From NCBI GenBank assembly GCA_036337945.1, contig JAYZDF010000029.1, forward strand, positions 19,040 to 83,039: a DNA stretch of 64,000 nucleotides, written 5' to 3'. The position numbers and the translations under genes were made by a program. This stretch comes from Myxococcota bacterium. Its GTDB lineage: Bacteria > Myxococcota > Kuafuiibacteriia > Kuafuiibacteriales > Kuafuiibacteriaceae. How positions within the stretch are numbered: position 1 is the first letter of the stretch; each line of letters begins with the position of its first letter. Shown here one piece after another: positions 1 to 64,000 of this stretch. A model generated the notes under the pieces. That model had not been told where the DNA came from. It did no database searches and saw only the letters and a list, made by a program, of their open reading frames with translations.

Positions 1-266
1 GAGGCTAAACAGGAAGCGGTCAAACACTCGCACCTGCCTATTTAGACACGTTGAGCTCTTTACGTGAACTAGAACCCTAGACAAAACGCCGAGGCAGTAG
101 TCAAAGAACCTACTTATAATCAAATGTAAGCAAACTAGATATAGGTGGCACCCTTCTTGACAGCACATCTGATAGGAGACAGTATGCTTACACCAAGCCC
201 AAACGGGGTATATAAACCCACACGAACGAGTTTCGGGCAAAACAGACAATAAAAAGGGATTATAAA

Positions 267-467
267 ATGGCGAATACTGACAAACGAAAGCAATCACTCT
301 ATTTCCCCGAGGAAATGCTCAAAGAAATTCAGGATGAAGCGAATCGACAAGATCGCTCATTATCGTGGATTGTTCAGCAGGCCTGGCGAATCGCTCGCTC
401 TGAAATTATGCGCTTCCCATCTGTAAATGACGTACTAGAAGCCGGCCAGAACAAAAACGACGGCTAG
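267..467 (+). CDS. small ribbon-helix-helix (CopG/Arc-like) DNA-binding protein
   Basis: A 66 aa ORF. A beta-strand-like stretch KQSLYFPEEML is followed by two helices (LKEIQDEANRQ, SLSWIVQQAWRIAR), the typical RHH layout. It sits alone after an AT-rich upstream region. Confidence 0.4.
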   Translation: MANTDKRKQSLYFPEEMLKEIQDEANRQDRSLSWIVQQAWRIARSEIMRFPSVNDVLEAGQNKNDG

Positions 468-660
468 CGCCGTATCAAAGCTACCAAATTCAAATCTAAT
501 TTTTTTCGGGATAACCTCGGTCATATGACCAGGCGATGGACTCGTGAGGCCTACTCGTCATGCGTCCCGCCTTCTAACCGCATAGAACCGTCTGCACTGG
601 ACTTTCCGCACCACAGATATTCTTACCGCGACTTGTGTTTACGAGCTTGAGACAGCGTTA

Positions 661-1551
661 CTAATTTCCTGCCAACTTAATCTCACCGACGTGCTCGAAA
701 GGTAGGGTCGCGAAATCGAGTTCAAGCTCGCCGGTAACTTTGTAGTTGATGAGCTTAGAGGACAGGAGCTCTTTCACTTCCTTTTTGCCGTAACTGCTTT
801 CATCGAGAACCGTCGTCAGTTCGTACTCTTTAGCACCTGATCCGACCACTCGAATGCCGATCGCAGCCTGTTCCGACTTAATCTCTTTGCCGTTCAGTTC
901 GAGGGTGTACTCGACCCCACCGATTGATACAGCAAATACGTTTTCATTGATGAGTCGCAAGAATAGGGAAACATCGATGCCCGCTTTTCCATAGCGAGCG
1001 GCTTGAGCGTCATGCACCACGAATTTTGGAATAGAGGGTGTAGCAACCTCACTTTGTCGACTAAAGTTAACTTTCGAACCGTCTTCGAGAGTGATGACTC
1101 CACTCAAGACAATGGGAAGGGTCCCCCGCTCAATCGCTGCCAAGTATGCTTTCGTTTCCTCTGGGAAAGGTATTTCTTGTCGAAAAGAGATCTCATGCTG
1201 TGCTCCTGGACCGAGCTGCTTCTTTGGCGTCATTGCGCCGGTAAGAACGCCTGCGATTTCTTTTGTATCGATACTGTAGTTGACTGCTTCGATCGACACT
1301 GGCGCGGACATTGGATTTTGTACGTTGAGGATGACTTCAACAGCTGTCTTACGTAGGCTGACTGCGACAGGCATAACCCGTTCAACCTCAATATTGACCG
1401 TTGAAGCCACTTTCGGTTTTTGTGGACCTGCGCAGGCAATAGCGCTGCCAAGTAGACAAAGTGTTAGTCCTTTTAATTTCATGGATATAATTCCTTTTTC
1501 CTTATTCACAGTTCTTGAGTTCTCTACATTGCGTTTCGGTACATTCGCCAT
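661..1551 (-). CDS. lipoprotein with tandem LEA_2/WHy-like (late embryogenesis abundant type 2) domains
   Basis: N-terminal signal/lipobox (LLGSAIAC). Two repeats show the LEA_2-like pattern: V..NPN-like core (ILNVQNPMSAPVSIEAVNYSI...G....PG..H.ISF). Domain assignment is by pattern only. Confidence 0.4.
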   Translation of the reverse strand: MANVPKRNVENSRTVNKEKGIISMKLKGLTLCLLGSAIACAGPQKPKVASTVNIEVERVMPVAVSLRKTAVEVILNVQNPMSAPVSIEAVNYSIDTKEIAGVLTGAMTPKKQLGPGAQHEISFRQEIPFPEETKAYLAAIERGTLPIVLSGVITLEDGSKVNFSRQSEVATPSIPKFVVHDAQAARYGKAGIDVSLFLRLINENVFAVSIGGVEYTLELNGKEIKSEQAAIGIRVVGSGAKEYELTTVLDESSYGKKEVKELLSSKLINYKVTGELELDFATLPFEHVGEIKLAGN

Positions 1552-2221
1552 CTGCGGTACCTACACAGGCATCACAGATCTGATACGTTTGTCCTGAAGT
1601 GTCAGTAAATTTTGTATAGCCATAGCCCGGAACCAGCGTAAAGCGAGCGATCGCTGAGCCTCTTTGGCTGCTCAGCTCTATTGCTGTCTTAGTCATTCCA
1701 TCATGGGTTACTGCAGTGGCATCCGTATTAATGACTGTCCATTGGTGGTCTTCCGCCATTCCATCTTTCGGTGTGGCATTGGTCTTGAATATCGACTCAG
1801 CAAATTCCACAGCCATCATATCCGCACCATATTGGAACTTGCCGACGAGTGGGAGCGGGTCCTCTGTGTATGAGCGAATTTCCGCCATTGTTCCTCGGCC
1901 ATCTTGCTCTCTCGCAATTCGCAACTCAGCTGGAGTCGAAACGTCGAAGTATTCCTCTCGCGCAGCATCACCGCTATCTGACAGCCATTCCCGTTCGTAA
2001 AGTGAGCGACCTGCTATCGCAGTTGTGTTCGGACCGCTGACGCTCATGTTTAGGTAAGTCCGAGTTCCACTTCGGCGATACCTCCAACAATTTCCATCTA
2101 CGAGGCCCATGAATTGCCGAATCTCGTCACCACTCGGTATCATTTCTTCCGGTGGTGCTGGGGGATCGCAAGCGAGAATGAAAACGCTCGCTAAGGTGAA
2201 AATCCTGTATACTTCCTTCAT
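1502..2221 (-). CDS. putative lipoprotein, Cys-rich C-terminus, function unknown
   Basis: N-terminal signal peptide with lipobox (FILAC). The C-terminal stretch ICDACVGTADGECTETQCRELKNCE is Cys-rich. It overlaps the upstream gene end by about 50 nt, so the true start may lie downstream. Confidence 0.3.
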   Translation of the reverse strand: MKEVYRIFTLASVFILACDPPAPPEEMIPSGDEIRQFMGLVDGNCWRYRRSGTRTYLNMSVSGPNTTAIAGRSLYEREWLSDSGDAAREEYFDVSTPAELRIAREQDGRGTMAEIRSYTEDPLPLVGKFQYGADMMAVEFAESIFKTNATPKDGMAEDHQWTVINTDATAVTHDGMTKTAIELSSQRGSAIARFTLVPGYGYTKFTDTSGQTYQICDACVGTADGECTETQCRELKNCE

Positions 2222-2304
2222 TGAGCCGGACTCTAGTGGAAATGTTCTGTAATGTGCAATGCTCTCTTCATTTGACAGGCTAAGTTCCTGCAGGCACAGC
2301 TAGT

Positions 2305-3159
2305 TTGTTCATGGTCGATGAGCAGAAAACAGCAAATGAAGAAGCGAGCGACGCGTGCAACGCGCAGGGCATCGCCGCTGCAGAGCGAAAGTGGTACAGT
2401 CAGGCGATCGAGTGCTTCGAAAAAGCTATCGAGCTCGACCCAAAATCAGCCCATGCCCATGACAACCTAGCATCAGTATACGGCGAACTCGGGCAGCTCG
2501 AACAAGCGATGAATCACTATCTTCAAGCCCTCAAAATCGACGGAGATAATCCTACCGCCCATTACAATTTGGCATGCTTTCTTGCGACATACGGAGAAAC
2601 ATTGGCCGTCGAGCAATTCCAGACGACGCTCGAACTGCAACCCGACTACCCAGATGCTCACGTGAACCTTGGTTTATGTCTCGTCGACAAAGGCGAACAT
2701 GAAGCAGCTCTGGATGCCTTCAAGAACGCTTATGCCCTCAATCCAGACGATATGGAGTGCCTTCAAGAACTGGCCGCAACGCTTATTGATTTGGGTGAAT
2801 ATGCCGAAGCGATCAGACACTTAAAGGCAGTCGTTAAAGCAAGTCCTAGTGACGTTGACGCATGGATAGACCTTGGAGTCGCACAATCCGAACAGGGTTT
2901 TTATGCGGAGGCCGAGACCGCCTTTCTTCAAGCCAAACAAAACGGTCCTGATGATATTCTGGCGCTTTATCACCTTGCCGCCCTCTACGCAGCTTGGGAA
3001 AGGCAAGAAGAAGCGATCGAAGAACTAAAGATCGCAGGAACGCTCGATCCTCTTCAGGTTCTTGAATGGGCAGAATCAGATCGAGTCTTCGACGAGATTC
3101 GTTCGACCCAACAATATGTTGCGTGGAGACACTCACTTCAACCTTCTGCACGAACCTAA
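2305..3159 (+). CDS. TPR-repeat protein
   Basis: Multiple 34-aa TPR-like repeats (A..Y..A...G....A...Y..AL..DP), e.g. AHDNLASVYGELGQLEQAMNHYLQALKIDGDNPTAHYNLA. Confidence 0.6.
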   Translation: MFMVDEQKTANEEASDACNAQGIAAAERKWYSQAIECFEKAIELDPKSAHAHDNLASVYGELGQLEQAMNHYLQALKIDGDNPTAHYNLACFLATYGETLAVEQFQTTLELQPDYPDAHVNLGLCLVDKGEHEAALDAFKNAYALNPDDMECLQELAATLIDLGEYAEAIRHLKAVVKASPSDVDAWIDLGVAQSEQGFYAEAETAFLQAKQNGPDDILALYHLAALYAAWERQEEAIEELKIAGTLDPLQVLEWAESDRVFDEIRSTQQYVAWRHSLQPSART

Positions 3160-3356
3160 TGCAGCGCATACCTCTGCCTGGTAAAAACCCTTGTCAAAGT
3201 GCGTCGATACATGTCAGAATCGACGCGTAATGACCCAAATATGCTCCTTCTGGCGCCGGTCTGAGTTTAGCGCCCTACATATTGTGGTATTAAATCGCAG
3301 CAACCCCAACAGAGTGTTGCAAACGTAATTTGTGAAAGGTACACGAGCGTCTCCGA

Positions 3357-6300
3357 ATGAAAATCAAGCGACTAGAAATCCATGGCTTTAAGAGCTTCGC
3401 CGACAGAACCGTTCTGAATTTTGGCGAAGGGATCACAGGCGTTCTTGGCCCGAATGGATGCGGCAAATCGAATATCGTTGATGCACTGCGTTGGTGCATG
3501 GGCGAACAATCCGCAAAGCACCTAAGGGGTGGCGCGATGGACGACGTCATTTTCGCTGGGTCGGAATCCAGAGGCCCTATGGGAATGGCAGAGGTTACTA
3601 TCGCATTTAAAAACGATGGCACGAACTGCCCTCCGGAGTACAAGGAGCTGTCGGAAATTAGCATTACCCGTCAACTTTTCCGTGATGGCACGTCTAACTA
3701 CATGGTCAATAAGCTCCCGGCACGCCTTCGAGATATCAATGAATTGTTTCTAGGAACAGGTATCGGTCGGAATTCATACGCGATCATCGAGCAGGGACGA
3801 ATTGGTCTGGTTGTAACATCGAAGCCAGACGACCGGCGCGCACTCATTGAGGATGCCGCAGGTATCTCGAAATATAAACTCAGGCGACGGCAAGCAGAAC
3901 GTAAACTTGATGCTACTCACCAAAATCTTCTTCGCGTCACAGACATTATTACCGAACTCAAGAAGCGGATAGGAACGCTAGAGCGACAAGCAAAAAAAGC
4001 CGAAAAATACAAAGCCATCAAGACAGAGCTTCGAGAACTTGAGCTGTGCGCGGCAGTACATCGCCATCTTGAGCTATCGTCACTTTCAGGACTTTCTCGG
4101 ATCATCGTAAATGACAAGAAACAAGAGATAGGTGATCAAGAAGAGTATATTCTCAGCGAGGAACTTCGCATCGATGAGGCCAAAGATAAGCTCGCCGAGG
4201 AAGAAGAAGAGCTCCGAGCGACAGAATCACGGCTTCGTGAACTAGAGCAGAGCTTGGCCGTCGGAGAAAAAAACGTAGAGCACCTCGAGCGAGAACTTAC
4301 CGGTCTCGAAGCACGACTTGTGGAAGCCAAGGCGGAACGTTCTTCTCTGGAAAATCAGGTCATAGATGCCAGAACCGAACGAGAAGAACTGTCTGAAGTC
4401 GCAGACAAACTCGAGAACAGCGAAGGTAACGAAGCGCAGGAACTTGAGCAAAAAGTGGATGAGCTTGCCGCTCTAGAAAAGGAAATCAGCGATCTCGATT
4501 CAAATCTCGAAGCCCAAAAGCACCAATTGATCAGGTGTCTTACCGAGATTGCTCAAAACGAGAAAGACCTCGAAAACAATATTTCAAAGCTCAGAAGCTT
4601 CGACGAGCGCTTAGAAAAACTATCGGCAGAGAAATCCGAATTGAGTAAATTATCGCTCGACGTCTCGAAAGATCTCGAAACGACCACCAAAAAACTAGAC
4701 CAAAACCGGCAGCTTATTTTTTCAATTGATGGTCAAAAAGAAGCACAACAAGCGCAGCTGCATAAAGATCAGACTGATTACGCGGAGAACGAAAAAGAAC
4801 TTCGCGCGCAGCTCGAAGAAATGATGGACCACCGCTCGCGGTTGAACTCACTTCAGACCATTCGAGCAAATTACGAAGGGTGCGCAGACGGCGTTCGCGC
4901 GGTCATGCAGCGTAGACAAGAAGAAACGGAAGTTGAGAAACTTCACGGCCTAGTTGCCGATGTACTCACAACCGAACAGCGGTTCGAGACCGCAATCGAA
5001 GCGGTTCTTGGAGAGCGACTTCAGTACGTTATTGTTGATACGCAGTCGGATGGCGTCGAATCCATCGGTTATCTTCGGGAGGCCAGCCAAGGCCGCTCAA
5101 GCTTTATTCCTCTCGACCTTCGAGAGGACCACGTATCCTGGGCGCCTCGCAATTCGAGTCGACCACCTGGTGAATCGATAAGTGACCGCCCTCCCCCTGA
5201 GGAAATACAACAAGCAGCGCTTGAAGCACAGGCCGCTCTGCTCGAAAAGCCGAAGACAGATGTAGCGACAAGCATTCCTTCTTTACTGCCTCACCCCGAA
5301 GCCATTTGGGATGAGGAAATCGACATATGGCCCAACCTAGAAGCCGATGGAGTCTGCGGGAAGATGGTCGACCTTGTAGAGGCCAAACCTGGATTTGAAC
5401 AAGTGGCGCGAGTACTACTGGGAGATGTTGTTATTGTCGACGATCTCGAGAGCGCGCAAAACCTATGGCTGAGTAACGGACACAGAAAAACACTAGTAAC
5501 ACTCGATGGGATTGTCCTTGATCCCGTAGGAGTAATCACTGGCGGCTCGACCGACGGTATCTCCACGGGAATGATGGCACAAAAGCGAGAAATCGAAGAA
5601 CTCGTCGCTCGAATCCAAGAGCTGGAGACCGGAACGAGTATAAGACAGACTAAACAAGCAAAGCTTAAATCGAAAATAAGCAAAACCGAAGCTTCGTTGA
5701 AGCAGCTATCTCGAACTAAGCATGAAGAAGAACTCGCATTCGTTAGGCTCGAAAAAGATCAAAAGCTTCACCGTGACGCACTAGATATGCACAAGCGTTC
5801 TGTTGAGAAAATTCAAGACGAACGAGACGGCATAGAATCGAAACGAAAAGAATGCGCAGAAGAGCTAGAGCTCGCCAACTCAAGGGCTGAAACACTAGCG
5901 GAAGCCCGGCAGGATGCAGAAACAAAAATTCAGTCTGCGACCGACGAGTTCGCGAAGTCGAAAACTCGTGCACAACTACTTGCAGATCTCGTAACGGAAC
6001 TGAAAGTCACCGTTGCAGCGAATACTGAAAAACGTGAAAACTCACGACGAAGCGTAAGCAGGATTGATGCCCTCATCCGAGAACTTTCGGCGCGCATAGA
6101 AAGGCTCGGCAGCAACGTGGAGTCAGGAAAATCAGAAGCTGAAACTCTAAAAGAGACCATCAAAGAGGCCTATTCACAGGGAACCGAAACAACAGGCCTC
6201 GCCGAAACGCAAAAAGAAAAATACGAACTCTCTGCGAAAGCGTACAAGGAACATTCCGCCAAAGTCCGCGAAGAAGAAAACGAAATCCGAACGAAACGTT

Positions 6301-7133
6301 CCGCGATCGACACGCTGAAAGATGCAATGAACGACGCAAACATTAAGTTACGTGAGTACGAAGTTTCGCTGGAAGCACTCCACGATCAAATCTTTGACCG
6401 TTACCAATTAGAGGTAATGGATATAGTCCACGATTATCATCTATCTCCTCGGCAAAGCGAAGAAGCGCAAAAGCATCGCGAAGAACTCCGGAAAAAGATT
6501 GAAAAAATGGGCGAAATCAATCTTACGGCAATTCGAGAATTTGAAGAAGTCAAAGAGCGCTACGATTTCTTGTATGCGCAGGAACAAGACTTACAAGATG
6601 CGATATCTCAACTTAGAGCCGCGATTAAGAAAATTGACGTCACGAGCAAAGACCGGTTCCTCAAGGCGTTCGATTTGGTTAAAGAAAAGTTTGAGCTTGT
6701 TTTCCCACGGCTGTTCAACGGAGGAAGAGCAACACTTCTCATCACGGACCCGAGTAATCCACTAGAATCCGGGATTGAGATGATGGCCCAACCACCAGGT
6801 AAGAAACTACAAACTGTAAATCTTCTGTCTGGTGGAGAAAAAGCGTTAACTGCTATTTCTCTAATCTTCAGTATCTTCCTGATCAAACCAACACCGTTCT
6901 GCTTATTGGACGAGGTTGACGCGCCACTTGATGACGCGAATGTGGGGCGATACAACGAGATGGTCAAAGATATGGCTCAGCTGTCCCAATTTATTTTGAT
7001 CACGCACAACAAGCGTACAATGGAAATTCCTGATCGGCTCTACGGTGTAACGATGGAAGAACCTGGAATTTCTAAGCTTGTTGGTGTCGACCTCAAGCGC
7101 AAACAAAAACCAGCCGTAAAGGCGGCGTCATAG
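3357..7133 (+). CDS. smc: chromosome segregation protein SMC
   Basis: N-terminal Walker A (GPNGCGKSNIVDALRWCMGEQSAKHLR), long coiled coils, a hinge, and the C-terminal ABC signature LSGGEKALTAISLIFSIF plus Walker B LLDEVDAPLD. Length is 1258 aa. Confidence 0.9.
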   Translation: MKIKRLEIHGFKSFADRTVLNFGEGITGVLGPNGCGKSNIVDALRWCMGEQSAKHLRGGAMDDVIFAGSESRGPMGMAEVTIAFKNDGTNCPPEYKELSEISITRQLFRDGTSNYMVNKLPARLRDINELFLGTGIGRNSYAIIEQGRIGLVVTSKPDDRRALIEDAAGISKYKLRRRQAERKLDATHQNLLRVTDIITELKKRIGTLERQAKKAEKYKAIKTELRELELCAAVHRHLELSSLSGLSRIIVNDKKQEIGDQEEYILSEELRIDEAKDKLAEEEEELRATESRLRELEQSLAVGEKNVEHLERELTGLEARLVEAKAERSSLENQVIDARTEREELSEVADKLENSEGNEAQELEQKVDELAALEKEISDLDSNLEAQKHQLIRCLTEIAQNEKDLENNISKLRSFDERLEKLSAEKSELSKLSLDVSKDLETTTKKLDQNRQLIFSIDGQKEAQQAQLHKDQTDYAENEKELRAQLEEMMDHRSRLNSLQTIRANYEGCADGVRAVMQRRQEETEVEKLHGLVADVLTTEQRFETAIEAVLGERLQYVIVDTQSDGVESIGYLREASQGRSSFIPLDLREDHVSWAPRNSSRPPGESISDRPPPEEIQQAALEAQAALLEKPKTDVATSIPSLLPHPEAIWDEEIDIWPNLEADGVCGKMVDLVEAKPGFEQVARVLLGDVVIVDDLESAQNLWLSNGHRKTLVTLDGIVLDPVGVITGGSTDGISTGMMAQKREIEELVARIQELETGTSIRQTKQAKLKSKISKTEASLKQLSRTKHEEELAFVRLEKDQKLHRDALDMHKRSVEKIQDERDGIESKRKECAEELELANSRAETLAEARQDAETKIQSATDEFAKSKTRAQLLADLVTELKVTVAANTEKRENSRRSVSRIDALIRELSARIERLGSNVESGKSEAETLKETIKEAYSQGTETTGLAETQKEKYELSAKAYKEHSAKVREEENEIRTKRSAIDTLKDAMNDANIKLREYEVSLEALHDQIFDRYQLEVMDIVHDYHLSPRQSEEAQKHREELRKKIEKMGEINLTAIREFEEVKERYDFLYAQEQDLQDAISQLRAAIKKIDVTSKDRFLKAFDLVKEKFELVFPRLFNGGRATLLITDPSNPLESGIEMMAQPPGKKLQTVNLLSGGEKALTAISLIFSIFLIKPTPFCLLDEVDAPLDDANVGRYNEMVKDMAQLSQFILITHNKRTMEIPDRLYGVTMEEPGISKLVGVDLKRKQKPAVKAAS

Positions 7134-7142
7134 TCGATAGTT

Positions 7143-8603
7143 TTAGAGGTAGTTTTCTAACTCCTTCTTGTATTTGTTCATTACTCTCCTGAAATTCGAG
7201 CGGTCCAGACCGGCCTTGCGAGCAGCCTCAGAGATATTCCCCCCTGCCCCCCTCAATAAACCACTGACATATTCTAATTCGAAACGTCGAACTGCTTTCT
7301 TTTTAGCGTCTGCAAAATTCAGCCCCAAATCAACTCCATGGCCAGAAGGAGGCGGCGGCGGGATTGACATCGCGACGGAGTTTCCTGTTTGTTCACGGAA
7401 TGACGTGGACAAGTCTTGCAGTTTCACAGAAGAGCCTTTCGCGAGAACAACAGCGGCCTCAATGACATTTTCAAGCTCGCGAACATTACCAGGCCAATCG
7501 TATTCAACAAATGCAGTCATGACCTCGGATTCAAAGTCATGTAGTTCCTTTGAAGACCGTTCACTATATTTGGCGAGAAAATGCTTCGCTAACAGAGGAA
7601 TATCTGACTTCCTCTTTCTCAATGGAGGCAACTGTAGAGGTATGACATTTAGTCGGTAATACAGGTCATTTCTAAAAGAGCCATCTTCCACAGACGACAA
7701 TAAATCAACATTTGTTGCAGCAATCACTCGCACATCAACTTTCCGTGGAGCGCTCTCTCCTACTCTGGTAATTTCTGCTTCTTGCAAAACGCGAAGTAAG
7801 CGAATCTGGGCCGATGACGTCATCTCGCCGATTTCGTCCAGAAATATGGTGCCGCCGTTAGCTGCTTCGAAATGTCCTATTCGAGTTTGATTCGCACCCG
7901 TAAAAGCGCCCTTCACATGACCAAAGAGTTCAGACTCCAATAGCGCCTCGGGAATAGCGCCACAATGAACAGGAATCATTGGCCCTTCATTCCGCTGACT
8001 TCTTCGATGTATTGCCCGAGCGATGAGTTCTTTACCTGTTCCTGATTCTCCTTGAATCAGAACAGATGCGTCAGAAGGTGCAACGCTCTCAATAATATCA
8101 AAAACCTGGTTCATTGCTGACGAACGACCTATGAGGTCTTCGAACTTTTCAGACATTGCAACGTGGCGTTCTAAGAAGTCATTTCGAAGACGAAGATTGT
8201 AGCGGTCAAGCGAGTTACGAACCGAGTTTTCTACATAGGCGTCGCTTTCGAAAGGACGTTTGAGCCAGGTGAAAGGAGGTTTACGAGACGAAGTGCCACC
8301 ACCATCTAGCGAAGATGAGAGCATAATAACTTCGGCTTGAGGTGACACTTCATCAAAATATCGACACAACATCTGACCGTTCATCGATTCTAAATCCTCG
8401 GAAAATATGGCCAACTGAAAATCACTCGCTGCAGCTCTTCCTATCGCCTCCGAAGCGCTTTGGCATTTCACAGCATCGCAATTAGCCTTTTCAACAATCT
8501 CTGTGAGCCGGTTCAATTCCGTCAAATCATTACTGACAATTAGAGCGCGGTGTTTTTTCGCGACTGCATTCACGAAAAACGAGGGACGCGGAGCATTAGA
8601 CAC
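7143..8603 (-). CDS. sigma-54-dependent Fis-family response regulator (NtrC-like)
   Basis: N-terminal receiver-like domain. The AAA+ sigma-54 activator domain carries GESGTGKE, ESELFGH (GAFTGA loop present: KGAFTGA) and a C-terminal HTH (NISEAARKAGLDRSNFRRVMNKY). Its stop overlaps the start of the upstream histidine kinase by 8 nt. Confidence 0.85.
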   Translation of the reverse strand: MSNAPRPSFFVNAVAKKHRALIVSNDLTELNRLTEIVEKANCDAVKCQSASEAIGRAAASDFQLAIFSEDLESMNGQMLCRYFDEVSPQAEVIMLSSSLDGGGTSSRKPPFTWLKRPFESDAYVENSVRNSLDRYNLRLRNDFLERHVAMSEKFEDLIGRSSAMNQVFDIIESVAPSDASVLIQGESGTGKELIARAIHRRSQRNEGPMIPVHCGAIPEALLESELFGHVKGAFTGANQTRIGHFEAANGGTIFLDEIGEMTSSAQIRLLRVLQEAEITRVGESAPRKVDVRVIAATNVDLLSSVEDGSFRNDLYYRLNVIPLQLPPLRKRKSDIPLLAKHFLAKYSERSSKELHDFESEVMTAFVEYDWPGNVRELENVIEAAVVLAKGSSVKLQDLSTSFREQTGNSVAMSIPPPPPSGHGVDLGLNFADAKKKAVRRFELEYVSGLLRGAGGNISEAARKAGLDRSNFRRVMNKYKKELENYL

Positions 8604-10239
8604 GGGCCTCCTCCAGATCAGCTAAGCGGAACTTACCGGTTGCCTCGCCAACTGGAAGTTCGATTATGAAACGAGTTCCCTCTCCGACTTCTGACTCTAC
8701 CGATATCTTCCCTCGATGCTTCGTCACAATCTGATGGCAAATCGACAATCCTAGACCACTCCCTAATTTATTCTCACTTTTGGTCGTAAAGAATGGTTCA
8801 AACAAATGTCTTAGATTCTGTTTACTGATTCCTGAACCATTATCCTGAATTATGACCGTAACAAACGAGCGGTTCGTCTCGTCATTTTTCGAACCCTCAC
8901 GAATCTTGATTTGAATAAGTCCCTCTGATTTCGGAAGCGAGTGATATGCGTTTTGTAATAAATTGCGAAAAAGTTGATGGAGGAGCGCAACATCACCCCG
9001 TATGGGAGTGAGATTCTCATCGATCTCACAATCTATCTGTGCAGTGGTGCCATAATCGCGAATAAAAATACGAACGACTTCTTCTACGATTTCATCCACC
9101 TGAATAGATTCTTTGTGAAGTTTCGCAGAACCATGAACGAAAGAACGAAGAGAATCGATAATGCGGCGACATCGATCAGCACTCACCTCAATGTCATGCA
9201 GCACCTCAAGACCATCGTCGTTATCTACCAACTCTTCACGAAGTGATTCCGTCAGGAGCTTGATCGATGCCAGCGGGGAATTGACCTCGTGAGCCACTCC
9301 ACCGACAAACAAGCCTAAAGAAGCAAGCTTCTCGCTTTGGTGTAATTTCGCCTCTAGTTCTCTTTCCTCGGTAACATCGCGGTAATAACAGACGAAACTG
9401 TCTTTCTCGACATACCTTTCATCGGGATCACTGATAGGCATCGGATATGACCAAACATGAAGCATTCTGTTATGTCTGGCTTCAATATCTACACCCCGCG
9501 CAGAGCTATCTCCCTGCGTCATTGGGCACTTTTCACATGGTTCAGAAGTTCCCGCGACTAACTCAAAGCATTTCTTGCCGGGAACCTGACTTACAGGAAG
9601 TTGCGAATGATCTGCATAAGCCAAGTTGGCCCGAAGCACCTCGTGTTCGGAGGAAATAATCGCTACAGGATCAACAATGGCATCAAAGGTTCTTTCCCAG
9701 ACGACCTTCGCATTGAGTAATTGTTGCGTTCGATGGGCGATCTTTGCGTCCACCGAGTGACTCATGTTTTCTAGTTGCTGAGCCTGGGAATGAGCTAATT
9801 TGCGAAGTTCTATGTTTTCGCGACGTAATTCAAAACGCTGAAACGCTGCTAATAGTTGTTCGTTCAGGTCGTGCCTCGTCCAAGGCGTATTCAAAATTCC
9901 GTACGTCGGTTCGAAGGCAGACAGAGTGGGCAAGTCTGACGCGCTGCACATCAGCAGACCCTGCGTGGTCGGCCAGTCGTTATGAACGACCTCTAAAAAC
10001 TCAATGCCACTCTCGTGCCCTAGGTCAAGGCCGCAAAGAACCACACCAATGCTCTGAAGCTCTAGTAGTTCTTTCGCGGTTCGAGCGGAATCTGTGACTA
10101 TCATCTCGAACTTGCGCTGATTAAGATCAGATTCCAAGGATCGTAAGACCTTTTTATCTCGATGAACAACTAGCAAGCTCGCCGCAGGTAAAGCATTCAA
10201 CGACTCGAAAGGTTTGGATTTTCGTTCTAAGTTGCCCAA
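8596..10239 (-). CDS. sensor histidine kinase with N-terminal receiver-like domain and PAS domain
   Basis: H-box (HEVNSPLASI), N/G boxes (LLQNAYHS; DNGSGI; GSGLGLSICHQIV) and an N-terminal REC-like segment. It is co-oriented with and overlaps the NtrC-like regulator. Confidence 0.8.
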   Translation of the reverse strand: MGNLERKSKPFESLNALPAASLLVVHRDKKVLRSLESDLNQRKFEMIVTDSARTAKELLELQSIGVVLCGLDLGHESGIEFLEVVHNDWPTTQGLLMCSASDLPTLSAFEPTYGILNTPWTRHDLNEQLLAAFQRFELRRENIELRKLAHSQAQQLENMSHSVDAKIAHRTQQLLNAKVVWERTFDAIVDPVAIISSEHEVLRANLAYADHSQLPVSQVPGKKCFELVAGTSEPCEKCPMTQGDSSARGVDIEARHNRMLHVWSYPMPISDPDERYVEKDSFVCYYRDVTEERELEAKLHQSEKLASLGLFVGGVAHEVNSPLASIKLLTESLREELVDNDDGLEVLHDIEVSADRCRRIIDSLRSFVHGSAKLHKESIQVDEIVEEVVRIFIRDYGTTAQIDCEIDENLTPIRGDVALLHQLFRNLLQNAYHSLPKSEGLIQIKIREGSKNDETNRSFVTVIIQDNGSGISKQNLRHLFEPFFTTKSENKLGSGLGLSICHQIVTKHRGKISVESEVGEGTRFIIELPVGEATGKFRLADLEEARV

Positions 10240-10249
10240 GCGGGTCTAA

Positions 10250-11359
10250 ATGTACCCACCCAAGAGATTTTTCGCACCCCCTAGGTTAACTCCTCTCCGA
10301 CAACTCACACATGCCCCATGCCGGACAAATATGGTAGTTGAACAGTTGATGCGGAGGAGCGGGACAGCGTTAACGGTCGCATATACGTGGCTTACTACAT
10401 GCTTCATTGCCACCCACAGCTTCGCTTATGGTGTTCCGGACAGCGCAGGGAAACCCAACACTCAAGAGCGGATTTTACTCGTGCTCACTAACCAAATTAG
10501 ACAATCACCGCACGACTGGCCAGATTGGGATACCAGCTTATCCCCGGACACCTCTCTTGTTCCTCTCACTGAACAATCTAACCTGTTCGACGCTGCGAGG
10601 TATCACGCAGATGATATGGCCGACCATAACCATTTCGCTCACGAAAGCTCCGACGGGACTCCATTTTCCTCGAGAATCCAAAGGTACTTCCAAGGCGCGT
10701 CGGGTGAAAACATCTACAAGAGCACAAATATAGACCCCTACGCAGCAATGACAGCGTGGATGAACTCAGAAGGTCACCGCATCAATATTCTACGACCTGA
10801 ATGGCGTCTACTCGGGACGGGCTATGCGCTAGAGGGCCGTTTTCATTATTACGTCCAAAATTTTGGTCGCTCGGGAGGCATGACTACGCCACTCATTCCC
10901 GCCGCCGTCGCTTACTCCCTCGACTCAGGTACAATTCGAGTTCTTGCTAATTATTACGACGAAACCAAAAATGACCCTGTAAAATTAGAGGTCAGCGTGG
11001 GAGCTCGCTGTATTGAGCTTACGAACGCTACTGGCGCAAAAGGCAACCGTACGTACCAGAGCGACCAGACAACGCCTAATACCTGTGCGGAAGTGGTATT
11101 TCACGCGACAAGCGCGAGCGGAGCAATTTTTCGATATCCATCGTCTGGCGCACTACTGGTCGGCAATGATTGCGATAAAGAGTTTCAAGTCACTGCTCCG
11201 GCTGCGGATGCTTGTCTCACTTCCGCCAGCGGTTCCTCTGCGACTTACATTGATGCAGAAGCCGGAGGTTGCCGAAATTTCGCAGCAGACCTAACCAGGC
11301 TAGACACCTTTCTGGTAATTCTTGGACCGCTTATTTTGATTCGACGTCGCCGGCGCTAA
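10250..11359 (+). CDS. secreted CAP/SCP/PR1-like domain protein
   Basis: CAP-domain motifs (HYTQVVW-like: the context HNHFAHESSDGTP... GHRINIL.. W..LGTGYA). A signal peptide follows internal Met28/Met34 (ALTVAYTWLTTCFIATHSFAYG), so the true start is probably around 10331-10349. Confidence 0.55.
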   Translation: MYPPKRFFAPPRLTPLRQLTHAPCRTNMVVEQLMRRSGTALTVAYTWLTTCFIATHSFAYGVPDSAGKPNTQERILLVLTNQIRQSPHDWPDWDTSLSPDTSLVPLTEQSNLFDAARYHADDMADHNHFAHESSDGTPFSSRIQRYFQGASGENIYKSTNIDPYAAMTAWMNSEGHRINILRPEWRLLGTGYALEGRFHYYVQNFGRSGGMTTPLIPAAVAYSLDSGTIRVLANYYDETKNDPVKLEVSVGARCIELTNATGAKGNRTYQSDQTTPNTCAEVVFHATSASGAIFRYPSSGALLVGNDCDKEFQVTAPAADACLTSASGSSATYIDAEAGGCRNFAADLTRLDTFLVILGPLILIRRRRR

Positions 11360-11380
11360 ACGGTTTCATTCATTGTACAC

Positions 11381-12604
11381 TTGACCCGCTCGCTCATCTC
11401 AGCGATGCCTCGAATCGGATTCAATATGGCAAACACTGATGTAGGCGCAATCGTATTTGGAGTACTCGCAGCAGGCTTCATGCTGCTGATGATTCTGGCA
11501 CTGCGAAAGGTACTCAATAAGGGCGATTCTGCGAAGGCTATAGATGCAGAGTCATCTTCACCCGCTATAGAGGATGGCCTGAGTGAGGAAGAATCTACAG
11601 ACGAAATAGAGCAAGACGACGAGCCCTCTTTGGAAGCTGCAAAGCCCCAGCTCGAAGAACATACTGAGACGGATGCAGAAGAAACGTTAGAGTCTTCGCA
11701 AGAAGCAATGAATCGCGGTCTTGAAAAGACGCGTAAGGGCTTCATGAGTCGGCTCAAAGGCGCATTATTTGGCGGTAAAGCCATCGATGACGACCTTATT
11801 GATGAACTTGAAGAAATTCTCGTGACCTCAGATCTTGGGATTCACACGACCCAGAAGCTACTAGAGGGTGTACGTAACGAGCTCTCAAAGGCCGAACTCG
11901 CCGATGCCGACCTTATCCAAAATCACCTAAAGGAGAAAATACGCGAAATATTGGGTGAAAAAGCTCCTGAATTTAAGCATTCCGACGGCCCAACGGTCGT
12001 CATGGTGATCGGTGTCAATGGCGTAGGTAAAACAACCACGATTGGGAAAGTTGCGGCCCGTATGAATCGTGGTGGGTCAAAACTCATCCTTGCCGCCGGA
12101 GATACGTTTCGAGCGGCAGCCGTTGAGCAACTCGGTATATGGGCAGAAAGAAGTAATTCAAAGCTTGTACGTGGCCCAGATAATTCGGATCCAAGTGCTG
12201 TGATGTTCGAGGCCGTTCAAGCCGCGCAAGCAGACAAAGTTGACTATTGTATCGCAGACACCGCTGGCCGGCTCCACACGAAGATTAACTTGATGGAAGA
12301 ACTCAAGAAGGTGCGTCGTGTCATGGGGAAAGCGATGGACGGTGCTCCCCACGAGACGATTCTCGTCATTGATGCGACCACCGGGCAAAACGGGATCGCA
12401 CAGGCCAAAAAGTTCTCAGAAGCGGTGCCCATCGACTCGATTGCACTGACAAAACTCGATGGGACAGCTAAGGGCGGAGTCGTCGTCGCCATCTGCGACG
12501 CCCTTGGGATTCCAGTCCGCTATGTTGGCGTAGGTGAAGGCATCGACGACCTTCGTGACTTCGACCCAGATGAATTCGTCAATGCGCTTTTCTCTAACGA
12601 ATAA
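11381..12604 (+). CDS. ftsY: signal recognition particle receptor FtsY
   Basis: An acidic N-terminal region is followed by the NG domain with the GTPase motifs GVNGVGKTTTIGK, DTAGR and TKLDG. A hydrophobic N-terminal segment (after an internal Met at about 11426) suggests a membrane anchor. Confidence 0.9.
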   Translation: MTRSLISAMPRIGFNMANTDVGAIVFGVLAAGFMLLMILALRKVLNKGDSAKAIDAESSSPAIEDGLSEEESTDEIEQDDEPSLEAAKPQLEEHTETDAEETLESSQEAMNRGLEKTRKGFMSRLKGALFGGKAIDDDLIDELEEILVTSDLGIHTTQKLLEGVRNELSKAELADADLIQNHLKEKIREILGEKAPEFKHSDGPTVVMVIGVNGVGKTTTIGKVAARMNRGGSKLILAAGDTFRAAAVEQLGIWAERSNSKLVRGPDNSDPSAVMFEAVQAAQADKVDYCIADTAGRLHTKINLMEELKKVRRVMGKAMDGAPHETILVIDATTGQNGIAQAKKFSEAVPIDSIALTKLDGTAKGGVVVAICDALGIPVRYVGVGEGIDDLRDFDPDEFVNALFSNE

Positions 12605-12664
12605 CCTCGATTTAATCAGACTGGCATTGACGGCCCCCAAGTGACTTCGTAAAGTGCGGTTGGA

Positions 12665-13057
12665 ATGGTTGGTTCTCCACAGATTAGCGAGAAAAAGAGT
12701 CGAGACAAAAGGAACGTAAAAGTTGAGCTATATGGCCAACGGTTCTCAATTCGTACAGACGATGACGAGGAATACATTCAGAAGCTGTCGAACCACATCA
12801 ATCGGAAAATGCAGGAGATACGCAACGCAACAGGCCGCGTGGAAACCAGTCAAATTGCGCTACTCGCTCTCCTTGAAATGAGCGATACATTATTTCGAGA
12901 GCGAGCGAAGGTAGAGCAGCTGCGGGGAGAAGTAATGACAAAATCCAACACTCTGCTGCAGGCGATAGACGAAATATCTAACACTCTTGAACTTACCGAA
13001 GATGCCGCGGTAGCGGTTGCTTCAGCCGGAATTACTGGCAGAACCAATAAAAAATAG
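12665..13057 (+). CDS. zapA: cell division protein ZapA
   Basis: Small protein with a ZapA-like N-terminus (VKVELYGQRFSIRTDDDEEYIQKLSNHINRKMQEI...ALLALLEMSDTLF) and a coiled-coil C-terminus. It is followed by a candidate 6S RNA and ygfA, the conserved synteny. Confidence 0.7.
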   Translation: MVGSPQISEKKSRDKRNVKVELYGQRFSIRTDDDEEYIQKLSNHINRKMQEIRNATGRVETSQIALLALLEMSDTLFRERAKVEQLRGEVMTKSNTLLQAIDEISNTLELTEDAAVAVASAGITGRTNKK

Positions 13058-13094
13058 CGCCAAGGATGTCTTCAGAAGCCATTGGTTTTATTGG

Positions 13095-13345
13095 GTAACG
13101 GCCTGTGCCTGCCAACGTTTTTTAAATCAACCATTGATTCGCTTCAAAGTCGGATGCATACTTTAGGTCCCTGCTGGGTATCGATCACGGTCCTACATTG
13201 GGAACCGTAGAGACTTTATAGGGAGAGGTTCCTTCCGACGCCGCACGGACTACCCATGAGGTAGAGGTAGGTTGCCGGGATCACTTCGCCCACCTGCTGA
13301 GCGCAGGTTCCTCGTAGTATCAGTGCGGTACTTAGGCAGGGGTTA
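13095..13345 (+). ncRNA. ssrS: candidate 6S RNA (ssrS)
   Basis: A non-coding gap of about 290 nt lies between zapA and the 5-formyl-THF cyclo-ligase (ygfA homolog). This is the conserved zapA-ssrS-ygfA context. Distal complementary segments (cctgcc at 13108-13113 with ggcagg at 13335-13340) are compatible with a long closing stem. Boundaries are approximate. Confidence 0.45.
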
Positions 13346-13352
13346 TTTCTTC

Positions 13353-13943
13353 ATGGCTCAACCAGATGTCGAGAAAGCCGCATTTCGGACTCATGCTCGC
13401 AATCAACGAGTGGCCATTTCAAAAGAGCAGAGAAAGGTCGCCAGCGAGCTCGCCTGCAAACATCTCATGAGGTCGAACCTCTGGGCCTCAATTAGCTCGA
13501 TCGCTCTATATGCGGCATATGGAAGCGAGATCGACCCCCTCCCCCTCGAACAAGAGGCGACAAGCAGCGGTAAACGAATATTCTACCCTCGCGTGACTGG
13601 CGACAAACTTGAGTTTGCTGAGTCAAACTATAGCGATTTGACGAAGGGCTTTGCCGCAATTTTTGAGCCGACTGGGCCGCCTGTCGCATTACGCGACATT
13701 GACCTGGTAATCGTGCCCGGACTTGCTTTTGGTCCTCAAGGACAAAGGCTAGGTTCAGGTCGTGGTTTTTATGACCGAAGTCTCAATGGTGATGTTCTGA
13801 CAATTGGAATGGCATTTCACCAGCAAATCAGTAGTCAAGTTCCTACTCTTCCACATGACGTGCGAATGCAAGGAATCCTCACTGACAAGGGATTCACACT
13901 TGAGCCTTCAATCAAAGCAGATAGCGGGCTACACTCCGAGTAG
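13353..13943 (+). CDS. ygfA: 5-formyltetrahydrofolate cyclo-ligase
   Basis: 5-FCL family pattern (LYAAYGSEIDP...RIFYPRV...DLVIVPGLAFGPQGQRLGSGRGFYDR). The ORF track starts at 13272, but Met28 (MAQPDVEK, 13353) is the likelier start given the upstream ncRNA. Confidence 0.75.
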   Translation: MAQPDVEKAAFRTHARNQRVAISKEQRKVASELACKHLMRSNLWASISSIALYAAYGSEIDPLPLEQEATSSGKRIFYPRVTGDKLEFAESNYSDLTKGFAAIFEPTGPPVALRDIDLVIVPGLAFGPQGQRLGSGRGFYDRSLNGDVLTIGMAFHQQISSQVPTLPHDVRMQGILTDKGFTLEPSIKADSGLHSE

Positions 13944-13952
13944 CCGGGATAA

Positions 13953-15425
13953 ATGATGCAGTCACTCAGTCATGAAAATGGGAAAGAATCCGCGATAACT
14001 CTTATTGGCGTAGCCCCTGAATCGAAAAACATGAGTCGACTCAGTGATCAGTTAGACGCACAGGCATTTCTCCCTGATCACGCCTCACTTCTTGCCGCTT
14101 GCAATAACAGCTCAAAGCCCATCGTGATGGTGCTCCCGGCCCACAAGCCTTGGCTTATCCTGAAAGCCGCAAGGCATCCCAACGTTTTGCGTCTTGTCGT
14201 TTTTTACACCCACCAATCCAGCCCATCACGAATCAAACAAGCCCTTACCCGAGCCGCCTTCGCCCTCGTCGACCAGACTATCGTTTGGAGCATCGACGAG
14301 ATCACCTCGGCCGTTAGATCTGGCGCGGACCCTGATCGGATTATTTCCGCGCAACAAACAAACATTGTAGCGCATATACTCGACGAACAGCCCAGGCGTG
14401 CTCAGTCTGAAGCCGCCGCAAGCTTTGGTCTCGACGTCGCTGAAATGACTGGCACCATCCGATTACTCGAAAAGCTTTCCCCAGACAAAGGTGTAAACGT
14501 CATCAATTATCACCGAATCCTTCCTCCCGACGAACACCGAAGATACACGCGACCGCAGCAAGCCCTAGCCTCTCCCATATTCGAAATCCAACTCGAAGAA
14601 TTCGCTAATAGGGATGGTTTCGTCGACCTTGAAAATGTCAGAGATCGAAGCGCCGAGGGCAGCACAGGAATAACATTCGATGATGGTTACGAAGATAACT
14701 TTCGTGTCGCATTACCAGCGCTAAAAAAATGGTCTGTTCCAGCCTGGATTTTCGTCGTAACAGGCCAAGTCGGTAACGCTAACTCGTTATGGTGGGATTA
14801 CATAGGAGACGCACTTTTCGCGCTATGGGAGCAGAAGTCTGCGGAGCTCGAGCACCCGTCTCTACCCATACAATGTGGAGAGCTTTTGAAAACGCGTTCG
14901 ACCTTACAGGCCCGCAGACTCATTTCCGAAATTCTAACTGAACTTAACGCCACAAACGAGCACACCAGAAAAGACGTTTCAGATGTTTTGCGAAAGCTGT
15001 CAGGCCACAGCGAGCAGTCCACGATGCTCTCGTGGGAACAGGTTAAGGAGATGCACGCCTCTGGGATTCAGTTCGGGTCACATACGAGAAATCACGTCTG
15101 CCTCGACGAACTTTCCAGCAAAACGGCGAAGGAAGAAGTCCGAAGTGGGCAAGAAGACCTTGAGAAAGTTTTAGGGGACCGTGCCAAAAAGAGCGTTGCC
15201 TTACCACGTGGAAAACTCGGGCCTTTCACCGAAGAGACACTAAGGGAAGAAGGTTTCGAATCAGTGATGACAACAATTGCAGGTGTAAATAGAAGCTCTG
15301 ATAAATCACTGTTCGTTCTAAGGCGTGATGGAAAAATGCTCACTCTGCGCGGACGTCATCATCCTGCAAAAATGCGACTTGAATTATCTGGATGGCTCGA
15401 CCGTGCGCGGCAACTGCTTCGCTAG
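13953..15425 (+). CDS. polysaccharide deacetylase (NodB-homology) family protein with N-terminal extension of unknown function
   Basis: The C-terminal half has NodB-type motifs (ITFDDGYEDNF; H..HVCLDELS). The N-terminal extension of about 230 aa has no recognisable domain. Confidence 0.6.
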   Translation: MMQSLSHENGKESAITLIGVAPESKNMSRLSDQLDAQAFLPDHASLLAACNNSSKPIVMVLPAHKPWLILKAARHPNVLRLVVFYTHQSSPSRIKQALTRAAFALVDQTIVWSIDEITSAVRSGADPDRIISAQQTNIVAHILDEQPRRAQSEAAASFGLDVAEMTGTIRLLEKLSPDKGVNVINYHRILPPDEHRRYTRPQQALASPIFEIQLEEFANRDGFVDLENVRDRSAEGSTGITFDDGYEDNFRVALPALKKWSVPAWIFVVTGQVGNANSLWWDYIGDALFALWEQKSAELEHPSLPIQCGELLKTRSTLQARRLISEILTELNATNEHTRKDVSDVLRKLSGHSEQSTMLSWEQVKEMHASGIQFGSHTRNHVCLDELSSKTAKEEVRSGQEDLEKVLGDRAKKSVALPRGKLGPFTEETLREEGFESVMTTIAGVNRSSDKSLFVLRRDGKMLTLRGRHHPAKMRLELSGWLDRARQLLR

Positions 15426-15437
15426 GATACTGTTCGT

Positions 15438-16253
15438 TTACCTATCGAGTACAAAAGTAACAGGCACAGGAATCCACATCCCTACAACCGCACCGTCTTG
15501 TATAGCGGGCCTAAATCGCCAGTTTTTCTTCGCGTGCCGGACGGCGCTTTCGTCGCAGCCGTACCCAATCCCCTTGAGGATCTTCACTTTTTCAACGCGT
15601 CCGCTGGCCCCCACGTAAACTCGCAGCATCACACGCCCTTCGATATCGTTTTTGCGGGCCTCTTCCGGATACGGGGGCACACGATCGAATTCGGACGTTA
15701 TGAACTCTGGCGGGCTGTCTTCAAGATCGCCTCTCCCGGGCCCTTTTCCATTACCCGATGCAGGAGCGACTCTCTCCGTCGTTTTACTCCCCGGCGCCAA
15801 AGTATCGTCGGTTGGATCAGCGAACATATTTCCGCCACCGTCAATCGCTCTCGCGGCCACGCCACCCCCCATGACGGTTGAGGACATGTCGACCGAAAAG
15901 CCCATCGGTGGAGGTTGTGGCTTTGGCGGTGGAGGCTCATTACTAGGCGCCGGCTCTGCTTTTGGTTGTGCCTTGTTTTTCCTGACTGGCACACGTGGTT
16001 TTTTCTTTTTGACTTGAGCCGTCTTTACCTTGGGTTTGGGTTTGGGTTTTGGCTTAGGAGGCTCAGCAGGTTTTGGAGGGTCCGGTGCCTTCTTGACTAC
16101 TGGTTTTGGAGGCTTGGGTTTCGTGTTCACAATTTTCATGCGAACCTTCTTTGGACGAGGTACTTTTTCGCGTGCCTCAATATCATTGGCCATAAGCAAG
16201 ATAACGCCATGCAGAAGGACACTCGCGAGTGTTGCAATGCCTATAGACTTCAA
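15438..16253 (-). CDS. tonB: energy transducer TonB
   Basis: N-terminal TM helix, a proline/lysine-rich spacer (PKPPKPVVKKAPDPPKPAEPPKPKPKPKPK) and a C-terminal TonB domain (PPYPEEARKNDIEGRVMLRVYVGASGRVEKVKILKGIGYGCDESAVRHAKKNWRFRPA). Confidence 0.8.
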   Translation of the reverse strand: MKSIGIATLASVLLHGVILLMANDIEAREKVPRPKKVRMKIVNTKPKPPKPVVKKAPDPPKPAEPPKPKPKPKPKVKTAQVKKKKPRVPVRKNKAQPKAEPAPSNEPPPPKPQPPPMGFSVDMSSTVMGGGVAARAIDGGGNMFADPTDDTLAPGSKTTERVAPASGNGKGPGRGDLEDSPPEFITSEFDRVPPYPEEARKNDIEGRVMLRVYVGASGRVEKVKILKGIGYGCDESAVRHAKKNWRFRPAIQDGAVVGMWIPVPVTFVLDR

Positions 16254-16255
16254 AC

Positions 16256-16714
16256 CTACTCCGCTTTCTCTGGGGTTGCTTCGTCGATTTCTTCTGACGC
16301 TGGATCACTAAAATCAGCTTGTGTATTTAACGCAAATTTCGTGATTCCTTCCGTCTTTATTAAGTCGATCAGACCCACAACACGTTCGTGTTTCACGGAG
16401 CCATCAGCTGCAATAATCGCTTCTAGGTCCTCGAGCGTATCTTTTTTCTCACGAATGAACTCTTTGAGAGCTGCTTCATCAACTTTCTTGTTGTTCAAAT
16501 AGATATCGCCTTGTTTCGTAATCACCAAGGCAAGTTGTGATTGGGCAGTCTCTTCCGCAGAAGCCGCCCTGGGTAGGTCAACCTTGATCGCTGGCGTGAC
16601 AATGTAGCTTGCCGTCATCATAAAGATGATCAGCAGAACCAGAACAATATCTACAAGCGGCGTGATGTTGATGCCGGTGATCGCATCTTCATCGTCGTCT
16701 TGAACCCCAGCCAT
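16256..16714 (-). CDS. exbD: biopolymer transport protein ExbD/TolR
   Basis: ExbD/TolR signature (INITPLVDIVLVLLIIFMMT) on a single TM helix. It sits between exbB and tonB. Confidence 0.85.
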   Translation of the reverse strand: MAGVQDDDEDAITGINITPLVDIVLVLLIIFMMTASYIVTPAIKVDLPRAASAEETAQSQLALVITKQGDIYLNNKKVDEAALKEFIREKKDTLEDLEAIIAADGSVKHERVVGLIDLIKTEGITKFALNTQADFSDPASEEIDEATPEKAE

Positions 16715-16716
16715 TT

Positions 16717-17364
16717 CTAGTCGCCTCGCTTACACAGCGTATCCAGTCGTGCTGTAAGTGTGCGCTGAAGTCCGTCAGTACTCGAGATGAAGCCTTTGAC
16801 CTGCGCTTTGAAAAAATTGAATGCAACGACAGCAGGTAAAGCCACGGCCAACCCAACGGCCGTAGCAACCAGGGCCTCGGAAATGCCAGCCATTACCGCA
16901 GAGGCGCCGCCAGCCGCTTGCGATGGGTCAGACAAAGATAGATCTTGGAATGCCTTGATAATACCAAGAACAGTTCCAAGAAGTCCGATAAACGGCGCGT
17001 TATTACCAAGAGTTCCGAGAAATACCAGCCGGGACTCATACCTCGCTTTTTGCCGACCCAGTTCTGCTGACATCATTTCGCGAACGGCGTCAGGGCCCAA
17101 AGAAAGATGTTTGAGGCCAGTCGCAACCACTTGCGTCTCCATTCGATCCTGTTCTGACAACCAGGATGTCGCGTCTTCTATATGCCCGTCATCTAGCCGT
17201 TGACCGAGTTCAGCACCAACTTCTCTAACTTCCAATTTACGAGAGAAATAGAAGTATAGCCGCTCAAGCATGATCGCAATTGACACGATACTCAGGATGA
17301 CGAGTAGCCATAAAACCCATTCCGCACCTAAGAGCGCGAAAGCATTCATCGAACGTTCAAGCAT
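16717..17364 (-). CDS. exbB: MotA/TolQ/ExbB proton channel protein
   Basis: Three TM helices and the conserved C-terminal region (GLLGTVLGIIKAF...AGISEALVATAVGLAVALPAVVAFNFF). Confidence 0.85.
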   Translation of the reverse strand: MLERSMNAFALLGAEWVLWLLVILSIVSIAIMLERLYFYFSRKLEVREVGAELGQRLDDGHIEDATSWLSEQDRMETQVVATGLKHLSLGPDAVREMMSAELGRQKARYESRLVFLGTLGNNAPFIGLLGTVLGIIKAFQDLSLSDPSQAAGGASAVMAGISEALVATAVGLAVALPAVVAFNFFKAQVKGFISSTDGLQRTLTARLDTLCKRGD

Positions 17365-17462
17365 GGTTGGATACTCGCACCGACTGCAGCAAATACGTCA
17401 AGGCCGACTTGGTAATAATTGCAGGTATTTTCGAGTGACTCTGTAACCCGAGGTGTGTGGGT

Positions 17463-17723
17463 TTACGCGGCGTCTTCGGACGGACGCTTGTTGGGGTTGA
17501 TGGGAATGATGACGACACTCTCTTGTTCCTCAGGTTCTTCATACCGAGACTCTTCGTCATACGACGACGGAATAGGCTCCCGATAGACGGGAATCTCAAG
17601 ATGTATACGAGGCCGTGATGATTCTCGCTCGCGTTGCTCTTCCTCGCGCCTAATTGCATCTATTATGTAAGCATCTAGCATCTTTTCGTCCTCTACTTCG
17701 GCAAAACACCTAATAAGCACCAC
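17463..17723 (-). CDS. small acidic hypothetical protein
   Basis: An 86 aa ORF rich in Glu/Arg/Pro with no recognisable domain. It lies upstream of exbB on the same strand. An alternative-frame ORF (17357-17659) overlaps it and is less likely to be real. Confidence 0.3.
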   Translation of the reverse strand: MVLIRCFAEVEDEKMLDAYIIDAIRREEEQRERESSRPRIHLEIPVYREPIPSSYDEESRYEEPEEQESVVIIPINPNKRPSEDAA

Positions 17724-18096
17724 GGAAATTCGTTATGTCCTATATCGGTCCGCTTTCGTTTTTTGGTGACTCTTTTTCATCTCTCACTCAAAAAACGTCC
17801 CATTGACCCAATAAATTCCACCCGTCGGAGTGCTGTGACCAACTTCACATCAAGAGCGAAAAGTTCGCCCTCTATATTACTAGTCGGCCGTAGCCACGAA
17901 ACTGTGACCTAAAATCGGTAAAGGCACCAATTTTTGTCCGTCAAACAAATTTCTCGCCGGTTTACCCTTTTCGGGACGAGCGAGACATAGAGTGCCCTGA
18001 AATTTTCAATCATATGTCTCAACATGCGGTTTTTTTTGATTTTCTTTGGGTTAGCCCATAGCGAAGGAACAAAAATCGAGGTACGAGAACATCAAT
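17724..18096. promoter_or_regulatory. divergent intergenic region of about 370 nt upstream of the BMC operon
   Basis: A long AT-richer non-coding gap separates the minus-strand small ORF/exbB-exbD-tonB cluster from the plus-strand BMC operon. A ribosome-binding-site-like GAGG precedes the 18097 ATG. No specific operator was recognised. Confidence 0.3.
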
Positions 18097-18723
18097 ATGT
18101 CCCAAGGTGTGAAGCTCAGAGCCTACCAATTTCTCGATAGCCTGCAACCACAACTCACGTCGCATATTTGCACAACTTGCCGTGGGTATTTTCCGGTTCC
18201 AGGAATGGCGTCCCTATTCGTAGAGATCGCGCCGGGAATGGCCATCCATCGCCTGATCGACCGTGCCCTCAAAGCCACGGACGTTCAGCCTGCTACCTTG
18301 ATCGTGGAACGAGCGTTTGGGATGTTGGAGATTCATCACAACGATAAGGGCCAGGTCTTAGCTGCGGGCGCGGCAATCCTTGACCAACTGGGGGTATCCG
18401 AGACAGACCGCGTGAAGCCGCGCGTTGTATCGAATACCATTATTCGCTCTATCGAGCCTTACCATGCCATGATTGTTGATAAAATTCGTTTTGGTTCGAT
18501 GATCAGCCCGGGTGAATCGTTGTTAGTGATGGAGACACAACCCGCAGCATACGTTGCCTTCGCAGCGAACGAAGCTGAGAAAGCCGCGAATGTTACCCTC
18601 GTCGACGTAACACCATATGGTGCGTTCGGGCGACTTTACCTAGCTGGAGACGAAGCAGAAATCGACTCCGCTGCACAAGCCGCAGAAGCTGCCATTGCAA
18701 GCATCAGCGGAATAGAACAATAA
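18097..18723 (+). CDS. bacterial microcompartment shell protein, tandem-domain BMC-T, with ~35-aa N-terminal extension
   Basis: This 208 aa protein has two BMC-like segments ([25 protein letters not shown]...[11 protein letters not shown] and [31 protein letters not shown]...[26 protein letters not shown]). Both resemble BMC domain cores: an alpha/beta fold with a D/E-A-x-x-K-A helix. The subtype (permuted PduB/EutL-like versus PduT-like) cannot be decided by eye. Confidence 0.6.
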
Positions 18724-18759
18724 CCCAAATTTAAACTGTAACGATAAGAAGGAAGAACG

Positions 18760-19062
18760 ATGTCGGAAGCACTCGGAATGATCGAAACAAAAGGTTTCGT
18801 AGGAATGGTTGAAGCCTCAGATGCCATGGTTAAAGCAGCCAAGGTCGAACTCGTAGGTTATGAGAAGATTGGTGGAGGTTTCGTAACCTCAATCGTACGT
18901 GGCGATGTTGCAGCGGTGAAAGCAGCCGTAGAGGCAGGCGCGCGAGGCGCTGAACGCGTTGGCGAATTAGTGAGTGTTCATGTCATTCCACGCCCACACG
19001 CAAATATCGATGCCGCATTGCCGCTAGGTCGAGCACCTGCCGCATCAGGAAAAGGCAAGTAG
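18760..19062 (+). CDS. bacterial microcompartment hexamer shell protein BMC-H (PduA/EutM/CcmK family)
   Basis: It aligns nearly end-to-end by eye with PduA: [59 protein letters not shown]...VHVIPRPH. Confidence 0.9.
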
Positions 19063-19065
19063 AAC

Positions 19066-19359
19066 GTGCTCCTTGGCAAGGTCATTGGGACCGTCGTTGC
19101 CAGCAAGAAAGAACCTGAAATCGAAGGGCTAAAACTGCTCGTAGTGAAAGGTTCAGAGCTGGACGGACAAGCCAGCGGTCCAATTGTTGTTGCGGTAGAT
19201 GCCGTTGGTGCAGGCGTAGGCGAACTCGTTTTGTACGCAGCGGGCTCTTCGGCGCGTCAGACAATTCAAACCAAAGACAAGCCCGTGGACCATGTCGTCA
19301 TGGCGATTGTCGACCAAGTCGAGGTCGAAGGTTCACTGCTGTATAACAAAGATAACTAA
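19066..19359 (+). CDS. bacterial microcompartment vertex pentamer BMC-P (EutN/PduN/CcmL family)
   Basis: A 97 aa protein with the EutN-like pattern ([12 protein letters not shown]...LKLLVV.....[31 protein letters not shown]). Confidence 0.9.
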
Positions 19360-19378
19360 TCAAAGCGGGTCCCACTAA

Positions 19379-20842
19379 ATGGTTCAGATAGATGACGCAA
19401 AAATTGAAGAGATCGTGGGTAGGGTCGTCGATCGACTTGTAGGAAGTACTCCACCTTCTTCGTCGTCGGAGCCTTACTGTGCACCGGCTCCCCCAAAATA
19501 TGATCCAGGACCTGCTATTCATACCTCGGGTCTATCCGGTGTTTTCGGTGATCTTGACTCTGCGGTTGCTGCCGCTCACCGGGCGCACGCCGCCCTCGAA
19601 GCCTCTAGCTTAGAGCTACGGTTTAAAATCATCGAGGCTTTCCGGGATTGCGGTCGTCGAGAGGTCGCTAACCTCGCCCGAATGGCGGTTGAAGAGACCG
19701 GTCTTGGAAGATACGACGACAAGATAAATAAGAATCTGCTCGTTATTAATAAGACACCCGGGCCAGAGATTCTAAAGCCTGTTGCCGTATCCGGCGACAA
19801 CGGCCTCATGCTTACTGAACGTGCTGCATATGGCGTTATTGGCGCTATCACGCCGACGACCAACCCTACCGAGACGATCATTTGCAACGGCATTGGTATG
19901 TTATCGGGTGGTAATGCGGTGGTCTTCAACGTTCACCCAGGCGCGAAAAACGTTTGTAACTACCTCGTCGACAAGATCAACAAAGCAAGTGTTGCTGCTG
20001 GCGGGCCTGACAATCTAATTTGTAGCATTGGAGAGCCAACTATTCAGTCAGCGCAAGCCCTCATGACGCACGCAGGTATCCGACTATTGGTGGTTACTGG
20101 CGGACCTGGAGTCGTGAAAGCCGCCATGAAGTCAGGCAAACGAACTATTGCCGGAGGACCTGGCAATCCGCCCGTTGTAGTGGACGAGACGGCTGATATT
20201 CTTCGAGCAGCAAAAGGTATTGTCTCGGGCGGTAGCCTCGACAACTGCATTGTCTGTACGGCAGAAAAAGAGATTTTGGCCGTTGCTGAGATTGCTGACC
20301 TCCTAAAAAGGCAGATTTGTGAAAATGGTGGCTACGAAGTCAAAGGTCCGAACATCAGCAAGCTGCAGCGACTGGTTGTCGCTGAGGATGGCCTCCACCC
20401 GAACAAAGAATGGGTGGGTAAGGACGCCTCGAAGATTCTATCGGCGATCGGCATTACGCCGCCTAGTGGTGTGAGAACCATAATCGTAGAGGGCGATGAA
20501 CAAAGTCCCTTCGTGCAAGGAGAGTTACTCATGCCTGTGCTGGGCTTTGTTCGTGTCCCCAGTGCAGAAGAAGGCATAGCTATGGCCAAACGCGTCGAAC
20601 ATGGCTTTGGACATACTGCCGCGATGTACTCAACCAACATCAATAATCTTCACGCAATGGCTCGTTCCATCAATACCTCGATTTTCACAAAGAACGCGCC
20701 AACTTATGCCGGTCTTGGACTTGGAGGCGAAGGCTATACCTCCTTTACGATCGCCTCTCCGACCGGTGAAGGCCTCACTAATCCAATCCATTTCACACGC
20801 GAAAGACGATGCACACTAGTCGACTCATTCCGTATCATTTAG
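19379..20842 (+). CDS. CoA-acylating aldehyde dehydrogenase (PduP/EutE-like) with N-terminal encapsulation peptide
   Basis: ALDH fold with the catalytic-Cys motif SLDNCIVCTAEKE (compare FDNNLPCIAEKE in PduP) and the glycine-rich NAD site (GGPGNPPVVVDETADI). The N-terminus has a short amphipathic helix (DDAKIEEIVGRVVDRLVG), then a Ser/Pro-rich linker (STPPSSSSEPYCAPAPPKYDPGP), as in BMC encapsulation peptides. Confidence 0.9.
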   Translation: MVQIDDAKIEEIVGRVVDRLVGSTPPSSSSEPYCAPAPPKYDPGPAIHTSGLSGVFGDLDSAVAAAHRAHAALEASSLELRFKIIEAFRDCGRREVANLARMAVEETGLGRYDDKINKNLLVINKTPGPEILKPVAVSGDNGLMLTERAAYGVIGAITPTTNPTETIICNGIGMLSGGNAVVFNVHPGAKNVCNYLVDKINKASVAAGGPDNLICSIGEPTIQSAQALMTHAGIRLLVVTGGPGVVKAAMKSGKRTIAGGPGNPPVVVDETADILRAAKGIVSGGSLDNCIVCTAEKEILAVAEIADLLKRQICENGGYEVKGPNISKLQRLVVAEDGLHPNKEWVGKDASKILSAIGITPPSGVRTIIVEGDEQSPFVQGELLMPVLGFVRVPSAEEGIAMAKRVEHGFGHTAAMYSTNINNLHAMARSINTSIFTKNAPTYAGLGLGGEGYTSFTIASPTGEGLTNPIHFTRERRCTLVDSFRII

Positions 20843-21513
20843 CCTTCACCCTCCTCGTTTTTTCTGGTGTTGCCTGCAGCAGTGACCGATACGTCGGCTC
20901 CCTGGGCAAGTCAGGTATGTACGCAAACCGTGGTTATGGCGTTGTTATACAACTCAACGATCGTGACCTACTGAGTCGGTGGGAATATATCGACCCGCAC
21001 AAGATCGACATCTACAAGGAATCCGTTCGCCCTAGCCTCACCCAAGAAACGATAGATCTAAATGGTGATGGCACTCTTCATCACGACGAAGTTGTCGTGC
21101 AGTGGAAACCAAACTTCAGACTCGTTCATAAAGATGTCGCAACTTCTCGCATTGATCTTGGGGTAGATATTCTCGGGGGGCGAAATAAAGCTGCAGATTT
21201 TGGTGCCTATGTTCGAGCTACCGTGAAGAATGAATTTGGTGTCGAAACCAGCAAAGGAGATTGGAAGGCTTTACGGCTGGGCCCGGACTTTAGGGCGTAC
21301 TCAACCCGGCTCAAAGAAGATGGCCTATTACTCGCAGCCATCGATCAAGGTAACTTTTCTGCGGAAGAAGGCGCTGTGCGCCGACAAATTGTATGGGCTC
21401 GGCTGAAGTCATTAGAACTTACAGAGCAAGAAGAAAAGGATTTTGGATCATTTTTGCGCTCGCTGCTCCTGAATTCTAAGGCGGGAAGGCAAACAACCTG
21501 GGAGAAATATTGA
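20809..21513 (+). CDS. hypothetical protein encoded inside the BMC operon (possible signal peptide; EF-hand-like DxNxDG loop)
   Basis: A 234 aa protein with no family recognised. The N-terminus (MHTSRLIPYHLAFTLLVFSGVAC) looks like a signal or lipoprotein peptide. An alternative start at Met37 (20917) would remove it. It has a DLNGDGTL motif. Its start overlaps the AldDH stop by 34 nt. Its stop overlaps the downstream BMC-T start (ATGA). Confidence 0.35.
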   Translation: MHTSRLIPYHLAFTLLVFSGVACSSDRYVGSLGKSGMYANRGYGVVIQLNDRDLLSRWEYIDPHKIDIYKESVRPSLTQETIDLNGDGTLHHDEVVVQWKPNFRLVHKDVATSRIDLGVDILGGRNKAADFGAYVRATVKNEFGVETSKGDWKALRLGPDFRAYSTRLKEDGLLLAAIDQGNFSAEEGAVRRQIVWARLKSLELTEQEEKDFGSFLRSLLLNSKAGRQTTWEKY

Positions 21514-22121
21514 TTCAGTCTACGCCACTAATGGTCGACGGTGATGCCATCGCCGTTTTTGAAATAGCGTCAATTGCCCGTGGCGTTGTTGTATTGGATC
21601 AAATGGCAAAGCGTGCCTTCACTGAAATCATATCGTCTAAAACCGTCTCCCCTGGCAAATATCTCATTATTTTGACCGGGTCTGTTGCGGAAATAGAGGA
21701 AGCAAGTTTTGCCGCGCTTGAATCGATGCAAGATGATCACATCGACCATATTATCCTACGAGACCCTCACCCTCTTTTGCGAACAACCTTCGCAAATAAA
21801 CTCGAACCCAACTTCCGAGAGTCTGTTTCGATATGCGAATTTTTTACACTGAGTAGCACGATTCACGCGCTCGACGTAATTCTGAAGAGCTCCGGCGTTG
21901 AAGTTATTGAGTTACGTCTGGGCGCAGGGCTAGATGGTAAAGGAATCTTTACCGTAACAGGCTCTTTGGATACGATTGAAGCCGCATGTGACTTAGTAGA
22001 AAGTAATATTGACCATACGAAGATTCATCGCATTGAGAAGATTGCCCAAATCCACGAAGACCTGCCCAAGCATTTACTTGGCGCCGAGCTTCCCGCTTCG
22101 CGCGGCACACCGTCTAAATAG
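21510..22121 (+). CDS. bacterial microcompartment tandem-domain shell protein BMC-T, PduT-like, lacking the Fe-S ligand cysteine
   Basis: This 203 aa protein aligns by eye with PduT across both domains. Domain 1: AIAVFEIASIARGVVVLDQMAKRAFTEIISSKTVSPGKYLIILTGSVAEIEEA versus PduT [53 protein letters not shown]. Domain 2: HALDVILKSSGVEVIELRLGAGLDGKGIFTVTGSLDTIEAA. PduT Cys38 corresponds to Ser47 here (TCC at 21648-21650). Confidence 0.8.
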   Translation: MIQSTPLMVDGDAIAVFEIASIARGVVVLDQMAKRAFTEIISSKTVSPGKYLIILTGSVAEIEEASFAALESMQDDHIDHIILRDPHPLLRTTFANKLEPNFRESVSICEFFTLSSTIHALDVILKSSGVEVIELRLGAGLDGKGIFTVTGSLDTIEAACDLVESNIDHTKIHRIEKIAQIHEDLPKHLLGAELPASRGTPSK

Positions 22122-22323
22122 CGGAAACGGTTTTTCCGTGCACAAAAACTAAAAATGCCATCGATGGGCGTCGACTTCCTTCTCGCATCGCAAAGTGAAT
22201 AGCATCTAGACTCCAACCCAACGCGGCCATCTCATTGAGTTTCTCCTCAATGGTATCATCCGTTACGGTAGAGAGCTCGATAACCTTATAAGATGGATTG
22301 TCTTTCGTATCAGTCGTTGTCAC
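22114..22323 (-). CDS. DUF4177-like small protein
   Basis: A 69 aa protein with the pattern YKVIELS....D..EEKLNEMAALGWSL typical of DUF4177. It is the last gene of the minus-strand hem operon. Its 3' end overlaps the BMC-T 3' end by 8 nt in convergent orientation. Confidence 0.45.
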   Translation of the reverse strand: MTTTDTKDNPSYKVIELSTVTDDTIEEKLNEMAALGWSLDAIHFAMREGSRRPSMAFLVFVHGKTVSAI

Positions 22324-23047
22324 AGCTGCCCCCTACTTTATCGAGAAGAGCTTCAATCAGCAATTCAAGCTCTGGATTGGCTGGACAGACCAGGGAATTG
22401 AGCCCCAGTTTTTCGGCATGCTCTCTCGTATTTTGACCGATAACTCCTACAGTTCGATAGCTCAAATATCCAAGGGCCGTGTCATGAGAACGGAAGAAAG
22501 AGTCCAATGTTCGCCCAGAAAAAAACAGCACATCCGTTATCGCCGGATCTGGCAGAGCGTCATGTCTGCACATCTCAATGGAGTAGATGGCTAATGTACT
22601 GACCGTTACTCCTTGCTCTATGAGTGGCGACACAAAAGAAGCCTTCGCCTGTTTTGCTTGAGGGCAAAACACTCGCAATTCCTTCATGTCTGCCTCAGCC
22701 CTAGAGAACCAATCAAGGATGCCTTCTCCATCAAACCGGTCCGGCACAAAGATGTCTCGCTCTTGCAACCATTGCCGTGCGGCGGCAGCCGTACGTCCGC
22801 CCACTGCGAGTATTTTCACGTGTTGAGGAGGTACCACATGCTCAGTCTTCATATAGCGAACCGTGTTCGCAGAAGTGAGCACTAAATAATCAAAATCTTC
22901 CCAAGAAGGCCATGTAACGGAAATCCGACGTGTCTGTATGTACGGAATGACTTCAACTTCGGCTCCGTGTGCTTCCAAAAGTCGTGTGACTGCTATGGAC
23001 TGTTCTCTTTGTCGAGTAACAAGAACTTTTCTGCCTACTAAACTCAT
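22310..23047 (-). CDS. hemD: uroporphyrinogen-III synthase
   Basis: A 245 aa protein with the HemD-like two-lobe pattern (VLVTRQREQS..LLEAHGAEV..PYI; VLFFSGRTLDSF). It lies immediately downstream of hemC in the operon. Confidence 0.7.
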   Translation of the reverse strand: MSLVGRKVLVTRQREQSIAVTRLLEAHGAEVEVIPYIQTRRISVTWPSWEDFDYLVLTSANTVRYMKTEHVVPPQHVKILAVGGRTAAAARQWLQERDIFVPDRFDGEGILDWFSRAEADMKELRVFCPQAKQAKASFVSPLIEQGVTVSTLAIYSIEMCRHDALPDPAITDVLFFSGRTLDSFFRSHDTALGYLSYRTVGVIGQNTREHAEKLGLNSLVCPANPELELLIEALLDKVGGSCDND

Positions 23048-23967
23048 TTGTCTTTCAGCGAGGCCAACACATTGTCTGCGCCTTGTTCTAAAACAATATT
23101 CGCAACAGAAATCCCAACTGAGAGTGCATCACTGACTGGTCCTTTTGACTCGGCACGGTAAATTGTTTTTCCATCTAAACTCGCAACGAGTCCTTTGAGA
23201 TGAATCTCTGAACCGTCCACTGTGGCATGGCCCGCGATAGGAACTTGGCAGCCTCCTTCCAGCTTAGCCAAAAAGCCACGTTCACACTCAGCGCATGCCC
23301 GAGTGTCACGGTCATCTAACGCCGACACAATTGCGTTGGTATCGTCATCGTCGATTCTTGTTTCAACAGCGAGAATTCCTTGTCCGACTGCGGGCAAACA
23401 CATCTCTTGACTGATAATTTCGGAAACAAATTCTTCCATGCGCAACCGCTTTAGCCCCGCATACGCGAGAATGGTCCCATGCATGTTTTCTTCCTTCATC
23501 CGTCGGATTCTTGTTTGCACATTGCCTCGGATTGGAACAATCTCTAAATCCGGTCGGTGGTGGAGGAATTGCGCAGCTCGCCTCAAAGAAGATGTCCCTA
23601 TCCGCGCTCCTTTTGGTAACGTTTCAAAGGTGAATCCTTGTGGTGAAACAAGCGCATCTCTCGGGTCCTCTCGCTTCGGGTAAGCTGTGATCACGAGACC
23701 GTCCGGCAAGGTCGTTGGGACGTCTTTCAAGGAATGAACTGCAACCTGAGCTCGACCATCAAGAAGAGCATTCTCAATCTCTTTTACGAAAAGGTCTTTA
23801 CCGCCGACTTTAGACAGCGCCTTATCAAGTATTCGATCTCCTTTCGTGGTCATACCAAGCAATGACACTTCAAGACCAAGTTGAGCCTCTCTCATGAGCT
23901 GCGCAACGTGCTCTGCTTGCCAAAGCGCTAAAGGGCTCTCGCGAGTAGAAATACACTTCTTACTCAA
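23044..23967 (-). CDS. hemC: hydroxymethylbilane synthase (porphobilinogen deaminase)
   Basis: Strong HemC pattern (RESPLALWQAEHV...TKGDRILD..LSKVGGKDLFVKEIE.ALLDGRAQVAVHSLKDVPT; dipyrromethane cofactor Cys in GGCQVPIAGHA). Confidence 0.9.
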   Translation of the reverse strand: MSKKCISTRESPLALWQAEHVAQLMREAQLGLEVSLLGMTTKGDRILDKALSKVGGKDLFVKEIENALLDGRAQVAVHSLKDVPTTLPDGLVITAYPKREDPRDALVSPQGFTFETLPKGARIGTSSLRRAAQFLHHRPDLEIVPIRGNVQTRIRRMKEENMHGTILAYAGLKRLRMEEFVSEIISQEMCLPAVGQGILAVETRIDDDDTNAIVSALDDRDTRACAECERGFLAKLEGGCQVPIAGHATVDGSEIHLKGLVASLDGKTIYRAESKGPVSDALSVGISVANIVLEQGADNVLASLKDK

Positions 23968-25304
23968 GTTCCTGACTCCGATTTTTTGTTTATCGGTACA
24001 ACCGTAGCCGCGGGTTCTTGCTCAACATCGATAGATTCTTCGGAATCAGAGCTATCAACGCTCAGATCGAATAGTTTCTGCGTAAAATCAACGAAAGGCC
24101 CAGGGTCGCCCTGCTCGCCAGCTGAACGCAGTTGCTTGAGCACTGGATGAAGAAGTTTATTTGTCACCGCATTGGCTGTTGCATCGAGTTTGGAACCAGA
24201 TAGTACACCTCCGCGCCGAAGTTCCTCTTGAGCCAGTTTGAACGTTCGCTGTCGCAACGCTTTCACTGTCGGCACCACCAACTGTGCCCGGTTCCATTTC
24301 ACAAACTCTTCTAGTTCAGCGGCAATAAGTTGCTCAGCAGCTAACGCTTCTTTCGCTCGGCTCGCGCGGTTATCACGGATAACATCTTGCAGATCATCTA
24401 CATCGTACACGAAAACGTTTTCTAGTTCGTCTAACGCGGGATCGATATCGCGCGGCACAGCAATATCTACGAAAAGTATCGGACGGTATCTTCTGCGACG
24501 AACGACTCCGCTCATCATTCTCTTATCAACAATGTATTCAGGTGACGCGGTTGAAGAAATGACAATATCACAGTCCACCAATTGTTCGGCAATATCTGAG
24601 AGAGGATGTGCGTTACCGTCTACTTGAGCCGCCAACTCTTGCGCTCGCGCCAGTGAACGGTTGGCCACGCGAATTTCTTGAATACCCGAGTTTCGAAGGT
24701 GTTTCGCTGCAAGAACGGACATTTTCCCAGCACCGATGACCAAGACTTTTTTACCCGCTAAGCTATCAAAGATTTCTTTGCCAAGCTCAACCGCCGCAAA
24801 ACTCATAGAAACAGCGTTCTCCGCGATTCCGGTTTCCGTACGAACTCGTTTGGCGACATAGAATGCCTTCTCGAAGATTTTGTTCAGTTTAGGCCCGACG
24901 GTTCCGGTATTTCGCGCAAGTTGGTAGGCTTCTTTCACCTGCCCCAAGATCTGGGGCTCACCGACTACCATCGAATCTAAAGATGACGACACTCTGAACA
25001 AATGACTGAATGCATCGGGGCCGTAGTGTGTGTATAGATGAGGAGCAAGATCTTCTTCTGCAAGTCCGGTCTCTTTCGATACTTGCCCCCAAATACGTTT
25101 CACACAATCTTGCGCTAGGTCCGAGCAACACACGTAGAGTTCGACTCGATTACAGGTAGAAATGATGATAATTTGCTCTAAGGATTCAAGCTCTGAGAAA
25201 CGCCGAAGAGCAAGCTTCACCGGCGTGACCACTTTGGCCAAGGATTCTCGAACCTCTAAAGGCGCGGTGTGATGCGAAAGACCCGTGATAAAGAACCGAA
25301 CCAT
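23964..25304 (-). CDS. hemA: glutamyl-tRNA reductase
   Basis: HemA motifs (FFITGLSHHTAPLEVRE; STCNRVELY; NADPH site VLVIGAGKMS). The ORF track extends to 25463, but Met54 (MVRFF) at 25304 is the canonical start. It overlaps the stop of the upstream hemX/ccsA-like gene. Confidence 0.9.
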   Translation of the reverse strand: MVRFFITGLSHHTAPLEVRESLAKVVTPVKLALRRFSELESLEQIIIISTCNRVELYVCCSDLAQDCVKRIWGQVSKETGLAEEDLAPHLYTHYGPDAFSHLFRVSSSLDSMVVGEPQILGQVKEAYQLARNTGTVGPKLNKIFEKAFYVAKRVRTETGIAENAVSMSFAAVELGKEIFDSLAGKKVLVIGAGKMSVLAAKHLRNSGIQEIRVANRSLARAQELAAQVDGNAHPLSDIAEQLVDCDIVISSTASPEYIVDKRMMSGVVRRRRYRPILFVDIAVPRDIDPALDELENVFVYDVDDLQDVIRDNRASRAKEALAAEQLIAAELEEFVKWNRAQLVVPTVKALRQRTFKLAQEELRRGGVLSGSKLDATANAVTNKLLHPVLKQLRSAGEQGDPGPFVDFTQKLFDLSVDSSDSEESIDVEQEPAATVVPINKKSESGT

Positions 25305-26176
25305 TACACGACCTCCTGTCCGTGAACGGTTGTGCCAGTGACACCCAATCCGATAAAGGTCATCAAAATCGCAATTACGCAACAAATGGTCAACCAAGCC
25401 GCCTTGCGGCCTCTCCAACCGATGATCAGTCGTGCATAGAGCATCGCCGCGTACGTAACCCACACCGCCGCACTGACAACATTACGCGTGTCCCAGCTCC
25501 ATAAGTCGCCGGACGTAACCTTCCCGTAGACCATTCCGGAGATGATACCCAAGGTCATGAGAGGGAAACCGAATTTGAACAACCAAACGTTGACTCGGTC
25601 GAGTGCCTCAAGTGCCGGCAGTTGAGTCATACCTGTATTCGAACCCCAGCCGTCTCCCGTCCGTCGGGTTCCCGGCTTACCTTTGGACTTCTTGCGTTTC
25701 CTCTTTCTAATGCGTCGCTCCTGAAGCAAATATACAGAGGCCGTAATTCCGGCGACGACAAACGCTGAATCTCCGAGTAAGGCCATCCCAATGTGCGCAC
25801 TCAGCCAAATGGATTTTAGACTCTCAGGTGCTTCGGCAACGGACTTCAGGTTACTTGAAATAAGAACCATCAAACTTACAAGCGGCATAGCTAGCCACGC
25901 AACTTGCGGTACACCGCCCCGAAACGCCACGACGAGTGAGATTGAAAGCAGCAAAAAGCCAAATACCGATAGCGCATCGTGAGCATCTGCTAACGGAAAA
26001 GCGGATAGTTCGACCATCCGCCCCCCAACGGCAAGCGCGTGAAAGATGACCGAAGTAACAACCAACATCATCACTCGTTTCGCGCCCGAATCGGAAGGCC
26101 GCAAAATATGAAGAACTACCGCGAGTGTGCCTATCGCATACACAAGGGCGCTGAGCTGTAGTAAGGCAGTCGGCAT
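25304..26176 (-). CDS. cytochrome c assembly protein family (HemX/CcsA-like) membrane protein
   Basis: Polytopic membrane protein with a Trp-rich segment (WSWDTRNVVSAAVWVTYAAMLYARLIIGWRG) resembling the CcsA/ResC WWD region. It sits immediately upstream of hemA, as in hemAX operons. Confidence 0.65.
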   Translation of the reverse strand: MPTALLQLSALVYAIGTLAVVLHILRPSDSGAKRVMMLVVTSVIFHALAVGGRMVELSAFPLADAHDALSVFGFLLLSISLVVAFRGGVPQVAWLAMPLVSLMVLISSNLKSVAEAPESLKSIWLSAHIGMALLGDSAFVVAGITASVYLLQERRIRKRKRKKSKGKPGTRRTGDGWGSNTGMTQLPALEALDRVNVWLFKFGFPLMTLGIISGMVYGKVTSGDLWSWDTRNVVSAAVWVTYAAMLYARLIIGWRGRKAAWLTICCVIAILMTFIGLGVTGTTVHGQEVV

Positions 26177-26320
26177 AAGTATCGTTACATCAACAAAAGT
26201 GTCTCATGGGCCACAAATAGTGCAAACCCCTAATCCACAACTATTTTACCTCGATATGCTTCAAAGAGCGAAGAAGTAAAGACGTCGGAGGAATACTTTG
26301 GTACCCATCGGCTGTTCACG

Positions 26321-26671
26321 GTGTTGGACAGGAGGAACATTATGGCAAGTGAATCATTAGTCAATTTTGAAGAAAACAACTTCGACAGCGAAGTTCTCAA
26401 CTCAGAGATCCCAGTACTCGTAGACTTTTGGGCTCCTTGGTGTGCACCGTGTCGCGCAATCGCTCCAAGCGTCGAGGCACTCGCAGACGAATATGCTGGG
26501 AAGGTCAAAGTTGGTAAGCTGAATATTGACGATAATCCTACTATTCCAGGAAAGTACGGCATTCGTAGTATCCCAACCCTTTTGGTATTCAAGGGTGGCG
26601 ACGTGGTCGACCAACAGGTTGGCGGCGTTAACAAAGCAGCTATCGAAGGGATGATCAAAAAGGCACTCTAA
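26321..26671 (+). CDS. trxA: thioredoxin
   Basis: A 116 aa protein with a WCAPC active site in the thioredoxin context (VLVDFWAPWCAPCRAIAP...IRSIPTLLVFKGG). Confidence 0.85.
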   Translation: MLDRRNIMASESLVNFEENNFDSEVLNSEIPVLVDFWAPWCAPCRAIAPSVEALADEYAGKVKVGKLNIDDNPTIPGKYGIRSIPTLLVFKGGDVVDQQVGGVNKAAIEGMIKKAL

Positions 26672-26672
26672 A

Positions 26673-27188
26673 GTGTTTATTCTTGTATTTCTCGCAATCA
26701 TTATCGGTTTTGTGCTGATCGCTCTCATCGGAGCAACGTCACCTCCTGTAGAGCACCCCGATTTTACATCCGGTGCTGACCACGCGAACCTATTCGACCT
26801 GAGCGCAGACCAGCTGGGCCGCATCGTAGGACTCCTAATCAGCAAGATGGGTCTTGAACTTGATCGTGCTTCAGGTGGAAGCGGCGGTGAGGTGGAAATA
26901 TACGCAATTAACCCGACCCCGCTTACTGGTGGAAAGATACTTATCCACTGTCTTCCCGCACCGAGCGAAGATGGAAAAGTGAATGGATTACGCGTCGCCC
27001 AATTTATTCGTGCGACACGCAGCGCTTACGTATCGAAGGGGCTGCTTTTCACGACCGGTGATATTACGCCTGATGGACGACTTGAAGCAGAAGACAGCCC
27101 AGTCGAACTCTTCGACCGTATGCAGCTTGCTTCATTGATAGAGGAGCACATCGGCGAGCTTACGCCTGAGCTACTGTCCGAGCTGTAA
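26673..27188 (+). CDS. membrane-anchored restriction-endonuclease-like (Mrr-cat-like) protein
   Basis: An N-terminal TM helix is followed by a segment resembling the Mrr catalytic fold (GGEVEIYAIN...KILIHCL...AQFIRATRSAYVSKGLLFTTGDITPDG). The assignment is tentative. Confidence 0.35.
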   Translation: MFILVFLAIIIGFVLIALIGATSPPVEHPDFTSGADHANLFDLSADQLGRIVGLLISKMGLELDRASGGSGGEVEIYAINPTPLTGGKILIHCLPAPSEDGKVNGLRVAQFIRATRSAYVSKGLLFTTGDITPDGRLEAEDSPVELFDRMQLASLIEEHIGELTPELLSEL

Positions 27189-27195
27189 AGTACCT

Positions 27196-29598
27196 TTATT
27201 CTGCTGGCGGCGGAGTTCCTAGTCCACACAGCTCACGCACATTTTCATGATACCTTTGCGCAGTCCCTGCAGCTAAATAGCTCCTGCATGCGAGCTTAGC
27301 ATCGGGCTGCTGCATTGCCTCTAGCTTTGAGAGTGTACGAATGACCTGATACCAGCCATCGAGCTGCCCGAATTCGGCAGCCTTTTTGAAACATTTAATC
27401 GCAACGAGTTCTTCACCCAGTTTTTCCTTCAATTTGCCGTACTCCATCAGGACCTCAGCTTGAACATTGGTGGAATATCGAGTCATATTTTCGATGGCTT
27501 TTTCGAGAGACTTAAGGGCACCTTTCTCGTCGCTCATCGCGCGCATATAAACCGCTTGTTGGACCAAAGCGCGAACATGTTCGCTGCTACTTTTGACAAA
27601 CTCTTCATGGAACTTAGCACCCTCGGGAGATTTTCGTTGAGCGAGCATTCGTCCTTTCACCACGAGCGCATCAATATTCGAAGGATTGCCTTTTAGTACG
27701 ACCTCGAGGCGCTTTGATGCATCGTCATATTTCCTAGCCGCGATCTCTGCTTCGGCCACACCAATGAGAAACGCTGGGCGATTGGGCTCTAGTGATAGTG
27801 CTTGCTTGAGTGGCACAATCGCTTTTTCTGGCCTACCAAGCTTTAGAAGCCATTTTCCTTTGCCATATGGGAAGTCCGCGTTTTTTGGATCTTTTTCTAC
27901 CGCGTCTTTGTATGCAATTTCCGCCGCAGCATCTTCACCCGCCGAGCGAAGGACTTCACTTCGAGCATACTCTGCTAGCGCTCTGTTCTGCTCTGACACG
28001 TCTTTTGGGTACTTACGCAGAAACTCTCGAAACGCTTTGATGTCCTGATCACTCTGAGCCAATTGTCCGCGCTGAAGTCGAACGAGCGCTCTTTCGATGC
28101 GCGCCGTGGGGTGGTCTCCACCGCCGGCCATTTTCAGCGCCTTTGTATAATGAAATTCAGCTTTACCTAATCGGCCTGCTCTAAAATATGCTCTCGCGCT
28201 AAGCACCCGGGCTCGGATGCTAGAAGGCTGGCGCTTCGTAACCTTTATCAAGTGCTTTACGGCACGTTCGTAATTACCAATTTCTAATTCGGCAAGGCCG
28301 AGGGTCATTTCAGCGATGGAGGCCTCTCCGCCCTGCTCTGTGACTTGCTTTAGGTAAGGCCTAAGCGATTCATAAGCTTCTTGACCACCCTTCACCCGGT
28401 CTTCGTTTCCGTACAGAAGACGCAATCCCTTTGCGGCTTGAGTATAAGAGACATTCGGCGCGTGCTTTTCAGCGGACGCTAGCGTTTGGTCCAATTCGTT
28501 TACACGGGCAAAATCACCGTGTTCGCCCCACAAGATAGCGTACACCCTAGCTAAGTGACCAAGCGTTAATGGGTGCTTCGAATCATATTCTTGAATAATG
28601 CGTTCATAGGTCTTTGCAGCAGACTGGTAACCTCGAAAAGTATCCTGCTTTTCCGCACGCTTGCCCTGAACCGTAAGCTTCGCAATTTCTTCGGTCCGAT
28701 TTTTCTCATAAAACCGATACGCGACGATACCCCCGACCAGAATCAAACAAATGAAAACCAAAGCTACAGACAAAGCTGGGTTTCCTTTCTTTTCCCCCGT
28801 GTTAGCTACCTCATTTGCTAACGCCTCGAGTTCATCTTCTCCTTCTAGCTTTTGCCTTCCCATGGGCGCCACGCTGCCGTAGCCCGGAGGCGGCGTGGAA
28901 ATGGAGGGCGGCCCGAAAGAAACATAGCGAGGGTCAGCAGGAGCAACAGAGCCTGAACCTGCAGCCGTTCCAGAACCTGGAAACGCAGGCGGAATCGAGC
29001 CTGGATATGCAACCGGATTAGGGATGCCAGAAGCAACATCTGGAACAGGTAGATGCGACGGTGTTCGCGACGGAAAAGCGGGAGGCTGAGTCGGCATGTT
29101 TGGCGACACAGCAGCGACCGGAGGCGCGATTTCGACTCCTCTCTCCCTCAAAGCCTCCAAGATCTTTTCGTCATTCGGCAGCTTTTCGTAGATAAGTTTT
29201 AGATCGGCGACAGCACCGGCTTCATCCCCACTTTGCTGCCTAATTTCTGAACGGGCCCAAAGGTACTGTGTTTCTCCGGGGGTTGAAGCAATGACTCCAT
29301 CGAGGTGTTTAAGCGCGCGACTATATTTTTTCTGAGCACCATAAATCTTCGCGAGTAAAATCTGACCTGAAACTGAACCGGGCTGCGTCTTCAATCCTTT
29401 CTTGCAGACCACCATGGCCTCCATGTATCGACCAGCCTCCAGATAGGCTACGCACAAAGTTTCAAAGTCTCCAGACTTTGGATTTTGGGAAAAAGCGAGC
29501 TCCAAGTCTGCAATGGTAGAGGTGCCTCTTTTGGATCTGCGGCGCTCAGGAGTTGATGACGGTGCGCTGCTATTCGATGGATTCTCGGAATCTGACAT
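27196..29598 (-). CDS. large TPR-repeat protein with central TM segment and Pro-rich region
   Basis: An 800 aa protein with many TPR-like repeats at both ends, a Pro/Gly/Ser-rich low-complexity stretch and a hydrophobic helix (LSVALVFICLILVGGIVAY). Confidence 0.6.
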   Translation of the reverse strand: MSDSENPSNSSAPSSTPERRRSKRGTSTIADLELAFSQNPKSGDFETLCVAYLEAGRYMEAMVVCKKGLKTQPGSVSGQILLAKIYGAQKKYSRALKHLDGVIASTPGETQYLWARSEIRQQSGDEAGAVADLKLIYEKLPNDEKILEALRERGVEIAPPVAAVSPNMPTQPPAFPSRTPSHLPVPDVASGIPNPVAYPGSIPPAFPGSGTAAGSGSVAPADPRYVSFGPPSISTPPPGYGSVAPMGRQKLEGEDELEALANEVANTGEKKGNPALSVALVFICLILVGGIVAYRFYEKNRTEEIAKLTVQGKRAEKQDTFRGYQSAAKTYERIIQEYDSKHPLTLGHLARVYAILWGEHGDFARVNELDQTLASAEKHAPNVSYTQAAKGLRLLYGNEDRVKGGQEAYESLRPYLKQVTEQGGEASIAEMTLGLAELEIGNYERAVKHLIKVTKRQPSSIRARVLSARAYFRAGRLGKAEFHYTKALKMAGGGDHPTARIERALVRLQRGQLAQSDQDIKAFREFLRKYPKDVSEQNRALAEYARSEVLRSAGEDAAAEIAYKDAVEKDPKNADFPYGKGKWLLKLGRPEKAIVPLKQALSLEPNRPAFLIGVAEAEIAARKYDDASKRLEVVLKGNPSNIDALVVKGRMLAQRKSPEGAKFHEEFVKSSSEHVRALVQQAVYMRAMSDEKGALKSLEKAIENMTRYSTNVQAEVLMEYGKLKEKLGEELVAIKCFKKAAEFGQLDGWYQVIRTLSKLEAMQQPDAKLACRSYLAAGTAQRYHENVRELCGLGTPPPAE

Positions 29599-29828
29599 AT
29601 TTTACTTTCAGCCCAACTAACGCGTTAGTCGTACGTCTGAAATATCAGGACATGGATGGTTAGGTCAAAATCCCAGCGCTTAGAAATGACACCGATCTAC
29701 ACTTGTTTTTAGACCAACTCCTGCGAATACGCCCTACTCTCATCACGGCCTTGCGAGGATATAGAAGTTCTGTCAGACTTTGTTCCTAGAGGGCGATAGC
29801 TTATATTGTTCTCAAACCCAGGTAGTTT

Positions 29829-30035
29829 ATGGCTGTTCGTCCAAAAGGTCCCGTTGATAGGACCGCAAATATGTCACCCGCTCAACTTGAGATATGTAAA
29901 TCTGTCATTGATGCGACCGCAGTGATTACGAGCTCGATGGTTCAGGTCTCGAACGAGAAGAACCCTGCAAAAATTAGCGAAGCCTACAAAGTGATCTTTA
30001 AGTCCATTATGGAGACGGTGCGAAGCGCTGGATAA
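29829..30035 (+). CDS. small hypothetical protein
   Basis: A 68 aa ORF in an otherwise empty 430-nt gap. No homology recognised. Confidence 0.2.
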   Translation: MAVRPKGPVDRTANMSPAQLEICKSVIDATAVITSSMVQVSNEKNPAKISEAYKVIFKSIMETVRSAG

Positions 30036-30037
30036 CA

Positions 30038-30583
30038 CTAGTATACCCTGAAGTATTCCTCGATTTTCCGAAGCTTCGCGGGACCGATACCGCGAATTGC
30101 TCTCAGCTCCGCTAATTTTCTGATCGCGGGGACCTCTTTTTCATTTCGCCAAGCAGCAAACCTTTTAGATATAGTTCTTCCGATGCCAGGAACGATGGCG
30201 AGGTCTTTTGCAGACGCTCTATTGATGTCCATACGATCCCCTAACAACAAACGTCGAACTTGAGGTTTCGCTACCATGGATTTCCGCAGCTGACGTACCT
30301 GCTGTAACTCACGCTCCAAGAGTTCAGACTGGAGCCTTGCCTCATTGTCATGAGATATAAGCGCGAATAATGAAGCCGTCAGTAAAAGCAGCGCGCTCGC
30401 CAGAAGTCTTCGAATTTCAATGGGACTCAACAAATTTACGCGCTCATGCAGTCTAGGAATCGAGCGGCGAAGTCCGCTACTCTGCCAGACGAGCGGAACT
30501 TCTTTCTGAGGGCGAAAGATGTAACTCGAAGGCACGATGCAAAGAGCGCACCGCGAGTTCCGCGTACTTGTCTTCAATGACAA
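30038..30583 (-). CDS. ComEA-like helix-hairpin-helix DNA-binding protein
   Basis: C-terminal tandem HhH motifs (INRASAKDLAIVPGIGRTISKRF...LRAIRGIGPAKLRKIEEYF) and a TM helix. The annotated start overlaps lysC by about 100 nt, so the true start is probably internal. Confidence 0.55.
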   Translation of the reverse strand: MSLKTSTRNSRCALCIVPSSYIFRPQKEVPLVWQSSGLRRSIPRLHERVNLLSPIEIRRLLASALLLLTASLFALISHDNEARLQSELLERELQQVRQLRKSMVAKPQVRRLLLGDRMDINRASAKDLAIVPGIGRTISKRFAAWRNEKEVPAIRKLAELRAIRGIGPAKLRKIEEYFRVY

Positions 30584-31733
30584 CGCTAATTTTGATTTCG
30601 GAAGTCGAGATCATCTGGATATTAATGCGTTCGTCCGCAAGAATCTGAAACATTCGTGTCGCCACGCCCGCATGGCTTCTCATGCCAATCCCGACTACAG
30701 ACAGCTTAGCGATGGTGTCATCGTGCTCGACTCGTTCAATTCCGACCTCCGCTGCGAGTTTTTCCATCAGCTCCACGGCTCGAGACAGGTCAGAACGGGG
30801 CACCGTAAAGGTAAGATCAGTCTTCGTATCCTGTGATATGTTTTGAATAATCATATCAACAACAATTCCCGCATCTGACAGAGGCGTAAAACATTTCGTC
30901 GCGATGCCCGGGATATCTGGCACATTTCTAAGTGCGATTTTTGCTTCGTTTCGGTCACACGAAACGCCTGATACTAAAATGTGTTCCATATCTGAATCTT
31001 CCTCTGTTACTAATGTCCCTTGAGAGCGAGTGAAACTTGAACGAACCCGAAGTGGGACACCGTATTTCATTCCCATTTCGACACTTCTAATCTGTAAGAC
31101 TTTGGCCCCGGCGGATGCCATCTCTAACATCTCCTCGTAGGCAATCTTTTCCAAGCAACTTGCATCTCTGCAAATTCGTGGGTCTGCCGTATAGACCCCA
31201 TCGACGTCTGTATAGATATCACAAGCTCCCGACAATGCTGCGGCAATAGCGACGGCCGTCGTGTCTGAGCCACCTCTCCCTAAGGTCGTTACCTCTCCAG
31301 AGTCACTCGTACCCTGGAATCCTGCGGCAACAACCACCTCATCGTTCGCGAATGCTCTTTCAAAGGTCTCTGTATCGATACCTAGAATTCGAGCTCGAGT
31401 ATGATCCTCTGTCGTCTTCATACCCATTTGAAAGCCCAACAGTGAACGAGCGGGGACACCGCTCTCATTCAGAATCATCGCTAGCATCGCGGCGGACACT
31501 TGTTCTCCGGTTGCAACCATACAATCCAGTTCTCTTGGAGTTGGCGCCTTAACCGCTTTGTGCGCGAGTTCGAGCAATCGATTCGTTTCCCCGGACATCG
31601 CACTGACCACGACGACAAGATTCTTACCGCTCGCTTTCTCATCTCGTATTATCTCGGCAACGTTTCGCATTCTATCAAGGTCACCAACCGAGGTTCCGCC
31701 AAACTTGAGAACTAATGTCGATAAATCACTCAC
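30477..31733 (-). CDS. lysC: aspartate kinase
   Basis: Aspartokinase N-terminus (LVLKFGGTSVGDLDRMRNVAEII), catalytic core and C-terminal ACT domains. Confidence 0.9.
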   Translation of the reverse strand: MSDLSTLVLKFGGTSVGDLDRMRNVAEIIRDEKASGKNLVVVVSAMSGETNRLLELAHKAVKAPTPRELDCMVATGEQVSAAMLAMILNESGVPARSLLGFQMGMKTTEDHTRARILGIDTETFERAFANDEVVVAAGFQGTSDSGEVTTLGRGGSDTTAVAIAAALSGACDIYTDVDGVYTADPRICRDASCLEKIAYEEMLEMASAGAKVLQIRSVEMGMKYGVPLRVRSSFTRSQGTLVTEEDSDMEHILVSGVSCDRNEAKIALRNVPDIPGIATKCFTPLSDAGIVVDMIIQNISQDTKTDLTFTVPRSDLSRAVELMEKLAAEVGIERVEHDDTIAKLSVVGIGMRSHAGVATRMFQILADERINIQMISTSEIKISVVIEDKYAELAVRSLHRAFELHLSPSERSSARLAE

Positions 31734-31812
31734 CGTGCTGCAGCATAAACATCAAATGTTCCAAAGGGCTAGTGTAAGTGCCCTCATTTTCATTCCAGAC
31801 ATCCAGAGGTTC

Positions 31813-34350
31813 TTAGTCACCAAGCAAACGCTTGAGCGCGCCAATCTTTTTGCGGACCGCGGCTTCGTCCGCAGGTTTGCGAGCCAGCTCCAGATATTTT
31901 TCGTACGATTGCATAGCTTTTTTAGGTTGATTCAATCGACCATAGAACAAACCAAGCTGTTTATGCGCACAAGCGTTTTTAGGTTCCTTCGCGGAAAGCT
32001 TCAGAAGCGCTTTCACTCCTTCCTGGGGATAATTTAGGTGTTTCAGCGCTACGTCCTTACAAGACAGCGTTTTTTGCACTCTCTGAACCTTCTTGACCTC
32101 GCGTCGAGGCTTCTTATCGCCTCCTTGCTCCAAAGCTTGACGCCCGCGCTGAATAATCTTGGGCGAGAATTCTCGAGTTTCCATATCCCTCAAAAGAGAC
32201 TTGGCCAACTTTCTCTCATTGAGCGCAACCGCGGCGCGAAGTTCTCCCAGCGTCGCTCTTTCTAAAACCTCCGGGCTCACACCTTTTGAAAGTCTCGCTC
32301 GAACAAACTGCTGTTTTGAGCGCTCAAAGTCGGCAACTGCCAAAGATTTTTCTGCCGCTTCGAGCCAGGATTTTGCGGTTCGAGGTGCAACTAATCTCGG
32401 GATCGCAGCCTTGCTGTTCGAGCCAGCAGGCCCATTAGAACCCTTTGCGACAGGTCTGACCAATTGAGGAGCAGGAGTGGTCGCTATTGGCGTTTCAGCC
32501 ATCTGATTTGACAAACGTTTGCGGCCAATCAACAGCCCAATGGCAATGGCACAAAGAATAGCGCCCGCCATAATCGCAATCCGGTTCTGAAGCTTTCGAT
32601 TCGGTGCAGGTCGAACACCCAGGTTTTTCGCATCAATTTTGATATTCGGTCGGGGTTTTTTGCGCCCGCCCCCTTTTGCCCCGGCACGGCGTTTCTCCTG
32701 TTTTCGCTCTTGGACACCAAAGGTCCGTCGCGCGACAGCAGCGCTCGGCAGAGCCGAATTTGGCTCCTCAGAGCTCGGCGCACTCGACCATTCGGCTTTT
32801 TGACCTTGCCCTGCCTGATTATTTTTACGAGTTCGAACAATTTCTGTGGCGTCAGAAACGAAACCGGTGGCCCTAACCTGTTCGGTTCGTTCCAAGGTAC
32901 CAAAGTCGTCCGTCGACTCTTCGATCGATTCATTTTGACCGAGAAAGGCTTCAGACTCGCGAACTGTTTGCGCCCTAATACTGGCCTTCGGTTTCGTCAA
33001 AGACTCGGTGACTACAACTTGCTCGACCTGAGCGACGGCGTCACCAGCGGCCAGAGTTTCTTCCTCGGACATGGACCCATAGCGTTGAGAAGGAACAACA
33101 AGCGACGAGTTCCCTGGGGTAACGCTCTTACCTACCGACAAGTCTTGCAATGTCTGTTGATTCCGAATTTGTCGGGTCTGACGCTGTAACGCAGCATCAG
33201 GACGAGTTCCATCGGTTGGCTCTAAGTGACCAAACCGAACTTGTTGGGACGGATGAGTCGCTGTTGCAACCTCAGTCGCTGCGTTCTCCATCGCTGCTTG
33301 CAATGGCGCAGCAGGTGGCGCGGCGGCCACACCCGCCTTTGCGGGCTCTTTTCGTTCGAGACTGCCTGCAATCTCATCCAGCGCTTTCGCAATCGGCTCG
33401 GCCGACTCGAAACGATTGGCTGGGTCTTTTGCGAGCATTCTATCAAGAAGCTTCGACAAGTGTTTACCGGCAGATGTTTCTCGTTCCAACCTCCGATGCG
33501 CTTGCTTCGTAACGTTCGAGAGAATCTCCTTTACGGTCGAACCCAGAAATGGTCGCTCTCCGGTCAGCATAGTGTAAAGAAGCACACCGAGTGAGAACTG
33601 GTCCGCGCGTCCGTCGACTTCTCTCTGTTTTTCTTGCAGGCGTTCCGGCGCGAGATAGGACGGGGTGCCAAGAATATGACCGTGATTTGTCAGGCGTGTA
33701 CTCTCAGACTGGGCAATTCCAAAATCGATAAGCACAGCCTGACCACCCTCGCGAACAAAAATATTTGAGGGCTTTATGTCTCGATGAATAATCCCGCCCT
33801 TGTGAGCAACGGCCAGTGCTTCGGCTACATCACGCGTGATACGGACCGCCGTCGCGTCCGCAAGCTGCTTCTTTCGTCTCATCAGGGAGGCCAATGATTC
33901 ACCTTCCAGAAGCTCCATCACGTAGAAATAGATACAACCTGGACGGTAGATTTCTGCTCGGCTCATATTATCGGGCTCATGTCCGTAATCGAAGATTGTA
34001 ATAATTGCGGGATGTCTAAGACGTCCGACAATTTTGGTCTCACGGAGAAAACGCTGAATTGTTTCTTCCCTAATTTCTGGCTCTGACACCAGGTCAGGTT
34101 CTAATGTCTTGATTGCAACGAATCGTTCAATGTGCGGGTCCCATGCCTCATAAACAACACCCATACCTCCATGGCCCAACTCACCAAGAACCAAGTAACG
34201 CCCTAGCTTTAGTCTCTTTTCGGAATCCTCGGATCGCCCGCGGATGCGTTCAGATATCATCGACGGCAGCTCTGATAGCTCTATCCCCAATCGACTTAGC
34301 CGCTCATTGGAGCCTTTTGAATGGTTAGCTGACCCGGTCACAGACATCAT
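31813..34350 (-). CDS. serine/threonine protein kinase with C-terminal TPR region
   Basis: Hanks-type kinase motifs (GHGGMGVVYEA; VAIK; HRDIKPSNIF; DFGIA; SYLAPE). A long low-complexity linker with a TM segment is followed by a C-terminal TPR-like region. Confidence 0.85.
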   Translation of the reverse strand: MMSVTGSANHSKGSNERLSRLGIELSELPSMISERIRGRSEDSEKRLKLGRYLVLGELGHGGMGVVYEAWDPHIERFVAIKTLEPDLVSEPEIREETIQRFLRETKIVGRLRHPAIITIFDYGHEPDNMSRAEIYRPGCIYFYVMELLEGESLASLMRRKKQLADATAVRITRDVAEALAVAHKGGIIHRDIKPSNIFVREGGQAVLIDFGIAQSESTRLTNHGHILGTPSYLAPERLQEKQREVDGRADQFSLGVLLYTMLTGERPFLGSTVKEILSNVTKQAHRRLERETSAGKHLSKLLDRMLAKDPANRFESAEPIAKALDEIAGSLERKEPAKAGVAAAPPAAPLQAAMENAATEVATATHPSQQVRFGHLEPTDGTRPDAALQRQTRQIRNQQTLQDLSVGKSVTPGNSSLVVPSQRYGSMSEEETLAAGDAVAQVEQVVVTESLTKPKASIRAQTVRESEAFLGQNESIEESTDDFGTLERTEQVRATGFVSDATEIVRTRKNNQAGQGQKAEWSSAPSSEEPNSALPSAAVARRTFGVQERKQEKRRAGAKGGGRKKPRPNIKIDAKNLGVRPAPNRKLQNRIAIMAGAILCAIAIGLLIGRKRLSNQMAETPIATTPAPQLVRPVAKGSNGPAGSNSKAAIPRLVAPRTAKSWLEAAEKSLAVADFERSKQQFVRARLSKGVSPEVLERATLGELRAAVALNERKLAKSLLRDMETREFSPKIIQRGRQALEQGGDKKPRREVKKVQRVQKTLSCKDVALKHLNYPQEGVKALLKLSAKEPKNACAHKQLGLFYGRLNQPKKAMQSYEKYLELARKPADEAAVRKKIGALKRLLGD

Positions 34351-34387
34351 TATGGTAGGCCTACCCTATTCAAGGGTCAATGTATGA

Positions 34388-35335
34388 TTACAGCTTCAGG
34401 CGAATCGCCTTGTGAAAGTTGGAGAATCGGGCGGGAAGTCGACCTGGTTGTTCTCCGTCAATATCTAATAAAACGTTAGCCTCATCTCTAAAGGGGATTG
34501 CCTGAATCATTTTTCCGCGAGAAGAACGCACGCTTTGCCAGTGAATCGCGCGCCCAGCGTATAAATCGGAGGTCTTGAGCACTTCTTTCATACCTGCTCG
34601 AATCTGAGTCACTACATCGAATTCGCCGTCGTCAATCTTCGCATTGGGAGCCATATGCATCCCACCGCCAAAATATTGCCCATTAGCTATCGCAACCGTG
34701 ACAAGTGGTTCATCAACAAAGACTTCATCATCTACACTTACACGAACATGTTGGCGTCGGTATGAGGCGAGCGCGCGTAAAGTATTTATATAAAAGGAAA
34801 TGCGTCCACCGAGAGCCTTTGACCCTTTGTTGATTTTATCTGCCACCACTCCAGAAAGACCAAAACTCGCAATATTAAGAAAAGCCTGTCCTTTTGGTTG
34901 TCCTCGGTGGTCGACAAATTCGACCCAACCGAGATCACATGGCTGCGTCTTCTCTCCAGCTAAATGGGCGACAGACCCAGGAATAGTCCCGGGTAAATCA
35001 AACAATCGTGCAAAGTCGCCACCGGTTCCTGATCGTACCGCACCAATAATTATATCGTCTTTGACAAGTCGAGGATTACTGCCGTCTTTCTCGCTTTCAA
35101 ACAAGCCATTTACAACCTCGTTCATTGTGCCATCGCCACCTACAGACACAATCATTTCATAGCCGTCCATCACTGCTTGCTTTGACAAACGAGTCGCGTC
35201 GCCTGGGGCTTTCGTAAATGCGAAATCCCATTTCGTCAGAACTTTATTTAACGCTCGCTGTAGCTCCGGCCAATATCTTCCCGTCGCGCCACTTTGGCTC
35301 GCTGGATTAACAATTACGTAGGTAAAGTAACTCAT
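34388..35335 (-). CDS. diacylglycerol/lipid kinase family protein (YegS/BmrU-like)
   Basis: DAGK catalytic-domain pattern (YVIVNPASQSGATG...VSVGGDGTMNEVVNGL...GGDFARL). Confidence 0.75.
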   Translation of the reverse strand: MSYFTYVIVNPASQSGATGRYWPELQRALNKVLTKWDFAFTKAPGDATRLSKQAVMDGYEMIVSVGGDGTMNEVVNGLFESEKDGSNPRLVKDDIIIGAVRSGTGGDFARLFDLPGTIPGSVAHLAGEKTQPCDLGWVEFVDHRGQPKGQAFLNIASFGLSGVVADKINKGSKALGGRISFYINTLRALASYRRQHVRVSVDDEVFVDEPLVTVAIANGQYFGGGMHMAPNAKIDDGEFDVVTQIRAGMKEVLKTSDLYAGRAIHWQSVRSSRGKMIQAIPFRDEANVLLDIDGEQPGRLPARFSNFHKAIRLKL

Positions 35336-36537
35336 CAGAAGTCTTCCGTGTGCGCCGCAAGTATTTCCATTGCGTCAATGACTTTCTCTTTCGGTGCAAC
35401 TGAACGTAAGTGGGCAATACAGCGCGGACTGAAACTAGTTAGGCGGCTAGCATCAGACTGTCTGAGGGCAACAATCTTGGCCGAGGCCATCTCTCTTGCG
35501 GTATTCGGCCTTGTAATCGGTAGCAGACCTGCAGCGCCACAACAGTCATGCATATTTCCGGTCAGGTCGTTGAGTTCCCGAGGAATACTTCCCGTTGCCG
35601 AACTAATCAATGCATACTCCGTGCCTTTGCGCTGAAGACCATTTCGAGTGTGGCAGCACTCCGAAATAGCGAAATCTGCGAACTTTTTCGGAGAACCGGT
35701 ATCCTCACGCCCCTCAATCAACTCGCCATGTAGAAACTCAGTCACGGTCGAAATTTTCGTATCCAGCGTAACACCCATTTCGGGATAACGTTCAACAAAG
35801 GCGTGAGCGCACGCCGAGTCATGAACTATCACCGAATCTTCCTCAGACAACTTGGCGGCAACGCGTGTCGCATGCTCACGAAAGCTGTCCACATCGCCCG
35901 CCCACAAAAGAGGCAAACCGCAGCATTGCGCAGAAAGCTCACTCACTTTTACAGATTGGAGTCCATATTTCGAAACGACTCGGGCAAAGGCGCTAACACT
36001 TTCGGGCTGTTCCGCAATCGCAGAGCAACCCGCAAAGTAGAGGCTTTTATTTTCGTCATCTCTGGACGTTGTCGACGGCAAAAGCGAATCCGCGTGGCCC
36101 ATCAGTTCAGGAACTAGATCACGACCATATGGATTTCCGTTGATCGCAAACTTATCGCGTACTTCTACAACCTTCGGCGAAGCCAAGCCTGCATCTAATA
36201 CCCGTGCTCGACCTAGGGTGAGAATCGCCGGAACATCGTTGCTGTGCAAACAGACATCTGAACACGCACCGCAATGTGTACACAAGAATGGAAGCTCGGC
36301 GTAATCCTCAATCTTCGACCAACCGCGTTTTACAAAACCGCTGGCATTCACGAGATTCCAGGGTGTCGAGGTTTCTCGCCCCTCTGATTCTGCTACGGGA
36401 CAAGCCCAACGACAAAGCTTCGGGCATGTCATGCAAATGTCTATCTGCTGATCTTCTTGGTGAGAATCACCGCTTAGGATGGGCAAAGGACGCTTCACGA
36501 CTGCCTTCCTTTGAACATTCCACCAGGGTCTATGCAA
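35335..36537 (-). CDS. (Fe-S)-binding protein, GlcF/heterodisulfide-reductase-like
   Basis: Two ferredoxin-type Cys clusters (CMTCPKLCRWACP; CTHCGACSDVC) plus Cys-rich CCG-type segments. It overlaps the upstream FAD-oxidase gene. Confidence 0.7.
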   Translation of the reverse strand: MHRPWWNVQRKAVVKRPLPILSGDSHQEDQQIDICMTCPKLCRWACPVAESEGRETSTPWNLVNASGFVKRGWSKIEDYAELPFLCTHCGACSDVCLHSNDVPAILTLGRARVLDAGLASPKVVEVRDKFAINGNPYGRDLVPELMGHADSLLPSTTSRDDENKSLYFAGCSAIAEQPESVSAFARVVSKYGLQSVKVSELSAQCCGLPLLWAGDVDSFREHATRVAAKLSEEDSVIVHDSACAHAFVERYPEMGVTLDTKISTVTEFLHGELIEGREDTGSPKKFADFAISECCHTRNGLQRKGTEYALISSATGSIPRELNDLTGNMHDCCGAAGLLPITRPNTAREMASAKIVALRQSDASRLTSFSPRCIAHLRSVAPKEKVIDAMEILAAHTEDF

Positions 36538-39344
36538 GAGGAAATTGTCGCACCAATATCCGCGTAAGAAAGGGAGCTCGATGAACTACTAAACTCATCA
36601 TTCGCACTATACAGTCTTGTTCCTGATAACACCGAAGTTTTCTGTTCAAGCGCTAAATTCACCACGGATTGCCTCACGGGGCGGTCAGGAATCCTCACAA
36701 CCAACGTCATACCCTGAGCGGTCATAAAATCTAACCAGGCCTCTTCGGCTCCCAACATCATAACATCCGTATACAGATTGTGGACCTGGTCCCATGACGA
36801 CGCGAGTTCGACTACAGCATCAAACCGTCCACCGGTTACCGTAGATTCAGAAGTAATTATTTTCCGGCCTCCACACTCGGCAGCTAATGCCGCCATGTGA
36901 TTTTTTCGAACGTGAATGAGCTGTTCATGCTGAGCGTGAAGTATATAGAGTGCATCCCAATTTTCTTCGTGGCGAAGGATTCGCGCCGCGCCAATCCCAA
37001 GTGGAGACTTAGAGACTCTACGGCCAAACCGGATTGCCTCCTCAGCGTCATTGAAGCGGTATCCCACGGGCTCTGTGAATCGAGGAAGTTCTACTACCCT
37101 TAGGACTGCTCGCGTCATCACACCCCATCTTCCTGCGCCGCCGATAAATGCACGGTCAAGTTCAGGCCCAACAGCAGAACGCGGGACGGGACGAGTCTCA
37201 ACGACCGTGCCATCACACAACAGACCCCGCACAGCGACACAGACACCATCGAGATCTCCGAAGCCATTTGAACGACGTATAAAAGTATTGAATGCCAAGC
37301 CCGCTCCAATACTCCGGCCTAGGCAACGTGGATGAACATGCCCCAAGGTCAAACCTTGTTTGCGTAAGACTGCCTCAAGTTCATGAACAGCAATTCCCGC
37401 CTCAACCTCAACAAAGAGAGATTTCTTACTCAATCGGACGACACCATTTAAACCAGTCAAATCTAAATGCAAAGAACCCATGGGAGAGCGGAAACCAGTC
37501 TGATCACTACTTACGGTCACCTGTCGACGGTTCGCTTCCCGAAGCACGGCCGCAAGAGAATTTTCATCCGCTGCGCGAATTGAGGTTCGCCCTCCTTTCT
37601 TTATCACGTTGCTCGCACCAACCGCCGCCTGAATCTCCTCTGGCAACACGCGGCGAGTTTTTACTCGTGCATGAGAAGAATATGTGCGCCGAACTTTTTT
37701 CGCTTCTAGACCAAGCTTTCCGGGGTTCAATATCGCTTGAGGATCAAATCCGGCTTTGAGGGCCCGAAGCACAGTCATCCCGCCGCGGCCGTGTTCTTTT
37801 TCCATGGCGCTGCCCTTCAAAATGCCGATGCCGTGATGATGAGAGACTGTGCCGCCCGCATCATTCGCAGCAGGAAGTGCCGCTGCCCAAATACGATCGT
37901 AGCGCTCAAGAATTGTATTGGGATCACGAGGGTCCTCGGCTGCCCCAGCAAACGTAAAATAAATCGAACACCCATCTGGATATGCATGAGAGAAGTGAGC
38001 CATCACAAAAGCTTCTTTGCTTATTGCTCTACGAACCGATTGGTAGACAGGCAGTAGACGTTCCCAATTTGCCGCGACTTCCATCGTATCCGTGAACACG
38101 CCAGAAGCATATGCTTTTGATTGTTTGTACGAGACGTTGTGCCTGTTCGCCAACCAGTGTAAGCCTGGCGCCTCGCCCAGATCTTCTGCGCCCAACTCGG
38201 AACAAAGCGACATACCTATATCCATCTCAGACCGAATAAGACCAGACTGCCCCTCAAAGCCAAGAATCAACAAGCATTGCTCTGGCAAGGCATCGATTGC
38301 TCGATTCAATAAAAGGGGCGTCCCAACGACTGCGGAAACCGTCTTTCGAATCATCGCTTGCGCGAGCCGTCTGCCCAACCGGTTTTCCGCAAACTTTTCC
38401 GTCCGCAGGCGCGACTTGAGAATTTTTGAAAGATTTTCGAAGGAAAAAGCTTCTGAATTCTCGTCGCCTGCATCGCTTTTGCTGTGGCCTCTCCCGATAA
38501 AGGTATCTAGTGCGTCGTATAAGCGGACAACCGCCGGTTTCAGACCACTGCGAAGCATTCTCCGAATCGCAGTAATCCCTGCTTCAACGTTTGGAAAACG
38601 AAAGCCTCGAAATAGCCGAGACTCTGGGAACGGATGGATTCGCAAAGTTGCCGCTGTAATTGCTCCGAATACCCCCTCTGAGCCCATCATCAATGCGTTA
38701 TAGTTCACGGACAAGCCTGCTCTCGGCGCACTTGTGAGTCTTCGAACTCGCCCCGGAGACGCGGTCTCAAGACCAAGAACCATGTCTTCGATTTTGCCGT
38801 AGAAGGTAGACGTCTGTCCGGCACTGCGTGCCGCGAGCCAGCCTCCAAGTGTAGAGCACACGATGGAGGATGGAAAATGACCGAGAGTGTAACCGCGCTG
38901 ATTCAAGCGTCGCTCAAGTCGTTCACCTATGATGCCAGTTTCGACCTCAGCGCTAAGATTAATTTCATCTATTCGACGAATCGCTTTCATTCTCTTGAAG
39001 TCGATCGTAATTCCACCATCGACAGGACGTGCGCCACCACAAACGCCAGAGCCTGCTCCGTAGGGGACCACCGGAATCCCCAGCTCGGATGCAAGCAGTA
39101 AGATTTTGCTCACCTCTTCGGCCGTCTCAGGCCATACTATACAAGCAGGGGAAGCAGGGATCATGCCAGCTCTCATTTGGATCAGGTCACGTGGCCAACA
39201 ATCACGCGAATATGCAAAACGGTCACTTTCCGATGCGGACACGGCGTGCGCTCCGACAATCCTTGCAAGCTTGACCAATAACGGTGGGCTCGCAGATGAA
39301 AATGGAAGATTAGTCATTTCCACCGTAAATAAAGCCCGAGACAA
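36495..39344 (-). CDS. fused double FAD-linked oxidase (GlcD-like + GlcE-like halves)
   Basis: A 949 aa protein with two PCMH-type FAD-binding modules (first: VVPYGAGSGVCGG; second half repeats the fold). The C-terminal oxidase domain ends around HHHGIG. Confidence 0.7.
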   Translation of the reverse strand: MSRALFTVEMTNLPFSSASPPLLVKLARIVGAHAVSASESDRFAYSRDCWPRDLIQMRAGMIPASPACIVWPETAEEVSKILLLASELGIPVVPYGAGSGVCGGARPVDGGITIDFKRMKAIRRIDEINLSAEVETGIIGERLERRLNQRGYTLGHFPSSIVCSTLGGWLAARSAGQTSTFYGKIEDMVLGLETASPGRVRRLTSAPRAGLSVNYNALMMGSEGVFGAITAATLRIHPFPESRLFRGFRFPNVEAGITAIRRMLRSGLKPAVVRLYDALDTFIGRGHSKSDAGDENSEAFSFENLSKILKSRLRTEKFAENRLGRRLAQAMIRKTVSAVVGTPLLLNRAIDALPEQCLLILGFEGQSGLIRSEMDIGMSLCSELGAEDLGEAPGLHWLANRHNVSYKQSKAYASGVFTDTMEVAANWERLLPVYQSVRRAISKEAFVMAHFSHAYPDGCSIYFTFAGAAEDPRDPNTILERYDRIWAAALPAANDAGGTVSHHHGIGILKGSAMEKEHGRGGMTVLRALKAGFDPQAILNPGKLGLEAKKVRRTYSSHARVKTRRVLPEEIQAAVGASNVIKKGGRTSIRAADENSLAAVLREANRRQVTVSSDQTGFRSPMGSLHLDLTGLNGVVRLSKKSLFVEVEAGIAVHELEAVLRKQGLTLGHVHPRCLGRSIGAGLAFNTFIRRSNGFGDLDGVCVAVRGLLCDGTVVETRPVPRSAVGPELDRAFIGGAGRWGVMTRAVLRVVELPRFTEPVGYRFNDAEEAIRFGRRVSKSPLGIGAARILRHEENWDALYILHAQHEQLIHVRKNHMAALAAECGGRKIITSESTVTGGRFDAVVELASSWDQVHNLYTDVMMLGAEEAWLDFMTAQGMTLVVRIPDRPVRQSVVNLALEQKTSVLSGTRLYSANDEFSSSSSSLSYADIGATISSCIDPGGMFKGRQS

Positions 39345-39474
39345 ACTGAGAGTCCAGTGCCACCTATGCAGCGCGTCAAATATATGGCTTCCGGGCCCAA
39401 ATGTACGGTCCTAGCCCGGTGGAATACCAAGGCCTCGGTTTGCAAATAGGAGCGTCTCTAGTAGAGCCATAGAT

Positions 39475-41001
39475 GTGATATTTATTGACGGACAAGGCCT
39501 GACTATTGAGCAGGTTGCCGACGTGGCCTACCAAGAGGTGCTCGTTCAGCTCGATCCTTCAGCCGAAGCAAGAGTACGCCGTGCCCGCGCTTTAGTTGAT
39601 TCCTATGCGAGGAGCGGTAACGCGGTCTATGGGATCAATACCGGGTTCGGATATCTCAAAAACGTCCGAATCGAGAATGACCAACTCGATATCCTGCAAC
39701 TAAACCTAATTCGGAGTCATGCGGTCGGCGTTGGCGCACCCTTGAGCGAGGCCCAGACCCGGGCACTGATGGTTCTTCGGGCTAACGTTCTTGCTACAGG
39801 ACGCTCAGGCGTACACTTGGAGACATTGACGCTCCTTCTAGATCTGCTCAATCACAAAATCCACCCCGTCATCCCCTGTAAAGGAAGTGTGGGTGCTTCT
39901 GGAGACCTTGCACCGCTAGCGCATCTCGCTCTTACTATGATCGGTGAAGGCACGGTCGTTTACAAAGGAAAGGAAGTACCCAGTATAGAAGCTCTGCAAG
40001 CTGAGAACCTGAGCCCGATTAGGCCGGGCCCTAAAGAAGGCCTGTGTTTAGTCAATGGAACGCAAGCCATGAGCGCTTTGGCCTGTCTCGCAATAATAGA
40101 AGCAGAAAATCTATGCTTGGAAGCGGACATAATAGGCGCAGCTAGTGTAGAAGGACGAAGAGGAACCGCAACCGCATTCGAGGCACTAATCCACAATAGC
40201 CGACCGCATCCAGGCCAACGCGAATCAGCCCGTCATCTCCGACAACTCCTAGACTCAAGCGAAATTGCACAGAGTCATGAAGATTGTGACAGCATTCAAG
40301 ACCCTTACAGTCTTCGATGTATGCCTCAGGTTCATGGAGCTGTCCGAGACGTGATCCAAAACGTGAGACGAACGGTCGAAATCGAGATAAACTCCGCCAC
40401 TGACAACCCCTTGGTTTTTGCAGAGGAGAATGAAGGAGACCGCCTTATTTCTGGTGGAAACTTCCACGGACAGCCGCTCGCATTTGCTATGGACTTTCTC
40501 GCGATCGCTGTCTCCGAGCTGGCCTCAATTTCAGAGCGTCGAGTCGAACAACTCATCGACCCAGCACTCAGTGGATTACCGGCGTTTCTGCTGGAGACAT
40601 CGGGACTCAACTCAGGATTCATGATGGCTCAAGTCACCGCAGCAAGTCTCGTCAACGAGAATAAAGTTTTATGCACGCCGGCTTCCGTCGACTCTATACC
40701 AACTAGTGCAAACCAGGAAGACCACGTTTCAATGGGAATGACTTCCGCTCGAAAAGCGCTTGAAGTCATTGAAAATACCCGTTTCTGCCTAGCAATCGAA
40801 ATGTTGTGCGCTTGCCAGGCAATCGACCTCATCAAATTGAAACCGGGTGTCGGGGTACAAGCAGCCTATGATACATTACGAAGCAAAGTGAAAGAACTAC
40901 AAGAAGACCGCGTGCTTCACCAAGACATTGACGCTGCGACCGAACTACTCGCCCGTGGGGAAGTAAGAGCAGCGGTATCAAAGGCCCTGACAAATAAGTG
41001 A
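39475..41001 (+). CDS. hutH: histidine ammonia-lyase
   Basis: MIO-forming ASG triad (GSVGASGDLAPLAHLA). Ser-His at the substrate-selectivity position (IRSHAVG) is typical of HAL rather than PAL/TAL. Confidence 0.85.
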   Translation: MIFIDGQGLTIEQVADVAYQEVLVQLDPSAEARVRRARALVDSYARSGNAVYGINTGFGYLKNVRIENDQLDILQLNLIRSHAVGVGAPLSEAQTRALMVLRANVLATGRSGVHLETLTLLLDLLNHKIHPVIPCKGSVGASGDLAPLAHLALTMIGEGTVVYKGKEVPSIEALQAENLSPIRPGPKEGLCLVNGTQAMSALACLAIIEAENLCLEADIIGAASVEGRRGTATAFEALIHNSRPHPGQRESARHLRQLLDSSEIAQSHEDCDSIQDPYSLRCMPQVHGAVRDVIQNVRRTVEIEINSATDNPLVFAEENEGDRLISGGNFHGQPLAFAMDFLAIAVSELASISERRVEQLIDPALSGLPAFLLETSGLNSGFMMAQVTAASLVNENKVLCTPASVDSIPTSANQEDHVSMGMTSARKALEVIENTRFCLAIEMLCACQAIDLIKLKPGVGVQAAYDTLRSKVKELQEDRVLHQDIDAATELLARGEVRAAVSKALTNK

Positions 41002-41010
41002 GATTTCTTC

Positions 41011-42294
41011 ATGCATCAAGCCAATCATGCATTCAAAGTCGTCTATCGCTCGTTGCGAAAACTCAATGAAGACCACCAGTCACACATCACGCACGGCGGT
41101 ATTCTCGTTCCCAAGCCCCGTGAGATACCAGCCGTAAACACAATCTGCCTTCTTCGCCTTGAACTCCCTAGCGGTGCGTATTTCGATTTCCCTTCCCGAG
41201 TAGTTCACCAGCTACCAGGTCAAGGTTTCATCGCCGCGTTCGAACCAGGCGCGTCAAACAGTCAGCATGCACTCGACGAGCTCATTCTTACAGAAGACTT
41301 CAAAGCAGCACTACGAAACGAAGCTAGCATTGAGCTCATAGACACAGAAGTTGAAAAGTTTGATCCTGAGGAAAGCAGTCGCAACTCCGCCGACGAACTT
41401 GGTGACGACACCTTAGATGATGACACCGACCAGAGAGTAACGGCGGCTCTCTCAGAGGAAATGACGGCGGCACAGGCAAACGCGAACGAGTCAGCAAAGA
41501 TAGCCAATCCGGTCCCTGGTGAAACATTGATTGTATACGTCGTCAACTTTGCCACGCTCCTAGACTTCATTCCTCACACCGAAGACTACTCAACCAATTC
41601 AATCATTACACTCAACGTGCCCAATGAAACAGCAAAGCCAGGAACGGCGTCCGAAGTTCGCATTAATCTACCCGGCAAAAACACTTTTCAAATATTTGGT
41701 CGAATTAAGTCCGTTGAAGCGCACAAGGTAACCATCAATGTAAACTCCGATGACCCAAACTTTATCGGAGCCATACATTTTCCACGAACGATGCGTGGTC
41801 AAAAACGACTTGCGAGCGAACAAGAGGCGCATCGTGCGCCAATAAAAATCACTCGCATGCAAACAGAGATTGCCAGTAACGACGAAGAAAAAATGCCGTT
41901 ACGTCGTCGACTCCAGCGAATGACAATGGATGACAAGATAAATCTCGCCCTGTCAGGCGATCGTGAAGCTCGAATGGCTTTAGCAACGGATGGCAACAAA
42001 GCCATTCATCATTACCTTTTGAAGAATGCCAAGATCTCTATGGATGAAATCGTAATGATGGCACGATTGGCTACTCTGAATCCTGATGTCCTGAAAAAAA
42101 TCGCCGAAAATCCAGCCTACACGCAAAATCCTCAAGTCGTTAAGAACCTTGTCTTCAACCCTAAAACGCCTGCAAAAAATGCGGTTCGCCTCATTGATCG
42201 TTTGCCACGAAACGTTTTGAACATGATTGCCAAGCGCCCCAGTATGAATCGAGCTCTCGTCGCTGCAGCTCAGAAGAAACTTGGCCGCAAATAG
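41011..42294 (+). CDS. hypothetical protein (possible degenerate PilZ-like N-terminal modules; C-terminal helical repeats)
   Basis: A 427 aa protein starting 10 nt after hutH. It has two beta-rich modules and a C-terminal region with repeated helical units (NPDVLKKIAENPAYTQNPQVVKNLVFNPKTP). No confident family. Confidence 0.3.
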   Translation: MHQANHAFKVVYRSLRKLNEDHQSHITHGGILVPKPREIPAVNTICLLRLELPSGAYFDFPSRVVHQLPGQGFIAAFEPGASNSQHALDELILTEDFKAALRNEASIELIDTEVEKFDPEESSRNSADELGDDTLDDDTDQRVTAALSEEMTAAQANANESAKIANPVPGETLIVYVVNFATLLDFIPHTEDYSTNSIITLNVPNETAKPGTASEVRINLPGKNTFQIFGRIKSVEAHKVTINVNSDDPNFIGAIHFPRTMRGQKRLASEQEAHRAPIKITRMQTEIASNDEEKMPLRRRLQRMTMDDKINLALSGDREARMALATDGNKAIHHYLLKNAKISMDEIVMMARLATLNPDVLKKIAENPAYTQNPQVVKNLVFNPKTPAKNAVRLIDRLPRNVLNMIAKRPSMNRALVAAAQKKLGRK

Positions 42295-42326
42295 AACAGA
42301 CCTATTCTGCAAGAAGAGTAACGAGC

Positions 42327-44183
42327 CTAGTCTAGTTCTACAGGAGGAGCGGACTCAATGAAGACCTCACCAAGTTGTTTGTCATCCACTGGAGTTGGAC
42401 ATTGAGTCATAAGACATGTTCCGCGCTGGGTTTTTGGGAACGGAATCACATCGCGTAGTGAGGTAGCTCCAGAAAGAAGCATCGCAATCCGGTCCATCCC
42501 TGCAGCGATACCCGCATGCGGAGGTGCACCGTACGAAAGCGCATCGAGTAGGAAACCAAACTTTTCTCGCTTTTCCTCGTCAGAAATACCGAGCGCCTCG
42601 AAGACTTTGCGTTGGACATCAGCGTCATGAATACGCACTGAACCACCGGCAATTTCATTACCATTGAGGACCAGGTCGTAGGCTCGAGCTTTACAAGATG
42701 CGGGATCACTCACGAGACGATCAACATCCTCGTCGCGCGGACACGTAAACGGGTGATGGGCAGCTGCGTATGAGTCCGTCGCATCATCGTATTCAAAAAC
42801 AGGGAATTCAGTTACCCAGAGAATCTCCCAGCGAGAGTTATCAATCAGATCAAACTTGCGTCCAAGCAAGAGACGAAGGTGATTCAATACAGTGTGAACA
42901 AGCTTCGGCGCACCGAATTGAAACAAAATCAAGTCACCTTCCTGACCACCAACTGCATCGTTTATCGCGCTTCGAAGGTCATCAGAGATAACTTTGGCGA
43001 ACGGCGACTGAGTCCAATTACCCGCCTCACCTATTTTGGCACGTCCAAGGCCGCGGGCACCAACACTCTTGCCCTCTTTCTCGAGTTTATCCAAGTCGGA
43101 GCGGCTGAGTTTGTGCTCTTTTGGAACACGCATAGCCTTGATCATCCCTCCCGTTTCAAGTGTTTGGTTGAAGAAAGGAACGCCTCCGCCTTCGTGTTTG
43201 GCAATCAAGTCTGTCAGAACAGTGTGTTCTAGGCCGAAACGTAGATCAGGCTTATCGCTCCCGAAGCGACGCATCGCTTCATCGTATGTCATCACCGGAA
43301 ACTTCTCGGGAAGATCAACGTCAATAACGTTCTTGAATACTCGGCGCATTACAGTTTCCATGACGAAATGCACGTCGTCCATGTCCGCGAATGCCAACTC
43401 TAAATCGATCTGGGTAAATTCGGGTTGTCGATCTTGCCGCAGGTCTTCATCACGAAAACATTTCGTAATCTGAAAATAGCGATCAAAACCAGAAATCATG
43501 AACAATTGCTTATAGAGCTGGGGGCTCTCGGCGAGCGCGTAAAAGGAGCCCGGCGTAAGTCTGGAGGGAACGATAAAGTTTCGAGCGCCGCCCGGGGTGT
43601 ATTTCACCATGTACGGCGTCTCTAGCTCAAGAAAACCGAGCTCGTGCAAGGTTTGTCTCGCCGTCTGACTAATCTGTGAACGAATCAGAAAGTTGTTCTG
43701 AACTTTGGGGCGACGTAAATCTAGGTATCGGTATCTAAGTCGCTTCTCCTCAGAAGTATCAATTTCGTCGTCCACGAGGAACGGCGGAGTCAGACTCTGA
43801 TTGAAGACTGTTATATAAGACGCTACCACTTCAATCTCACCCGTGGGTAGATTAGGATTCTTATTTTCGCCGCGAGAACGAACTTTACCGACTACTCCTA
43901 CAACCCATTCTGACCGTAGTCGGTCAGCGATTTCGTGACATTTCGGGTCTATCGATTGGTCAAAAACAATCTGAGCAAGTCCTGTGCGATCACGTAAATC
44001 GATAAAGACGGCACCACCAAGGTCACGGTACGAGTGAACCCAACCCATCAGAACTACTTCGTCGTCTATGTTGGTTGCGCGAAGATCGCCACACATGTGG
44101 CTACGTTTAAGATCGCGAACCAGTTCAGGTCCTTCCATGTGAGGGACAGGACCGCGTTCTTCTACTTCTGTAGTTTCACTCAT
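42327..44183 (-). CDS. aspS: aspartate--tRNA ligase
   Basis: N-terminal anticodon-binding OB fold (VLMGWVHSYRDLGGAVFIDLRDRTG) and class II motifs (FQIDLELAF; GGSVRIHD...; GxGxDR in GIAAGMDRIAM). Confidence 0.95.
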   Translation of the reverse strand: MSETTEVEERGPVPHMEGPELVRDLKRSHMCGDLRATNIDDEVVLMGWVHSYRDLGGAVFIDLRDRTGLAQIVFDQSIDPKCHEIADRLRSEWVVGVVGKVRSRGENKNPNLPTGEIEVVASYITVFNQSLTPPFLVDDEIDTSEEKRLRYRYLDLRRPKVQNNFLIRSQISQTARQTLHELGFLELETPYMVKYTPGGARNFIVPSRLTPGSFYALAESPQLYKQLFMISGFDRYFQITKCFRDEDLRQDRQPEFTQIDLELAFADMDDVHFVMETVMRRVFKNVIDVDLPEKFPVMTYDEAMRRFGSDKPDLRFGLEHTVLTDLIAKHEGGGVPFFNQTLETGGMIKAMRVPKEHKLSRSDLDKLEKEGKSVGARGLGRAKIGEAGNWTQSPFAKVISDDLRSAINDAVGGQEGDLILFQFGAPKLVHTVLNHLRLLLGRKFDLIDNSRWEILWVTEFPVFEYDDATDSYAAAHHPFTCPRDEDVDRLVSDPASCKARAYDLVLNGNEIAGGSVRIHDADVQRKVFEALGISDEEKREKFGFLLDALSYGAPPHAGIAAGMDRIAMLLSGATSLRDVIPFPKTQRGTCLMTQCPTPVDDKQLGEVFIESAPPVELD

Positions 44184-44308
44184 GACACCCTGCGCCTAAC
44201 GCGACGGCTATGGTGGGTCAACGCAAGAAGAACACTCAGAAGCAGGGATTCTGCATATATCCAGAGCCAGCACGCATGGCATCCAGGGTTTTGTGATATA
44301 TTCTTCAG

Positions 44309-44590
44309 GTGGGAAACATATGGTCAGTCTATGACAAGGATGGTCGCTTAGTGTTAGGAATCAGCGATGAACCTGGCATATTCAATTTCGCCAAACCTCC
44401 CGCTGACGAGGTAGACCCCGTCGAGTGCGAATTTGGAACCTTTCAGTGCTATGACGTTCGAGTAGAATCGCAATTTCTAAGCTTATTGGACTCTATGCAT
44501 GACTTAGAAATGTTTTTTGAGGCCCTGCTTGATCAGGGGTACAACATCGTTGCAGGACAGCCCCGCCCCGGACACTTCGCGCGTTTATAG
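44309..44590 (+). CDS. small hypothetical protein
   Basis: A 93 aa ORF with no recognised domain. It is divergent from aspS. Confidence 0.3.
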   Translation: MGNIWSVYDKDGRLVLGISDEPGIFNFAKPPADEVDPVECEFGTFQCYDVRVESQFLSLLDSMHDLEMFFEALLDQGYNIVAGQPRPGHFARL

Positions 44591-44602
44591 TTCAGAACGA
44601 CG

Positions 44603-45661
44603 CTATTCTTTGCTGGCTTGTCTTTTTTTGTAGTCTGAAGGCCTAATCCCTCGACTAGCTACTTTCTTAACGGGTGCTTTTTTCTTAGAACCAGCGCGCG
44701 GGTGAGCCGATTTCTCAGCTTTTTGAGACTCTGATCTTCTGTTGTATTTCGTCTCCTCTCCGCGAGCCTTGAAGCGTTTCTTCTTCTCATTCTTTTTCTT
44801 ATTCGCAGCAGGTTTGGGGTGAGAGAGTCTTTGCTCTCCTGGCAAAGCACCTTTGCGACGACGAGCAGTACCAAGTTTGCGCCCCTCCGCTGCCATTACA
44901 TATTCGGGCTGCTTGGGGATAGAACGGGACATCCCAACCATTCTGTACAACGCTGTTAGCTCCGACGAGGTCAAATAACGATACTGACCAGGCCGAAGTT
45001 TGTCACAATCCACATGCGAAAAGCTCGTACGAACAACACGCAAAGGGCGATGCCCGATAGCCTCACACATCCGGCGAACCTGGCGCTTTTTACCTTCGGT
45101 AAGAATAACCTCAATCCATGATCGGCGAGGTAAAGTTTCAATCACATCGACGAGTGCCGGTTTGGTTTTGCCATCTTCAAGCTGAATTCCCTCTCGAAGA
45201 CGATCTAAAGCTGTGGAGGATGGGATACCCCCCACCTTCACATAATAAGACTTCGGAACCTTATATCGAGGATGAAGCAGCCGATTTGCTAACTCACCGT
45301 CCGTGGTCATCAGTAAGACGCCCTCGGTCGGATAATCGAGGCGGCCTACAGGAACCAAACGAAACGGCTCGTTCTTTATTAAATCTGCCACAGTTTCTCG
45401 GCCTTGAGGGTCTGACATCGTCGTCATAACGTCTGCGGGTTTATTGAGAACGATTGTCACCTTGTCCTGAAACTCAGCAATGAGCTTGCCTCGAACCATG
45501 ACTTGATCTGATTGCGGATCCACGAGCAAGCCAGCTTCTTCAACGACTCGACCATTTACTTTCACCTGACCCGCTTGAACAAGAGCATCTGCACCGCGCC
45601 GGGAAGAAACGCCGGCTCTAGCCAAAAATTTATTGATCCTAATTTGTTCTTGCTTGGCCAC
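44603..45661 (-). CDS. rluB: 23S rRNA pseudouridine synthase RluB, with Lys/Arg-rich C-terminal tail
   Basis: S4 domain (RINKFLARAGVSSRRGADALV) and the RsuA/RluB catalytic motif (PVGRLDYPTEGVLLMTTDGELA). The C-terminal tail of about 90 aa is basic. Confidence 0.85.
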   Translation of the reverse strand: MAKQEQIRINKFLARAGVSSRRGADALVQAGQVKVNGRVVEEAGLLVDPQSDQVMVRGKLIAEFQDKVTIVLNKPADVMTTMSDPQGRETVADLIKNEPFRLVPVGRLDYPTEGVLLMTTDGELANRLLHPRYKVPKSYYVKVGGIPSSTALDRLREGIQLEDGKTKPALVDVIETLPRRSWIEVILTEGKKRQVRRMCEAIGHRPLRVVRTSFSHVDCDKLRPGQYRYLTSSELTALYRMVGMSRSIPKQPEYVMAAEGRKLGTARRRKGALPGEQRLSHPKPAANKKKNEKKKRFKARGEETKYNRRSESQKAEKSAHPRAGSKKKAPVKKVASRGIRPSDYKKRQASKE

Positions 45662-45663
45662 AG

Positions 45664-46509
45664 CTAGCTCGTCGCCTGTTCTCGCGCAGGTTCTTCTTCT
45701 GGACTATTAGAAGGTTCCTTGGCTGAATTTTCCTCCGACGAAGACTTCGGTTTTTCACCTGACTCTTTCGATTTGGCGTCAAGCATGGACGAGGTGCTTT
45801 GTCGCACAGAGTCGGCTTGTTTAAGGGCTTCGTCGAGCTCATCGAGATCTGGGTCGTGGTCGCGATCAACTAGGAATTCAACTTTTCCAGCTAAGTCTTG
45901 GAGTGTGTTCGTTGGTTCAGGTTCATACAGCTCATCGACCTGTTGCTGGTGGGCAGGGTCAAGCTCGTGATATTCTCTGAGGCTAGGTAAGGCAGAAAGT
46001 GACCGAAGCCCAAACAGTTCTAAGAACGCTCTAGTCGTGCCGTAAAGCAAAGGACGGCCAACTTCATCCTTCTTACCAAGAATTCTGACTAAGTCTCGCT
46101 CCAGAAGCGCTTTGAGTGTGCTTCCCACATCTACACCACGCACGTTCTCAATCTCGGGTTTTGTACAAGGCTGACGGTAAGCAATAATAGCCAATGTTTC
46201 GAGCGCAGCTTTGGTAAGACGTTGAGGCCTCATTGCCAATAATCTTCGAATATATTGCGCGTTCTCTGAAGTCGTCCGCATTTGAAGACCACCGGCAACT
46301 TCATCGACTCGAACACCTTGACCGATTTTTCGCTCAGCGTTGTCATAATTCGCTTTTAGAGATTCTATGGCCGCTCGAATCTTTTCCTCTTTGGTGTTCT
46401 TATCTTCACCTTGGATGACTTCGACAAGGCGCGCCACGGGTAAAGGTTCCGAGGACACGAGCAACATCGATTCAATGATTGAGCACAGTCTTGATTCATT
46501 CAAAGCCAT
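45664..46509 (-). CDS. scpB: segregation and condensation protein B
   Basis: ScpB winged-helix pattern (IIESMLLVSSEPLPVARLVEV...; ITKPEIENVRGVDVGSTLKALLERDLV). An acidic C-terminal tail. Confidence 0.85.
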   Translation of the reverse strand: MALNESRLCSIIESMLLVSSEPLPVARLVEVIQGEDKNTKEEKIRAAIESLKANYDNAERKIGQGVRVDEVAGGLQMRTTSENAQYIRRLLAMRPQRLTKAALETLAIIAYRQPCTKPEIENVRGVDVGSTLKALLERDLVRILGKKDEVGRPLLYGTTRAFLELFGLRSLSALPSLREYHELDPAHQQQVDELYEPEPTNTLQDLAGKVEFLVDRDHDPDLDELDEALKQADSVRQSTSSMLDAKSKESGEKPKSSSEENSAKEPSNSPEEEPAREQATS

Positions 46510-46527
46510 AAACTTTTCCTATTTTCC

Positions 46528-47505
46528 CTATACGAAAGATTCAGATTCAACGTTCAAAAGATCATTGGGAGGGGTATTGCCCGTCAACACCAGGACGATA
46601 TTTCCCGCAGCAGGTTCATCTTCTCCCTCAGAGCTCTCATCTGGTTCTTCAATCTCAATTTTTATAACCTTGGTTCTCGCCATTTCCAAAATAGCAATAA
46701 ACGTCAAGACGATCATCTGCCGTGTTTTGACGTCTTTGAGCAGGTCCCAAAAGGTGAAGCGATTACCGTGTTTTTTACCGTAGGTAATCGCATGCAGGAC
46801 ACGGTCTGAAACCGTACCAGGGTCTGCATCTACCGAGTGCTGAAGCTCAGGCTCTAAGCGACTCAGGATTTCAGCCATTGTGTCTACAAGTTTGAATATA
46901 TTCCCACTACGTAAGCCAGGGTCAAAATCCTCGTCGGTGCTGAGAAGCTCGGGAGTCCGAGCAAACACGTCACGGTTTAGCTGGTCTAAGTCGGCCAAGT
47001 CATCCGCCGCATCGCGATATTTTTGATATTCCAAAAGGCGCCTAACCAAATCGGCGCGGGGGTCACCCTGCTCTTCTTCTGTCTCTTCAACGGGAACACC
47101 TTCTTCTGGCGGAAGAAGCATCTTGGATTTGATATGAGCAAGTTCCGCCGCCATCACTAAAAACTCCGCCGCTACATCAATCGGAAGCGAGCTCAAATTT
47201 TCGATCATCTCGATATACTTTTCAGTGATGAAGGCGATTGGAATATCAAGAATTTCAATCTCGTGTTTCCGGATGAGAAACAGAAGCAAGTCGAGAGGTC
47301 CTGCGAAATCAGTCAATTCAACTTGAAATATTTCGTGGGTTGAAGCCTCTGCCAGTGTGTAGGCTTTCGGGATTCTAACCGGCGAACGTAGCTTGTCACC
47401 AAGGACCCGTTCGATCTCGCTGGCTTCCTCTTCGGGGCCCTTGTCTGCATCAGCAGCAGACTCGGGCGGCTCAGGAAGCTCTGAATTTTCTGTAGGTGAA
47501 TTCAC
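46528..47505 (-). CDS. scpA: segregation and condensation protein A
   Basis: ScpA pattern (VELTDFAGPLDLLLFLIRKHEIEILDIPIAFITEKYIEMI). It is adjacent to scpB. Confidence 0.8.
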   Translation of the reverse strand: MNSPTENSELPEPPESAADADKGPEEEASEIERVLGDKLRSPVRIPKAYTLAEASTHEIFQVELTDFAGPLDLLLFLIRKHEIEILDIPIAFITEKYIEMIENLSSLPIDVAAEFLVMAAELAHIKSKMLLPPEEGVPVEETEEEQGDPRADLVRRLLEYQKYRDAADDLADLDQLNRDVFARTPELLSTDEDFDPGLRSGNIFKLVDTMAEILSRLEPELQHSVDADPGTVSDRVLHAITYGKKHGNRFTFWDLLKDVKTRQMIVLTFIAILEMARTKVIKIEIEEPDESSEGEDEPAAGNIVLVLTGNTPPNDLLNVESESFV

Positions 47506-47559
47506 GAACTCGCCAGACGAACCATATGCAGGGAACTAAGGCAAGTGAGCAGTGCGTCC

Positions 47560-48204
47560 CTAGCCAAAAAGGCTGCGCATGCTGCTGAAAATGAATCCGA
47601 TGAGGAGTGAGGAAGGCTTTGAAATTATGGTTCCTCCCAGCATGATCACGACCAAAAACGCCATGGGACCCGCTTTTTGAATGGAATCCAGAATACCGTC
47701 ACCCCTCGGACCCATGACCCAAGCGAAAACTTTGGAGCCATCCAATGGTGGAACAGGAATGAGATTGAAGAAGAACAAGATCACATTTAACTGCACCATT
47801 TGCAATAAAAGCATATAAAACGGTGAGTTACTGCTCAAAGGTAACGCGAAGAATAGTGCTCCAGAAATGAAGGCCATGATGAAGTTCGCCAAGGGCCCCG
47901 CAAAAGCGATAATCGCCTCTCCGGCGCGAAGGGTGTATTTTCGAGTCAGTCTACTTGGAATATAAGGGACTGGCTTCCCCCAGCCAAAGACGCCTCCACC
48001 GACGAGGCTAAAAAAAATAGGCAAGGCAATGGTGCCCATAGGGTCGGCGTGAGCCAGAGGGTTGAGCGTCAGGCGACCTTCCCTAGCCGCGTGATCATCT
48101 CCCAATTTGTAGGCAGCGAGAGCATGTGCATATTCATGGACAGCGACTGACAAGAGTAGTGTGATCACAGTCAGGGCAATCCTTAGTATTGTATTCGATT
48201 CCAT
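47560..48204 (-). CDS. site-2 protease family (M50) membrane metalloprotease
   Basis: HExxH in a TM helix (VAVHEYAHALAA) and a second motif region with polytopic hydrophobic segments. Confidence 0.65.
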   Translation of the reverse strand: MESNTILRIALTVITLLLSVAVHEYAHALAAYKLGDDHAAREGRLTLNPLAHADPMGTIALPIFFSLVGGGVFGWGKPVPYIPSRLTRKYTLRAGEAIIAFAGPLANFIMAFISGALFFALPLSSNSPFYMLLLQMVQLNVILFFFNLIPVPPLDGSKVFAWVMGPRGDGILDSIQKAGPMAFLVVIMLGGTIISKPSSLLIGFIFSSMRSLFG

Positions 48205-48311
48205 CAGTATCCCTATGAACGCGTTGAAGCATTGATCTGCTTCTTAGCTCCCATTCGGCGCCTTTACCCGCCAATTGTCAACCGAGCAAAAGAGCTTGTT
48301 GGAACGAACGG

Positions 48312-49931
48312 ATGCCACCGTCTCGTTCCTATGGTATTCCGCAGCATATGGCGGAAAACCGGCTGACCTCACCTGCTAAACCATTGAACTTGGCGTATTC
48401 ATTCCTTCACAAGCATATTGACGAGGGTCGATCCGATAAAACCGCCCTTTACGTCGACTACCCTGATGGCGCGACAGTCGCGATGACCTATGGGGAGCTG
48501 TCGAAGTATTCCGCCCAGATAGGTCACGAACTGCGAGCTCGAGGAATCGGGCTTGAGGACAGAGTCTTCATTATCCTAGATGATAACGAAGATTGGGCCG
48601 CGAGCTTCTTCGGCGCACTGGGAGTTGGCGCCACATGTATGTTCCTCAATACCAAAGTAACATCTGAAGAAATTGGTTTTTACCTCGAGGATAGTCGCGC
48701 AAAAGCGGTCATCACAAATGCAGCGGTTGCTGAGCGAATGCCGTCCAACTCCGGTCGCTTGAAAACAACGCTCATCATCGACAACGACGAAACCAAAGCC
48801 GCCATACGGCAACACTCGGATGAACCTGCTCTCGAAGCGACAACCGAAGAAGACTTTGCCATTTGGCTCTATTCGAGCGGTTCAACCGGCGCGCCAAAGG
48901 CGGCGGTTCATCGTGCCCGGGACTTCATCTATAACACCGAACGTTACGCCAAAGAGATTCTGGAGATGAAGGAATCGGATGTTACGCTTTCGGTGCCCAA
49001 GTTATTTTTTGGATACGCCACCGGAAGCAACCTAATGTTTCCATTTTATTTTGGAGGCTCAGCTATCCTATTCCCTGACCGCCCTACACCACCTCGGCTC
49101 TTCGACTTGATTGAAAAATATAAAGCAACGGTCTTGATCAATGTCCCTACAATGATTGCACAAATGGCTAATCTTTATGAGCAAGAGGACTTCAACGTTT
49201 CATCCTTGCGCTGCGTCACATCGGCCGGCGAAGCACTTCCGCCAGAACTTTATGAACGATGGATGAAAGGACCCGGAGTCGAAATTCTGGATGGTATCGG
49301 TAGCGCCGAAATGTTCCACGTTTTTATCAGTGCTCGTTTTGGAGAGGTTAAAAAAGGTAGCCTCGGTACTATAGTTCCAGGGTATGAAGCGAAAATCATG
49401 AACAGTGATGGACGAGAGTGCGAACCCGGCGAAGTTGGAACCTTGTGGATTGGAGGCGGAAGTTCAGCAGCCTTCTACTGGCAAAGAGCAGAAAAATCGA
49501 GAGATGTGCTTCAAGGCTACTGGGTAATCACGGGCGACCAGTTTGAGAAGGATCAAGACGGATACTACTTCTACCGAGGCAGGGCCGATGACCTCATGAA
49601 GATTGGTGGACGATGGCTCGCACCCCAAGAAATTGAGGATGCGCTCACTCGCCACGATGCCGTAGCAGAGGCAGGTGCCTCAAGCTACAAACACGAAGGC
49701 CTCCTCAAGCCTATGGCTTTCGTCATTCTTCGCGAAGGACACGAAGCCAGCGAAGACCTCGCCAAAACACTTTCAGACCATGTCGCCGCAACAACGAAGC
49801 CGTACAAAGCACCCCGTTTTATCGAATTCATCGCGGAATTACCAAGAGGTGACCGAGATAAACTCGACCGAAAAGCGCTCAAGACCAACGCCGCTGTCGC
49901 CGCGCAAGCGCGTGGTTTGGTCACGGAGTAA
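48312..49931 (+). CDS. AMP-dependent synthetase/ligase (aryl/benzoate-CoA-ligase-like)
   Basis: AMP-binding motif (WLYSSGSTGAPKAAVH), A5-A8 motifs (GYGATG-like FFGYATGSN; YRGRADDLMKIGGRWLAPQEIE) and an A10 Lys near the C-terminus. Confidence 0.8.
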   Translation: MPPSRSYGIPQHMAENRLTSPAKPLNLAYSFLHKHIDEGRSDKTALYVDYPDGATVAMTYGELSKYSAQIGHELRARGIGLEDRVFIILDDNEDWAASFFGALGVGATCMFLNTKVTSEEIGFYLEDSRAKAVITNAAVAERMPSNSGRLKTTLIIDNDETKAAIRQHSDEPALEATTEEDFAIWLYSSGSTGAPKAAVHRARDFIYNTERYAKEILEMKESDVTLSVPKLFFGYATGSNLMFPFYFGGSAILFPDRPTPPRLFDLIEKYKATVLINVPTMIAQMANLYEQEDFNVSSLRCVTSAGEALPPELYERWMKGPGVEILDGIGSAEMFHVFISARFGEVKKGSLGTIVPGYEAKIMNSDGRECEPGEVGTLWIGGGSSAAFYWQRAEKSRDVLQGYWVITGDQFEKDQDGYYFYRGRADDLMKIGGRWLAPQEIEDALTRHDAVAEAGASSYKHEGLLKPMAFVILREGHEASEDLAKTLSDHVAATTKPYKAPRFIEFIAELPRGDRDKLDRKALKTNAAVAAQARGLVTE

Positions 49932-49933
49932 TT

Positions 49934-50695
49934 ATGAAACTCGCTGAACTCAATTTTACTCAAACGAAAGCTGTTCTTGAGGAAGGCGCAATCGCCCTTT
50001 GGCCGACAGGCTCCACAGAAGCGCACGGGCCGCACTTGCCGCTAAATACAGATGTGATCATTGCGGAGGAGACCTGTCATCGAAGCGTAGAAAAGCTCAA
50101 GTCAGAAACCGGCTATAACGTGCTAATTTTACCGCCTCTTGCCTTCACCGTGACCGATTTTGCGGGGCCATTTTCCGGGACACTTTCTATGCCAAGAGCG
50201 TCGACGGTCAATTATGTACGGGACGTGTTGCTCGCTACCGCCGGACAAGGTTTCAAGGCGGTTTGTATGGTCAACGCCCACCTTGAACCAGCCCACCGCT
50301 TCGCTTTACGCGATGCGGTAAAACAGGCAGAAGCTGAGGCCGCCTGTCCTCTCGGACTGGCGGATCCCGCAGACGCACGCTTCGCCCAAACGCTAACAGC
50401 TGAATTCGCCTCAGGAAGCTGCCACGCAGGACAGTACGAAACCTCACTGATTATGGCGGCTCGACCCGACCTGGTAGCTGAAGATGTGCGCCGAAAGCTC
50501 GCTGATAACCCCGTCGAACTCATTACGGAAATCAAAGCTGGCGCAACCAATTTTCTCGAAGCCGGAGCCGTCGACGCCTACTGCGGCTTCCCGAAAGAAG
50601 CGACCGTCGAAGAAGGAAATACAAGCTACGAGCGTCTTGCGGAAATCGTCACACAAGTCATCAAAGAACTACTTGACCAAAAACCAGTAAAATAA
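49934..50695 (+). CDS. creatininase-family (creatinine amidohydrolase/MftE/ArfB-like) protein
   Basis: Creatininase-fold signature (ALWPTGSTEAHGPHLPLNTDVIIAEE ... VNAHLEP). It starts 2 nt after the ligase stop. Confidence 0.7.
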   Translation: MKLAELNFTQTKAVLEEGAIALWPTGSTEAHGPHLPLNTDVIIAEETCHRSVEKLKSETGYNVLILPPLAFTVTDFAGPFSGTLSMPRASTVNYVRDVLLATAGQGFKAVCMVNAHLEPAHRFALRDAVKQAEAEAACPLGLADPADARFAQTLTAEFASGSCHAGQYETSLIMAARPDLVAEDVRRKLADNPVELITEIKAGATNFLEAGAVDAYCGFPKEATVEEGNTSYERLAEIVTQVIKELLDQKPVK

Positions 50696-50707
50696 TGGAG
50701 TCCAGGC

Positions 50708-51670
50708 ATGAGCATTGAAGAAGCCGTCAAACAACAACTTAGTGAAACCGTAAAAGGCACAGACTTTGAAAAGTTAGGCGAGAAATACCAAGGTAAAGTT
50801 AGAGACGTTTACCAAACAGAGGATCAACTCATCATCGTCACGACCGATCGCGTAAGCGCATTCGATCACGTGCTGGGAACAATTCCTTTCAAGGGACAAA
50901 TTCTCAACGCAATCGCCGCACATGGCTTCGAACAAACAAAAGACATTGCCCAAAACCACGTCGTATCGATTCCAGATCCCAACGTTCTTATCGCGAAGAA
51001 GGCCAAGCCTTACGCGGTCGAATTCATTATCCGAGGGTACATTACTGGCTCACTTTGGCGCGATTACCAATCCGGGAAAGCCGACGCTTACGGTATCGAT
51101 TTCGGTGCCGGTCTTAAGAAAGACCAAGCATTTGCTTCTCCCATTATGACGCCGTCGACTAAGGCGGAACTAGGCATGCACGATGAACCGATCTCCAAAG
51201 CAGCCATCGTCGAACGCGGCTTGATGACTCAAGAACAACTGGACGAAGCAGAAGATATTGCTTTGAAGCTGTACGCACGCGGCGTTGAGCTGGCTGCGAA
51301 ACAAGGTCTTATTCTCGTCGACACGAAGTATGAGATGGGGCTGGATGCCGATGGAAAATTGACCGTCATCGACGAAATTCACACACCCGACTCATCTCGG
51401 TTCTGGATCGCTGACCAATACGAGAGCCGATTTGCCGCCGGCGAATCTCAGGCTATGCTCGACAAAGAAAACCTGCGGCAGTGGCTCATCGAGACCCACG
51501 GTTTCTCTGGCGACGGGACTCCACCCGCCTTAGATGACGCAATCCGAACAGAACTTGCTTGTAAATACGCTGACTTATACCAGCGCTTGACCGGAACGGA
51601 ATTTAGCCCTACCCTTGGAGACCCATCGGAGCGTATGCGCGCCAATCTCGCGAAAGCAAATCTTCTCTAG
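50708..51670 (+). CDS. purC: phosphoribosylaminoimidazole-succinocarboxamide synthase (long form)
   Basis: SAICAR synthetase motifs (YQGKVRDVY; IIVTTDRVSAFD; LVDTKYEMG). Confidence 0.9.
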   Translation: MSIEEAVKQQLSETVKGTDFEKLGEKYQGKVRDVYQTEDQLIIVTTDRVSAFDHVLGTIPFKGQILNAIAAHGFEQTKDIAQNHVVSIPDPNVLIAKKAKPYAVEFIIRGYITGSLWRDYQSGKADAYGIDFGAGLKKDQAFASPIMTPSTKAELGMHDEPISKAAIVERGLMTQEQLDEAEDIALKLYARGVELAAKQGLILVDTKYEMGLDADGKLTVIDEIHTPDSSRFWIADQYESRFAAGESQAMLDKENLRQWLIETHGFSGDGTPPALDDAIRTELACKYADLYQRLTGTEFSPTLGDPSERMRANLAKANLL

Positions 51671-51676
51671 TTTCGA

Positions 51677-52060
51677 TTGACACTGAACACAGTTTCAGTA
51701 TACGGTTCATACATGGCGGTTCGAAGTGTTGCCAGCTTCCCCTTTAAGTACGAGCCACCGTTCCCTTGGCGCGGTCCGCGCCCAATTGTTGAGGCGACTC
51801 GTTTCGACCGAATGACCACGGTCACAATTGGGCGTAGGACTATCGCCGTCGACGCCGGCAATTGGCTCGTTCAGTCGGATGATGGCGAACTTACCACCCT
51901 CAGTGATTCCGTTTTTCGTCGTTGGTATCAGCCCGTCAGTAGTGAAGGAAAAAGAGCACTGAATCCCAATGACCCCTTCCCGAAAGGTCCGCGGCGCAAA
52001 CGACGAAAGCGTCCAAAACACGATCGGCCATCCAGCGCTCAACGGACCTTGAAGCTTTAA
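51677..52060 (+). CDS. hypothetical protein with basic C-terminus
   Basis: A 127 aa ORF that probably starts at internal Met13. No domain recognised. Confidence 0.3.
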   Translation: MTLNTVSVYGSYMAVRSVASFPFKYEPPFPWRGPRPIVEATRFDRMTTVTIGRRTIAVDAGNWLVQSDDGELTTLSDSVFRRWYQPVSSEGKRALNPNDPFPKGPRRKRRKRPKHDRPSSAQRTLKL

Positions 52061-52091
52061 TATCGAAGCCTAAGTATGTTACAGCCTCGTT

Positions 52092-52790
52092 ATGTGCGGA
52101 CGATACGTAATTCATAGCGCACCCGAACAAGTAAGAAACGTCTTCGGTGTATCTGAGGCACCTCGGGTGAACGCCAATTACAATGTATCGGTCGGTCAAA
52201 GCTCTGCAATCGTGAGGCGCACTGCCGCTGGGTCGCGGGAAATCGCATACATGCGCTGGGGCCTCATTCCGCATTGGTCCAAAGACTCTCGAATCGCGTT
52301 TCAATGCTTCAACGCCCGAAGCGAAACGGTCGACCAAAAACCGGCCTTCCGTGACGCTTTTGAAAATAGTCGATGCCTCGTAATCAGCAACGGCTTCTAC
52401 GAATGGGAAAAGACGAGTAAAAACGAAAAGACGCCCTACTTCTTTCATTTCAAAGACCAAAGATTATTCGCATATGCCGGCCTTTGGTCGAAAAACTTAC
52501 AACTCGCCGCACCGATTGAAACCTTCAGTGTAGTCACCACCGAAGCCAACGAGCTACTCACTCGCTTCCATCCCCGAATGCCGGTCATCTTGAGAGAGGA
52601 GGACTTCGGCCTTTGGCTCGACCCAAAGATCAAAAACCGAGAAGCTCTAGAGCATTTGTTCAAGCCCTATATCTCTGAGGAGATGGCCGTCCATCAAGTC
52701 CACCCGCGAGTGAACTCAGTTAAGAACCAAGGCCCCGACTTGATGCAAGCCTATGAGCCTCCGCCACCGGTGCAAGGCAGTTTGTTTTAG
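52092..52790 (+). CDS. SOS-response-associated peptidase (SRAP/YedK family) abasic-site processing protein
   Basis: N-terminal catalytic MCGRY, then the SRAP pattern (RYNVSVGQ...RWGLIPHW...AFQCFNARSET...SFRDAFE..RCLVISNGFYEW). Confidence 0.85.
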   Translation: MCGRYVIHSAPEQVRNVFGVSEAPRVNANYNVSVGQSSAIVRRTAAGSREIAYMRWGLIPHWSKDSRIAFQCFNARSETVDQKPAFRDAFENSRCLVISNGFYEWEKTSKNEKTPYFFHFKDQRLFAYAGLWSKNLQLAAPIETFSVVTTEANELLTRFHPRMPVILREEDFGLWLDPKIKNREALEHLFKPYISEEMAVHQVHPRVNSVKNQGPDLMQAYEPPPPVQGSLF

Positions 52791-52807
52791 GAGCAGAGAC
52801 GTGATTG

Positions 52808-54124
52808 CTACTCAGCAGTTGCCAAAGCGCGGTCAATAATCTCATCGACGTTAGACAAGTGACGTCGGATATCAAAACATTGGTCCAGCTCTTCTTCGGT
52901 CACGTGCTGCATGAGTTCTTCGTCAGCAGCCAAGGCTTCTTTGAAAGAGATGCCTTCTTTCCAAACACGCATCGCGTTTCGCTGCACGATGACATACGCC
53001 GCCTGGCGTTCCATACCGCGTTCCGCGAGCACCAAGAGTAAGGGCTGAGAGAATACCAAGCCTTTCATCTTGTCGATGTTCTTCTGCATATTCTCAGGAT
53101 ACACGTTGAGACCCTCGACTAGCTTACGAACCCGGCGAAGCATAAAGACCGCCGTAATCGTTGAGTCCGGACCAATCACGCGCTCGACGGAGGAATGCGA
53201 AATATCGCGTTCGTGCCAAAGCGCGACGTTCTCCATAGACGCGTCGGCCCAAGAGCGCATCAAGCGCGCTAAGCCCGTGAGGTTTTCGCTCAAAATTGGA
53301 TTCCGTTTGTGCGGCATCGCGCTTGAGCCTTTTTGACCCTTACGAAACGGCTCCTCGGCTTCGTAGACTTCCGTCCGCTGCAAATGCCGAATCTCGACGG
53401 CGAAACGTTCAATCGCCGCGCCCAAAAGTGCGAGGCTCGAGAAGAGTTGTGCGTGGCGGTCTCGAGGAACGACTTGGGTAGCCACTGGCTCAACTTTGAG
53501 GCCCATATCTTCCAAGGCTGCCGCCTCAATTTTAGGTGCTAAGTGCGCTGAAGTGCCGACTGCACCGGACAGCTTCCCGTATCGGATTTCTTCCAGGGCC
53601 GTGGCGATTCGTTTCTTGCTACGACCGAGCTCTGCATACCAAGAAGCCATGAACAGACCGAAGGTGATAGGTTCCGCGTGAATCCCATGGGTCCGGCCCA
53701 TCATCGGCGTATGTCGATGTTCTTCGACGCGAACTTTTGCGGCCTCCATCAAAATGTCGACCTCTTTGAGAATAAGTTCTGTGGCTTCGACCAAGAGTAA
53801 CGCGAAGGACGTATCCAAAACGTCAGACGAAGTCAGACCGTAGTGAATATGACGGGAGGCAGGTCCAGCTACTTCTTCGAACGCTGTCAAAAAAGCGATC
53901 ACATCGTGGTGCGTGACTTTTTCGATTTCCAAAGCGCGATCGGCTAAACTTTGGAAGTCACAGCCTTCGGCTGCTTTTTCCAAAATAGCCAAGTCATCTT
54001 TAGGAATAAGGCCTTCAGCCTCAGTTGCGCGTGCGCACGCCATTTCAACCTTCAGCCAGGTACGCATACGGTGCGCATCTTGCCAGAGCGCACCAATGTC
54101 TTCGGGAGTATATCTAGGAATCAT
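52808..54124 (-). CDS. purB: adenylosuccinate lyase
   Basis: PurB pattern (MIPRYTPEDIGALW; HYGLTSSDVLDT; fumarate-lyase signature GSSAMPHKRNP). Confidence 0.9.
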   Translation of the reverse strand: MIPRYTPEDIGALWQDAHRMRTWLKVEMACARATEAEGLIPKDDLAILEKAAEGCDFQSLADRALEIEKVTHHDVIAFLTAFEEVAGPASRHIHYGLTSSDVLDTSFALLLVEATELILKEVDILMEAAKVRVEEHRHTPMMGRTHGIHAEPITFGLFMASWYAELGRSKKRIATALEEIRYGKLSGAVGTSAHLAPKIEAAALEDMGLKVEPVATQVVPRDRHAQLFSSLALLGAAIERFAVEIRHLQRTEVYEAEEPFRKGQKGSSAMPHKRNPILSENLTGLARLMRSWADASMENVALWHERDISHSSVERVIGPDSTITAVFMLRRVRKLVEGLNVYPENMQKNIDKMKGLVFSQPLLLVLAERGMERQAAYVIVQRNAMRVWKEGISFKEALAADEELMQHVTEEELDQCFDIRRHLSNVDEIIDRALATAE

Positions 54125-54129
54125 TTTGT

Positions 54130-57100
54130 TTACTTCGGATTAGCACAGCAGCGGAAGCCAAGCATCTCGCTACTATATTTCTTCTTTTTCTTTTTTCGAG
54201 CTGCACAGCGACTATCGTATCCCGGGCGGTCAGCCGCCCCACCCTTGACGACCATACCACTACCCCAGGAAGTAGAGGTCCATTCAGCCACATTTCCGGC
54301 CATATCAAGAACACCGTATCCTGAACGACAAGCCTTAAAACTTCCGCTCTTTTGAACGGTTCTGTCGTTTCCTTCCTCATCTTCGGTAGCGCATGAGTCA
54401 GAACTCCAAGCGTTACCGTAAGGGTAGCGAATATTTCTTGGGCCAGAGCATGCTTTTTCCCATTCTTCTTCGGTGCACAAACGTTTCCCTCGACGTTTAC
54501 AGCTTCGCTCTGCTCGAGCGTAAGAAACGCGTGTTGTGGGCGTTCGCTTTTTGCCGTTTGGATATTCGTAATAGTCAACGCAGAACGCGGCGACATCTAC
54601 TTGCTTGACGCCAAGGTCACCAAAGTTTCGCTCCGGATCATTGGCAGCTGAACCCTGACGGAATCTGCCCGCTTTAACCAAAACCATACCTCTAGGACAC
54701 TCAGGGTCTTTATTTGCCGCCGCAATCGCAGCAGCTTTCTTGGCTTCTTCACGCTTTGCCCGTTCAGCCGCTCTTCGTTCTTCAGCTCTCTGACGTGCTT
54801 CTTCGTTGGCACGACGACGTTCTTCAGCTCGCTCTTTGGCCCGTTCCGTCCGCTCTCGCTGTTTCTCTGCGCGCTCTTCACGCAAAGCGGCTCGGCGTTC
54901 CTCTTGCAACCGTCTTTCCTCTGCTAGGCGTTCGGCAGCTTTTCGCTCACGTTCGCGGTTAGACTCGGCTCGTCGTCGCGCTTCTTCTTGCTTCGCTCGA
55001 TTTTCAGCTTCAGTTTTTTCCCGCTCTCTGGCTGCAATTTCTGCACGTGCCGCCTCGTCAGCCTCGCGTTGCTTTTCCTCTTTGAGTTTGCGAGCAGCGA
55101 CCGCCGCCGCTTCATCTCGAGCCCGGGATTCTGCCGCAGCAGCAGCCTTCGCTTCTTCCTCCGCTTTTCGCTTACGATCGGCTTCAGCAGCCGCAGCCTT
55201 TTGGGCTTCAAGCTCTGCTGCCGCCGCTTTTTCCGCGGCCTCTTGAGCCTTACGTGCTTTTATGTCTTCATCCTCAACGGATTTTCGCGCAACCGTTTCC
55301 TTTTTAGAGATCTGCTCGATCGTATTTGTCAGAGCGTCTATTTGCTTTTGATTTTGTTGCCATTGCAAAAAGAATATCAGGGCGAATAAGGCCAAAAAGC
55401 CACCAGCAATCACTATCAACGCGTTATTCTTTTGGGGTTGCTGAACCGGTGGTGGCGCAAACGACGGGGCAGGAATCGAACCGCTGGAGTTCGTATTTTC
55501 AAAGCCCATCGTCGGATTACGAATGGCGCTCATTCGGGGGCGCGTCGCCGGTCTAGCCTTTGGTTTACGCACTGGAGACGACATCCGCGGCCCTCCTTGG
55601 GGCTGAGGAGGAGGTGGTACTGCAGAAGGACGAGTTCTAGGTTTAGTCGTTGGTTTATCAGACATTACTTCGTCACGCTTTTCTAATAGTTCAGGCGGCA
55701 TTTTCTCCGCTTCTGTCGGCCCCTCTGCCGGTCGCAACCGCTGCCTGCTCACCAGAGGGTTGTTGGGTTTTTCATCGCCAGTACTGTCTTCGCTGCCGGT
55801 TTCAATCACGTCATTAGGAAGACCGCTCGACCAGGCCTCGGTCGCTTCATCTTCGTCGTCTTGTTCATATTCGCTAGGTTCGACTAATGCATCATTAGCT
55901 TTGGACGTCTCGGGAGCTTCTTCTTCGTCGTCAATAATCTGCGGCGTGCCTGCTTGCTCTTCTTCGATATCTGCAAGTGACAAGACATTAGTGGCCTTAG
56001 GGTCCGCAATCAGTTCGATTTCAGACTCATTGAGTTCTTCAGGCTCTTCAACACTGTTTGCTGCTTCATTCGTTGATAGATCTGAAGAATCCTCCCCTTC
56101 CGCTAACGGAGGAATTTCTAAGCTACTCGCAACCACTTCCGCGCTCACGCTGCCCGTTGATGAGTCTTCAATCATTGCGTCATCAATGGACTCAAAACGC
56201 CCGGTGCCCGGTTCAGGTTCACCCTTCTTCGCAATAGGAGTATTGGATGCAAGCACTGCAGAGCTTCCGGGGGGCGGAGGCGGTTTTGGTTTAGGTGTAG
56301 TGCTCGCACCAGTTGGCACGCTGGAAGCCCCTCCACTTTCAACCACTTCCCGGAATGCGTTGTACATAGCACCGGCTGATTTGTAGCGGTCTTTTGGCGT
56401 ACGAGCGATACAACGCTTAATGACCCTAGTTATATTTGCGTCGACACCATTGGAATTCAGACCATCCGACTTTCCATCTTCATAAACCTGACCAGTCAAC
56501 ATTTCCCAAACAATGACACCCAGGCTATACAGGTCGACGCGTTTATTTAAATCTCGCACTTCGAGACGTACTTCCGGTGCGTAGTAATTGAAATTTACCT
56601 TCCGAGCTTTTTGAATGGCTAAGAATGGTTTACGTGGTAACGCTTTCAAAACTCCAAAGTCCGTGATCTTCAGTAATTCGGGAAGAACAATGACATTGTC
56701 TGGTTTTAGGTTACCGTGAAATGTGAAGCGGTGAGCGTAGTCGAGCGCTTGGCAGAGTTGATTGAGGAGCGGTTCTACCTCTTCCACTGTGAAAAGTTGC
56801 TCTTTTGAGCGTCTCAGATCGATGATTTTTCGTAGCGGCAAACCATCGAGATATTGCATACTCGCAAAAACGCGATCACCGTCATGGCCTTCATCAAAAA
56901 TCCGAACGATATTTTGGTGGCTAAGTTTTCGAGCTGTTTTTATCTCTTTGCTAAAAAGCTTTTTTTCATCTGCGGTTTGGACGAGTTTTGCGTTGATAAC
57001 TTTGACCGCAACTTCGACATCAATCTCTTGATCGTGCGCTCGGTAAACAACACCTGCGCCTCCTGAACCGAGAATATCTTGAACTTCGTATCGGCCACCG

Positions 57101-57285
57101 ATAACGTCGCCCACTTTATGGACAACACCAGACAGCCGACTACGCGTTTTTTGCCTTTCTCTCAATTCGTCGAGAGAGGGTATGCTAGTGCTTGCACCAC
57201 CTGCTAACTGCGCGCCGCATTTCCAGCATTTATCCGCGCCATCCTTGACTTGACTACCACATCGATAACAGAGCACTGATGTCAT
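54130..57285 (-). CDS. serine/threonine protein kinase fused to a C-terminal formylglycine-generating-enzyme (FGE/sulfatase-modifying) domain
   Basis: N-terminal Zn-ribbon (CYRCGSQVKDGADKCWKCG). Hanks kinase motifs (GSGGAGVVYRA; VAVK; HGNLKPDNVIV; DFGV). A long acidic/Pro-rich linker, a TM helix and a highly charged E/R/A/K coiled-coil follow. The C-terminus has an FGE-sulfatase pattern (RLPTEEEWE.A; GNVAEWT; GGAA....RCAAR; GFRC). Confidence 0.8.
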   Translation of the reverse strand: MTSVLCYRCGSQVKDGADKCWKCGAQLAGGASTSIPSLDELRERQKTRSRLSGVVHKVGDVIGGRYEVQDILGSGGAGVVYRAHDQEIDVEVAVKVINAKLVQTADEKKLFSKEIKTARKLSHQNIVRIFDEGHDGDRVFASMQYLDGLPLRKIIDLRRSKEQLFTVEEVEPLLNQLCQALDYAHRFTFHGNLKPDNVIVLPELLKITDFGVLKALPRKPFLAIQKARKVNFNYYAPEVRLEVRDLNKRVDLYSLGVIVWEMLTGQVYEDGKSDGLNSNGVDANITRVIKRCIARTPKDRYKSAGAMYNAFREVVESGGASSVPTGASTTPKPKPPPPPGSSAVLASNTPIAKKGEPEPGTGRFESIDDAMIEDSSTGSVSAEVVASSLEIPPLAEGEDSSDLSTNEAANSVEEPEELNESEIELIADPKATNVLSLADIEEEQAGTPQIIDDEEEAPETSKANDALVEPSEYEQDDEDEATEAWSSGLPNDVIETGSEDSTGDEKPNNPLVSRQRLRPAEGPTEAEKMPPELLEKRDEVMSDKPTTKPRTRPSAVPPPPQPQGGPRMSSPVRKPKARPATRPRMSAIRNPTMGFENTNSSGSIPAPSFAPPPVQQPQKNNALIVIAGGFLALFALIFFLQWQQNQKQIDALTNTIEQISKKETVARKSVEDEDIKARKAQEAAEKAAAAELEAQKAAAAEADRKRKAEEEAKAAAAAESRARDEAAAVAARKLKEEKQREADEAARAEIAAREREKTEAENRAKQEEARRRAESNRERERKAAERLAEERRLQEERRAALREERAEKQRERTERAKERAEERRRANEEARQRAEERRAAERAKREEAKKAAAIAAANKDPECPRGMVLVKAGRFRQGSAANDPERNFGDLGVKQVDVAAFCVDYYEYPNGKKRTPTTRVSYARAERSCKRRGKRLCTEEEWEKACSGPRNIRYPYGNAWSSDSCATEDEEGNDRTVQKSGSFKACRSGYGVLDMAGNVAEWTSTSWGSGMVVKGGAADRPGYDSRCAARKKKKKKYSSEMLGFRCCANPK

Positions 57286-57395
57286 CCTCCGCCTAGCTTT
57301 TCCAACCTATCATTGCAAACTCAATGATTCCCGCGTTCTAGACGCGATACTGACTAACCTTCATTGAGATGGAAATCCATACGTCTTTCGACAGT

Positions 57396-57836
57396 TTACT
57401 TCCCGGTATGACCAAAACCGCCTTCACCTCTCTCTGTTTGCGCCAAAGAGGTGACGAGCTCGACCATAGCTTGCTCAACTTTTGCGATCACAAGCTGCGC
57501 AATTCGGTCCTCGACCTTTACTTCGTAAGGGTTTTTTCCATGATTAATGAGTAAGACTTTAACCTCGCCTCGATAGTCCGAGTCGATAGTCCCTGGCGCA
57601 TTCAACACCGTCACCCCGTGCTTGAAAGCCAATCCTGACCGTGGACGCACCTGAGCTTCGAATCCGGGAGGGATCTCAATACTGAGTCCGGTTCCAACCG
57701 CGGCCCACGCGCCAGGGTCGAGCGTCAATGACTCTGCCGCATGAAGATCCATTCCAGCAGCTTCCTCACTTTGATAGCGAGGAAGCGGCAACAAAGGTCT
57801 ACCTGGAAGAGGTTTGATCTTTATGGAAAGACTCAA
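57396..57836 (-). CDS. dut: dUTP diphosphatase
   Basis: dUTPase motifs (AAGMDLHA; [27 protein letters not shown]). Confidence 0.9.
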
Positions 57837-59992
57837 TCTGAGGCTTCCTCACCAAGCGCAGCTTTTCGTGAAAGTCTGATCTTCCCGTTACGATCAATGC
57901 TCAAGCATTTAACAAGAACCTCATCGCCTTCTCGGACCACGTCCTCGACATTGTCTACCCGCTTATCAGCCAGCTCTGAAATATGAACGAGGCCATCCGT
58001 ACCTGGGAAGATTTCTACGAACGCACCGAAATCCATGATCTTACGTACGTTACCAAGATAAATCTTATCGACCTCTGGTTCTCTCGTAATATCTTTCACC
58101 ATTCGAATCGCACGATCAGCGAGTTCTGGCTCATTGGAGGCAATGTTGACCGTACCATCGTCTTCTACATTGATAGCAACACCGGTCTTCGCAACGATGT
58201 CTTTGATCACTTTGCCACCAGGTCCGATAATATCTTTGATACGTTCGGGCTTAATCTTGAGAACCGTAATGCGAGGCGCCCAGCGAGAGAGGTCATCTCT
58301 TGGTTGGTCAATCACTTTGCCCATCTCTTTCAAAATATGCAGACGACCTGCTTTCGCTTGCTCTAGAGCACTCTCTAAGACTTCACGACTGACGCCTTCC
58401 ATCTTAATGTCCATTTGAACAGCCGTGATACCATTTTCAGTTCCGCATACCTTGAAATCCATGTCACCAAGGTGATCTTCATCGCCAAGGATATCGGACA
58501 ATATCGCAATGTCTTTCCCTTGTTCGATCAAACCCATAGCAATGCCCGCGGTGGGTGCCTTCAAAGGAACACCAGCATCGAGCATTGAAAGTGTCGCACC
58601 GCATACTGATGCCATGGACGAAGAGCCATTGGACTCCGTGATTTCTGAAACAATACGAATGGTGTACGGAAATTCCTCTGCTGAAGGGATTAAGGTGCTC
58701 ACGGCACGTTCTGCCAAAGCGCCGTGTCCGATTTCTCTTCGGCCAGGAGATCTCAGGAACTTCACTTCACCTACTGAATAAGGAGGGAAGTTATAGTGGA
58801 GGAGGAAACGTTTGAAGGAACTACCTTGAAGGTCTTCAAGTTTTTGCTCATCCTGCTTCGTACCCAAAGTACAGGTAATGATACCTTGAGTCTCTCCACG
58901 CTGAAACAGCCCAGAACCATGTACACGAGGCAAGAAACCAACATGGCAAGAGATGTCACGAATTTCATCATGTTTACGACCATCGATACGTGTCTTTTCA
59001 TCCACGATCATTTTTCGAACCATGTTGTATTTCAAATCACCAAAAGCTTCTTTAGCGAGACCTTGTTTGGCCGCCCAATCCTCTTCAGATAATTCTTCCG
59101 CAACTTTCTCCATGGTGGCTGATTTCACAGCATCAATTTGCGCATAACGCGCTAGTTTCTCGGGGATAGTTACTGCCGCTCGAAGGTCATCGCTTGCAAT
59201 CTTAGCTACCAGTGCTTCGAGGTCCTCATCTTTCGGTTTCTCGGGCGCAACTCTTTTCTCAAGCCCCAACTCCGCTTGGACTTCTTCTTGGATATCCAAG
59301 AGAGGCTGACAACTCTCGTGGGCAAACAGAAGCGCGTCCACAATAATATTTTCTGCCAGTTGATGAGCACCACCCTCAACCATAGTGATGGCTTTACGGC
59401 TGCAAGAGACGAATAAATCTAGATCGGATTTTTCCGCCTCTTCAAAAGTTGGATTCGCAATCAACTGACCATCAACCCGGCCGACACGGACTGCCGCGAT
59501 AGGTCCAGCGAAAGGAATATTAGACATCATCAATGCCATAGAAGTTCCATTCAAAGCACAAACGTCTGATGGATGATCGGGGTCATAGCTTAGAACGGTT
59601 GCGATAACCTGCGTTTCACATCGCCACATTTCCGGGAACAAGGGACGAATCGAGCGATCGAGTATTCGTGATGTCAATGTTTCGTGGTCACGTGGTCGCG
59701 CTTCTCGCTTAAAGAAGCCGCCAGGGATTTTACCTGCGGCATACGTTTTCTCGATATAGTCACAGGTTAAAGGTAAAAAGTTCACGCCTTCTCGCGCGCT
59801 CTTACCTGCGCATACTGTTACTAAGACAACGGAGTCACCAAAGGCGACGAGCACAGAGCCATCGGCTTGTTTCGCAACGTGTCCCATGTCGAAGAAGAAT
59901 GTTTTTCCTCCGACCTCTATTTTCTTTTGTGTGTGTTTCATTTTTCTATCTCTCTTTCTTCCTATAGTTCTGAACAAAATTGTCTGTGACAC
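57833..59992 (-). CDS. pnp: polyribonucleotide nucleotidyltransferase (PNPase)
   Basis: Two RNase PH domains, a KH domain ([26 protein letters not shown]) and an S1 domain ([15 protein letters not shown]). It is 719 aa long and overlaps dut by 4 nt. Confidence 0.95.
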
Positions 59993-60327
59993 ATACGAAT
60001 ACGCATGCGCGTCTCACACGCTCAGCTAAGAATGGTCTTGAAACTGGTAGATTGAAGCGTCTCGACACCATCTAGGACGAACATTCGTCGGTGGATCGAG
60101 CAATGAGCTAAACGACAAAATCAGTTTCGGTTCGGATGGCTCGTCAGAAGACCAAAATAATCAAACCGCTCAGCCCATTGCGCGACCAACCGACAAAATT
60201 CAGTGGCTCGCTTGATGCAGTCATCATTGACCATTAGCCTCCTCAGGTCCAGTCCGAGTTAACCAAAACCATTCACTCCGCCCTGGTGCAAAGCACCTAT
60301 ACAAGCGGATATACTGAGTGGTTTTAG

Positions 60328-60597
60328 CTACTTACGGAGGCCTAAGGCGCCGATCAATTTTTTATATCGGTCGGTGTCCTCTCCGGCGAGGTACTTAAGT
60401 AGTCGACGACGTCGACCTACCATTTTGAGTAGGCCACGACGGCTGTGGTGATCTTTATGGTTTGACCCAAAATGAGATTGTAGTCCGTTAATACGTGCTG
60501 TGAGGAGCGCAATTTGTACTTCTGGGCTCCCAGTATCATTAGGTTTAGTTCCGTATTTTTCGATAATTTCCGCTTTTTCGGCTTGTCGTAATGCCAT
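60328..60597 (-). CDS. rpsO: 30S ribosomal protein S15
   Basis: An 89 aa protein with the S15 signature ([23 protein letters not shown]...[23 protein letters not shown]). Confidence 0.95.
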
Positions 60598-60677
60598 GTC
60601 TTGAATTTCCTTCGGTTCTATTCTTACTTTCTATTCTCGTTAGAGTGGTGGGACCCTAGTGTCCTGACCCGAGCCTG

Positions 60678-61622
60678 TCAATGAACTTGATCACCTGAAT
60701 TGAATACACATGCATACCTCAAGAGCCCTAATCCGGGTTTCCACCTACTGATTACTGTAACTACGTAAGCCATCGCGCATAACCGGCCTTGAGGATTCGT
60801 TAGGCGAACCAGTTCCCCTGCCCCAATACTATTCATCGAGTCCTCCAAGATATGCTCTGGCATCAATGCTCGCCCAAATGAGACCTCGCTCTCTCCCTTA
60901 GAAGTAATTGCAACTTCCTTCACGTGTTCTACCGCCGATTCTATGGGTCTAAGATCCTCGGATGAAACCTCTTCCAAAGAAACGGCGTTCGCTACGGAGA
61001 ACGAACCAACACTGGTTCGATGTAAACTCGTGAGATGCGCAGGAACACCAAGAGCATCCCCTATTTGAACAGCGAGACTTCGGATATAGGTGCCTTTGGA
61101 TACTACGGTGTCTATATGGATGGTCGGCCAGTTATCCTGCCATAGACAAAGCGCTTTGACATGAACCACTCGGGTCGGTAACTCGACTTCTTCACCTTTC
61201 CTGGCCTTCTTATAAAGTCGCTGCCCGTCGACCTTTACCGCTGAGTAGGCTGGAACCTTTTGATGGATTTCGCCTGTCAACGAACTCAGAACCTCTGGCA
61301 ACTTTTCCCGTAATTCCGGAGCAACTTCTTTGCTTTCGACGATCTCTCCTTCGGAGTCATAAGTCGTCGTAGATTGCCCGAGAAGCACAGTGCCGCGATA
61401 ACTCTTTTCACTACTCTCCACGAACTGAGACAAGCGCGTAGCGTGTCCCACAGTGAGCACCATCAATCCTGTGGCAAGTGGATCCAACGTTCCTGTATGA
61501 CCAATGCGGCGCTCCCCTATTTTCCGGCGAACTTGTTGCACAACATCGTGGCTACTCATCCCCTTCGGTTTATTTATCAGTATAATCCCGGAGAACTTGG
61601 GCGGGAGACGTTTTCTACCCAT
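60678..61622 (-). CDS. truB: tRNA pseudouridine(55) synthase TruB
   Basis: TruB catalytic motif (GIILINKPKGMSSHDVV...GHTGTLDPLATGLMVL) and a PUA-like C-terminus. The ORF track extends to 61661, but Met14 (61622) is the more likely start. Confidence 0.9.
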   Translation of the reverse strand: MGRKRLPPKFSGIILINKPKGMSSHDVVQQVRRKIGERRIGHTGTLDPLATGLMVLTVGHATRLSQFVESSEKSYRGTVLLGQSTTTYDSEGEIVESKEVAPELREKLPEVLSSLTGEIHQKVPAYSAVKVDGQRLYKKARKGEEVELPTRVVHVKALCLWQDNWPTIHIDTVVSKGTYIRSLAVQIGDALGVPAHLTSLHRTSVGSFSVANAVSLEEVSSEDLRPIESAVEHVKEVAITSKGESEVSFGRALMPEHILEDSMNSIGAGELVRLTNPQGRLCAMAYVVTVISRWKPGLGLLRYACVFNSGDQVH

Positions 61623-62061
61623 CGTAAGACTCGGTGTGTACCTCATCTTCCATCGAGACATCAGCGTCAGTTTCGCGACTCACTTCGTTTAGAAGCCGCT
61701 GAATTTTCGCACCTTCTACGATACTGCCATCAAGTTCAAACCGAACCTGAGGAGTATAACGCATCGTGAGTTCTCGTCCGACTTGTCGCTGTATTTCCTT
61801 GGAAGCAGAACTTAGACCCTGAATAACTTGTTCTTGTACTTCAGCGTCATCCGAAAACACAGACACGTAGGCAATCGCATGTTGAAGGTCAGGCGTCACT
61901 CTTACTTCCGTGACTGTTGTTAGGGCGAGAGACAAACGTGGCTCTTTGATACTTCCTTGAGTCAGAATTCCACTGATGATCTTCCTGATCACTTCACCCA
62001 CCTTAGCTGGACGCGAGGATGGACCTTGATGTTGGTTATTTTTCGACCTTCTTCGACTCAT
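61615..62061 (-). CDS. rbfA: ribosome-binding factor A
   Basis: RbfA pattern (RLSLALTTVTEVRVTPDLQHAIAYV). It sits between truB and infB. Confidence 0.8.
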   Translation of the reverse strand: MSRRRSKNNQHQGPSSRPAKVGEVIRKIISGILTQGSIKEPRLSLALTTVTEVRVTPDLQHAIAYVSVFSDDAEVQEQVIQGLSSASKEIQRQVGRELTMRYTPQVRFELDGSIVEGAKIQRLLNEVSRETDADVSMEDEVHTESYDG

Positions 62062-62075
62062 GGATAGGCTCCTTC

Positions 62076-62369
62076 TTACAAATGGATTATTTCAAAACTT
62101 GATTCGAGAACTTCAGCTGTTCCCAGATTGTCTTCATGAATATGGTCTAAAACCTTGTCTAGAATCGAGTTAACTAAACCGTGCTCATTAGAAACTACAG
62201 AAATCCCAATCGTAGCTACGTTATGACGGTCGTTTTCCGCGACCTCGGCAACGGATACCTTAAACCGATTGCGCACTCTTTCGCAGCAACGGCGAACGAC
62301 GCCCCGTTTCTCTTTGAGTGATTGCGCCATCGGAATCGAAAGGCGAACTTTCATGCAGCCGACGATCAC
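62076..62369 (-). CDS. DUF503-family protein
   Basis: A small protein of about 97 aa between infB and rbfA. This is the common position of DUF503 in nusA-infB operons. Confidence 0.55.
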   Translation of the reverse strand: MIVGCMKVRLSIPMAQSLKEKRGVVRRCCERVRNRFKVSVAEVAENDRHNVATIGISVVSNEHGLVNSILDKVLDHIHEDNLGTAEVLESSFEIIHL

Positions 62370-62375
62370 AGCAAC

Positions 62376-64000
62376 CTATAGACGAACTTCCTCACCACTT
62401 GCTACTGGTTCATCCAGCACGGCAGCGACTTCTTCCATCTCGAAGGATTCAATAATATCACCTTCTTTGAGGTCATTGAATTTCTCAACGCCCATACCGC
62501 ATTCAAACCCTTCTTTGACTTCTTTGACATCGTCTTTGAAGCGCTTCAAACTCGACAATTTTCCGGTGTAAATCTCTTTACTATCTCGCAGGACGCGAAT
62601 CTGTGATGACCGCGATACGATACCATCGACAATCGCACAACCAGCCACTGTGCCAACTTTTGGCACGCTGAAAGTCTGTCGAATTTCTGCACGACCCAGG
62701 TACTTCTCGCGAGTAACCGGCGACAACATACCCTGCATCGCCAGTTTTACTTCATCGACACATTCATAAATAACGCTGTAGGTCTTTATCTCAATTCCAC
62801 CGAGCGCTCGTGCTGCTTTGATTGCCTTTGTATCTGGCCGAACGCCGAAACCTACCACGAGGGCCTCGGACGCTGATGCAAACTCAATATCGGATTCAAC
62901 GATTGCGCCAACACCGCCAGAAATAACTCGAACACCCACTTTCTTAGTGCTGAGCGATTCCAAGCTGTTGCGCAGAGCTTCGACTGAACCTTGAACATCC
63001 GCCTTGATAATAATCTTGAGCTCTTTCTGTTCACCTGCGTTGAGTTTTGAGAACAAATCTTCCAAGGACACTTTGCTCTGCCTGGAGTTTTCTGATTCTC
63101 GCCGTAATTCCTCACGGTGAGCCGCGATCTTACGAGCGGCATCCAAGCTCTTGGCAACACGGAACTCATCTCCTGGAGCAGGTACGGCGTTGAGGCCAAG
63201 AATTTGGACAGGAACCGACGGACCGGCAGATTTCACACGCTCGCCTTTATCGTTGAGAAGCGCGCGAACCTTACCTATGGCCTCGCCAGCAATCACTGCA
63301 TCCCCAACTTTGAGTGTCCCCTCTTGAACAAGGACCGTCGCCACTGAACCGCGGCCCTTGTGGACCTCACCTTCGACAACGTGCCCTGTCGCCGAGAGCG
63401 TCGGGTTCGCCTTCAATTCCATAATTTCAGATTGAAGCGCTATCTGCTCTAAAAGTTCATCGAGACCATCACCTGTTTTCGCAGAGATTTTTCGACTGAG
63501 AATATCGCCACCCCATTCTTCAACGAGGAGTCCGTGTGAAGAAAGCTGTTGTAAGACGCGATCAGGATTAGCCTCTGGTTTGTCCATCTTGTTGATTGCA
63601 ACAATGATTGGAACATCTGCGCCCTTCGCATGTTCGATCGCCTCAAGTGTTTGAGGCATCACGCCATCGTCAGCCGCCACGACAAGGATAACGATCTCAG
63701 TAATATTTGCGCCGCGGGCACGCATCGCAGTAAACGCCTTGTGACCAGGAGTATCCAGAAATGTAATCAATCCTTTAGATGTGTTTACCTGGTAGCCAGC
63801 GATAGCCTGAGTAATACCGCCCGCTTCTCCGTCAGCTACGCGTGCATGACGAATTCTATCGAGCAGCGACGTCTTACCGTGGTCTACATGACCCATAACG
63901 GTAACAACCGGTGCTCTAAGGACGGCATCTGGGTCTTCTTTCGCCTTAGCTTCATCGAGGCTGACGCCTTCAAGCTTTTCTTCGACGTTGAAGACTTTCG
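62376..64000 (-). CDS. infB: translation initiation factor IF-2 (C-terminal two-thirds; gene continues beyond window end)
   Basis: G-domain motifs (GHVDHGKTSLLD; DTPGH; NKMD) and C-terminal beta-barrels. The reading frame stays open to the window edge, so the gene is partial. Confidence 0.95.
   Translation of the reverse strand, partial: KVFNVEEKLEGVSLDEAKAKEDPDAVLRAPVVTVMGHVDHGKTSLLDRIRHARVADGEAGGITQAIAGYQVNTSKGLITFLDTPGHKAFTAMRARGANITEIVILVVAADDGVMPQTLEAIEHAKGADVPIIVAINKMDKPEANPDRVLQQLSSHGLLVEEWGGDILSRKISAKTGDGLDELLEQIALQSEIMELKANPTLSATGHVVEGEVHKGRGSVATVLVQEGTLKVGDAVIAGEAIGKVRALLNDKGERVKSAGPSVPVQILGLNAVPAPGDEFRVAKSLDAARKIAAHREELRRESENSRQSKVSLEDLFSKLNAGEQKELKIIIKADVQGSVEALRNSLESLSTKKVGVRVISGGVGAIVESDIEFASASEALVVGFGVRPDTKAIKAARALGGIEIKTYSVIYECVDEVKLAMQGMLSPVTREKYLGRAEIRQTFSVPKVGTVAGCAIVDGIVSRSSQIRVLRDSKEIYTGKLSSLKRFKDDVKEVKEGFECGMGVEKFNDLKEGDIIESFEMEEVAAVLDEPVASGEEVRL

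Follow-up and report, generated by a model that had tools for sequence, protein, structure and literature searches.

The stretch of DNA analyzed here (the window, 64,000 nt) comes from an uncultured marine bacterium labelled Myxococcota by NCBI. On its plus strand, zapA, which encodes the cell division protein ZapA (130 aa, 12665-13057; PF05164, E 1.2e-18), is followed by the gene for 5-formyltetrahydrofolate cyclo-ligase (ygfA/fau; 196 aa, 13353-13943; PF01812, E 1.4e-31), and both neighbors are thus as a previous sequence-only reading of this DNA had named them. FtsY is encoded further upstream, and a polysaccharide deacetylase gene and a minus-strand TonB gene lie downstream. The cyclo-ligase is identical to a 196-aa NCBI protein labelled 'MAG: ... 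Myxococcota bacterium'; an exact-sequence look-up of the window's cyclo-ligase returned no match. From the end of zapA to ATG 13353 there are 295 nt (13058-13352), in which no ORF with a family assignment is present.

This gap contains a match to the 6S/SsrS RNA family (RF00013) that extends from 13168 to 13343 on the plus strand and covers model positions 1-187 of 187, with a score of 49.0 bits against a gathering score of 46.4. The sequence-only reading had proposed a probable 6S RNA gene in the zapA-ssrS-ygfA context, which could be recognized with this model around 13000-13400, and a hit above threshold is indeed found there. The E-value of the match is 7.3e-9 when 12950-13450 (501 nt) is searched with permissive filters, and 9.3e-7 when the 64 kb are rerun in E-value mode; in this mode no other Rfam family was detected in the whole window at E<0.1. 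An Rfam cmscan of the whole window at gathering thresholds with fast filters reported no family, and given that relaxed filters recover the 49.0-bit match, the initial empty scan represents a loss at the filter step and not the absence of the element. The other Rfam matches within 12950-13450, Chlorobi-RRM (14.5 bits) and SNORD65 (14.4 bits), are far below their cut-offs. The non-coding stretch of roughly 290 nt that had been described at this place is real, but the RNA itself is 176 nt long and occupies the 3' 60% of that interval.

Gene order in related and distant genomes

Seven close homologues of the cyclo-ligase (51-84% identity) were obtained, all of them metagenomic (marine), from contigs L001/L002 and L003-L008 of JGI, ENA/Tara and Logan. 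Wherever the contig extends far enough (6-7 relatives), the order ZapA, a gap of 240-300 nt and cyclo-ligase is conserved, zapA being found at the same position in L001-L006. The gap carries a full-length RF00013 match in the seven relatives, with scores of 56.7, 55.3, 53.2, 46.3, 45.4, 43.5 and 38.7 bits; three are above the cut-off, and the other four are just below it (38.7-46.3 bits). A wider order is also kept, namely FtsY, ZapA, 6S, cyclo-ligase, polysaccharide deacetylase (490 aa), and TonB, ExbD and ExbB on the minus strand; it spans 11381-16253 of the window, 1-6591 of L001/L002, and L006. The deacetylase and TonB genes are common to L001/L002 and L006, whose cyclo-ligases are 84% and 51% identical, respectively, to that of the window.

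The zapA-ssrS-ygfA arrangement has been described mainly for β- and γ-proteobacteria, and a place directly upstream of ygfA, often after zapA and on the same strand, is typical of proteobacterial 6S RNA genes, though not universal. In Escherichia coli K-12, a member of the Gammaproteobacteria, the same one-strand order is formed by zapA (3055612-3055941), ssrS (b2911; 3055983-3056165) and the 5-formyltetrahydrofolate cyclo-ligase gene fau (from 3056241). The E. coli RNA is 183 nt long, in comparison with 176 nt here, and the two RNAs share approximately 40% of their nucleotides. The spacers differ: zapA and the 6S RNA gene are separated by 110 nt in the window and by 41 nt in E. coli, whereas the distance from the 3' end of the RNA to ygfA amounts to 75 nt in E. 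coli, but to 9 nt in the window and to between 2 and 9 nt in the relatives. The linkage of ssrS to ygfA and its adjacency to zapA have been published previously (PMC4064990, PMC7641849), and in Coxiella burnetii ssrS likewise lies in the 5' UTR of ygfA (PMC4064990).

The next cyclo-ligase homologues (33-37% identity) are located directly behind a rarA/mgsA-like AAA+ gene, with a 4-nt overlap and no gap, and are followed by a gene encoding a FAD-binding flavoprotein (L036 1161-3076, L038 1158-3067, L039 1164-3076). No 6S match was found near these distant homologues (<=37% identity), and they could not be used to widen the RNA alignment. The gene rarA is also an upstream neighbor of the 6S RNA gene in lactic acid bacteria; unlike the window, the context in these bacteria is rarA-uspA, without linkage to ygfA (PMC8414754).

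When 185,579 GTDB species representatives were scanned with the cyclo-ligase protein, no relative was detected, and a scan of the same set with an 18-nt invariant piece of the RNA gave 25 matches, none of them homologous (blastn extents of just 19-22 nt, and approximately 17 matches expected by a rough chance estimate). A scan of metagenome contigs yielded nothing beyond the contig of L001. Metagenome contigs and a single NCBI MAG seem to be all that represents this lineage.

A conserved rod with a central bubble

The RNA is better conserved than the genes that flank it. The mean column identity of the eight aligned RNAs is 89%, and the relatives are 79-98% identical to the window over the RNA, in comparison with 59-88% for the coding DNA of zapA and ygfA. 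In the closer subgroup the RNA is 96-98% identical to the window and the zapA and ygfA DNA 70-88%; in the farther subgroup the values are 79-85% for the RNA, 59-65% for the coding DNA and 7-38% for the spacer upstream of the RNA.

The RNAalifold consensus of the eight sequences includes 55 pairs in seven helices that form a rod consisting of a closing stem, a central bubble and a terminal stem, and the same architecture is observed in the single-sequence minimum free energy (MFE) structure. The closing stem (helix 1, 12 pairs, 100% paired, with one compensatory AU to GC change) joins 13168-13180 to 13329-13342; in the covariance-model match CCCUGCU (13169-13175) is paired with GGCAGGG (13335-13341). 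It is followed by an internal stem (helix 2) in which 13186-13196 pairs with 13314-13325 through 10 pairs, three of them with compensatory changes, and by a 6-bp GGAACC/GGUUCC helix (13201-13206 with 13306-13311) predicted by RNAalifold. The central bubble has approximately 14 nt on each side: the 5' strand (GUAGAGACUUUAUA, 13207-13220) is unpaired in the consensus as well as in the single-sequence MFE structure, and the 3' strand (13292-13305) carries a small UGC/GCA hairpin (helix 7). The apical part (13221-13291) is a stem with internal loops made of helices 4-6 (24 pairs, one compensatory AU to GC change in three sequences), and its terminal loop is located at 13255-13259. The bubble is bordered by G-C pairs that are invariant in the eight sequences, C13205-G13307 and C13206-G13306 on the closing side, and G13221-C13291, G13222-C13290 and G13223-C13289 on the terminal side. 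Such pairs flank the central bubble in the 6S family (Barrick et al. 2005, in the summary given in PMC4064990). The RNA of E. coli shares this architecture of two stems separated by a central bubble, including the G-C pairs that border the bubble. In that of C. burnetii a closing stem, a central bubble and a terminal loop are the three conserved domains, again with G-C pairs around the bubble; the latter RNA has experimental support from Northern blot, RNA-seq and RNA polymerase pull-down (PMC4064990), whereas that of the window is a prediction. Six invariant G-U/U-G pairs, which would be A-C mismatches on the opposite strand, indicate that the plus strand is the RNA strand.

The sequence-only reading had named two arms of the closing stem. 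The 3' arm had been correctly recognized, since ggcagg is present at 13335-13340 and belongs to the true 3' closing arm. The 5' arm had been placed at 13104-13113, but the sequence in question, cctgtgcctgcc, is in fact 12 nt long and lies at 13102-13113, upstream of the promoter-like site described below. Its complementarity to the 3' arm amounts to a 6-nt match, in which only the last six bases, cctgcc (13108-13113), are complementary to ggcagg. This arm was rejected because it is outside the RF00013 match and is unconserved even in the closest relative, where L001 reads GGCCGAGACATTCC; the true arm, CCCUGCU, is found 60 nt downstream. The earlier interpretation is correct, while the coordinates, the closing stem and the downstream start that accompanied it are wrong.

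The consensus structure was compared with two kinds of controls. Standard pairs occur in 99.1% of the cells, and in only 34-49% when the partners are slid by 1-3 columns; changes on both sides of a pair were observed in five of the 55 pairs (nine cells), as opposed to zero or one pair in the slid controls. Among 500 column shuffles, at most one reached the observed number of paired cells, the double-sided changes or the covariation score; the count of further pair types was not above that of the shuffles. These figures refer to eight sequences that fall in two subgroups, so that the independent covariation events are few, and the structure evaluated was itself computed from this alignment; helices 3-5, in the center, are uninformative in this respect, because they are invariant or changed on one side only. 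The MFE was not unusually low relative to shuffled sequences, either for the 176-nt RNA (z -1.25) or for the whole gap (297 nt, z 0.03).

The position of the RNA raises the question of whether the element could be no more than a 5' leader acting in cis on the ygfA mRNA, such as a riboswitch or an attenuator, and not a stable trans-acting RNA that binds RNA polymerase. Riboswitches for folates exist, the downstream enzyme acts on folates, and in the eight loci the RNA ends 2-9 nt before the ATG of ygfA, too close for ygfA to have a promoter of its own or a free Shine-Dalgarno sequence. In spite of this, none of the riboswitch or leader families of Rfam 15 (THF riboswitches being covered if that release holds them) matched 12950-13450 with permissive filters at E<=10, the sole credible match being that to the full 6S model, and the structure shows the rod and central bubble of 6S RNA, not a pocket for a ligand. 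In E. coli, moreover, ssrS is co-transcribed with ygfA in the same way and yields a genuine 6S RNA, according to the account in PMC7641849 (its refs 95 and 96). A role as a cis-acting leader and nothing else is, in consequence, very unlikely.

A borderline chance hit of the covariance model, in a conserved intergenic region with another function or none, would fit the small margin of 2.6 bits over the gathering score, the failure of the default filters to retain the match and the unremarkable MFE z-scores. Nevertheless, the E-value on the whole window is 9.3e-7, eight independent loci match RF00013 over its full length in the canonical slot, and the compensatory changes agree with the helices of the model; this explanation is already largely refuted and we consider it extremely improbable.

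A third proposal holds that the cyclo-ligase carries 27 additional N-terminal codons, read from a TTG start across 13272-13352, in which case the 3' half of the RNA would be protein-coding; it has practically no chance of being right. In the window no stop interrupts the frame between 13260 and the ATG, and both TTG 13272 and GTG 13323 belong to it; L003 and L004 are likewise open up to the position of 13260, but the frame is closed by a stop 17 codons upstream of the ATG in L001 (whose protein is 84% identical), immediately before the ATG in L005, 5 codons upstream in L006 and 16 codons upstream in L008, with no alternative start in L001 or L008; the PF01812 domain begins at residue 8 of the protein that starts at ATG 13353; the identical NCBI protein and the gene calls at the seven related loci start at the equivalent ATG; and 13272-13352 is near-invariant, without third-position wobble, its changes being compensatory for pairing. 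The 27-codon leader on which the sequence-only reading had made the cyclo-ligase frame depend is thus unneeded, and continuous translation from 13272 is without comparative support. The TTG start was rejected on account of the unconserved upstream frame, and ATG 13353 is taken as the start of the cyclo-ligase.

Every testable trait of RF00013 is present at this locus, that is, the score, the architecture, the compensatory changes, the G-C pairs of the bubble and the synteny. We conclude with high confidence that 13168-13343 (+) of the window is the ssrS gene and encodes a 176-nt 6S RNA.

The two ends of the 6S RNA gene

Outside the RNA, the only invariant columns in the eight loci are ATTG and GCATAnT, which are kept at a fixed spacing in an otherwise 52%-identical spacer. 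They correspond to a -35-like hexamer, TTGATT (13134-13139), of which TTG and the preceding A are invariant, and to a -10-like hexamer, CATACT (13157-13162), located 17 nt after the former and ending 5 nt before the 5' end of the RNA. The -10-like hexamer reads CATAAT in L005, L007 and L008, and CATACT in L006. This σ70-type promoter-like site agrees with the consensus at 8 of 12 positions, and the threshold of the promoter scanner is 9 of 12; the promoter/terminator scanner called no site adjoining the RNA, and the boxes emerged solely from the comparative alignment. From this site, transcription would begin at, or directly beside, the mature 5' end, and the conserved boxes, placed for a start around 13168, are the only and indirect indication that the product may be a discrete, abundant and stable small RNA.

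In E. coli, 6S precursors are trimmed. The placement of the promoter-like site in the window for direct synthesis of the mature 5' end is unlike the situation in that bacterium; given the 5 nt that separate the -10-like box from the mature 5' end, little or no 5' trimming is implied here. E. coli has been reported to make longer 6S precursors (Kim & Lee 2004, as cited in PMC7641849).

Two palindromes were observed in the spacer. The first, AAACCA-T-TGGTTT (6+1+6), is located approximately 45 nt upstream of the -35-like box; in the window (13076-13088) it reads AAGCCA-T-TGGTTT, with one mismatch. It is kept in the four closest loci (window, L001, L003 and L004) and missing from L005-L008, and a regulator might bind it, or it might form a small hairpin behind zapA. 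The second, AATCAA-CCA-TTGATT (13125-13139), overlaps the -35-like hexamer; it is perfect in the window only, the relatives having TTGCTT, and is probably fortuitous. The weak Chlorobi-RRM match (14.5 bits) is on the minus strand and rests on this 13125-13139 hairpin; it is a chance match.

At the other end, a U-rich tail (UUAUUUCUUC, 13343-13352) lies between the closing stem and the ATG of ygfA. It was not called in the terminator scan, which found no canonical terminator. The short stretch from the 6S RNA to the ATG was seen at 13335-13355 of the window, at 2984-3003 of L001 and at the equivalent positions of L005-L008. The 2-9 nt that it comprises imply an obligatory co-transcription of both genes, and possibly a translation of ygfA that is limited by structure. 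The sole Shine-Dalgarno-like sequence ahead of ygfA, GGCAGGGG, is the G-run in the 3' arm of the 6S closing stem, and since it is inside this stem, the expression of ygfA is probably tied to the transcription and processing of the 6S RNA.

Going further, the 6S RNA and the translation start of ygfA might be physically fused, so that remobilization of the folate pool would be coupled to 6S maturation in a direct and inverse manner; we put this forward as a tentative and rather doubtful idea. Translation of the cyclo-ligase would in that case be confined to read-through transcripts that have escaped processing and whose closing stem has been opened; alternatively, it could proceed on a near-leaderless mRNA once the 6S RNA has been cut out. 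A read-through from ssrS into ygfA that is modulated by Rho has been described in E. coli, and the coupling proposed here, if true, would be tighter.

Predicted mode of action and significance

It is established that 6S RNA, as a mimic of an open promoter, is bound by the RNA polymerase holoenzyme containing the housekeeping sigma factor, and that its release takes place when the polymerase copies the 5' strand of the bubble into a short pRNA; in E. coli, the consensus GAgCCgA templates the pRNA from U44 (PMC3299989, PMC8414754, PMC9670815). In the covariance-model alignment this consensus corresponds to GAACCGU (13202-13208), and GGGAACCGUA (13200-13209) is invariant in the eight sequences; the pRNA-templating motif GANCCG of E. 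coli, at the 5' edge of the bubble, is thus also present and invariant here. From the alignment, the invariance and the E. coli U44 precedent, the pRNA template is predicted at 13195-13208 (pRNA 5'-ACGGUUCCCAAUGU). When these 14 nt were barred from pairing, in imitation of the pRNA duplex, the MFE structure was altered in the seven sequences tested, and the hairpin of the 3' bubble strand grew from 3 bp to 5-7 bp (ACCUGC-UGAGC-GCAGGU in the window, 13292-13308). This predicted rearrangement is of the kind known to drive release in E. coli and Bacillus subtilis. In 6S-1 RNA of B. subtilis and the 6S RNAs of lactic acid bacteria, a hairpin faces the central bulge of the 5' side, and a rearrangement driven by the pRNA is predicted (PMC8414754), similar to the hairpin extension predicted here. 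The invariant GGGAACCGUA and the modelled extension are consistent with polymerase binding and pRNA templating.

From what is established for the 6S family, the following sequence of events can be proposed. Transcription would begin around 13168-13170 from the TTGATT-17-CATACT promoter-like site, and the RNA would fold as an open-promoter mimic, lodge in the active-site cleft of the polymerase holoenzyme with its housekeeping sigma factor, and dampen transcription when conditions are stationary or nutrients are scarce. Upon the return of NTPs, the polymerase would copy the 5' strand of the bubble from near U13208 into a predicted pRNA, 5'-ACGGUUCCCAAUG...; where precisely it starts is a guess, and could be opposite U13208 or opposite A13209 (5'-ACGGUUCCC...). 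The pRNA:6S duplex would free GGUUCC (13306-13311), allowing the 3' bubble hairpin to extend to ACCUGC/GCAGGU, and with this extension the complex between 6S RNA and polymerase would fall apart. The ygfA message would arise from transcription that continues beyond the U-rich tail.

This is a routine 6S RNA gene that brings little new biology. Its interest lies first in annotation: ssrS genes are inconsistently annotated (PMC7641849), and here a 6S RNA gene that scores above the curated cut-off escaped a default filtered scan, so that standard pipelines may leave the gene unannotated and comparable 6S RNA genes are likely absent from MAG annotations. With the correct boundaries of the RNA, an N-terminal extension of the cyclo-ligase by 27 codons can also be dismissed as spurious. 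The short distance from the 6S RNA to the ATG represents a minor, testable variation on the coupling between ygfA and 6S RNA, and the zapA-ssrS-ygfA arrangement extends to a lineage labelled Myxococcota by NCBI.

Follow-up and report, generated by a model that had tools for sequence, protein, structure and literature searches.

The HO-type compartment and the locus in this window

The shell of Haliangium ochraceum (the HO shell, PDB 5v74) is structurally the best-studied shell of any bacterial microcompartment (BMC). The HO locus was listed as a MIC locus in 2014 (Axen et al. 2014, PMC4207490). In the catalogue of Sutter et al. (2021, PMC8217296, Supplementary Data 2), the main locus of HO type I contains only shell proteins and an aldehyde dehydrogenase (AldDH) tagged with an encapsulation peptide (EP), and the type occurs mostly in Deltaproteobacteria. 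The candidate signature enzyme of the HO type is a class II aldolase (pfam00596). It lies with two extra BMC-P genes in a satellite locus in 24 of the 30 type I genomes, and 6 of the 30 have no aldolase. The second BMC-Tdp of type I is usually encoded in satellite loci, and every HO locus set comprises a BMC-P triplet and two Tdp, which the main locus and its satellites hold between them. In the catalogued HO type, the shell proteins fall into the clades H, P, Tdp "apricot/S1D-like" and Ts "auburn_HO" (PMC8217296).

The window, that is, the whole 64-kb stretch of Myxococcota DNA analysed here, harbors six ORFs on the + strand that span 18097-22121. The intergenic gaps are, in order, +36, +3, +19, -34 and -4 nt. 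A preliminary description of the sequence had reported six co-oriented, tightly packed genes, and its coordinates, strand and gaps all agree with ours. The features are as follows.

17724..18096, no strand: divergent intergenic region of 373 nt, 5' of the first shell gene (position only)
18097..18723, + strand: BMC-Tdp of the CcmP/CsoS1D/HO-T2 type, a tandem-domain double-stacking trimer (NCBIfam, Pfam and PDB matches)
18760..19062, + strand: BMC-H, the single-domain hexamer that is the main shell tile (Pfam BMC, PDB match)
19066..19359, + strand: BMC-P, the pentamer capping the shell vertices (Pfam EutN_CcmL, PDB match)
19379..20842, + strand: CoA-acylating AldDH of the PduP/EutE type (Aldedh, NF011927, PDB matches)
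20809..21513, + strand: nested passenger gene for a 234-aa predicted lipoprotein, probably not a BMC component (motif, conservation, fold)
21510..22121, + strand: BMC-Ts, a tandem-domain single-layer trimer, PduT/HO-T1-like (Pfam, PduT model, PDB matches)

Judging from position alone, the operon promoter presumably lies within 17724..18096. No sigma-70-like site or Rfam match was found in that region, and a search of 17300-22500 gave neither an Rfam family nor a promoter or terminator signal that exceeds chance.

The region is very likely the main locus of an HO-type (type I) BMC of marine or uncultured Myxococcota, a membership that applies to the main locus only. It encodes shell proteins and the AldDH and no other enzyme; the sole extra gene encodes a predicted lipoprotein without enzymatic signature. 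The AldDH N-terminus carries a predicted EP. The host belongs to the Myxococcota, and so do almost all related loci. The best solved homologues are H. ochraceum proteins for Tdp and P, an H. ochraceum protein is the best natural one for H, and another is a close second for Ts. The locus is thus not a new type; the HO type is already catalogued. The preliminary description had called it uncharacterised, which does not hold, since its content fits the HO type I main locus (PMC8217296; MIC locus, PMC4207490).

Shell proteins and aldehyde dehydrogenase

Domains were called by Pfam and NCBIfam profile searches on the six proteins. The 18097-18723 protein has a BMC domain (Pfam) and a full-length match to CcmP (NCBIfam, 246.7 bits). 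In the PDB it matches HO-5816 best, a protein of the H. ochraceum shell 5v74 (64% identity over 204 residues, E 4.5e-82). The gating motif VERAFG (E71/R72) lies at 18307-18312, and VERA[FY]G is kept in 79 of 81 homologues. We take its Glu and Arg to be the pore-gating pair, as in CsoS1D/CcmP.

The 18760-19062 protein is EutM-like and scores 103.8 bits with Pfam BMC. HO-5815 (5djb, E 9e-46) is its best natural PDB match; the engineered tandem BMC-H fusion 6ner ranks above it. The 19066-19359 protein scores 96.9 bits with Pfam EutN_CcmL, and its best PDB match is again in 5v74, to the BMC-P chain of that HO shell (E 3.7e-32).

The 21510-22121 protein displays two BMC stretches in Pfam and matches the PduT model (NCBIfam, 92 bits). 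Its PDB matches are 3nwg (E 3e-22) and, as a close second, the HO BMC-T1 5dih (E 4e-21). The pore position is Ser47 in KTVSPGKY (21648-21650), not Cys; in the alignment 3nwg has Cys there, and 5dih has Ser like the window protein. All 57 homologous Ts proteins have Ser or Thr there. Given the pore Ser, an Fe-S cluster should be absent.

Together the four genes cover three geometric shell classes: a BMC-H hexamer, a BMC-P pentamer and two kinds of pseudohexameric trimer. The recovery of BMC and EutN_CcmL domains by Pfam and NCBIfam confirms the earlier claim of a metabolosome-type locus with a full shell inventory.

The fourth gene product belongs to the Aldedh family and matches NF011927 (NCBIfam, 626 bits). 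Its closest solved relatives are 5jfl and 4c3s, BMC-associated CoA-acylating enzymes of the PduP type (E ~1e-130), presumably from GRM-type BMCs. The alignment to both begins at residue 52, and residues 1-51 lie outside the catalytic core. The catalytic Cys293 is within CTAEKE (20255-20257), a motif also present in the homologues. The predicted EP covers about residues 4-21 (19388-19441) and is followed by a Pro/Ser-rich linker up to about residue 51. An amphipathic motif, KIxEIVGRVVxRL or xIxxLVxxVVxRV, is kept at the AldDH N-termini encoded by other loci; across the homologues this motif is conserved and the Pro-rich linker behind it is variable. The N-terminal extension of about 50 residues thus bears a conserved amphipathic helix of the kind typical of EPs. 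The model match, the two structures and the conserved N-terminal motif uphold the earlier assignment of an EP-tagged acylating AldDH.

Apart from the nested lipoprotein gene, the gene content equals that of the H. ochraceum main locus (Hoch_5812-5816), which has one Tdp, one H, one P, an EP-tagged acylating AldDH and one Ts. In both there is no phosphotransacylase, alcohol dehydrogenase or signature enzyme in cis. The two hosts belong to one phylum, the Ts pore is Ser as in HO-T1, and the Tdp is 64% identical to HO-T2. The two differ in context, which here is ZapA ... hem operon at a G+C of about 50%. The canonical aldehyde-oxidising metabolosomes (PDU, EUT, GRM and PVM) share the H/T/P shell tiles and a PduP/EutE-type AldDH with an N-terminal EP. 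Unlike them, the present locus has a CcmP/CsoS1D-type double-stacking trimer, and neither locus nor window has a signature enzyme, PduL/Pta, alcohol dehydrogenase or regulator. A complete-core metabolosome of the PDU/EUT/GRM kind was considered and rejected: of the core enzymes only the AldDH is present at the locus and in the scanned window ORFs.

The absent signature enzyme

The window was searched by phmmer against all ORFs, with the shell proteins and an approximate E. coli FucA query. Pfam was run on most large ORFs, and the precomputed Pfam annotation of a near-identical contig (L001) was used. By these means no phosphotransacylase, alcohol dehydrogenase, aldolase or lyase was found in the window. 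The PduL, Pta, ADH, lyase, dehydratase and aldolase families gave no match at the locus or in the scanned window ORFs. With the approximate FucA query and Pfam on most large ORFs, no pfam00596-type aldolase was found in the 64-kb window. phmmer revealed no additional shell gene in it, the one P and the one Tdp being without paralogue. Thus the satellites of HO type I (two BMC-P with the pfam00596 aldolase, and a second Tdp) are not seen within the window. These searches agree with the earlier view of an incomplete core, with no signature enzyme in cis.

Species-representative genomes were scanned with BMC-Tdp, which gave 245 relatives, and 80 loci were kept, almost all from Myxococcota. Dozens of Myxococcota genomes repeat the order Tdp-H-P-AldDH-Ts; 3' of the Tdp, the kept loci contain 63 AldDH genes and 57 Ts genes. 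With P and approximate FucA queries, no extra shell gene or aldolase was found within 10 kb on either side of any of the 80 loci, each of which has one P. Tdp-only satellite loci exist among the relatives: L004, and L038, whose genome also has main locus L005.

Could the locus be self-sufficient, with one H, one P and two T enclosing the AldDH alone, no satellites, and a diffusible cellular or environmental aldehyde scavenged without a dedicated signature enzyme? The clean 64-kb window, the flanks of the 80 loci without aldolase or second P, and the 6 of 30 catalogued type I genomes without aldolase (PMC8217296) are consistent with it. However, absence from 64 kb says little for a genome of several Mb, Tdp-only satellites do exist among the relatives, and the catalogue gives all HO loci a BMC-P triplet and two Tdp, main plus satellite (PMC8217296). 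We regard such self-sufficiency as unlikely.

Lack of a signature enzyme is a hallmark of HO type I. The earlier proposal of a minimal metabolosome stands in that no such enzyme is encoded in cis; it does not stand as a peculiarity, since absence from the main locus is typical and the aldolase is in a satellite in 24 of the 30 type I genomes. The preliminary description had itself named, as grounds for giving up its proposal, an enzyme of homologous systems lying just outside the window, and the satellite aldolase of the catalogued type I genomes comes close to that.

In the HO type I reading, the shell would self-assemble like its H. ochraceum homologue, and the EP would draw the AldDH into the lumen. 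The aldehyde would be produced by an enzyme encoded elsewhere in the genome, which by analogy with other HO type I genomes may be a satellite-encoded class II aldolase (pfam00596) accompanied by two more BMC-P. Within the shell the AldDH would convert aldehyde, NAD+ and CoA to acyl-CoA, thereby confining the reactive aldehyde. Since neither phosphotransacylase nor alcohol dehydrogenase is encoded in cis, the cofactors would have to be recycled by unlinked enzymes or pass through the gated pore of BMC-Tdp in exchange. In phylogeny, the nearest relatives of the HO AldDH and BMC-Tdp are those of sugar-phosphate utilisation (SPU) subtypes 5 and 7 (PMC8217296), a kinship that points to an aldehyde made by an aldolase as substrate. 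Genes of pfam01791 (DeoC-type aldolase) and pfam02502 (RpiB) belong to the SPU main loci and are both absent here.

The nested 234-residue predicted lipoprotein

Unlike most HO-type loci, the present one has a gene for a predicted lipoprotein nested between AldDH and Ts. It shares 34 nt with the end of the AldDH gene and 4 nt with the beginning of Ts. The protein has no Pfam or NCBIfam match, and its family is small: a set of 1.84 billion representatives contains about 54 clusters of it at 50% identity. The N-terminus, MHTSR-LIPYHLAFTLLVFSGVA-C23, has a positive n-region, a hydrophobic h-region and a lipobox, ...SGVAC, with Cys23 at 20875-20877. The lipobox Cys is invariant in 42 of 42 homologues and nearly all members have a lipobox-like tetrapeptide; the MHxGR start and an xxRYVGS stretch after the Cys are also conserved. 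An EF-hand-type loop, DLNGDGTLHHDE, occupies residues 83-94 (21055-21090) in the 12-residue form DxDxDGxIxxxE. D83 and E94 are invariant, D87 and G88 nearly so, and the family profile cross-matches multi-EF-hand proteins over the loop stretch only. The protein thus probably binds Ca2+.

The predicted fold, an alpha/beta sandwich, can be superposed on PsbP, Mog1 and LpqN and matches families rich in extracytoplasmic lipoproteins. The N-terminal helix is not packed on the domain, residues 1-24 having pLDDT <50. Proteins of this Mog1/PsbP-like fold include the bacterial lipoproteins LpqN (6e5d) and DcrB (6e8a), and also the Bacteroides protein BT_1490 (3hlz); the identity to them is only 5-16%, and the present protein differs in having no Pfam family and an inserted EF-hand-type loop. 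From motif, conservation and fold, it is most likely an exported, lipid-anchored lipoprotein. The fold is most likely non-enzymatic and the protein not a candidate enzyme.

At least 14 loci, with identities reaching as low as about 30%, have the gene embedded in this way. It is missing from about 50 HO-type loci, and in another sub-clade the AldDH/Ts junction holds an inorganic pyrophosphatase gene, with or without a gene for a secreted beta-helix protein. In four more distant relatives (L083, L084, L085 and L087) the gene is at the same syntenic site without any shell or AldDH gene, which argues for a passenger and not for cargo. It is most likely a long-standing resident of the ZapA, 5-FTHF cyclo-ligase ... 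hemDCA neighbourhood, independent of the BMC. In this lineage it is flanked on either side by BMC genes and is therefore probably transcribed together with them as a passenger, and the lipoprotein would stand outside the compartment machinery.

A role as cargo or as a scaffold associated with the shell would require the hydrophobic helix at the N-terminus to be an EP and not a signal peptide. The gene does lie between cargo and shell genes, and the model places a helix at residues 9-22. However, the helix sequence is variable and the subsequent Cys invariant, the n-region, h-region and lipobox are classic, and the EF-hand-type loop, the exported-lipoprotein-like fold and the presence in genomes without any BMC all speak against this. 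We consider a cargo role extremely improbable.

TonB/ExbBD divergently adjoins the BMC in the window and in L001, L003, L010 and L015. In L002 the adjacent genes are ExbB and ExbD, and behind them comes a TonB-like ORF (phmmer 179 bits) without Pfam match on record; L006 also has ExbB and ExbD adjacent, and is cut at the contig end. An extracytoplasmic lipoprotein that binds or senses in a Ca2+-dependent manner, possibly with TonB-ExbB-ExbD, might capture or import a compound feeding the BMC, and such a coupling would explain the co-transcription. PsbP/LpqN-type folds are binding or adaptor modules. The fold, the overlaps with both neighbours, the embedding kept in at least 14 loci and the TonB/ExbBD adjacency favour this coupling, yet two BMC-bearing loci (L009 and L023) lack TonB/ExbBD, the gene persists without BMC in the four relatives, most HO loci have no such gene, and in other lineages the junction is occupied by unrelated genes. 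A coupled lipoprotein is therefore very unlikely. The TonB/ExbBD and hem neighbours, once taken as distinctive, are lineage synteny found with and without the BMC.

The tight and persistent coupling of the gene to AldDH/Ts could mean a functional link rather than hitch-hiking, and this counts against the passenger reading.

As to the earlier claims, the gene remains an orphan in having no profile match, and loses its standing as a candidate enzyme, being a predicted lipoprotein gene that also occupies the same site without a BMC. Co-occurrence with the shell set, a point the preliminary description proposed to check, is seen in the embedded loci and fails in both directions elsewhere, in the HO loci without the ORF and in the four loci with the ORF and no BMC. 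The region is thus very likely the principal cluster of genes for a protein-shelled organelle that is already catalogued, and the nested gene most likely encodes an exported lipoprotein unrelated to it, and not the absent enzyme.

Gene content of the microcompartment locus

Six co-oriented ORFs on the forward strand make up the bacterial microcompartment (BMC) locus at 18097–22121. Their positions, strand and all five spacings (+36, +3, +19, −34 and −4 nt) reproduce the tightly packed arrangement given in the preliminary description.

Genes of the BMC locus (coordinates, strand, product, model match)
18097–18723, +, BMC-Tdp (double-stacking tandem trimer); CcmP model (NCBIfam) matched over the whole length, 246.7 bits
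18760–19062, +, BMC-H (hexamer); BMC domain 103.8 bits, EutM-like (Pfam/NCBIfam)
19066–19359, +, BMC-P (pentamer); EutN_CcmL 96.9 bits (Pfam/NCBIfam)
19379–20842, +, BMC-type acylating aldehyde dehydrogenase (AldDH); subfamily NF011927, 626 bits
20809–21513, +, 234-residue orphan; no match in Pfam or NCBIfam
21510–22121, +, BMC-Ts (single-layer tandem trimer); two-domain, PduT-like (Pfam/NCBIfam)

The HMM searches thus recover the BMC, EutN_CcmL and aldehyde dehydrogenase domains, and with them the full shell inventory that had been claimed, a hexamer, a pentamer and two tandem-domain trimers; only 20809–21513 is left without a match. The AldDH aligns with the solved structures 5jfl and 4c3s (E about 1e-130), starting at residue 52 only, and retains the catalytic CTAEKE with Cys293. 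Both structures are CoA-acylating enzymes from GRM-type BMCs. Residues 4–21 of the AldDH are IDDAKIEEIVGRVVDRLV, followed by a Pro/Ser-rich linker, and this helix-then-linker N-terminus is also conserved in AldDH homologues of other loci. It is the anatomy expected of an encapsulation peptide (EP), as predicted from sequence, and agrees with the EP-bearing acylating enzyme described before. Look-up of the exact AldDH sequence returned no identical entry on record. No cis-regulatory RNA, clear promoter or terminator rises above chance within 17300–22500. The ORFs, the domain assignments and the EP anatomy therefore confirm the first observation of the locus.

Probable membership in the Haliangium ochraceum type

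The shell proteins were compared against all PDB sequences. For three of the four, the best natural match is the H. ochraceum (HO) model shell: HO-5816 for Tdp (E 4.5e-82, 64% identity), HO-5815 for H (E 9e-46) and, for P, the BMC-P chain in 5v74 (E 3.7e-32). For the fourth, Ts, the top match is 3nwg, with HO BMC-T1 (5dih) a close second. The Ts pore position is Ser here and in HO-T1 and Cys in 3nwg; all 57 homologous Ts proteins carry Ser or Thr. Going by PduT, this Ts is therefore not expected to hold an Fe-S cluster. The Glu-Arg motif VERA[FY]G, which we take from CsoS1D/CcmP to gate the Tdp pore, is kept in 79 of 81 Tdp homologues. The Tdp family is large: of the scored candidates, 7603 proteins have E values below 1e-40. 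Residues 25–28 of Tdp (18169–18180) are CTTC, directly before RGYFP. This CTTC occurs in 49 of 81 homologues, a sample biased by the use of CTTCRGYF as search pattern. Most of the remaining homologues carry another residue in place of one Cys, and HO-T2 of H. ochraceum reads GKTA there.

The H. ochraceum locus entered the literature in 2014 as a metabolosome with incomplete core (PMC4207490). The 2021 catalogue lists 41 HO-type loci, mostly from Deltaproteobacteria, with an overall shell set of one H, three P, two Tdp and one Ts, and terms their function 'enigmatic' (PMC8217296). Two BMC-P reside in a satellite locus, joined by a pfam00596 aldolase in 24 of the 30 genomes of type I, and the second BMC-Tdp is a satellite gene as well (PMC8217296). 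A literature search found no demonstrated native HO function after 2021 and no match for Hoch locus tags.

The window is part of a Myxococcota MAG. When the Tdp alignment was scanned against one genome per species, 80 loci were kept of 245 relatives, almost all from Myxococcota and including the isolate Hyalangium versicolor. The order Tdp-H-P-AldDH-Ts is recurrent among them, with 63 AldDH and 57 Ts genes downstream of Tdp. The PDB matches, the catalogue description, the Myxococcota host and this recurrent order, all read from sequence, mark the locus as a main locus of HO type I, which is already known and catalogued. They lend no support to the earlier proposal of an uncharacterised minimal metabolosome of a new kind, as shell matches and gene content fit the catalogued type.

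Shell proteins, AldDH and an E. coli FucA sequence served as queries against all window ORFs of at least 50 residues, and most large ORFs were searched with Pfam. In the 64-kb window no additional shell gene was found, nor a class II aldolase, a PduL/Pta, an alcohol dehydrogenase or any other enzyme that could be the signature enzyme, so the absences noted earlier hold over that length. Around the related loci, the P and FucA queries likewise revealed no second BMC-P and no class II aldolase in the flanking ±10 kb. The absence of satellite parts nearby is what the catalogue describes for type I, in which such components are encoded at a distance. A weaker form of the front-end reading discussed below, which we also consider improbable, is that the compartment of this lineage is minimal in the strict sense: it would enclose the AldDH only, be built with one pentamer gene and lack satellites. 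Two related loci, L004 (10001–10645) and L038 (about 10001–10567), hold a Tdp gene about 71–81% identical to that of the window and no other BMC gene within 10 kb, which is consistent with satellite BMC-Tdp genes of the HO type. L038 shares its genome with the main locus L005; the Tdp gene of L004 sits between a Ser/Thr kinase gene and, by eye, an aminoglycoside-phosphotransferase-type gene.

The putative lipoprotein gene and the AldDH–Ts junction

The orphan has few relatives: seven in a word-indexed search and 54 clusters at E 1e-10 or better among 1.84 billion representatives. A metagenome scan with a 13-sequence alignment gave only four loci. The N-terminus of the orphan, MHTSR followed by a hydrophobic stretch and SGVAC, has the classic layout of a lipoprotein signal. 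All 42 sequences compared (22–53% identity) keep Cys23, after which comes a conserved xxRYVGS stretch; the preceding hydrophobic stretch is not conserved. A shorter gene model, as used for the homologue P0003, is ruled out by the conserved MHxGR start and by conservation upstream of the internal Met37. Residues 83–94 (DLNGDGTLHHDE) fit an EF-hand loop, and the family profile cross-matches giant multi-EF-hand proteins over exactly these residues. Nothing in sequence or fold suggests catalysis; both point to a predicted exported lipoprotein.

The orphan gene lies between AldDH and Ts in the window, on the contig of the homologue P0005 and in ten related loci (L001, L002, L003, L006, L009, L010, L015, L023, L086 and L091); in two contig-cut fragments (L089, L090) it adjoins Ts or AldDH only. 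Divergent copies, P0162 (L083), P0174 (L084), P0150 (L085) and P0167 (L087), occupy the same neighbourhood with no shell or AldDH gene; there SMC, FtsY, ZapA and 5-FTHF cyclo-ligase come first, then the orphan, preceded by a small divergent and followed by a small convergent ORF, and finally hemD-hemC-hemA. In about 50 HO-type loci Ts directly follows AldDH, with no orphan. The co-occurrence of orphan and shell set thus holds in multiple loci, but each is also found without the other. Its occurrence at the same site without BMC genes, and the HO loci lacking it, identify the orphan, on genomic context, as a resident gene of the region, with BMC genes on both sides in this lineage; its function is probably independent of the compartment. 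The invariant lipobox Cys, the non-conserved helix and its presence without any BMC reject the orphan as an enzyme or BMC cargo, and the orphan-enzyme reading of the 234-residue ORF is abandoned. The passenger lipoprotein gene is the only peculiarity of this HO-type member.

In a rough NJ tree of the orphan family, three of the four BMC-less copies fall outside the BMC-embedded group. This would fit a history in which the BMC genes arrived around an orphan gene already in place, but the tree is not robust, and the BMC genes may instead have been lost from around it.

Small ORFs flank the BMC locus at 17463–17723 (−) and 22114–22323 (−); neither has a Pfam match, and the product of the upstream ORF is very acidic. 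Homologues of one or both lie beside the lipoprotein gene in the BMC-less L083, L084 and L087. In L086 a same-orientation 502-residue protein without Pfam match (3393–4901) follows Ts, then an ECF-type sigma factor gene, an arrangement not seen in the window.

Another HO-type sub-clade carries a family-I inorganic pyrophosphatase gene (PF00719) between AldDH and Ts, with or without a gene for a DUF1565/beta-helix secreted protein.

Pyrophosphatase genes at the AldDH–Ts junction of related loci
L005, 12852–13406; PF00719, E 1e-51 to 1e-54 (range for the three loci so matched)
L024, 6851–7396; PF00719, same range
L025, 17199–17744; PF00719, same range
L043, about 15086–15757; recognised by sequence similarity only

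In L025 and L043 the junction holds a 3–5 kb insert that includes an ORF with Gly-Glu repeats. The L025 version of this ORF is preceded by an apparent lipobox and has matches to DUF1565 and a right-handed beta helix. Gaps of similar size occur in L028 and L031. Extra genes thus seem to turn up repeatedly at this junction.

Proposed operation and genomic surroundings

The homologies show a complete set of predicted tile types, a Tdp with VERA[FY]G and an EP-bearing PduP-type AldDH. By homology with the H. ochraceum shell, these proteins would assemble into a shell, and the EP would recruit the AldDH as in other metabolosomes. An unlinked enzyme would make an aldehyde, which the AldDH would oxidise to acyl-CoA inside the shell; by analogy with other HO genomes, the source may be a class II aldolase with a sugar phosphate as its substrate. 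Cofactors could be recycled by exchange through the gated double-stacked trimer or by unlinked enzymes.

The lipoprotein gene is nested and translationally coupled, and its putatively Ca2+-binding product, perhaps with the divergent TonB-ExbB-ExbD, might form an extracytoplasmic front end of the compartment pathway. We consider this quite improbable, as the gene is kept at the same site in the four BMC-less loci L083, L084, L085 and L087; if true, its ligand would be the first physiological clue to the HO microcompartment substrate. Together with the hem operon, ExbB-ExbD-TonB forms part of this conserved synteny, most of which recurs around the lipoprotein gene where the genome has no BMC. 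Among the BMC-bearing loci, L009 and L023 lack TonB/ExbBD. TonB/ExbBD and hemXACD are rejected on these grounds as functional partners, and give no functional information on the compartment.

Elsewhere in the window, a 949-residue FAD-linked oxidase (FAD_binding_4, FAD-oxidase_C) adjoins a CCG/4Fe-4S protein at 35335–39344 (−), a glycolate-oxidase or D-lactate-dehydrogenase-like pair. Facing this pair is an aromatic amino acid/histidine ammonia-lyase gene at 39475–41001 (+; PF00221, 667 bits); nothing links either to the BMC. Signalling genes at 7143–10239 (−), 31813–34350 (−) and 54130–57285 (−) are typical myxobacterial content: a sigma-54 activator with receiver domain beside a hybrid histidine kinase, and a pair of large Ser/Thr protein kinases, of which one carries a fused FGE-sulfatase-like domain.

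Structural and synthetic-biology studies of BMCs have the HO shell as their main platform, and the locus adds a further natural example, in this case from a marine lineage of uncultured Myxococcota. The HO substrate is brought no nearer to being testable. The analysis corrects an attractive but mistaken reading, in which the locus was a minimal metabolosome of a new kind and contained an orphan enzyme. Passengers are tolerated between AldDH and BMC-Ts, as the lipoprotein gene of this locus and the pyrophosphatase genes of others show, and genes without annotation within a BMC operon should not be presumed to encode cargo.

Follow-up and report, generated by a model that had tools for sequence, protein, structure and literature searches.

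An N-terminal extension with the anatomy of an encapsulation peptide on the aldehyde dehydrogenase of a Haliangium-type shell locus in an uncultured Myxococcota bacterium

Background

Is the aldehyde dehydrogenase (AldDH) that is encoded among the shell genes of an uncultured Myxococcota bacterium equipped for packaging into a bacterial microcompartment (BMC), and does the locus make a working organelle rather than orphan shell proteins? The question is raised by a stretch of 64,000 nucleotides (GCA_036337945.1, JAYZDF010000029.1:19040-83039), analysed here at its full length and referred to as the window. According to the original prediction, made from the sequence alone, the enzyme begins with a short, strongly amphipathic helix and a disordered Ser/Pro-rich linker ahead of the conserved ALDH fold, a layout matching the encapsulation peptides (EPs) that direct PduP/EutE-type enzymes to BMC shells, and would therefore be luminal cargo of a functional microcompartment.

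[quoted passage not shown] A survey of 362 sequences catalogued N- or C-terminal EPs on the aldehyde dehydrogenases of BMCs (Aussignargues 2015, PMC4594438), and a catalogue of 2021 lists type II AldDh (IPR012408) as carrying an N-terminal EP (Sutter 2021, PMC8217296). Because N-terminal EPs of this AldDH class are already published, the protein studied here adds little new knowledge and is an ordinary further example. What goes beyond the known anatomy is a conserved Cys-Pro patch in the linker with a CxxC companion in the BMC-T(dp) shell protein.

Results

The AldDH gene occupies positions 19379-20842 on the plus strand (487 aa), and our translation of 19379-19530 agrees with the one from which the original prediction was made. 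An in-frame TAA (19376-19378) lies directly 5' of the ATG at 19379, where the stop-to-stop segment begins, so that a longer N-terminus is impossible. Upstream on the same strand are genes for a BMC-T(dp) shell protein homologous to HO-5816 (18097..18723; 64% identity, E 4.5e-82), a BMC-H hexamer shell protein (18760..19062; Pfam BMC 4.7e-30, 79% identity to HO-5815) and a BMC-P pentamer, or vertex, protein (19066..19359; Pfam EutN_CcmL 1e-27, 62.5% identity to the HO BMC-P in 5v74), the last of which ends 19 nt upstream of AldDH. Downstream, also on the plus strand, come a lipoprotein-like gene of 234 aa (20809..21513), which stands outside the proposed targeting system, and a tandem-domain BMC-T(s) shell protein resembling PduT and HO BMC-T1 (21510..22121; two BMC domains at 2e-23, matches to 3nwg and 5dih). 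The 234-aa product has a lipobox, conserved in loci L001, L002, L003 and L005, and gave no Pfam or NCBIfam match. The whole T(dp)-H-P-AldDH-lipoprotein-T(s) block is held together by gaps of 3-36 nt or by overlaps. A promoter and terminator scan of 17600-22400 returned counts no higher than in shuffled sequence, and the case for co-transcription is therefore one of gene spacing alone.

The comparison set consisted of 120 homologues from databases (58-100% identity) and of 80 loci in genomes of Myxococcota, Sericytochromatia, Nitrospinota, Anaerolineae and other groups. In 72 of these 80 related loci AldDH is immediately preceded by BMC-P; a contig edge interrupts six of the remaining eight, one is arranged differently and has shell genes to both sides, and one (L021, a Schekmanbacteria MAG) is shell-less within 6 kb.

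By sequence, the enzyme belongs to the EutE/PduP subfamily of acylating ALDHs with a catalytic cysteine (type II BMC class, IPR012408). It scores 626 bits against the NCBIfam EutE/PduP subfamily model NF011927 (cutoff 403), aligned from residue 6, and in phmmer searches the PduP-type structures 5jfl and 4c3s match residues 52-486 with E about 1e-130. The catalytic residue, Cys293 (20255-20257), is invariant in 60 homologues and pairs with the cysteine of the CvAEKE motif in 5jfl in the phmmer alignment. An identical protein from a Myxococcota MAG is annotated at NCBI as 'aldehyde dehydrogenase family protein'. The CoA-acylating core comprises residues 52-487 and, with the stop codon, positions 19532..20842 (plus strand): homology with ALDHs of solved structure sets in at residue 52-53, the Pfam Aldedh match at residue 58, and the ALDH fold of the AlphaFold2 model at about residue 55. 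At the other end nothing extends past the core, whose last residues (...CTLVDSFRII) align with the C-termini of EutE and 5jfl. An EP on this enzyme would accordingly lie in the 51-aa N-terminal extension and not at the C-terminus.

The structure of the extension was predicted with AlphaFold2 using a 60-sequence alignment (mean pLDDT 83.8), with secondary structure assigned by DSSP. Behind a cap made of the ATG and residues 1-5 (MVQID; 19379..19393, plus strand), in which position 4 is occupied by Leu or Ile in 52 of the 60 aligned homologues, the model places a helix at residues 6-21 (DAKIEEIVGRVVDRLV; 19394..19441, plus strand) with a block pLDDT of 68-76. The Eisenberg hydrophobic moment of residues 7-21 (AKIEEIVGRVVDRLV), 0.668, is that of the protein's top 15-mer and lies within the top 0.46% of 19,061 15-mers from the 52 window ORFs taken as genes (shuffle p 0.018). 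Residues I9, I12, V13, V16, V17 and L20 make up the hydrophobic face, an E11-R15 pair is spaced i, i+4, and the net charge is acidic or neutral. The original prediction, which would fall without a helix in residues 5-20, is borne out by the model and by the hydrophobic moment as far as the amphipathic helix itself is concerned; its span is not, as the peptide that had been quoted (DDAKIEEIVGRVVDRLVG) covers residues 5-22 (18 aa) and not 5-19. Short, terminal, predicted to be alpha-helical and amphipathic with a conserved apolar face, residues 6-21 of the modelled protein have the properties by which an EP is recognised.

Amphipathic helices are common, and the amphipathicity of this one is by itself within chance; what gives it weight is where it lies, how it is conserved and what surrounds it. 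N-terminal hydrophobic moments greater than that of AldDH are seen in two other proteins of the window, and the apolar spacing pattern is found four times in the 19,789 aa of window proteins. Such figures would be expected if the segment were a chance amphipathic stretch without a targeting role, and the presence of a lipoprotein gene in the same operon could be read as a hint of a membrane anchor or some other localisation signal unrelated to BMCs. We regard all of these as extremely unlikely. Membrane-anchor helices are usually cationic, and this one is acidic or neutral; the motif recurs in orthologues from many phyla, nearly always beside shell genes; and the helix pairs with the N-terminal 19 residues of EutE, as detailed below.

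Two ORFs came to attention in the survey of hydrophobic moments. ORF 41011-42294, whose N-terminal moment is higher, was considered as an EP carrier and rejected because, by inspection, no low-complexity linker stands behind the segment. The N-terminal moment of ORF 34388-35335 also exceeds that of AldDH.

Conservation sets the helix apart. The motif Φ-x-x-Φ-V-x-x-V-Φ-x-x-Φ is retained in 74 of the 80 orthologous loci; of the six that are missing it, four are cut short where the contig ends, and the other two, L046 and L076, have divergent versions. In the 60-sequence alignment the apolar positions are strongly held (I12 90%, V13 95%, V16 98%, V17 80%, L20 77%), position 19 is always Arg or Lys, and the polar positions 7, 10, 14 and 18 vary. 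Further to that, when the helix codons are compared with those of L001-L003, 6-8 of 18 show synonymous differences and the substitutions that do alter the residue are conservative, indicating that the region is translated and constrained.

We then have to ask if the same N-terminus occurs on aldehyde dehydrogenases outside BMC loci, an observation that would speak against the original prediction. AdhE, the acetylating ALDH 5j78 and the acylating SSADH 8cei, which have no BMC annotation, aligned only from query residues 57-68 and own only 7-44 residues ahead of the start of the core alignment; AdhE-type and other acylating ALDHs without BMC annotation therefore have no counterpart of the extension. 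NCBIfam families without BMC annotation likewise match AldDH from residue 58 or later. In this respect the prediction stands. Some observations do count against an EP. The orthologue in L021 bears the helix, yet shell genes are absent from the 6 kb flanking it to each side. In the usual picture several cargo proteins bear similar EPs, and a search of all stop-to-stop segments of the window and the 80 loci with two helix HMMs, one built from 106 close homologues and one from the 74 loci plus homologues, gave no second protein with the AldDH helix motif.

A close parallel for the extension as a whole is provided by EutE of E. coli K-12, a member of the EUT1-type AldDH class that carries an N-terminal EP (PMC4594438). 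The two proteins align end to end in BLASTP with 45% identity, residues 4-22 of the window protein pairing with residues 1-19 of EutE (IDDAKIEEIVGRVVDRLVG versus MNQQDIEQVVKAVLLKMQS). Only 4 of these 19 residues are identical, and it is the apolar pattern that is the conserved feature. Both proteins match NF011927, both have A-[IV]-H ahead of the G-V-F at which the core starts, and the order eutM-eutN-eutE in E. coli is that of BMC-H, BMC-P and AldDH in the window. Ethanolamine lyase and the other enzymes of the Eut system are missing from the window locus.

The best studied EP is that of Salmonella PduP, residues 1-18. Like the window AldDH, PduP has it at the N-terminus, as an amphipathic helix of about 18 aa followed by a linker. 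In a register set by the published residue numbers, L6, E7, L9, I10, I13 and L14 of PduP correspond to I9, E10, I12, V13, V16 and V17 of the window protein, and the two helices have in common the apolar spacing i, i+3, i+4, i+7, i+8 and a Glu after the first apolar residue. These PduP residues are reported to be important for encapsulation (PMC4594438) and for self-assembly (PMC12339742). The E7-R11 pair of PduP may be set against E11-R15 in the window, which resembles the salt-bridge pair reported in metabolosome EPs (PMC12339742). PduP comes from a PDU shell, whereas the shell of the window is HO-type.

Between the helix and the core lies a Pro/Ser-rich linker of 30 aa (residues 22-51) without secondary structure; the 29 residues quoted in the original prediction (23-51) include 8 Pro and 7 Ser. 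Linker length ranges from 16 to 98 aa across orthologues, and with 30 aa the window protein falls inside the span published for AldDH linkers, 4-91 aa with a mean of 28 (PMC4594438). In the AlphaFold2 model, pLDDT is below 50 for residues 22-34 and 58-69 for residues 35-50, the latter also without secondary structure. The alignment divides the linker in another way. Residues 22-30 (GSTPPSSSS; 19442..19468, plus strand) are variable, with high column entropy, frequent gaps and pLDDT <50, whereas residues 31-48 (EPYCAPAPPKYDPGPAIH; 19469..19522, plus strand) form a clade-conserved Cys-Pro motif with Cys34 at 19478-19480. Among the 60 aligned homologues C34 is conserved in 83%, P36 in 82%, P38 in 80%, P39 in 70% and P45 in 87%. 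The description of the linker as disordered and Ser/Pro-rich thus holds for residues 22-30 and has to be qualified for residues 31-48, which carry conserved positions (C34, P36, P38, P45) and are not covered by the classical picture of a poorly conserved linker.

The patch for the most part coincides with a 17-residue insertion by which the window AldDH differs from E. coli EutE in the BLASTP alignment. A single Cys followed by x-Pro is present in the linkers of the window, L001-L014 and L016, even where the neighbouring residues differ, and is missing in the other loci; a search for strict C[AG]PxPP elsewhere in the loci gave matches only in off-frame ORFs of GC-rich loci. The distribution of this cysteine is mirrored in the BMC-T(dp) protein, which has a CxxC motif (C25 and C28, window residues 25-28; 18169-18180). 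In loci with the linker Cys the site reads H-I-C-[TS]-T-C-[RK]-G, and in other loci and in the HO-5816 PDB chain, which lacks CxxC, it reads [FY]-x-[GA]-x-T-[AS]-x-G. Both features are found together in the window and 10 loci, and neither in about 35, among them the most H. ochraceum-like locus compared (L028, Kofleriaceae); exceptions are L020 (CxxC, linker without Cys) and L025 (CxxS, linker without Cys).

These observations suggest two related ideas. In this Myxococcota clade the signal may be bipartite, consisting of the helix and of the Cys34-x-Pro/polyproline patch as a second shell docking site or redox-sensitive cross-link, as could be expected from 80-87% conservation of C34, P36, P38 and P45 amid variable linker residues and from the patch being an insertion relative to EutE that co-occurs with the CxxC of the adjacent BMC-T(dp). 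We consider this improbable: linker Cys and CxxC are confined to a single clade, and common descent suffices to account for their co-occurrence; L020 has CxxC without the linker Cys; AlphaFold2 assigns the patch no defined structure; and no precedent for the linker patch or the BMC-T(dp) CxxC was found in PMC8217296 or PMC12339742, where cysteine goes unmentioned. About as improbable is the idea that the patch and the clade's CxxC form a redox- or metal-dependent cross-link, cargo-shell or cargo-cargo. If it did exist, such a cross-link would make assembly or activity of the organelle redox-responsive, and the linker would not be a passive tether. Testing the pair would cost little in the HO shell, a system in wide use, where loading by native peptides is reportedly inefficient.

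Discussion

We suggest that residues 1-51 are, very probably, an N-terminal encapsulation module of the kind found on EutE and PduP (type II BMC AldDH). The observations behind this are the anatomy of the extension, its conservation, its genomic linkage to shell genes and its pairing with the EutE N-terminus, together with the fact that homologues without BMC annotation lack it. The layout put forward in the original prediction, a helix and a linker ahead of the ALDH fold, is thereby confirmed, and its reading as an encapsulation peptide is supported.

How such a module would work can be proposed by analogy with PduP and other EPs, from which we infer both binding steps as well as the luminal localisation of AldDH. 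The apolar face of the amphipathic helix formed by residues 6-21 would pack into bundles with the corresponding helices of further AldDH copies and so nucleate a cargo aggregate. The same face may also dock on the lumen-facing surface of shell tiles, whereupon the neighbouring H, T and P proteins would close around AldDH. The linker, 30 residues long and rich in Pro and Ser, would keep the helix away from the catalytic fold and act as a tether.

Both kinds of contact have been described for other EPs. EPs self-associate, forming condensates (PMC12339742) and co-aggregating in vivo (PMC7221423), and, for PduL and PduA, an EP is reported to bind in the groove that separates shell tiles (PMC11157265). 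At the same time, native EPs have been reported to be often inefficient in loading heterologous cargo into shells, including in a report of the group working on the HO shell (PMC6056538, PMC6787980), so that either cargo-cargo or cargo-shell contacts may carry the greater weight. This leaves room for an alternative in which the helix is mainly a tag for cargo-cargo aggregation, or condensation, and contact with the shell is left to some other element, such as the Cys-Pro motif, the surface of the enzyme or a further protein. Supporting it, besides the poor heterologous loading, are the condensates and trimeric bundles driven in vitro by the EPs of PduP and PduD (PMC12339742), the co-aggregation in vivo, and the presence of a second conserved element in the linker. 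Against it, the PduP residues required for encapsulation sit on the same apolar face (PMC4594438), and binding to the inter-tile groove is on record. We take this alternative to be rather unlikely, if well short of far-fetched, and aggregation and shell docking are roles that do not exclude one another.

What kind of microcompartment the AldDH would be packaged into is suggested by the shell genes. The three identities given above make the model shell of Haliangium ochraceum the closest to that of the window, and by the best PDB matches (HO-5815, HO-5816 and HO BMC-P), including a CsoS1D/CcmP-like BMC-T(dp), the locus would be classed as HO-type. It is like that type in being compact, in having AldDH as its sole enzyme and in the N-terminal EP predicted here, as for type II AldDh (PMC8217296), and differs from it in the additional lipoprotein gene. 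The HO locus type has been described with its function unknown and with a BMC-P triplet, two of the three being located, in type I, in a satellite locus with an aldolase (PMC8217296). The 64-kb window holds only one BMC-P, and a phmmer search of it with the six locus proteins revealed no further shell genes; in L024, a type II-like locus, nothing BMC-related follows the BMC-P pair.

The second part of our question, namely if the locus makes a functional microcompartment, an HO-type metabolosome and not orphan shell genes, can be answered only as plausible from the gene content. In favour of it, the H, P, T(s) and T(dp) genes are intact and the catalytic Cys293 is kept. Against it, the window is without a signature enzyme, phosphotransacylase (PduL) or alcohol dehydrogenase, as HO-type loci usually are. 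Pfam searches of 30 further window ORFs gave no aldolase either and turned up housekeeping functions only (hem genes, a tRNA synthetase, IF-2 and others). If the module is what it appears to be, the shell operon of this uncultured bacterium includes the gene of at least one enzyme made to be packaged, and the locus therefore probably makes a working metabolosome of the HO type.

The helix motif xΦxxΦVxxVΦxxΦ, very well conserved over phyla, offers itself as a possible search pattern; searched by itself against the database, the 54-residue N-terminal module drew a single 58-aa fragment.

Gene order and locus types

The order BMC-H, BMC-P, CoA-acylating aldehyde dehydrogenase (AldDH), found in the window at 18760-20842, is also that of eutM-eutN-eutE in the E. 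coli K-12 eut operon (L081 7349-9451) and recurs in 72 of the 80 related loci. This sharing between the E. coli operon, the Haliangium ochraceum (HO) type locus and the related loci suggests that the three genes form an old conserved module. In more distant relatives (L015, L022, L024 and many others) AldDH is followed directly at its 3' side by BMC-T(s) and two BMC-P genes, as at L024 7398-8514, and no BMC-P gene occupies this position in the window or its closest relatives. The absence or presence of this downstream BMC-P pair agrees with the published division of HO loci into type I and type II, and the conserved Cys34 of the AldDH linker is confined to loci lacking the pair.

The BMC-T(dp) shell protein of the window carries a CxxC motif at residues 25-28 (HICTTCRG; 18169-18180, + strand), whereas its H. 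ochraceum homologue, HO-5816, reads FIGKTARG at this site. With two exceptions (L020 and L025), the motif is restricted to loci with the conserved linker Cys.

When the PduT-like BMC-T(s) was aligned with Desulfitobacterium 3nwg, residue 47 (21648-21650, + strand), in the xPGKY loop, proved to be Ser (VSPGKY) rather than the Cys of 3nwg (VCPGKY). This Cys is the [4Fe-4S] ligand in PduT-type proteins, and its replacement by Ser makes it probable that this shell protein binds no cluster at the pore.

Unusual gene contexts

An AldDH orthologue in a Schekmanbacteria MAG (L021 5980-7476) shares the N-terminal helix of the window protein and has a linker of 40 aa, but the 6 kb flanking it on each side contain no shell gene. 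Around it lie genes for PEP-CTERM proteins together with panD, prmC and infB; this AldDH gene may be either a relic or a satellite gene.

In the window, a 234-aa lipoprotein-like gene (20809-21513, + strand) overlaps AldDH on one side and the second BMC-T gene on the other. Pfam and NCBIfam scans of it returned no match. Its product has a lipoprotein signal with lipobox LVFSGVA|C; a gene for a predicted exported lipoprotein would be an odd member of a shell operon. Homologues in the same position (L001, L002, L003 and L005) retain the lipobox and carry PRYVGS..R..Y.NRGYG downstream of it.

Follow-up and report, generated by a model that had tools for sequence, protein, structure and literature searches.

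The microcompartment (BMC) operon described here lies on the plus strand of the window, the whole 64-kb stretch of DNA that was analysed, and starts with a CsoS1D/CcmP-like BMC-Tdp shell gene (18097..18723; Pfam BMC and NCBIfam CcmP-like matches), followed by a BMC-H shell gene (18760..19062; PF00936, E 4.7e-30), a BMC-P (EutN/CcmL) vertex gene (19066..19359; PF03319, E 1e-27), the gene of an acylating aldehyde dehydrogenase, AldDH (19379..20842; NF011927, E 2.6e-188), and, as its last gene, a PduT-like BMC-Ts (21510..22121; PF00936 matched twice, together with a TIGR02526-like match). Between AldDH and this last shell gene the ORF listing holds, just as an earlier note on this DNA had described, a complete ORF on the plus strand with an ATG start (20809..21513, stop included), which encodes a predicted lipoprotein precursor of 234 aa that we refer to as X.

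The operon has the genes of an HO-type (Haliangium ochraceum) locus in the HO order (BMC-Tdp, a single BMC-H, BMC-P, AldDH carrying an N-terminal peptide, BMC-Ts), and it has the Myxococcota lineage in common with type I HO loci. Those loci, including that of H. ochraceum, are described as consisting of shell proteins and AldDH only, and the function of the HO compartment has been called enigmatic (Sutter et al. 2021, PMC8217296). In contrast, the operons of X and of nine other distinct members of its family carry an extra gene, for a predicted lipoprotein, between AldDH and BMC-Ts; an HO subclade thus carries a gene that the published catalogue text does not mention. Our literature search returned no paper that connects a lipoprotein with a BMC locus of myxobacteria, and nothing for Hoch_5813. 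The HO compartment of Haliangium-like myxobacteria serves as the chief model in work on the structure and engineering of shells, and X, as the only non-shell, non-AldDH gene here and a conserved one, is a possible clue to HO function. No satellite BMC genes were found in the 64-kb window by tblastn with the shell proteins and AldDH, and the same window contains no satellite BMC-P, aldolase or second BMC-Tdp.

X is tightly packed in the operon. Its 5' end overlaps the 3' end of AldDH by 34 nt (20809..20842), where the stretch that encodes the conserved AldDH C-terminus RERRCTLVDSFRI[IV]* is read in another frame as the N-terminus of X, 'MHxxRxxPY', and the same 34-nt overlap is seen in L001, L005, L006, L011, L014 and the P0005 contig. 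At the other end, the X stop codon overlaps the BMC-Ts start by 4 nt (21510..21513); the earlier note had both overlap lengths right but read this junction as ATGA, while it is TTGA, with a TTG start at 21510. An NTGA overlap at this junction recurs in L001, L002, L007 and L014, and across loci X overlaps its upstream gene by 34 or 4 nt and its downstream gene usually by 4 nt. With such overlaps, translational coupling of X to the upstream AldDH and the downstream BMC-Ts is probable, as had been proposed, and X would be co-translated with them. We infer that expression of X in this genome comes from the HO-type BMC operon. A promoter and terminator consensus scan of 17300-22500 gave nothing above shuffled expectation and carries no information on internal promoters.

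Two small conserved ORFs on the minus strand flank the operon: an acidic one of ~72 aa upstream ('MLDAYIID...EDAA', 17463..17681; alignment A6) and one of 69 aa downstream, beside hemD (22114..22323; alignment A7), the latter with a weak similarity to DUF4177 (Pfam E 0.004, below cut-off). Both border versions of the locus with BMC genes and X as well as versions with X only.

Predicted signal peptide, fold and calcium loop of X

Residues 1-22 of X (20809..20874) form a predicted type II (lipoprotein) signal peptide, in which an n-region with Arg5 is followed by 17 uncharged residues with a mean hydrophobicity of 0.5-0.66; the hydrophobic moment of the signal region is below 0.25 and its charges number 0-1. 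The N-terminal motif MHTSRLIPYHLAFTLLVFSGVA|C is found in the sequence, and the lipobox S-G-V-A-C spans 20863..20877, with Cys23 at 20875-20877. X therefore has the elements that mark lipoproteins, namely a charged n-region, an uncharged h-region (~7-22 residues) and a lipobox Cys preceded by a small residue. These elements extend to the family: in almost every full-length member a K/R precedes a hydrophobic stretch, the h-region drifts in sequence and length while keeping its hydrophobicity, Cys23 is present in all 46 members covering the column, and the residue before it is always small (A in 20, G in 19, S in 7). A PROSITE PS51257-type core is present in X and in 34 of the 46 members in which our script located the Cys motif. 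From Cys23 onwards, the mature N-terminus CSSDRYVGSLGKSG (residues 23-36, 20875..20916), which lies 5' of Met37, is conserved, with R27, Y28 and G30 at 90% or more in the family. Further on, R41, W58, E186 and R191-R192-Q193 are conserved as well. The signal- or lipoprotein-like N-terminus that the earlier note had suspected is thus borne out as lipoprotein-type, and, judged by pattern, composition and conservation, X is a predicted lipoprotein that would be exported and lipidated.

The alternative start that had been considered, Met37 (20917), is rejected. Met37 is confined to the closest relatives of X and is not conserved in the family, and codons 23-36, compared with those of L001, show seven synonymous and no non-synonymous changes, that is, strong purifying selection on the segment upstream of Met37; for this reason we take the long start at 20809 to be the real one. 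The L001 gene call is truncated; the L001 DNA nevertheless encodes the full signal peptide.

Structure prediction, which the earlier note had recommended, gave a confident AF2 model (pLDDT 91.2, pTM 0.85), in which mature X is a Mog1/PsbP-like alpha-beta-alpha sandwich spanning residues ~37-221 (20917..21471), with a central antiparallel sheet and superposable on other members of this fold. The nearest solved structures are LpqN, CyanoP, MTC28 and DcrB, mostly extracytoplasmic proteins, at Foldseek TM-scores of only 0.35-0.5 and with an identity to any solved protein of 15% or less. The same fold is also found in cytosolic Mog1 and in the Eag chaperones SciW (6xrb) and PA0094 (1tu1), which are cytosolic and bind transmembrane helices, and therefore the fold alone is no proof of an envelope location for X.

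Among these structural relatives, LpqN, LpqT, MTC28 and Apa (PDB 6e5d, 4pws, 5zxa) are exported mycobacterial proteins, LpqN being lipid-anchored through an N-terminal Cys as predicted for X, and the group resembles X in having a single Mog1/PsbP-like domain of similar size and no enzymatic motif. LpqN serves MmpL transporters in the envelope, as an adaptor or by binding ligands. The identity of X to this group is ~11%, with no match to Pfam Lpp-LpqN at E<=1, and the group belongs to another phylum with another type of envelope; X, unlike these proteins, has an EF-hand-type loop, the conserved segment C-x-S-D-R-Y-V-G-S directly after the predicted lipid anchor, and its place inside a BMC operon. 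The PsbP, CyanoP and PNSL proteins (PDB 2xb3, 3jcu_P, 7wg5_f), extrinsic lumenal proteins of photosystem II and NDH, are extracytoplasmic, as X is predicted to be, and act as adaptors that dock onto a membrane complex; CyanoP is a lipoprotein, and PsbP modulates Ca2+/Cl- retention. X has no sequence similarity to this group, its host is non-photosynthetic, and for its putative metal site it has a linear Dx[DN]xDG hairpin loop, whereas PsbP has surface metal sites. DcrB (6e8a), of the DUF1795 family, is an inner-membrane lipoprotein of Gram-negative bacteria and in this respect like predicted X; X has no sequence match to DcrB/DUF1795 and keeps its lipobox and calcium loop.

The DxNxDG loop to which the earlier note had drawn attention as EF-hand- or calcium-binding-like is genuine and family-wide. 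It is an EF-hand-like Dx[DN]xDG...E loop of 12 residues, X 83-94 (21055..21090, plus strand; DLNGDGTLHHDE), reading D83-L-N85-G-D87-G88-T-L90-H-H-D-E94, with acidic or amide ligands at positions 1, 3 and 5, and with Gly, a hydrophobic residue and Glu at positions 6, 8 and 12, as in EF-hand loops. D83 and E94 are invariant (48/48 family members each), position 85 is D in 33 and N in 15, D87 is kept in 43/48 with N in the other 5, and G88 and L90 are found in 46/48 and 37/48. The family profile aligns to the EF loops of EhCaBP, polcalcins and calmodulin-like proteins. Compared with EF-hand domains, however, X has neither a helix-loop-helix nor paired hands: its loop is single and, in the model, sits in a beta-hairpin between strands 76-81 and 95-100, and the EF-hand_5 matches, obtained for 14 of 48 members, all stay below the Pfam gathering cut-off. 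The loop would thus be grouped with the 'other structural contexts' in which the motif occurs and not with EF-hand domains (Rigden et al. 2011, PMC3123361). Because loop position 9 is a His and strands instead of helices flank the loop, we go no further than to infer Ca2+ binding by X, the loop most likely holding one Ca2+ ion.

The X family and its chromosomal site

A profile search among 50%-identity cluster representatives returned 54 proteins at E<1e-10, of which ~50 are family members of matching length and the rest are short fragments or giant proteins whose matches cover the calcium loop alone; the size of the family is taken from the full HMMER scan. The named members are all from MAGs of uncultured Myxococcota or "Deltaproteobacteria". 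Calcium-loop matches also dominated the genome-collection scan with alignment A1, which has at least one true X locus among the matches listed, and the nine matches of a word-indexed protein search with a 52-sequence profile, while a metagenome scan with the narrower alignment A4 yielded only L004 (same place as L001) and the 1.3-kb L005. Given a pN/pS of 0.14 against the 90%-identical copy in L001 and a family of ~50 members, X is not a chance reading frame.

At the sequence level, the earlier description of X as a protein with no recognisable enzymatic motif or family holds, as the Pfam and NCBIfam scans of X were empty. When 48 family members were compared with Pfam at E<=1, weak EF-hand matches alone appeared, and the HMMs of PsbP, Lpp-LpqN, DcrB/DUF1795 and Mog1 matched none of the 48 even at this threshold. 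The BMC shell domains PF00936 and PF03319 did not match X, the fold of which is unrelated to that of BMC shell proteins. Remote-homology comparison of the family profile with PDB sequences, a check that had likewise been proposed, recovered EF-hand loops but no domain homologue. X, correctly called uncharacterised, is therefore a member of an unannotated family of ~50 sequence clusters, one that pairs a Mog1/PsbP-like fold with an EF-hand-type loop. The practical value of this is modest: the annotation is corrected (one truncated gene call) and the new family is fit for a Pfam-type entry.

Readable genomic contexts were available for 15 distinct family members. Ten are embedded in an HO-type operon in the order Tdp-H-P-AldDH-X-Ts, and five stand alone at the same chromosomal site, bordered by the same two small conserved ORFs and with no BMC gene in the 6-8 kb around X that these contexts cover. 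MAGs or contigs with stand-alone copies include GCA_964473255.1, Myxococcales bacterium LLY-WYZ-16_1, and the contigs of L018 and L019. This site reads FtsY-ZapA-...-[locus]-hemD-hemC-hemA, and the X family is its long-term resident. X persists there in relatives that lack BMC genes at this position, and its function would therefore not depend on the compartment. The earlier note had named clear homologues outside BMC loci with a known unrelated function as evidence that would overturn its proposal; homologues without BMC genes nearby do occur, in five of the 15 contexts, but none has a known function. In many of the loci with both BMC genes and X, an ExbB-ExbD-TonB cluster is transcribed divergently beside the operon; this cluster is absent at L007 and at the stand-alone X loci.

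Probable export to the envelope and relation to the compartment

We consider it likely that X is exported and resides in the envelope as a lipoprotein, that it probably binds calcium, that its gene is transcribed together with the BMC genes, and that it is neither cargo, scaffold nor a new encapsulation peptide. Following the standard lipoprotein route, the precursor would be translocated by the Sec machinery, Lgt would add diacylglycerol to Cys23, and signal peptidase II would cut between Ala22 and Cys23, with the new N-terminus then being acylated, to leave a mature protein of 212 residues that is tethered to a membrane and faces the periplasm. By the E. coli sorting rule, which may not hold in Myxococcota, the Ser at +2 would direct X preferentially to the outer membrane. 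In the envelope, the Ca2+ ion perhaps stabilises the fold or gates the binding of an envelope partner, for which X might serve as an adaptor. A periplasmic protein co-expressed with a cytosolic organelle would be mildly unusual, and is testable. We note that the strict nesting of X between AldDH and BMC-Ts, kept down to ~30% identity, counts against this reading and is hard to call accidental.

The same operon position and translational coupling could suggest that X is cargo or scaffold of the microcompartment, its hydrophobic N-terminus being a new encapsulation or shell-docking peptide, as the earlier note had entertained; that the fold recurs in SciW and PA0094, cytosolic Eag chaperones which bind hydrophobic helices, points the same way. 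The AldDH of this operon shows what such a peptide looks like: its N-terminus is an amphipathic encapsulation-peptide-like helix with a moment of ~0.5 and 6-8 charges, followed by a Pro/Ser linker. The N-terminus of X, in contrast, is uncharged, non-amphipathic and uniformly hydrophobic, it ends in a lipobox Cys that is conserved family-wide together with the small -1 residue, its h-region drifts freely in sequence and length in the manner of signal peptides, and what directly follows is a highly conserved segment where an encapsulation peptide (an ~18-residue amphipathic helix) would have a poorly conserved linker. Nor is the occurrence of X tied to shell genes, since 5 of 15 members have none within 6-8 kb, and an EF-hand loop with ligands of the millimolar type suits an extracytoplasmic setting. 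We therefore regard a second encapsulation or scaffold peptide as highly improbable. X, as a predicted membrane-anchored exported lipoprotein whose relatives keep it without compartment genes, is very unlikely to be a compartment component, and the view of it as the best candidate for a locus-specific novel component is not supported, given the resemblance of its fold to extracytoplasmic lipoproteins and secreted proteins and the existence of homologues outside BMC loci. Recognising that X is not a lumen component keeps it from being misfiled as new cargo or a novel encapsulation signal. We give even less credence to a role of X as a periplasmic lipoprotein that confers immunity to a secreted toxin, in the manner of Tsi3, TplEi and Tli4, which have the same fold: none of the 15 contexts has an effector, Rhs, VgrG or secretion gene next to X, and the site is a stable housekeeping neighbourhood (FtsY, ZapA, hemACD), not a variable island.

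Export would also be compatible with a true partnership between X and the HO microcompartment, in which X, on the envelope side, would act in a Ca2+-dependent way as a receptor or sensor of the substrate or as an adaptor for its uptake; staying in the operon would ensure that X and the compartment are produced together. We hold this to be rather unlikely, in view of the five distinct members that stand alone at the same site with no BMC gene within 6-8 kb, although X does lie between AldDH and BMC-Ts in ten distinct members, down to ~30% identity and with overlapping stop and start codons. The divergent ExbB-ExbD-TonB cluster adjoining the operon in many loci would also speak for a partnership, but neither L007 nor the stand-alone loci have it. 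Also in favour, shell genes and AldDH are all that the HO main locus otherwise offers for a function that has been called enigmatic (PMC8217296); against it, type I HO loci as published, H. ochraceum included, are credited with just these genes, and there Hoch_5812, 5814, 5815 and 5816 leave space for one gene, not two. Tentatively, X might be the envelope-side arm of the HO system in marine Myxococcota, a periplasmic receptor or sensor that depends on Ca2+ and captures or reports the substrate, and, as part of the same doubtful joint reading, it might be made in fixed proportion with shell and AldDH. If so, X would be the first extracytoplasmic component to be encoded among the shell genes of a BMC operon, and experiments on what the HO compartment does could start from it; the stand-alone copies would be remnants keeping a second role after compartment loss. 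In an NJ tree, four of the stand-alone members fall in one clade and P0042 elsewhere, with long branches.

The operon and the reading frame of X

X is encoded by an ORF (20809..21513, + strand; ATG start, 234 aa) nested in an operon for which the Pfam/NCBIfam scan returned, in order, a CsoS1D/CcmP-like BMC-T (18097-18723), a BMC-H (18760-19062), an EutN/CcmL-type BMC-P (19066-19359), an acylating aldehyde dehydrogenase, AldDH (19379-20842), and, following X, the PduT-like BMC-T designated BMC-Ts (21510-22121). The window sequence confirms the 34-nt overlap of X with the AldDH gene; the 4-nt overlap with the last shell gene also stands, although its sequence is TTGA, from a TTG start codon, and not ATGA as the earlier note had it. 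From these overlaps we infer that X and the BMC operon share a transcript in the window genome, and translational coupling to it is probable. The apparent TTG start of BMC-Ts (window 21510-21531), GTG in relatives, overlaps the X stop as NTGA, and an in-frame ATG seven codons downstream is a candidate alternative start.

The protein does have the described N-terminus, MHTSRLIPYHLAFTLLVFSGVA followed by Cys, and the loop DLNGDGTLHHDE at residues 83-94; neither Pfam nor NCBIfam yields a match to X. The alternative start at Met37, considered before, is rejected because codons 23-36, 5' of Met37, carry seven synonymous and no non-synonymous differences between X and the copy in the relative's locus L001, and because Met37 is restricted to the closest relatives of X; the long start at 20809 is the correct one. 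L001 itself (JGI contig Ga0163109_10000002, 7893-8597) encodes the full 234-aa precursor including the whole signal peptide, again with a 34-nt overlap with AldDH, and for the former reason the 198-aa database protein starting from Met37 (P0003) is a truncated gene call. The conserved start of many members, 'MHxxRxxPY', is an alternate frame of the conserved AldDH C-terminus RERRCTLVDSFRI[IV]* and no functional X motif.

Among 5.8 billion proteins, a word-indexed search recovered only seven relatives, one of them the identical protein at NCBI, 'MAG: hypothetical protein VYC39_04785 [Myxococcota bacterium]'. When 1.84 billion cluster representatives were scanned with the profile by full HMMER, 54 proteins passed E<1e-10. 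Some 50 of these belong to the family, with lengths of roughly 210-250 aa; the remainder are short fragments and three giant proteins aligned solely over the calcium loop, and the weaker giant-protein matches likewise cover this loop alone. All named members are 'hypothetical protein' entries of uncultured Myxococcota or 'Deltaproteobacteria' MAGs. This conservation, together with a pN/pS of 0.14 against the 90%-identical L001 copy, rules out a chance ORF: X is a real, conserved gene.

Signal peptide, fold and calcium loop

Of the 48 aligned sequences, 46 cover the column of Cys23, and every one of these has the Cys, preceded by Ala in 20, Gly in 19 and Ser in 7. A Lys/Arg n-region and a hydrophobic h-region, the latter variable in sequence and length, occur in nearly all full-length members, and most match the PROSITE PS51257 core. 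We read the N-terminus of X as a predicted lipoprotein signal peptide. The idea of a second kind of encapsulation peptide is not supported because the N-terminal segment of X is hydrophobic throughout (mean hydrophobicity 0.5-0.66, helical moment <0.25, 0-1 charged residues), whereas the AldDH of this operon begins with a typical amphipathic encapsulation peptide (moment ~0.5, 6-8 charges) that continues into a Pro/Ser linker. The AldDH helix, MVQIDDAKIEEIVGRVVDRLVG, with its Pro/Ser-rich linker (window 19379-19500), agrees with the N-terminal encapsulation peptide reported for all AldDHs of the Haliangium ochraceum (HO) type.

The AlphaFold2 model of X built on the 48-sequence alignment reached pLDDT 91.2 and pTM 0.85 (pLDDT 77.5 for the first model, from seven sequences). 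Its structure matches, with scores, are the M. tuberculosis lipoprotein LpqN (11.1), the uncharacterised Jonesia protein 3lyd (10.7), the cyanobacterial PsbP, CyanoP (10.6), the uncharacterised B. thetaiotaomicron protein BT_1490 (10.3), the Ran release factor Mog1 (10.1), the secreted M. tuberculosis antigen MTC28 (9.8), PA0094, a P. aeruginosa protein of unknown function (9.7), the secreted M. tuberculosis protein Apa (8.8), the immunity protein Tsi3 (8.4) and the inner-membrane lipoprotein DcrB (7.2). A further structure comparison gave a concordant result. Foldseek finds the same fold with probability up to 0.99 but TM-scores of only 0.35-0.5. Bacterial proteins of the Mog1/PsbP-like fold are mostly lipoproteins, secreted or periplasmic, and this extracytoplasmic bias fits the signal peptide of X. 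Since no member reaches the Pfam models of that fold, even at E<=1, the family is new at the sequence level; X stands for a novel and so far unannotated family among the exported Mog1/PsbP-fold lipoproteins, a known kind of protein, and is unusual in its calcium loop and in lying within a BMC shell operon.

Residues 83-94 follow the canonical 12-residue EF-hand pattern, with D83 and E94 in 48 of 48 sequences, position 3 divided between D (33) and N (15), D87 in 43, G88 in 46 and L90 in 37. Among solved structures, the family profile aligns to nothing but the EF-hand loops of proteins that bind calcium, and sub-threshold EF-hand_5 matches occur in 14 of the 48 members. The Dx[DN]xDG motif has been described in structural contexts other than the EF-hand (PMC3123361), and the loop of X belongs with these and not with the EF-hand domain proper, because the AlphaFold2 model places it between two beta-strands.

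Genomic contexts and possible roles

Genomic context was readable for 15 distinct family members. Ten are embedded as Tdp-H-P-AldDH-X-Ts, exactly as in the window: the window, L001, L002 (34% identity), the contig of the database protein P0005, L005, L006, L007, L011, L012/L013 and L014/L015. AldDH and X share 34 nt in six of these loci (seven with the window) and 4 nt in one, with a short gap in two; X and Ts overlap by 4-7 nt with one exception among loci with a readable junction. The other five (L003, L008-L010, L016/L017, L018 and L019) are stand-alone, with no BMC or AldDH genes within 6-8 kb. Both versions share a chromosomal site, flanked on one side by SMC/FtsY-ZapA-5-formyl-THF cyclo-ligase and on the other by hemD-hemC-hemA and a cytochrome c assembly gene, and one pair of small conserved ORFs (alignments A6 and A7) borders both. 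A neighbour-joining tree groups four stand-alone copies in one clade and puts the fifth elsewhere, on long branches. Whether BMC genes were lost or gained around it, X persists with no compartment genes next to it.

The window operon is of the HO type. The shell genes of the H. ochraceum locus are Hoch_5812, 5814, 5815 and 5816 (PMC8217296); because this numbering leaves room for one other gene, X is an extra gene of an HO subclade, without mention in the catalogue text. A tblastn search with the locus proteins found no second BMC-P, BMC-Tdp or aldolase gene in the whole window (1-64000), and satellite loci, as described for HO type I, must lie elsewhere in the genome.

We consider it likely that X is exported and is no component of the lumen. 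By the standard lipoprotein pathway, X would be translocated, lipidated at Cys23 and cleaved by signal peptidase II, leaving the mature protein anchored to a membrane on the periplasmic side; there, by analogy with LpqN, CyanoP and DcrB, the Mog1/PsbP-like domain might act as a binding or adaptor module, with one Ca2+ stabilising or regulating it. As a rival reading, X could be an envelope-side functional partner of the compartment, as its conserved nesting in the operon would suggest; we think this rather unlikely, however, given the stand-alone copies and its absence from the published HO type I description. The same copies, lacking adjacent BMC genes, together with the predicted signal peptide, make it very unlikely that X is the novel compartment component proposed in the earlier note, and a cargo or scaffold role, with a novel peptide for targeting, seems very improbable. 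An immunity lipoprotein seems very improbable as well, no effector gene being nearby in any of the 15 contexts. The result usefully corrects the reading in the earlier note and may be of minor interest to those who study BMCs.

Neighbours of the locus

Directly upstream and divergent lies a conserved small acidic protein of ~70 aa ('MLDAYIIDxIRxEE...PIVIP...EDAA'; window 17463-17681, - strand; L001 4548-4766; L008 7681-7965; L016 7657-7869), without a Pfam match and occurring in both BMC+X and X-only genomes; the mechanically called window ORF, at 86 aa, begins 14 codons ahead of the proper start. An ORF of 65-69 aa (window 22114-22323, - strand; L001 9198-9404; L016 8657-8854) separates the locus from hemD in every version, with a mean column identity of 59% over eight aligned loci and weak, below cut-off similarity to DUF4177 (E 0.004); in the window this ORF and the 3' end of BMC-Ts share 8 nt, on opposite strands. 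An ExbB-ExbD-TonB cluster (window 15438-17364, - strand) adjoins the operon in divergent orientation, as it does in most BMC-carrying relatives (L001, L002, L012, L014); the cluster is missing from L007 and from all stand-alone loci, with a tyrosyl-tRNA synthetase gene in its place. In several relatives an ECF-type sigma-70 gene and three small unannotated ORFs directly follow BMC-Ts (L006 5995-7916; L011 3247-5333; L014 9777-11474), a cassette that the window lacks.
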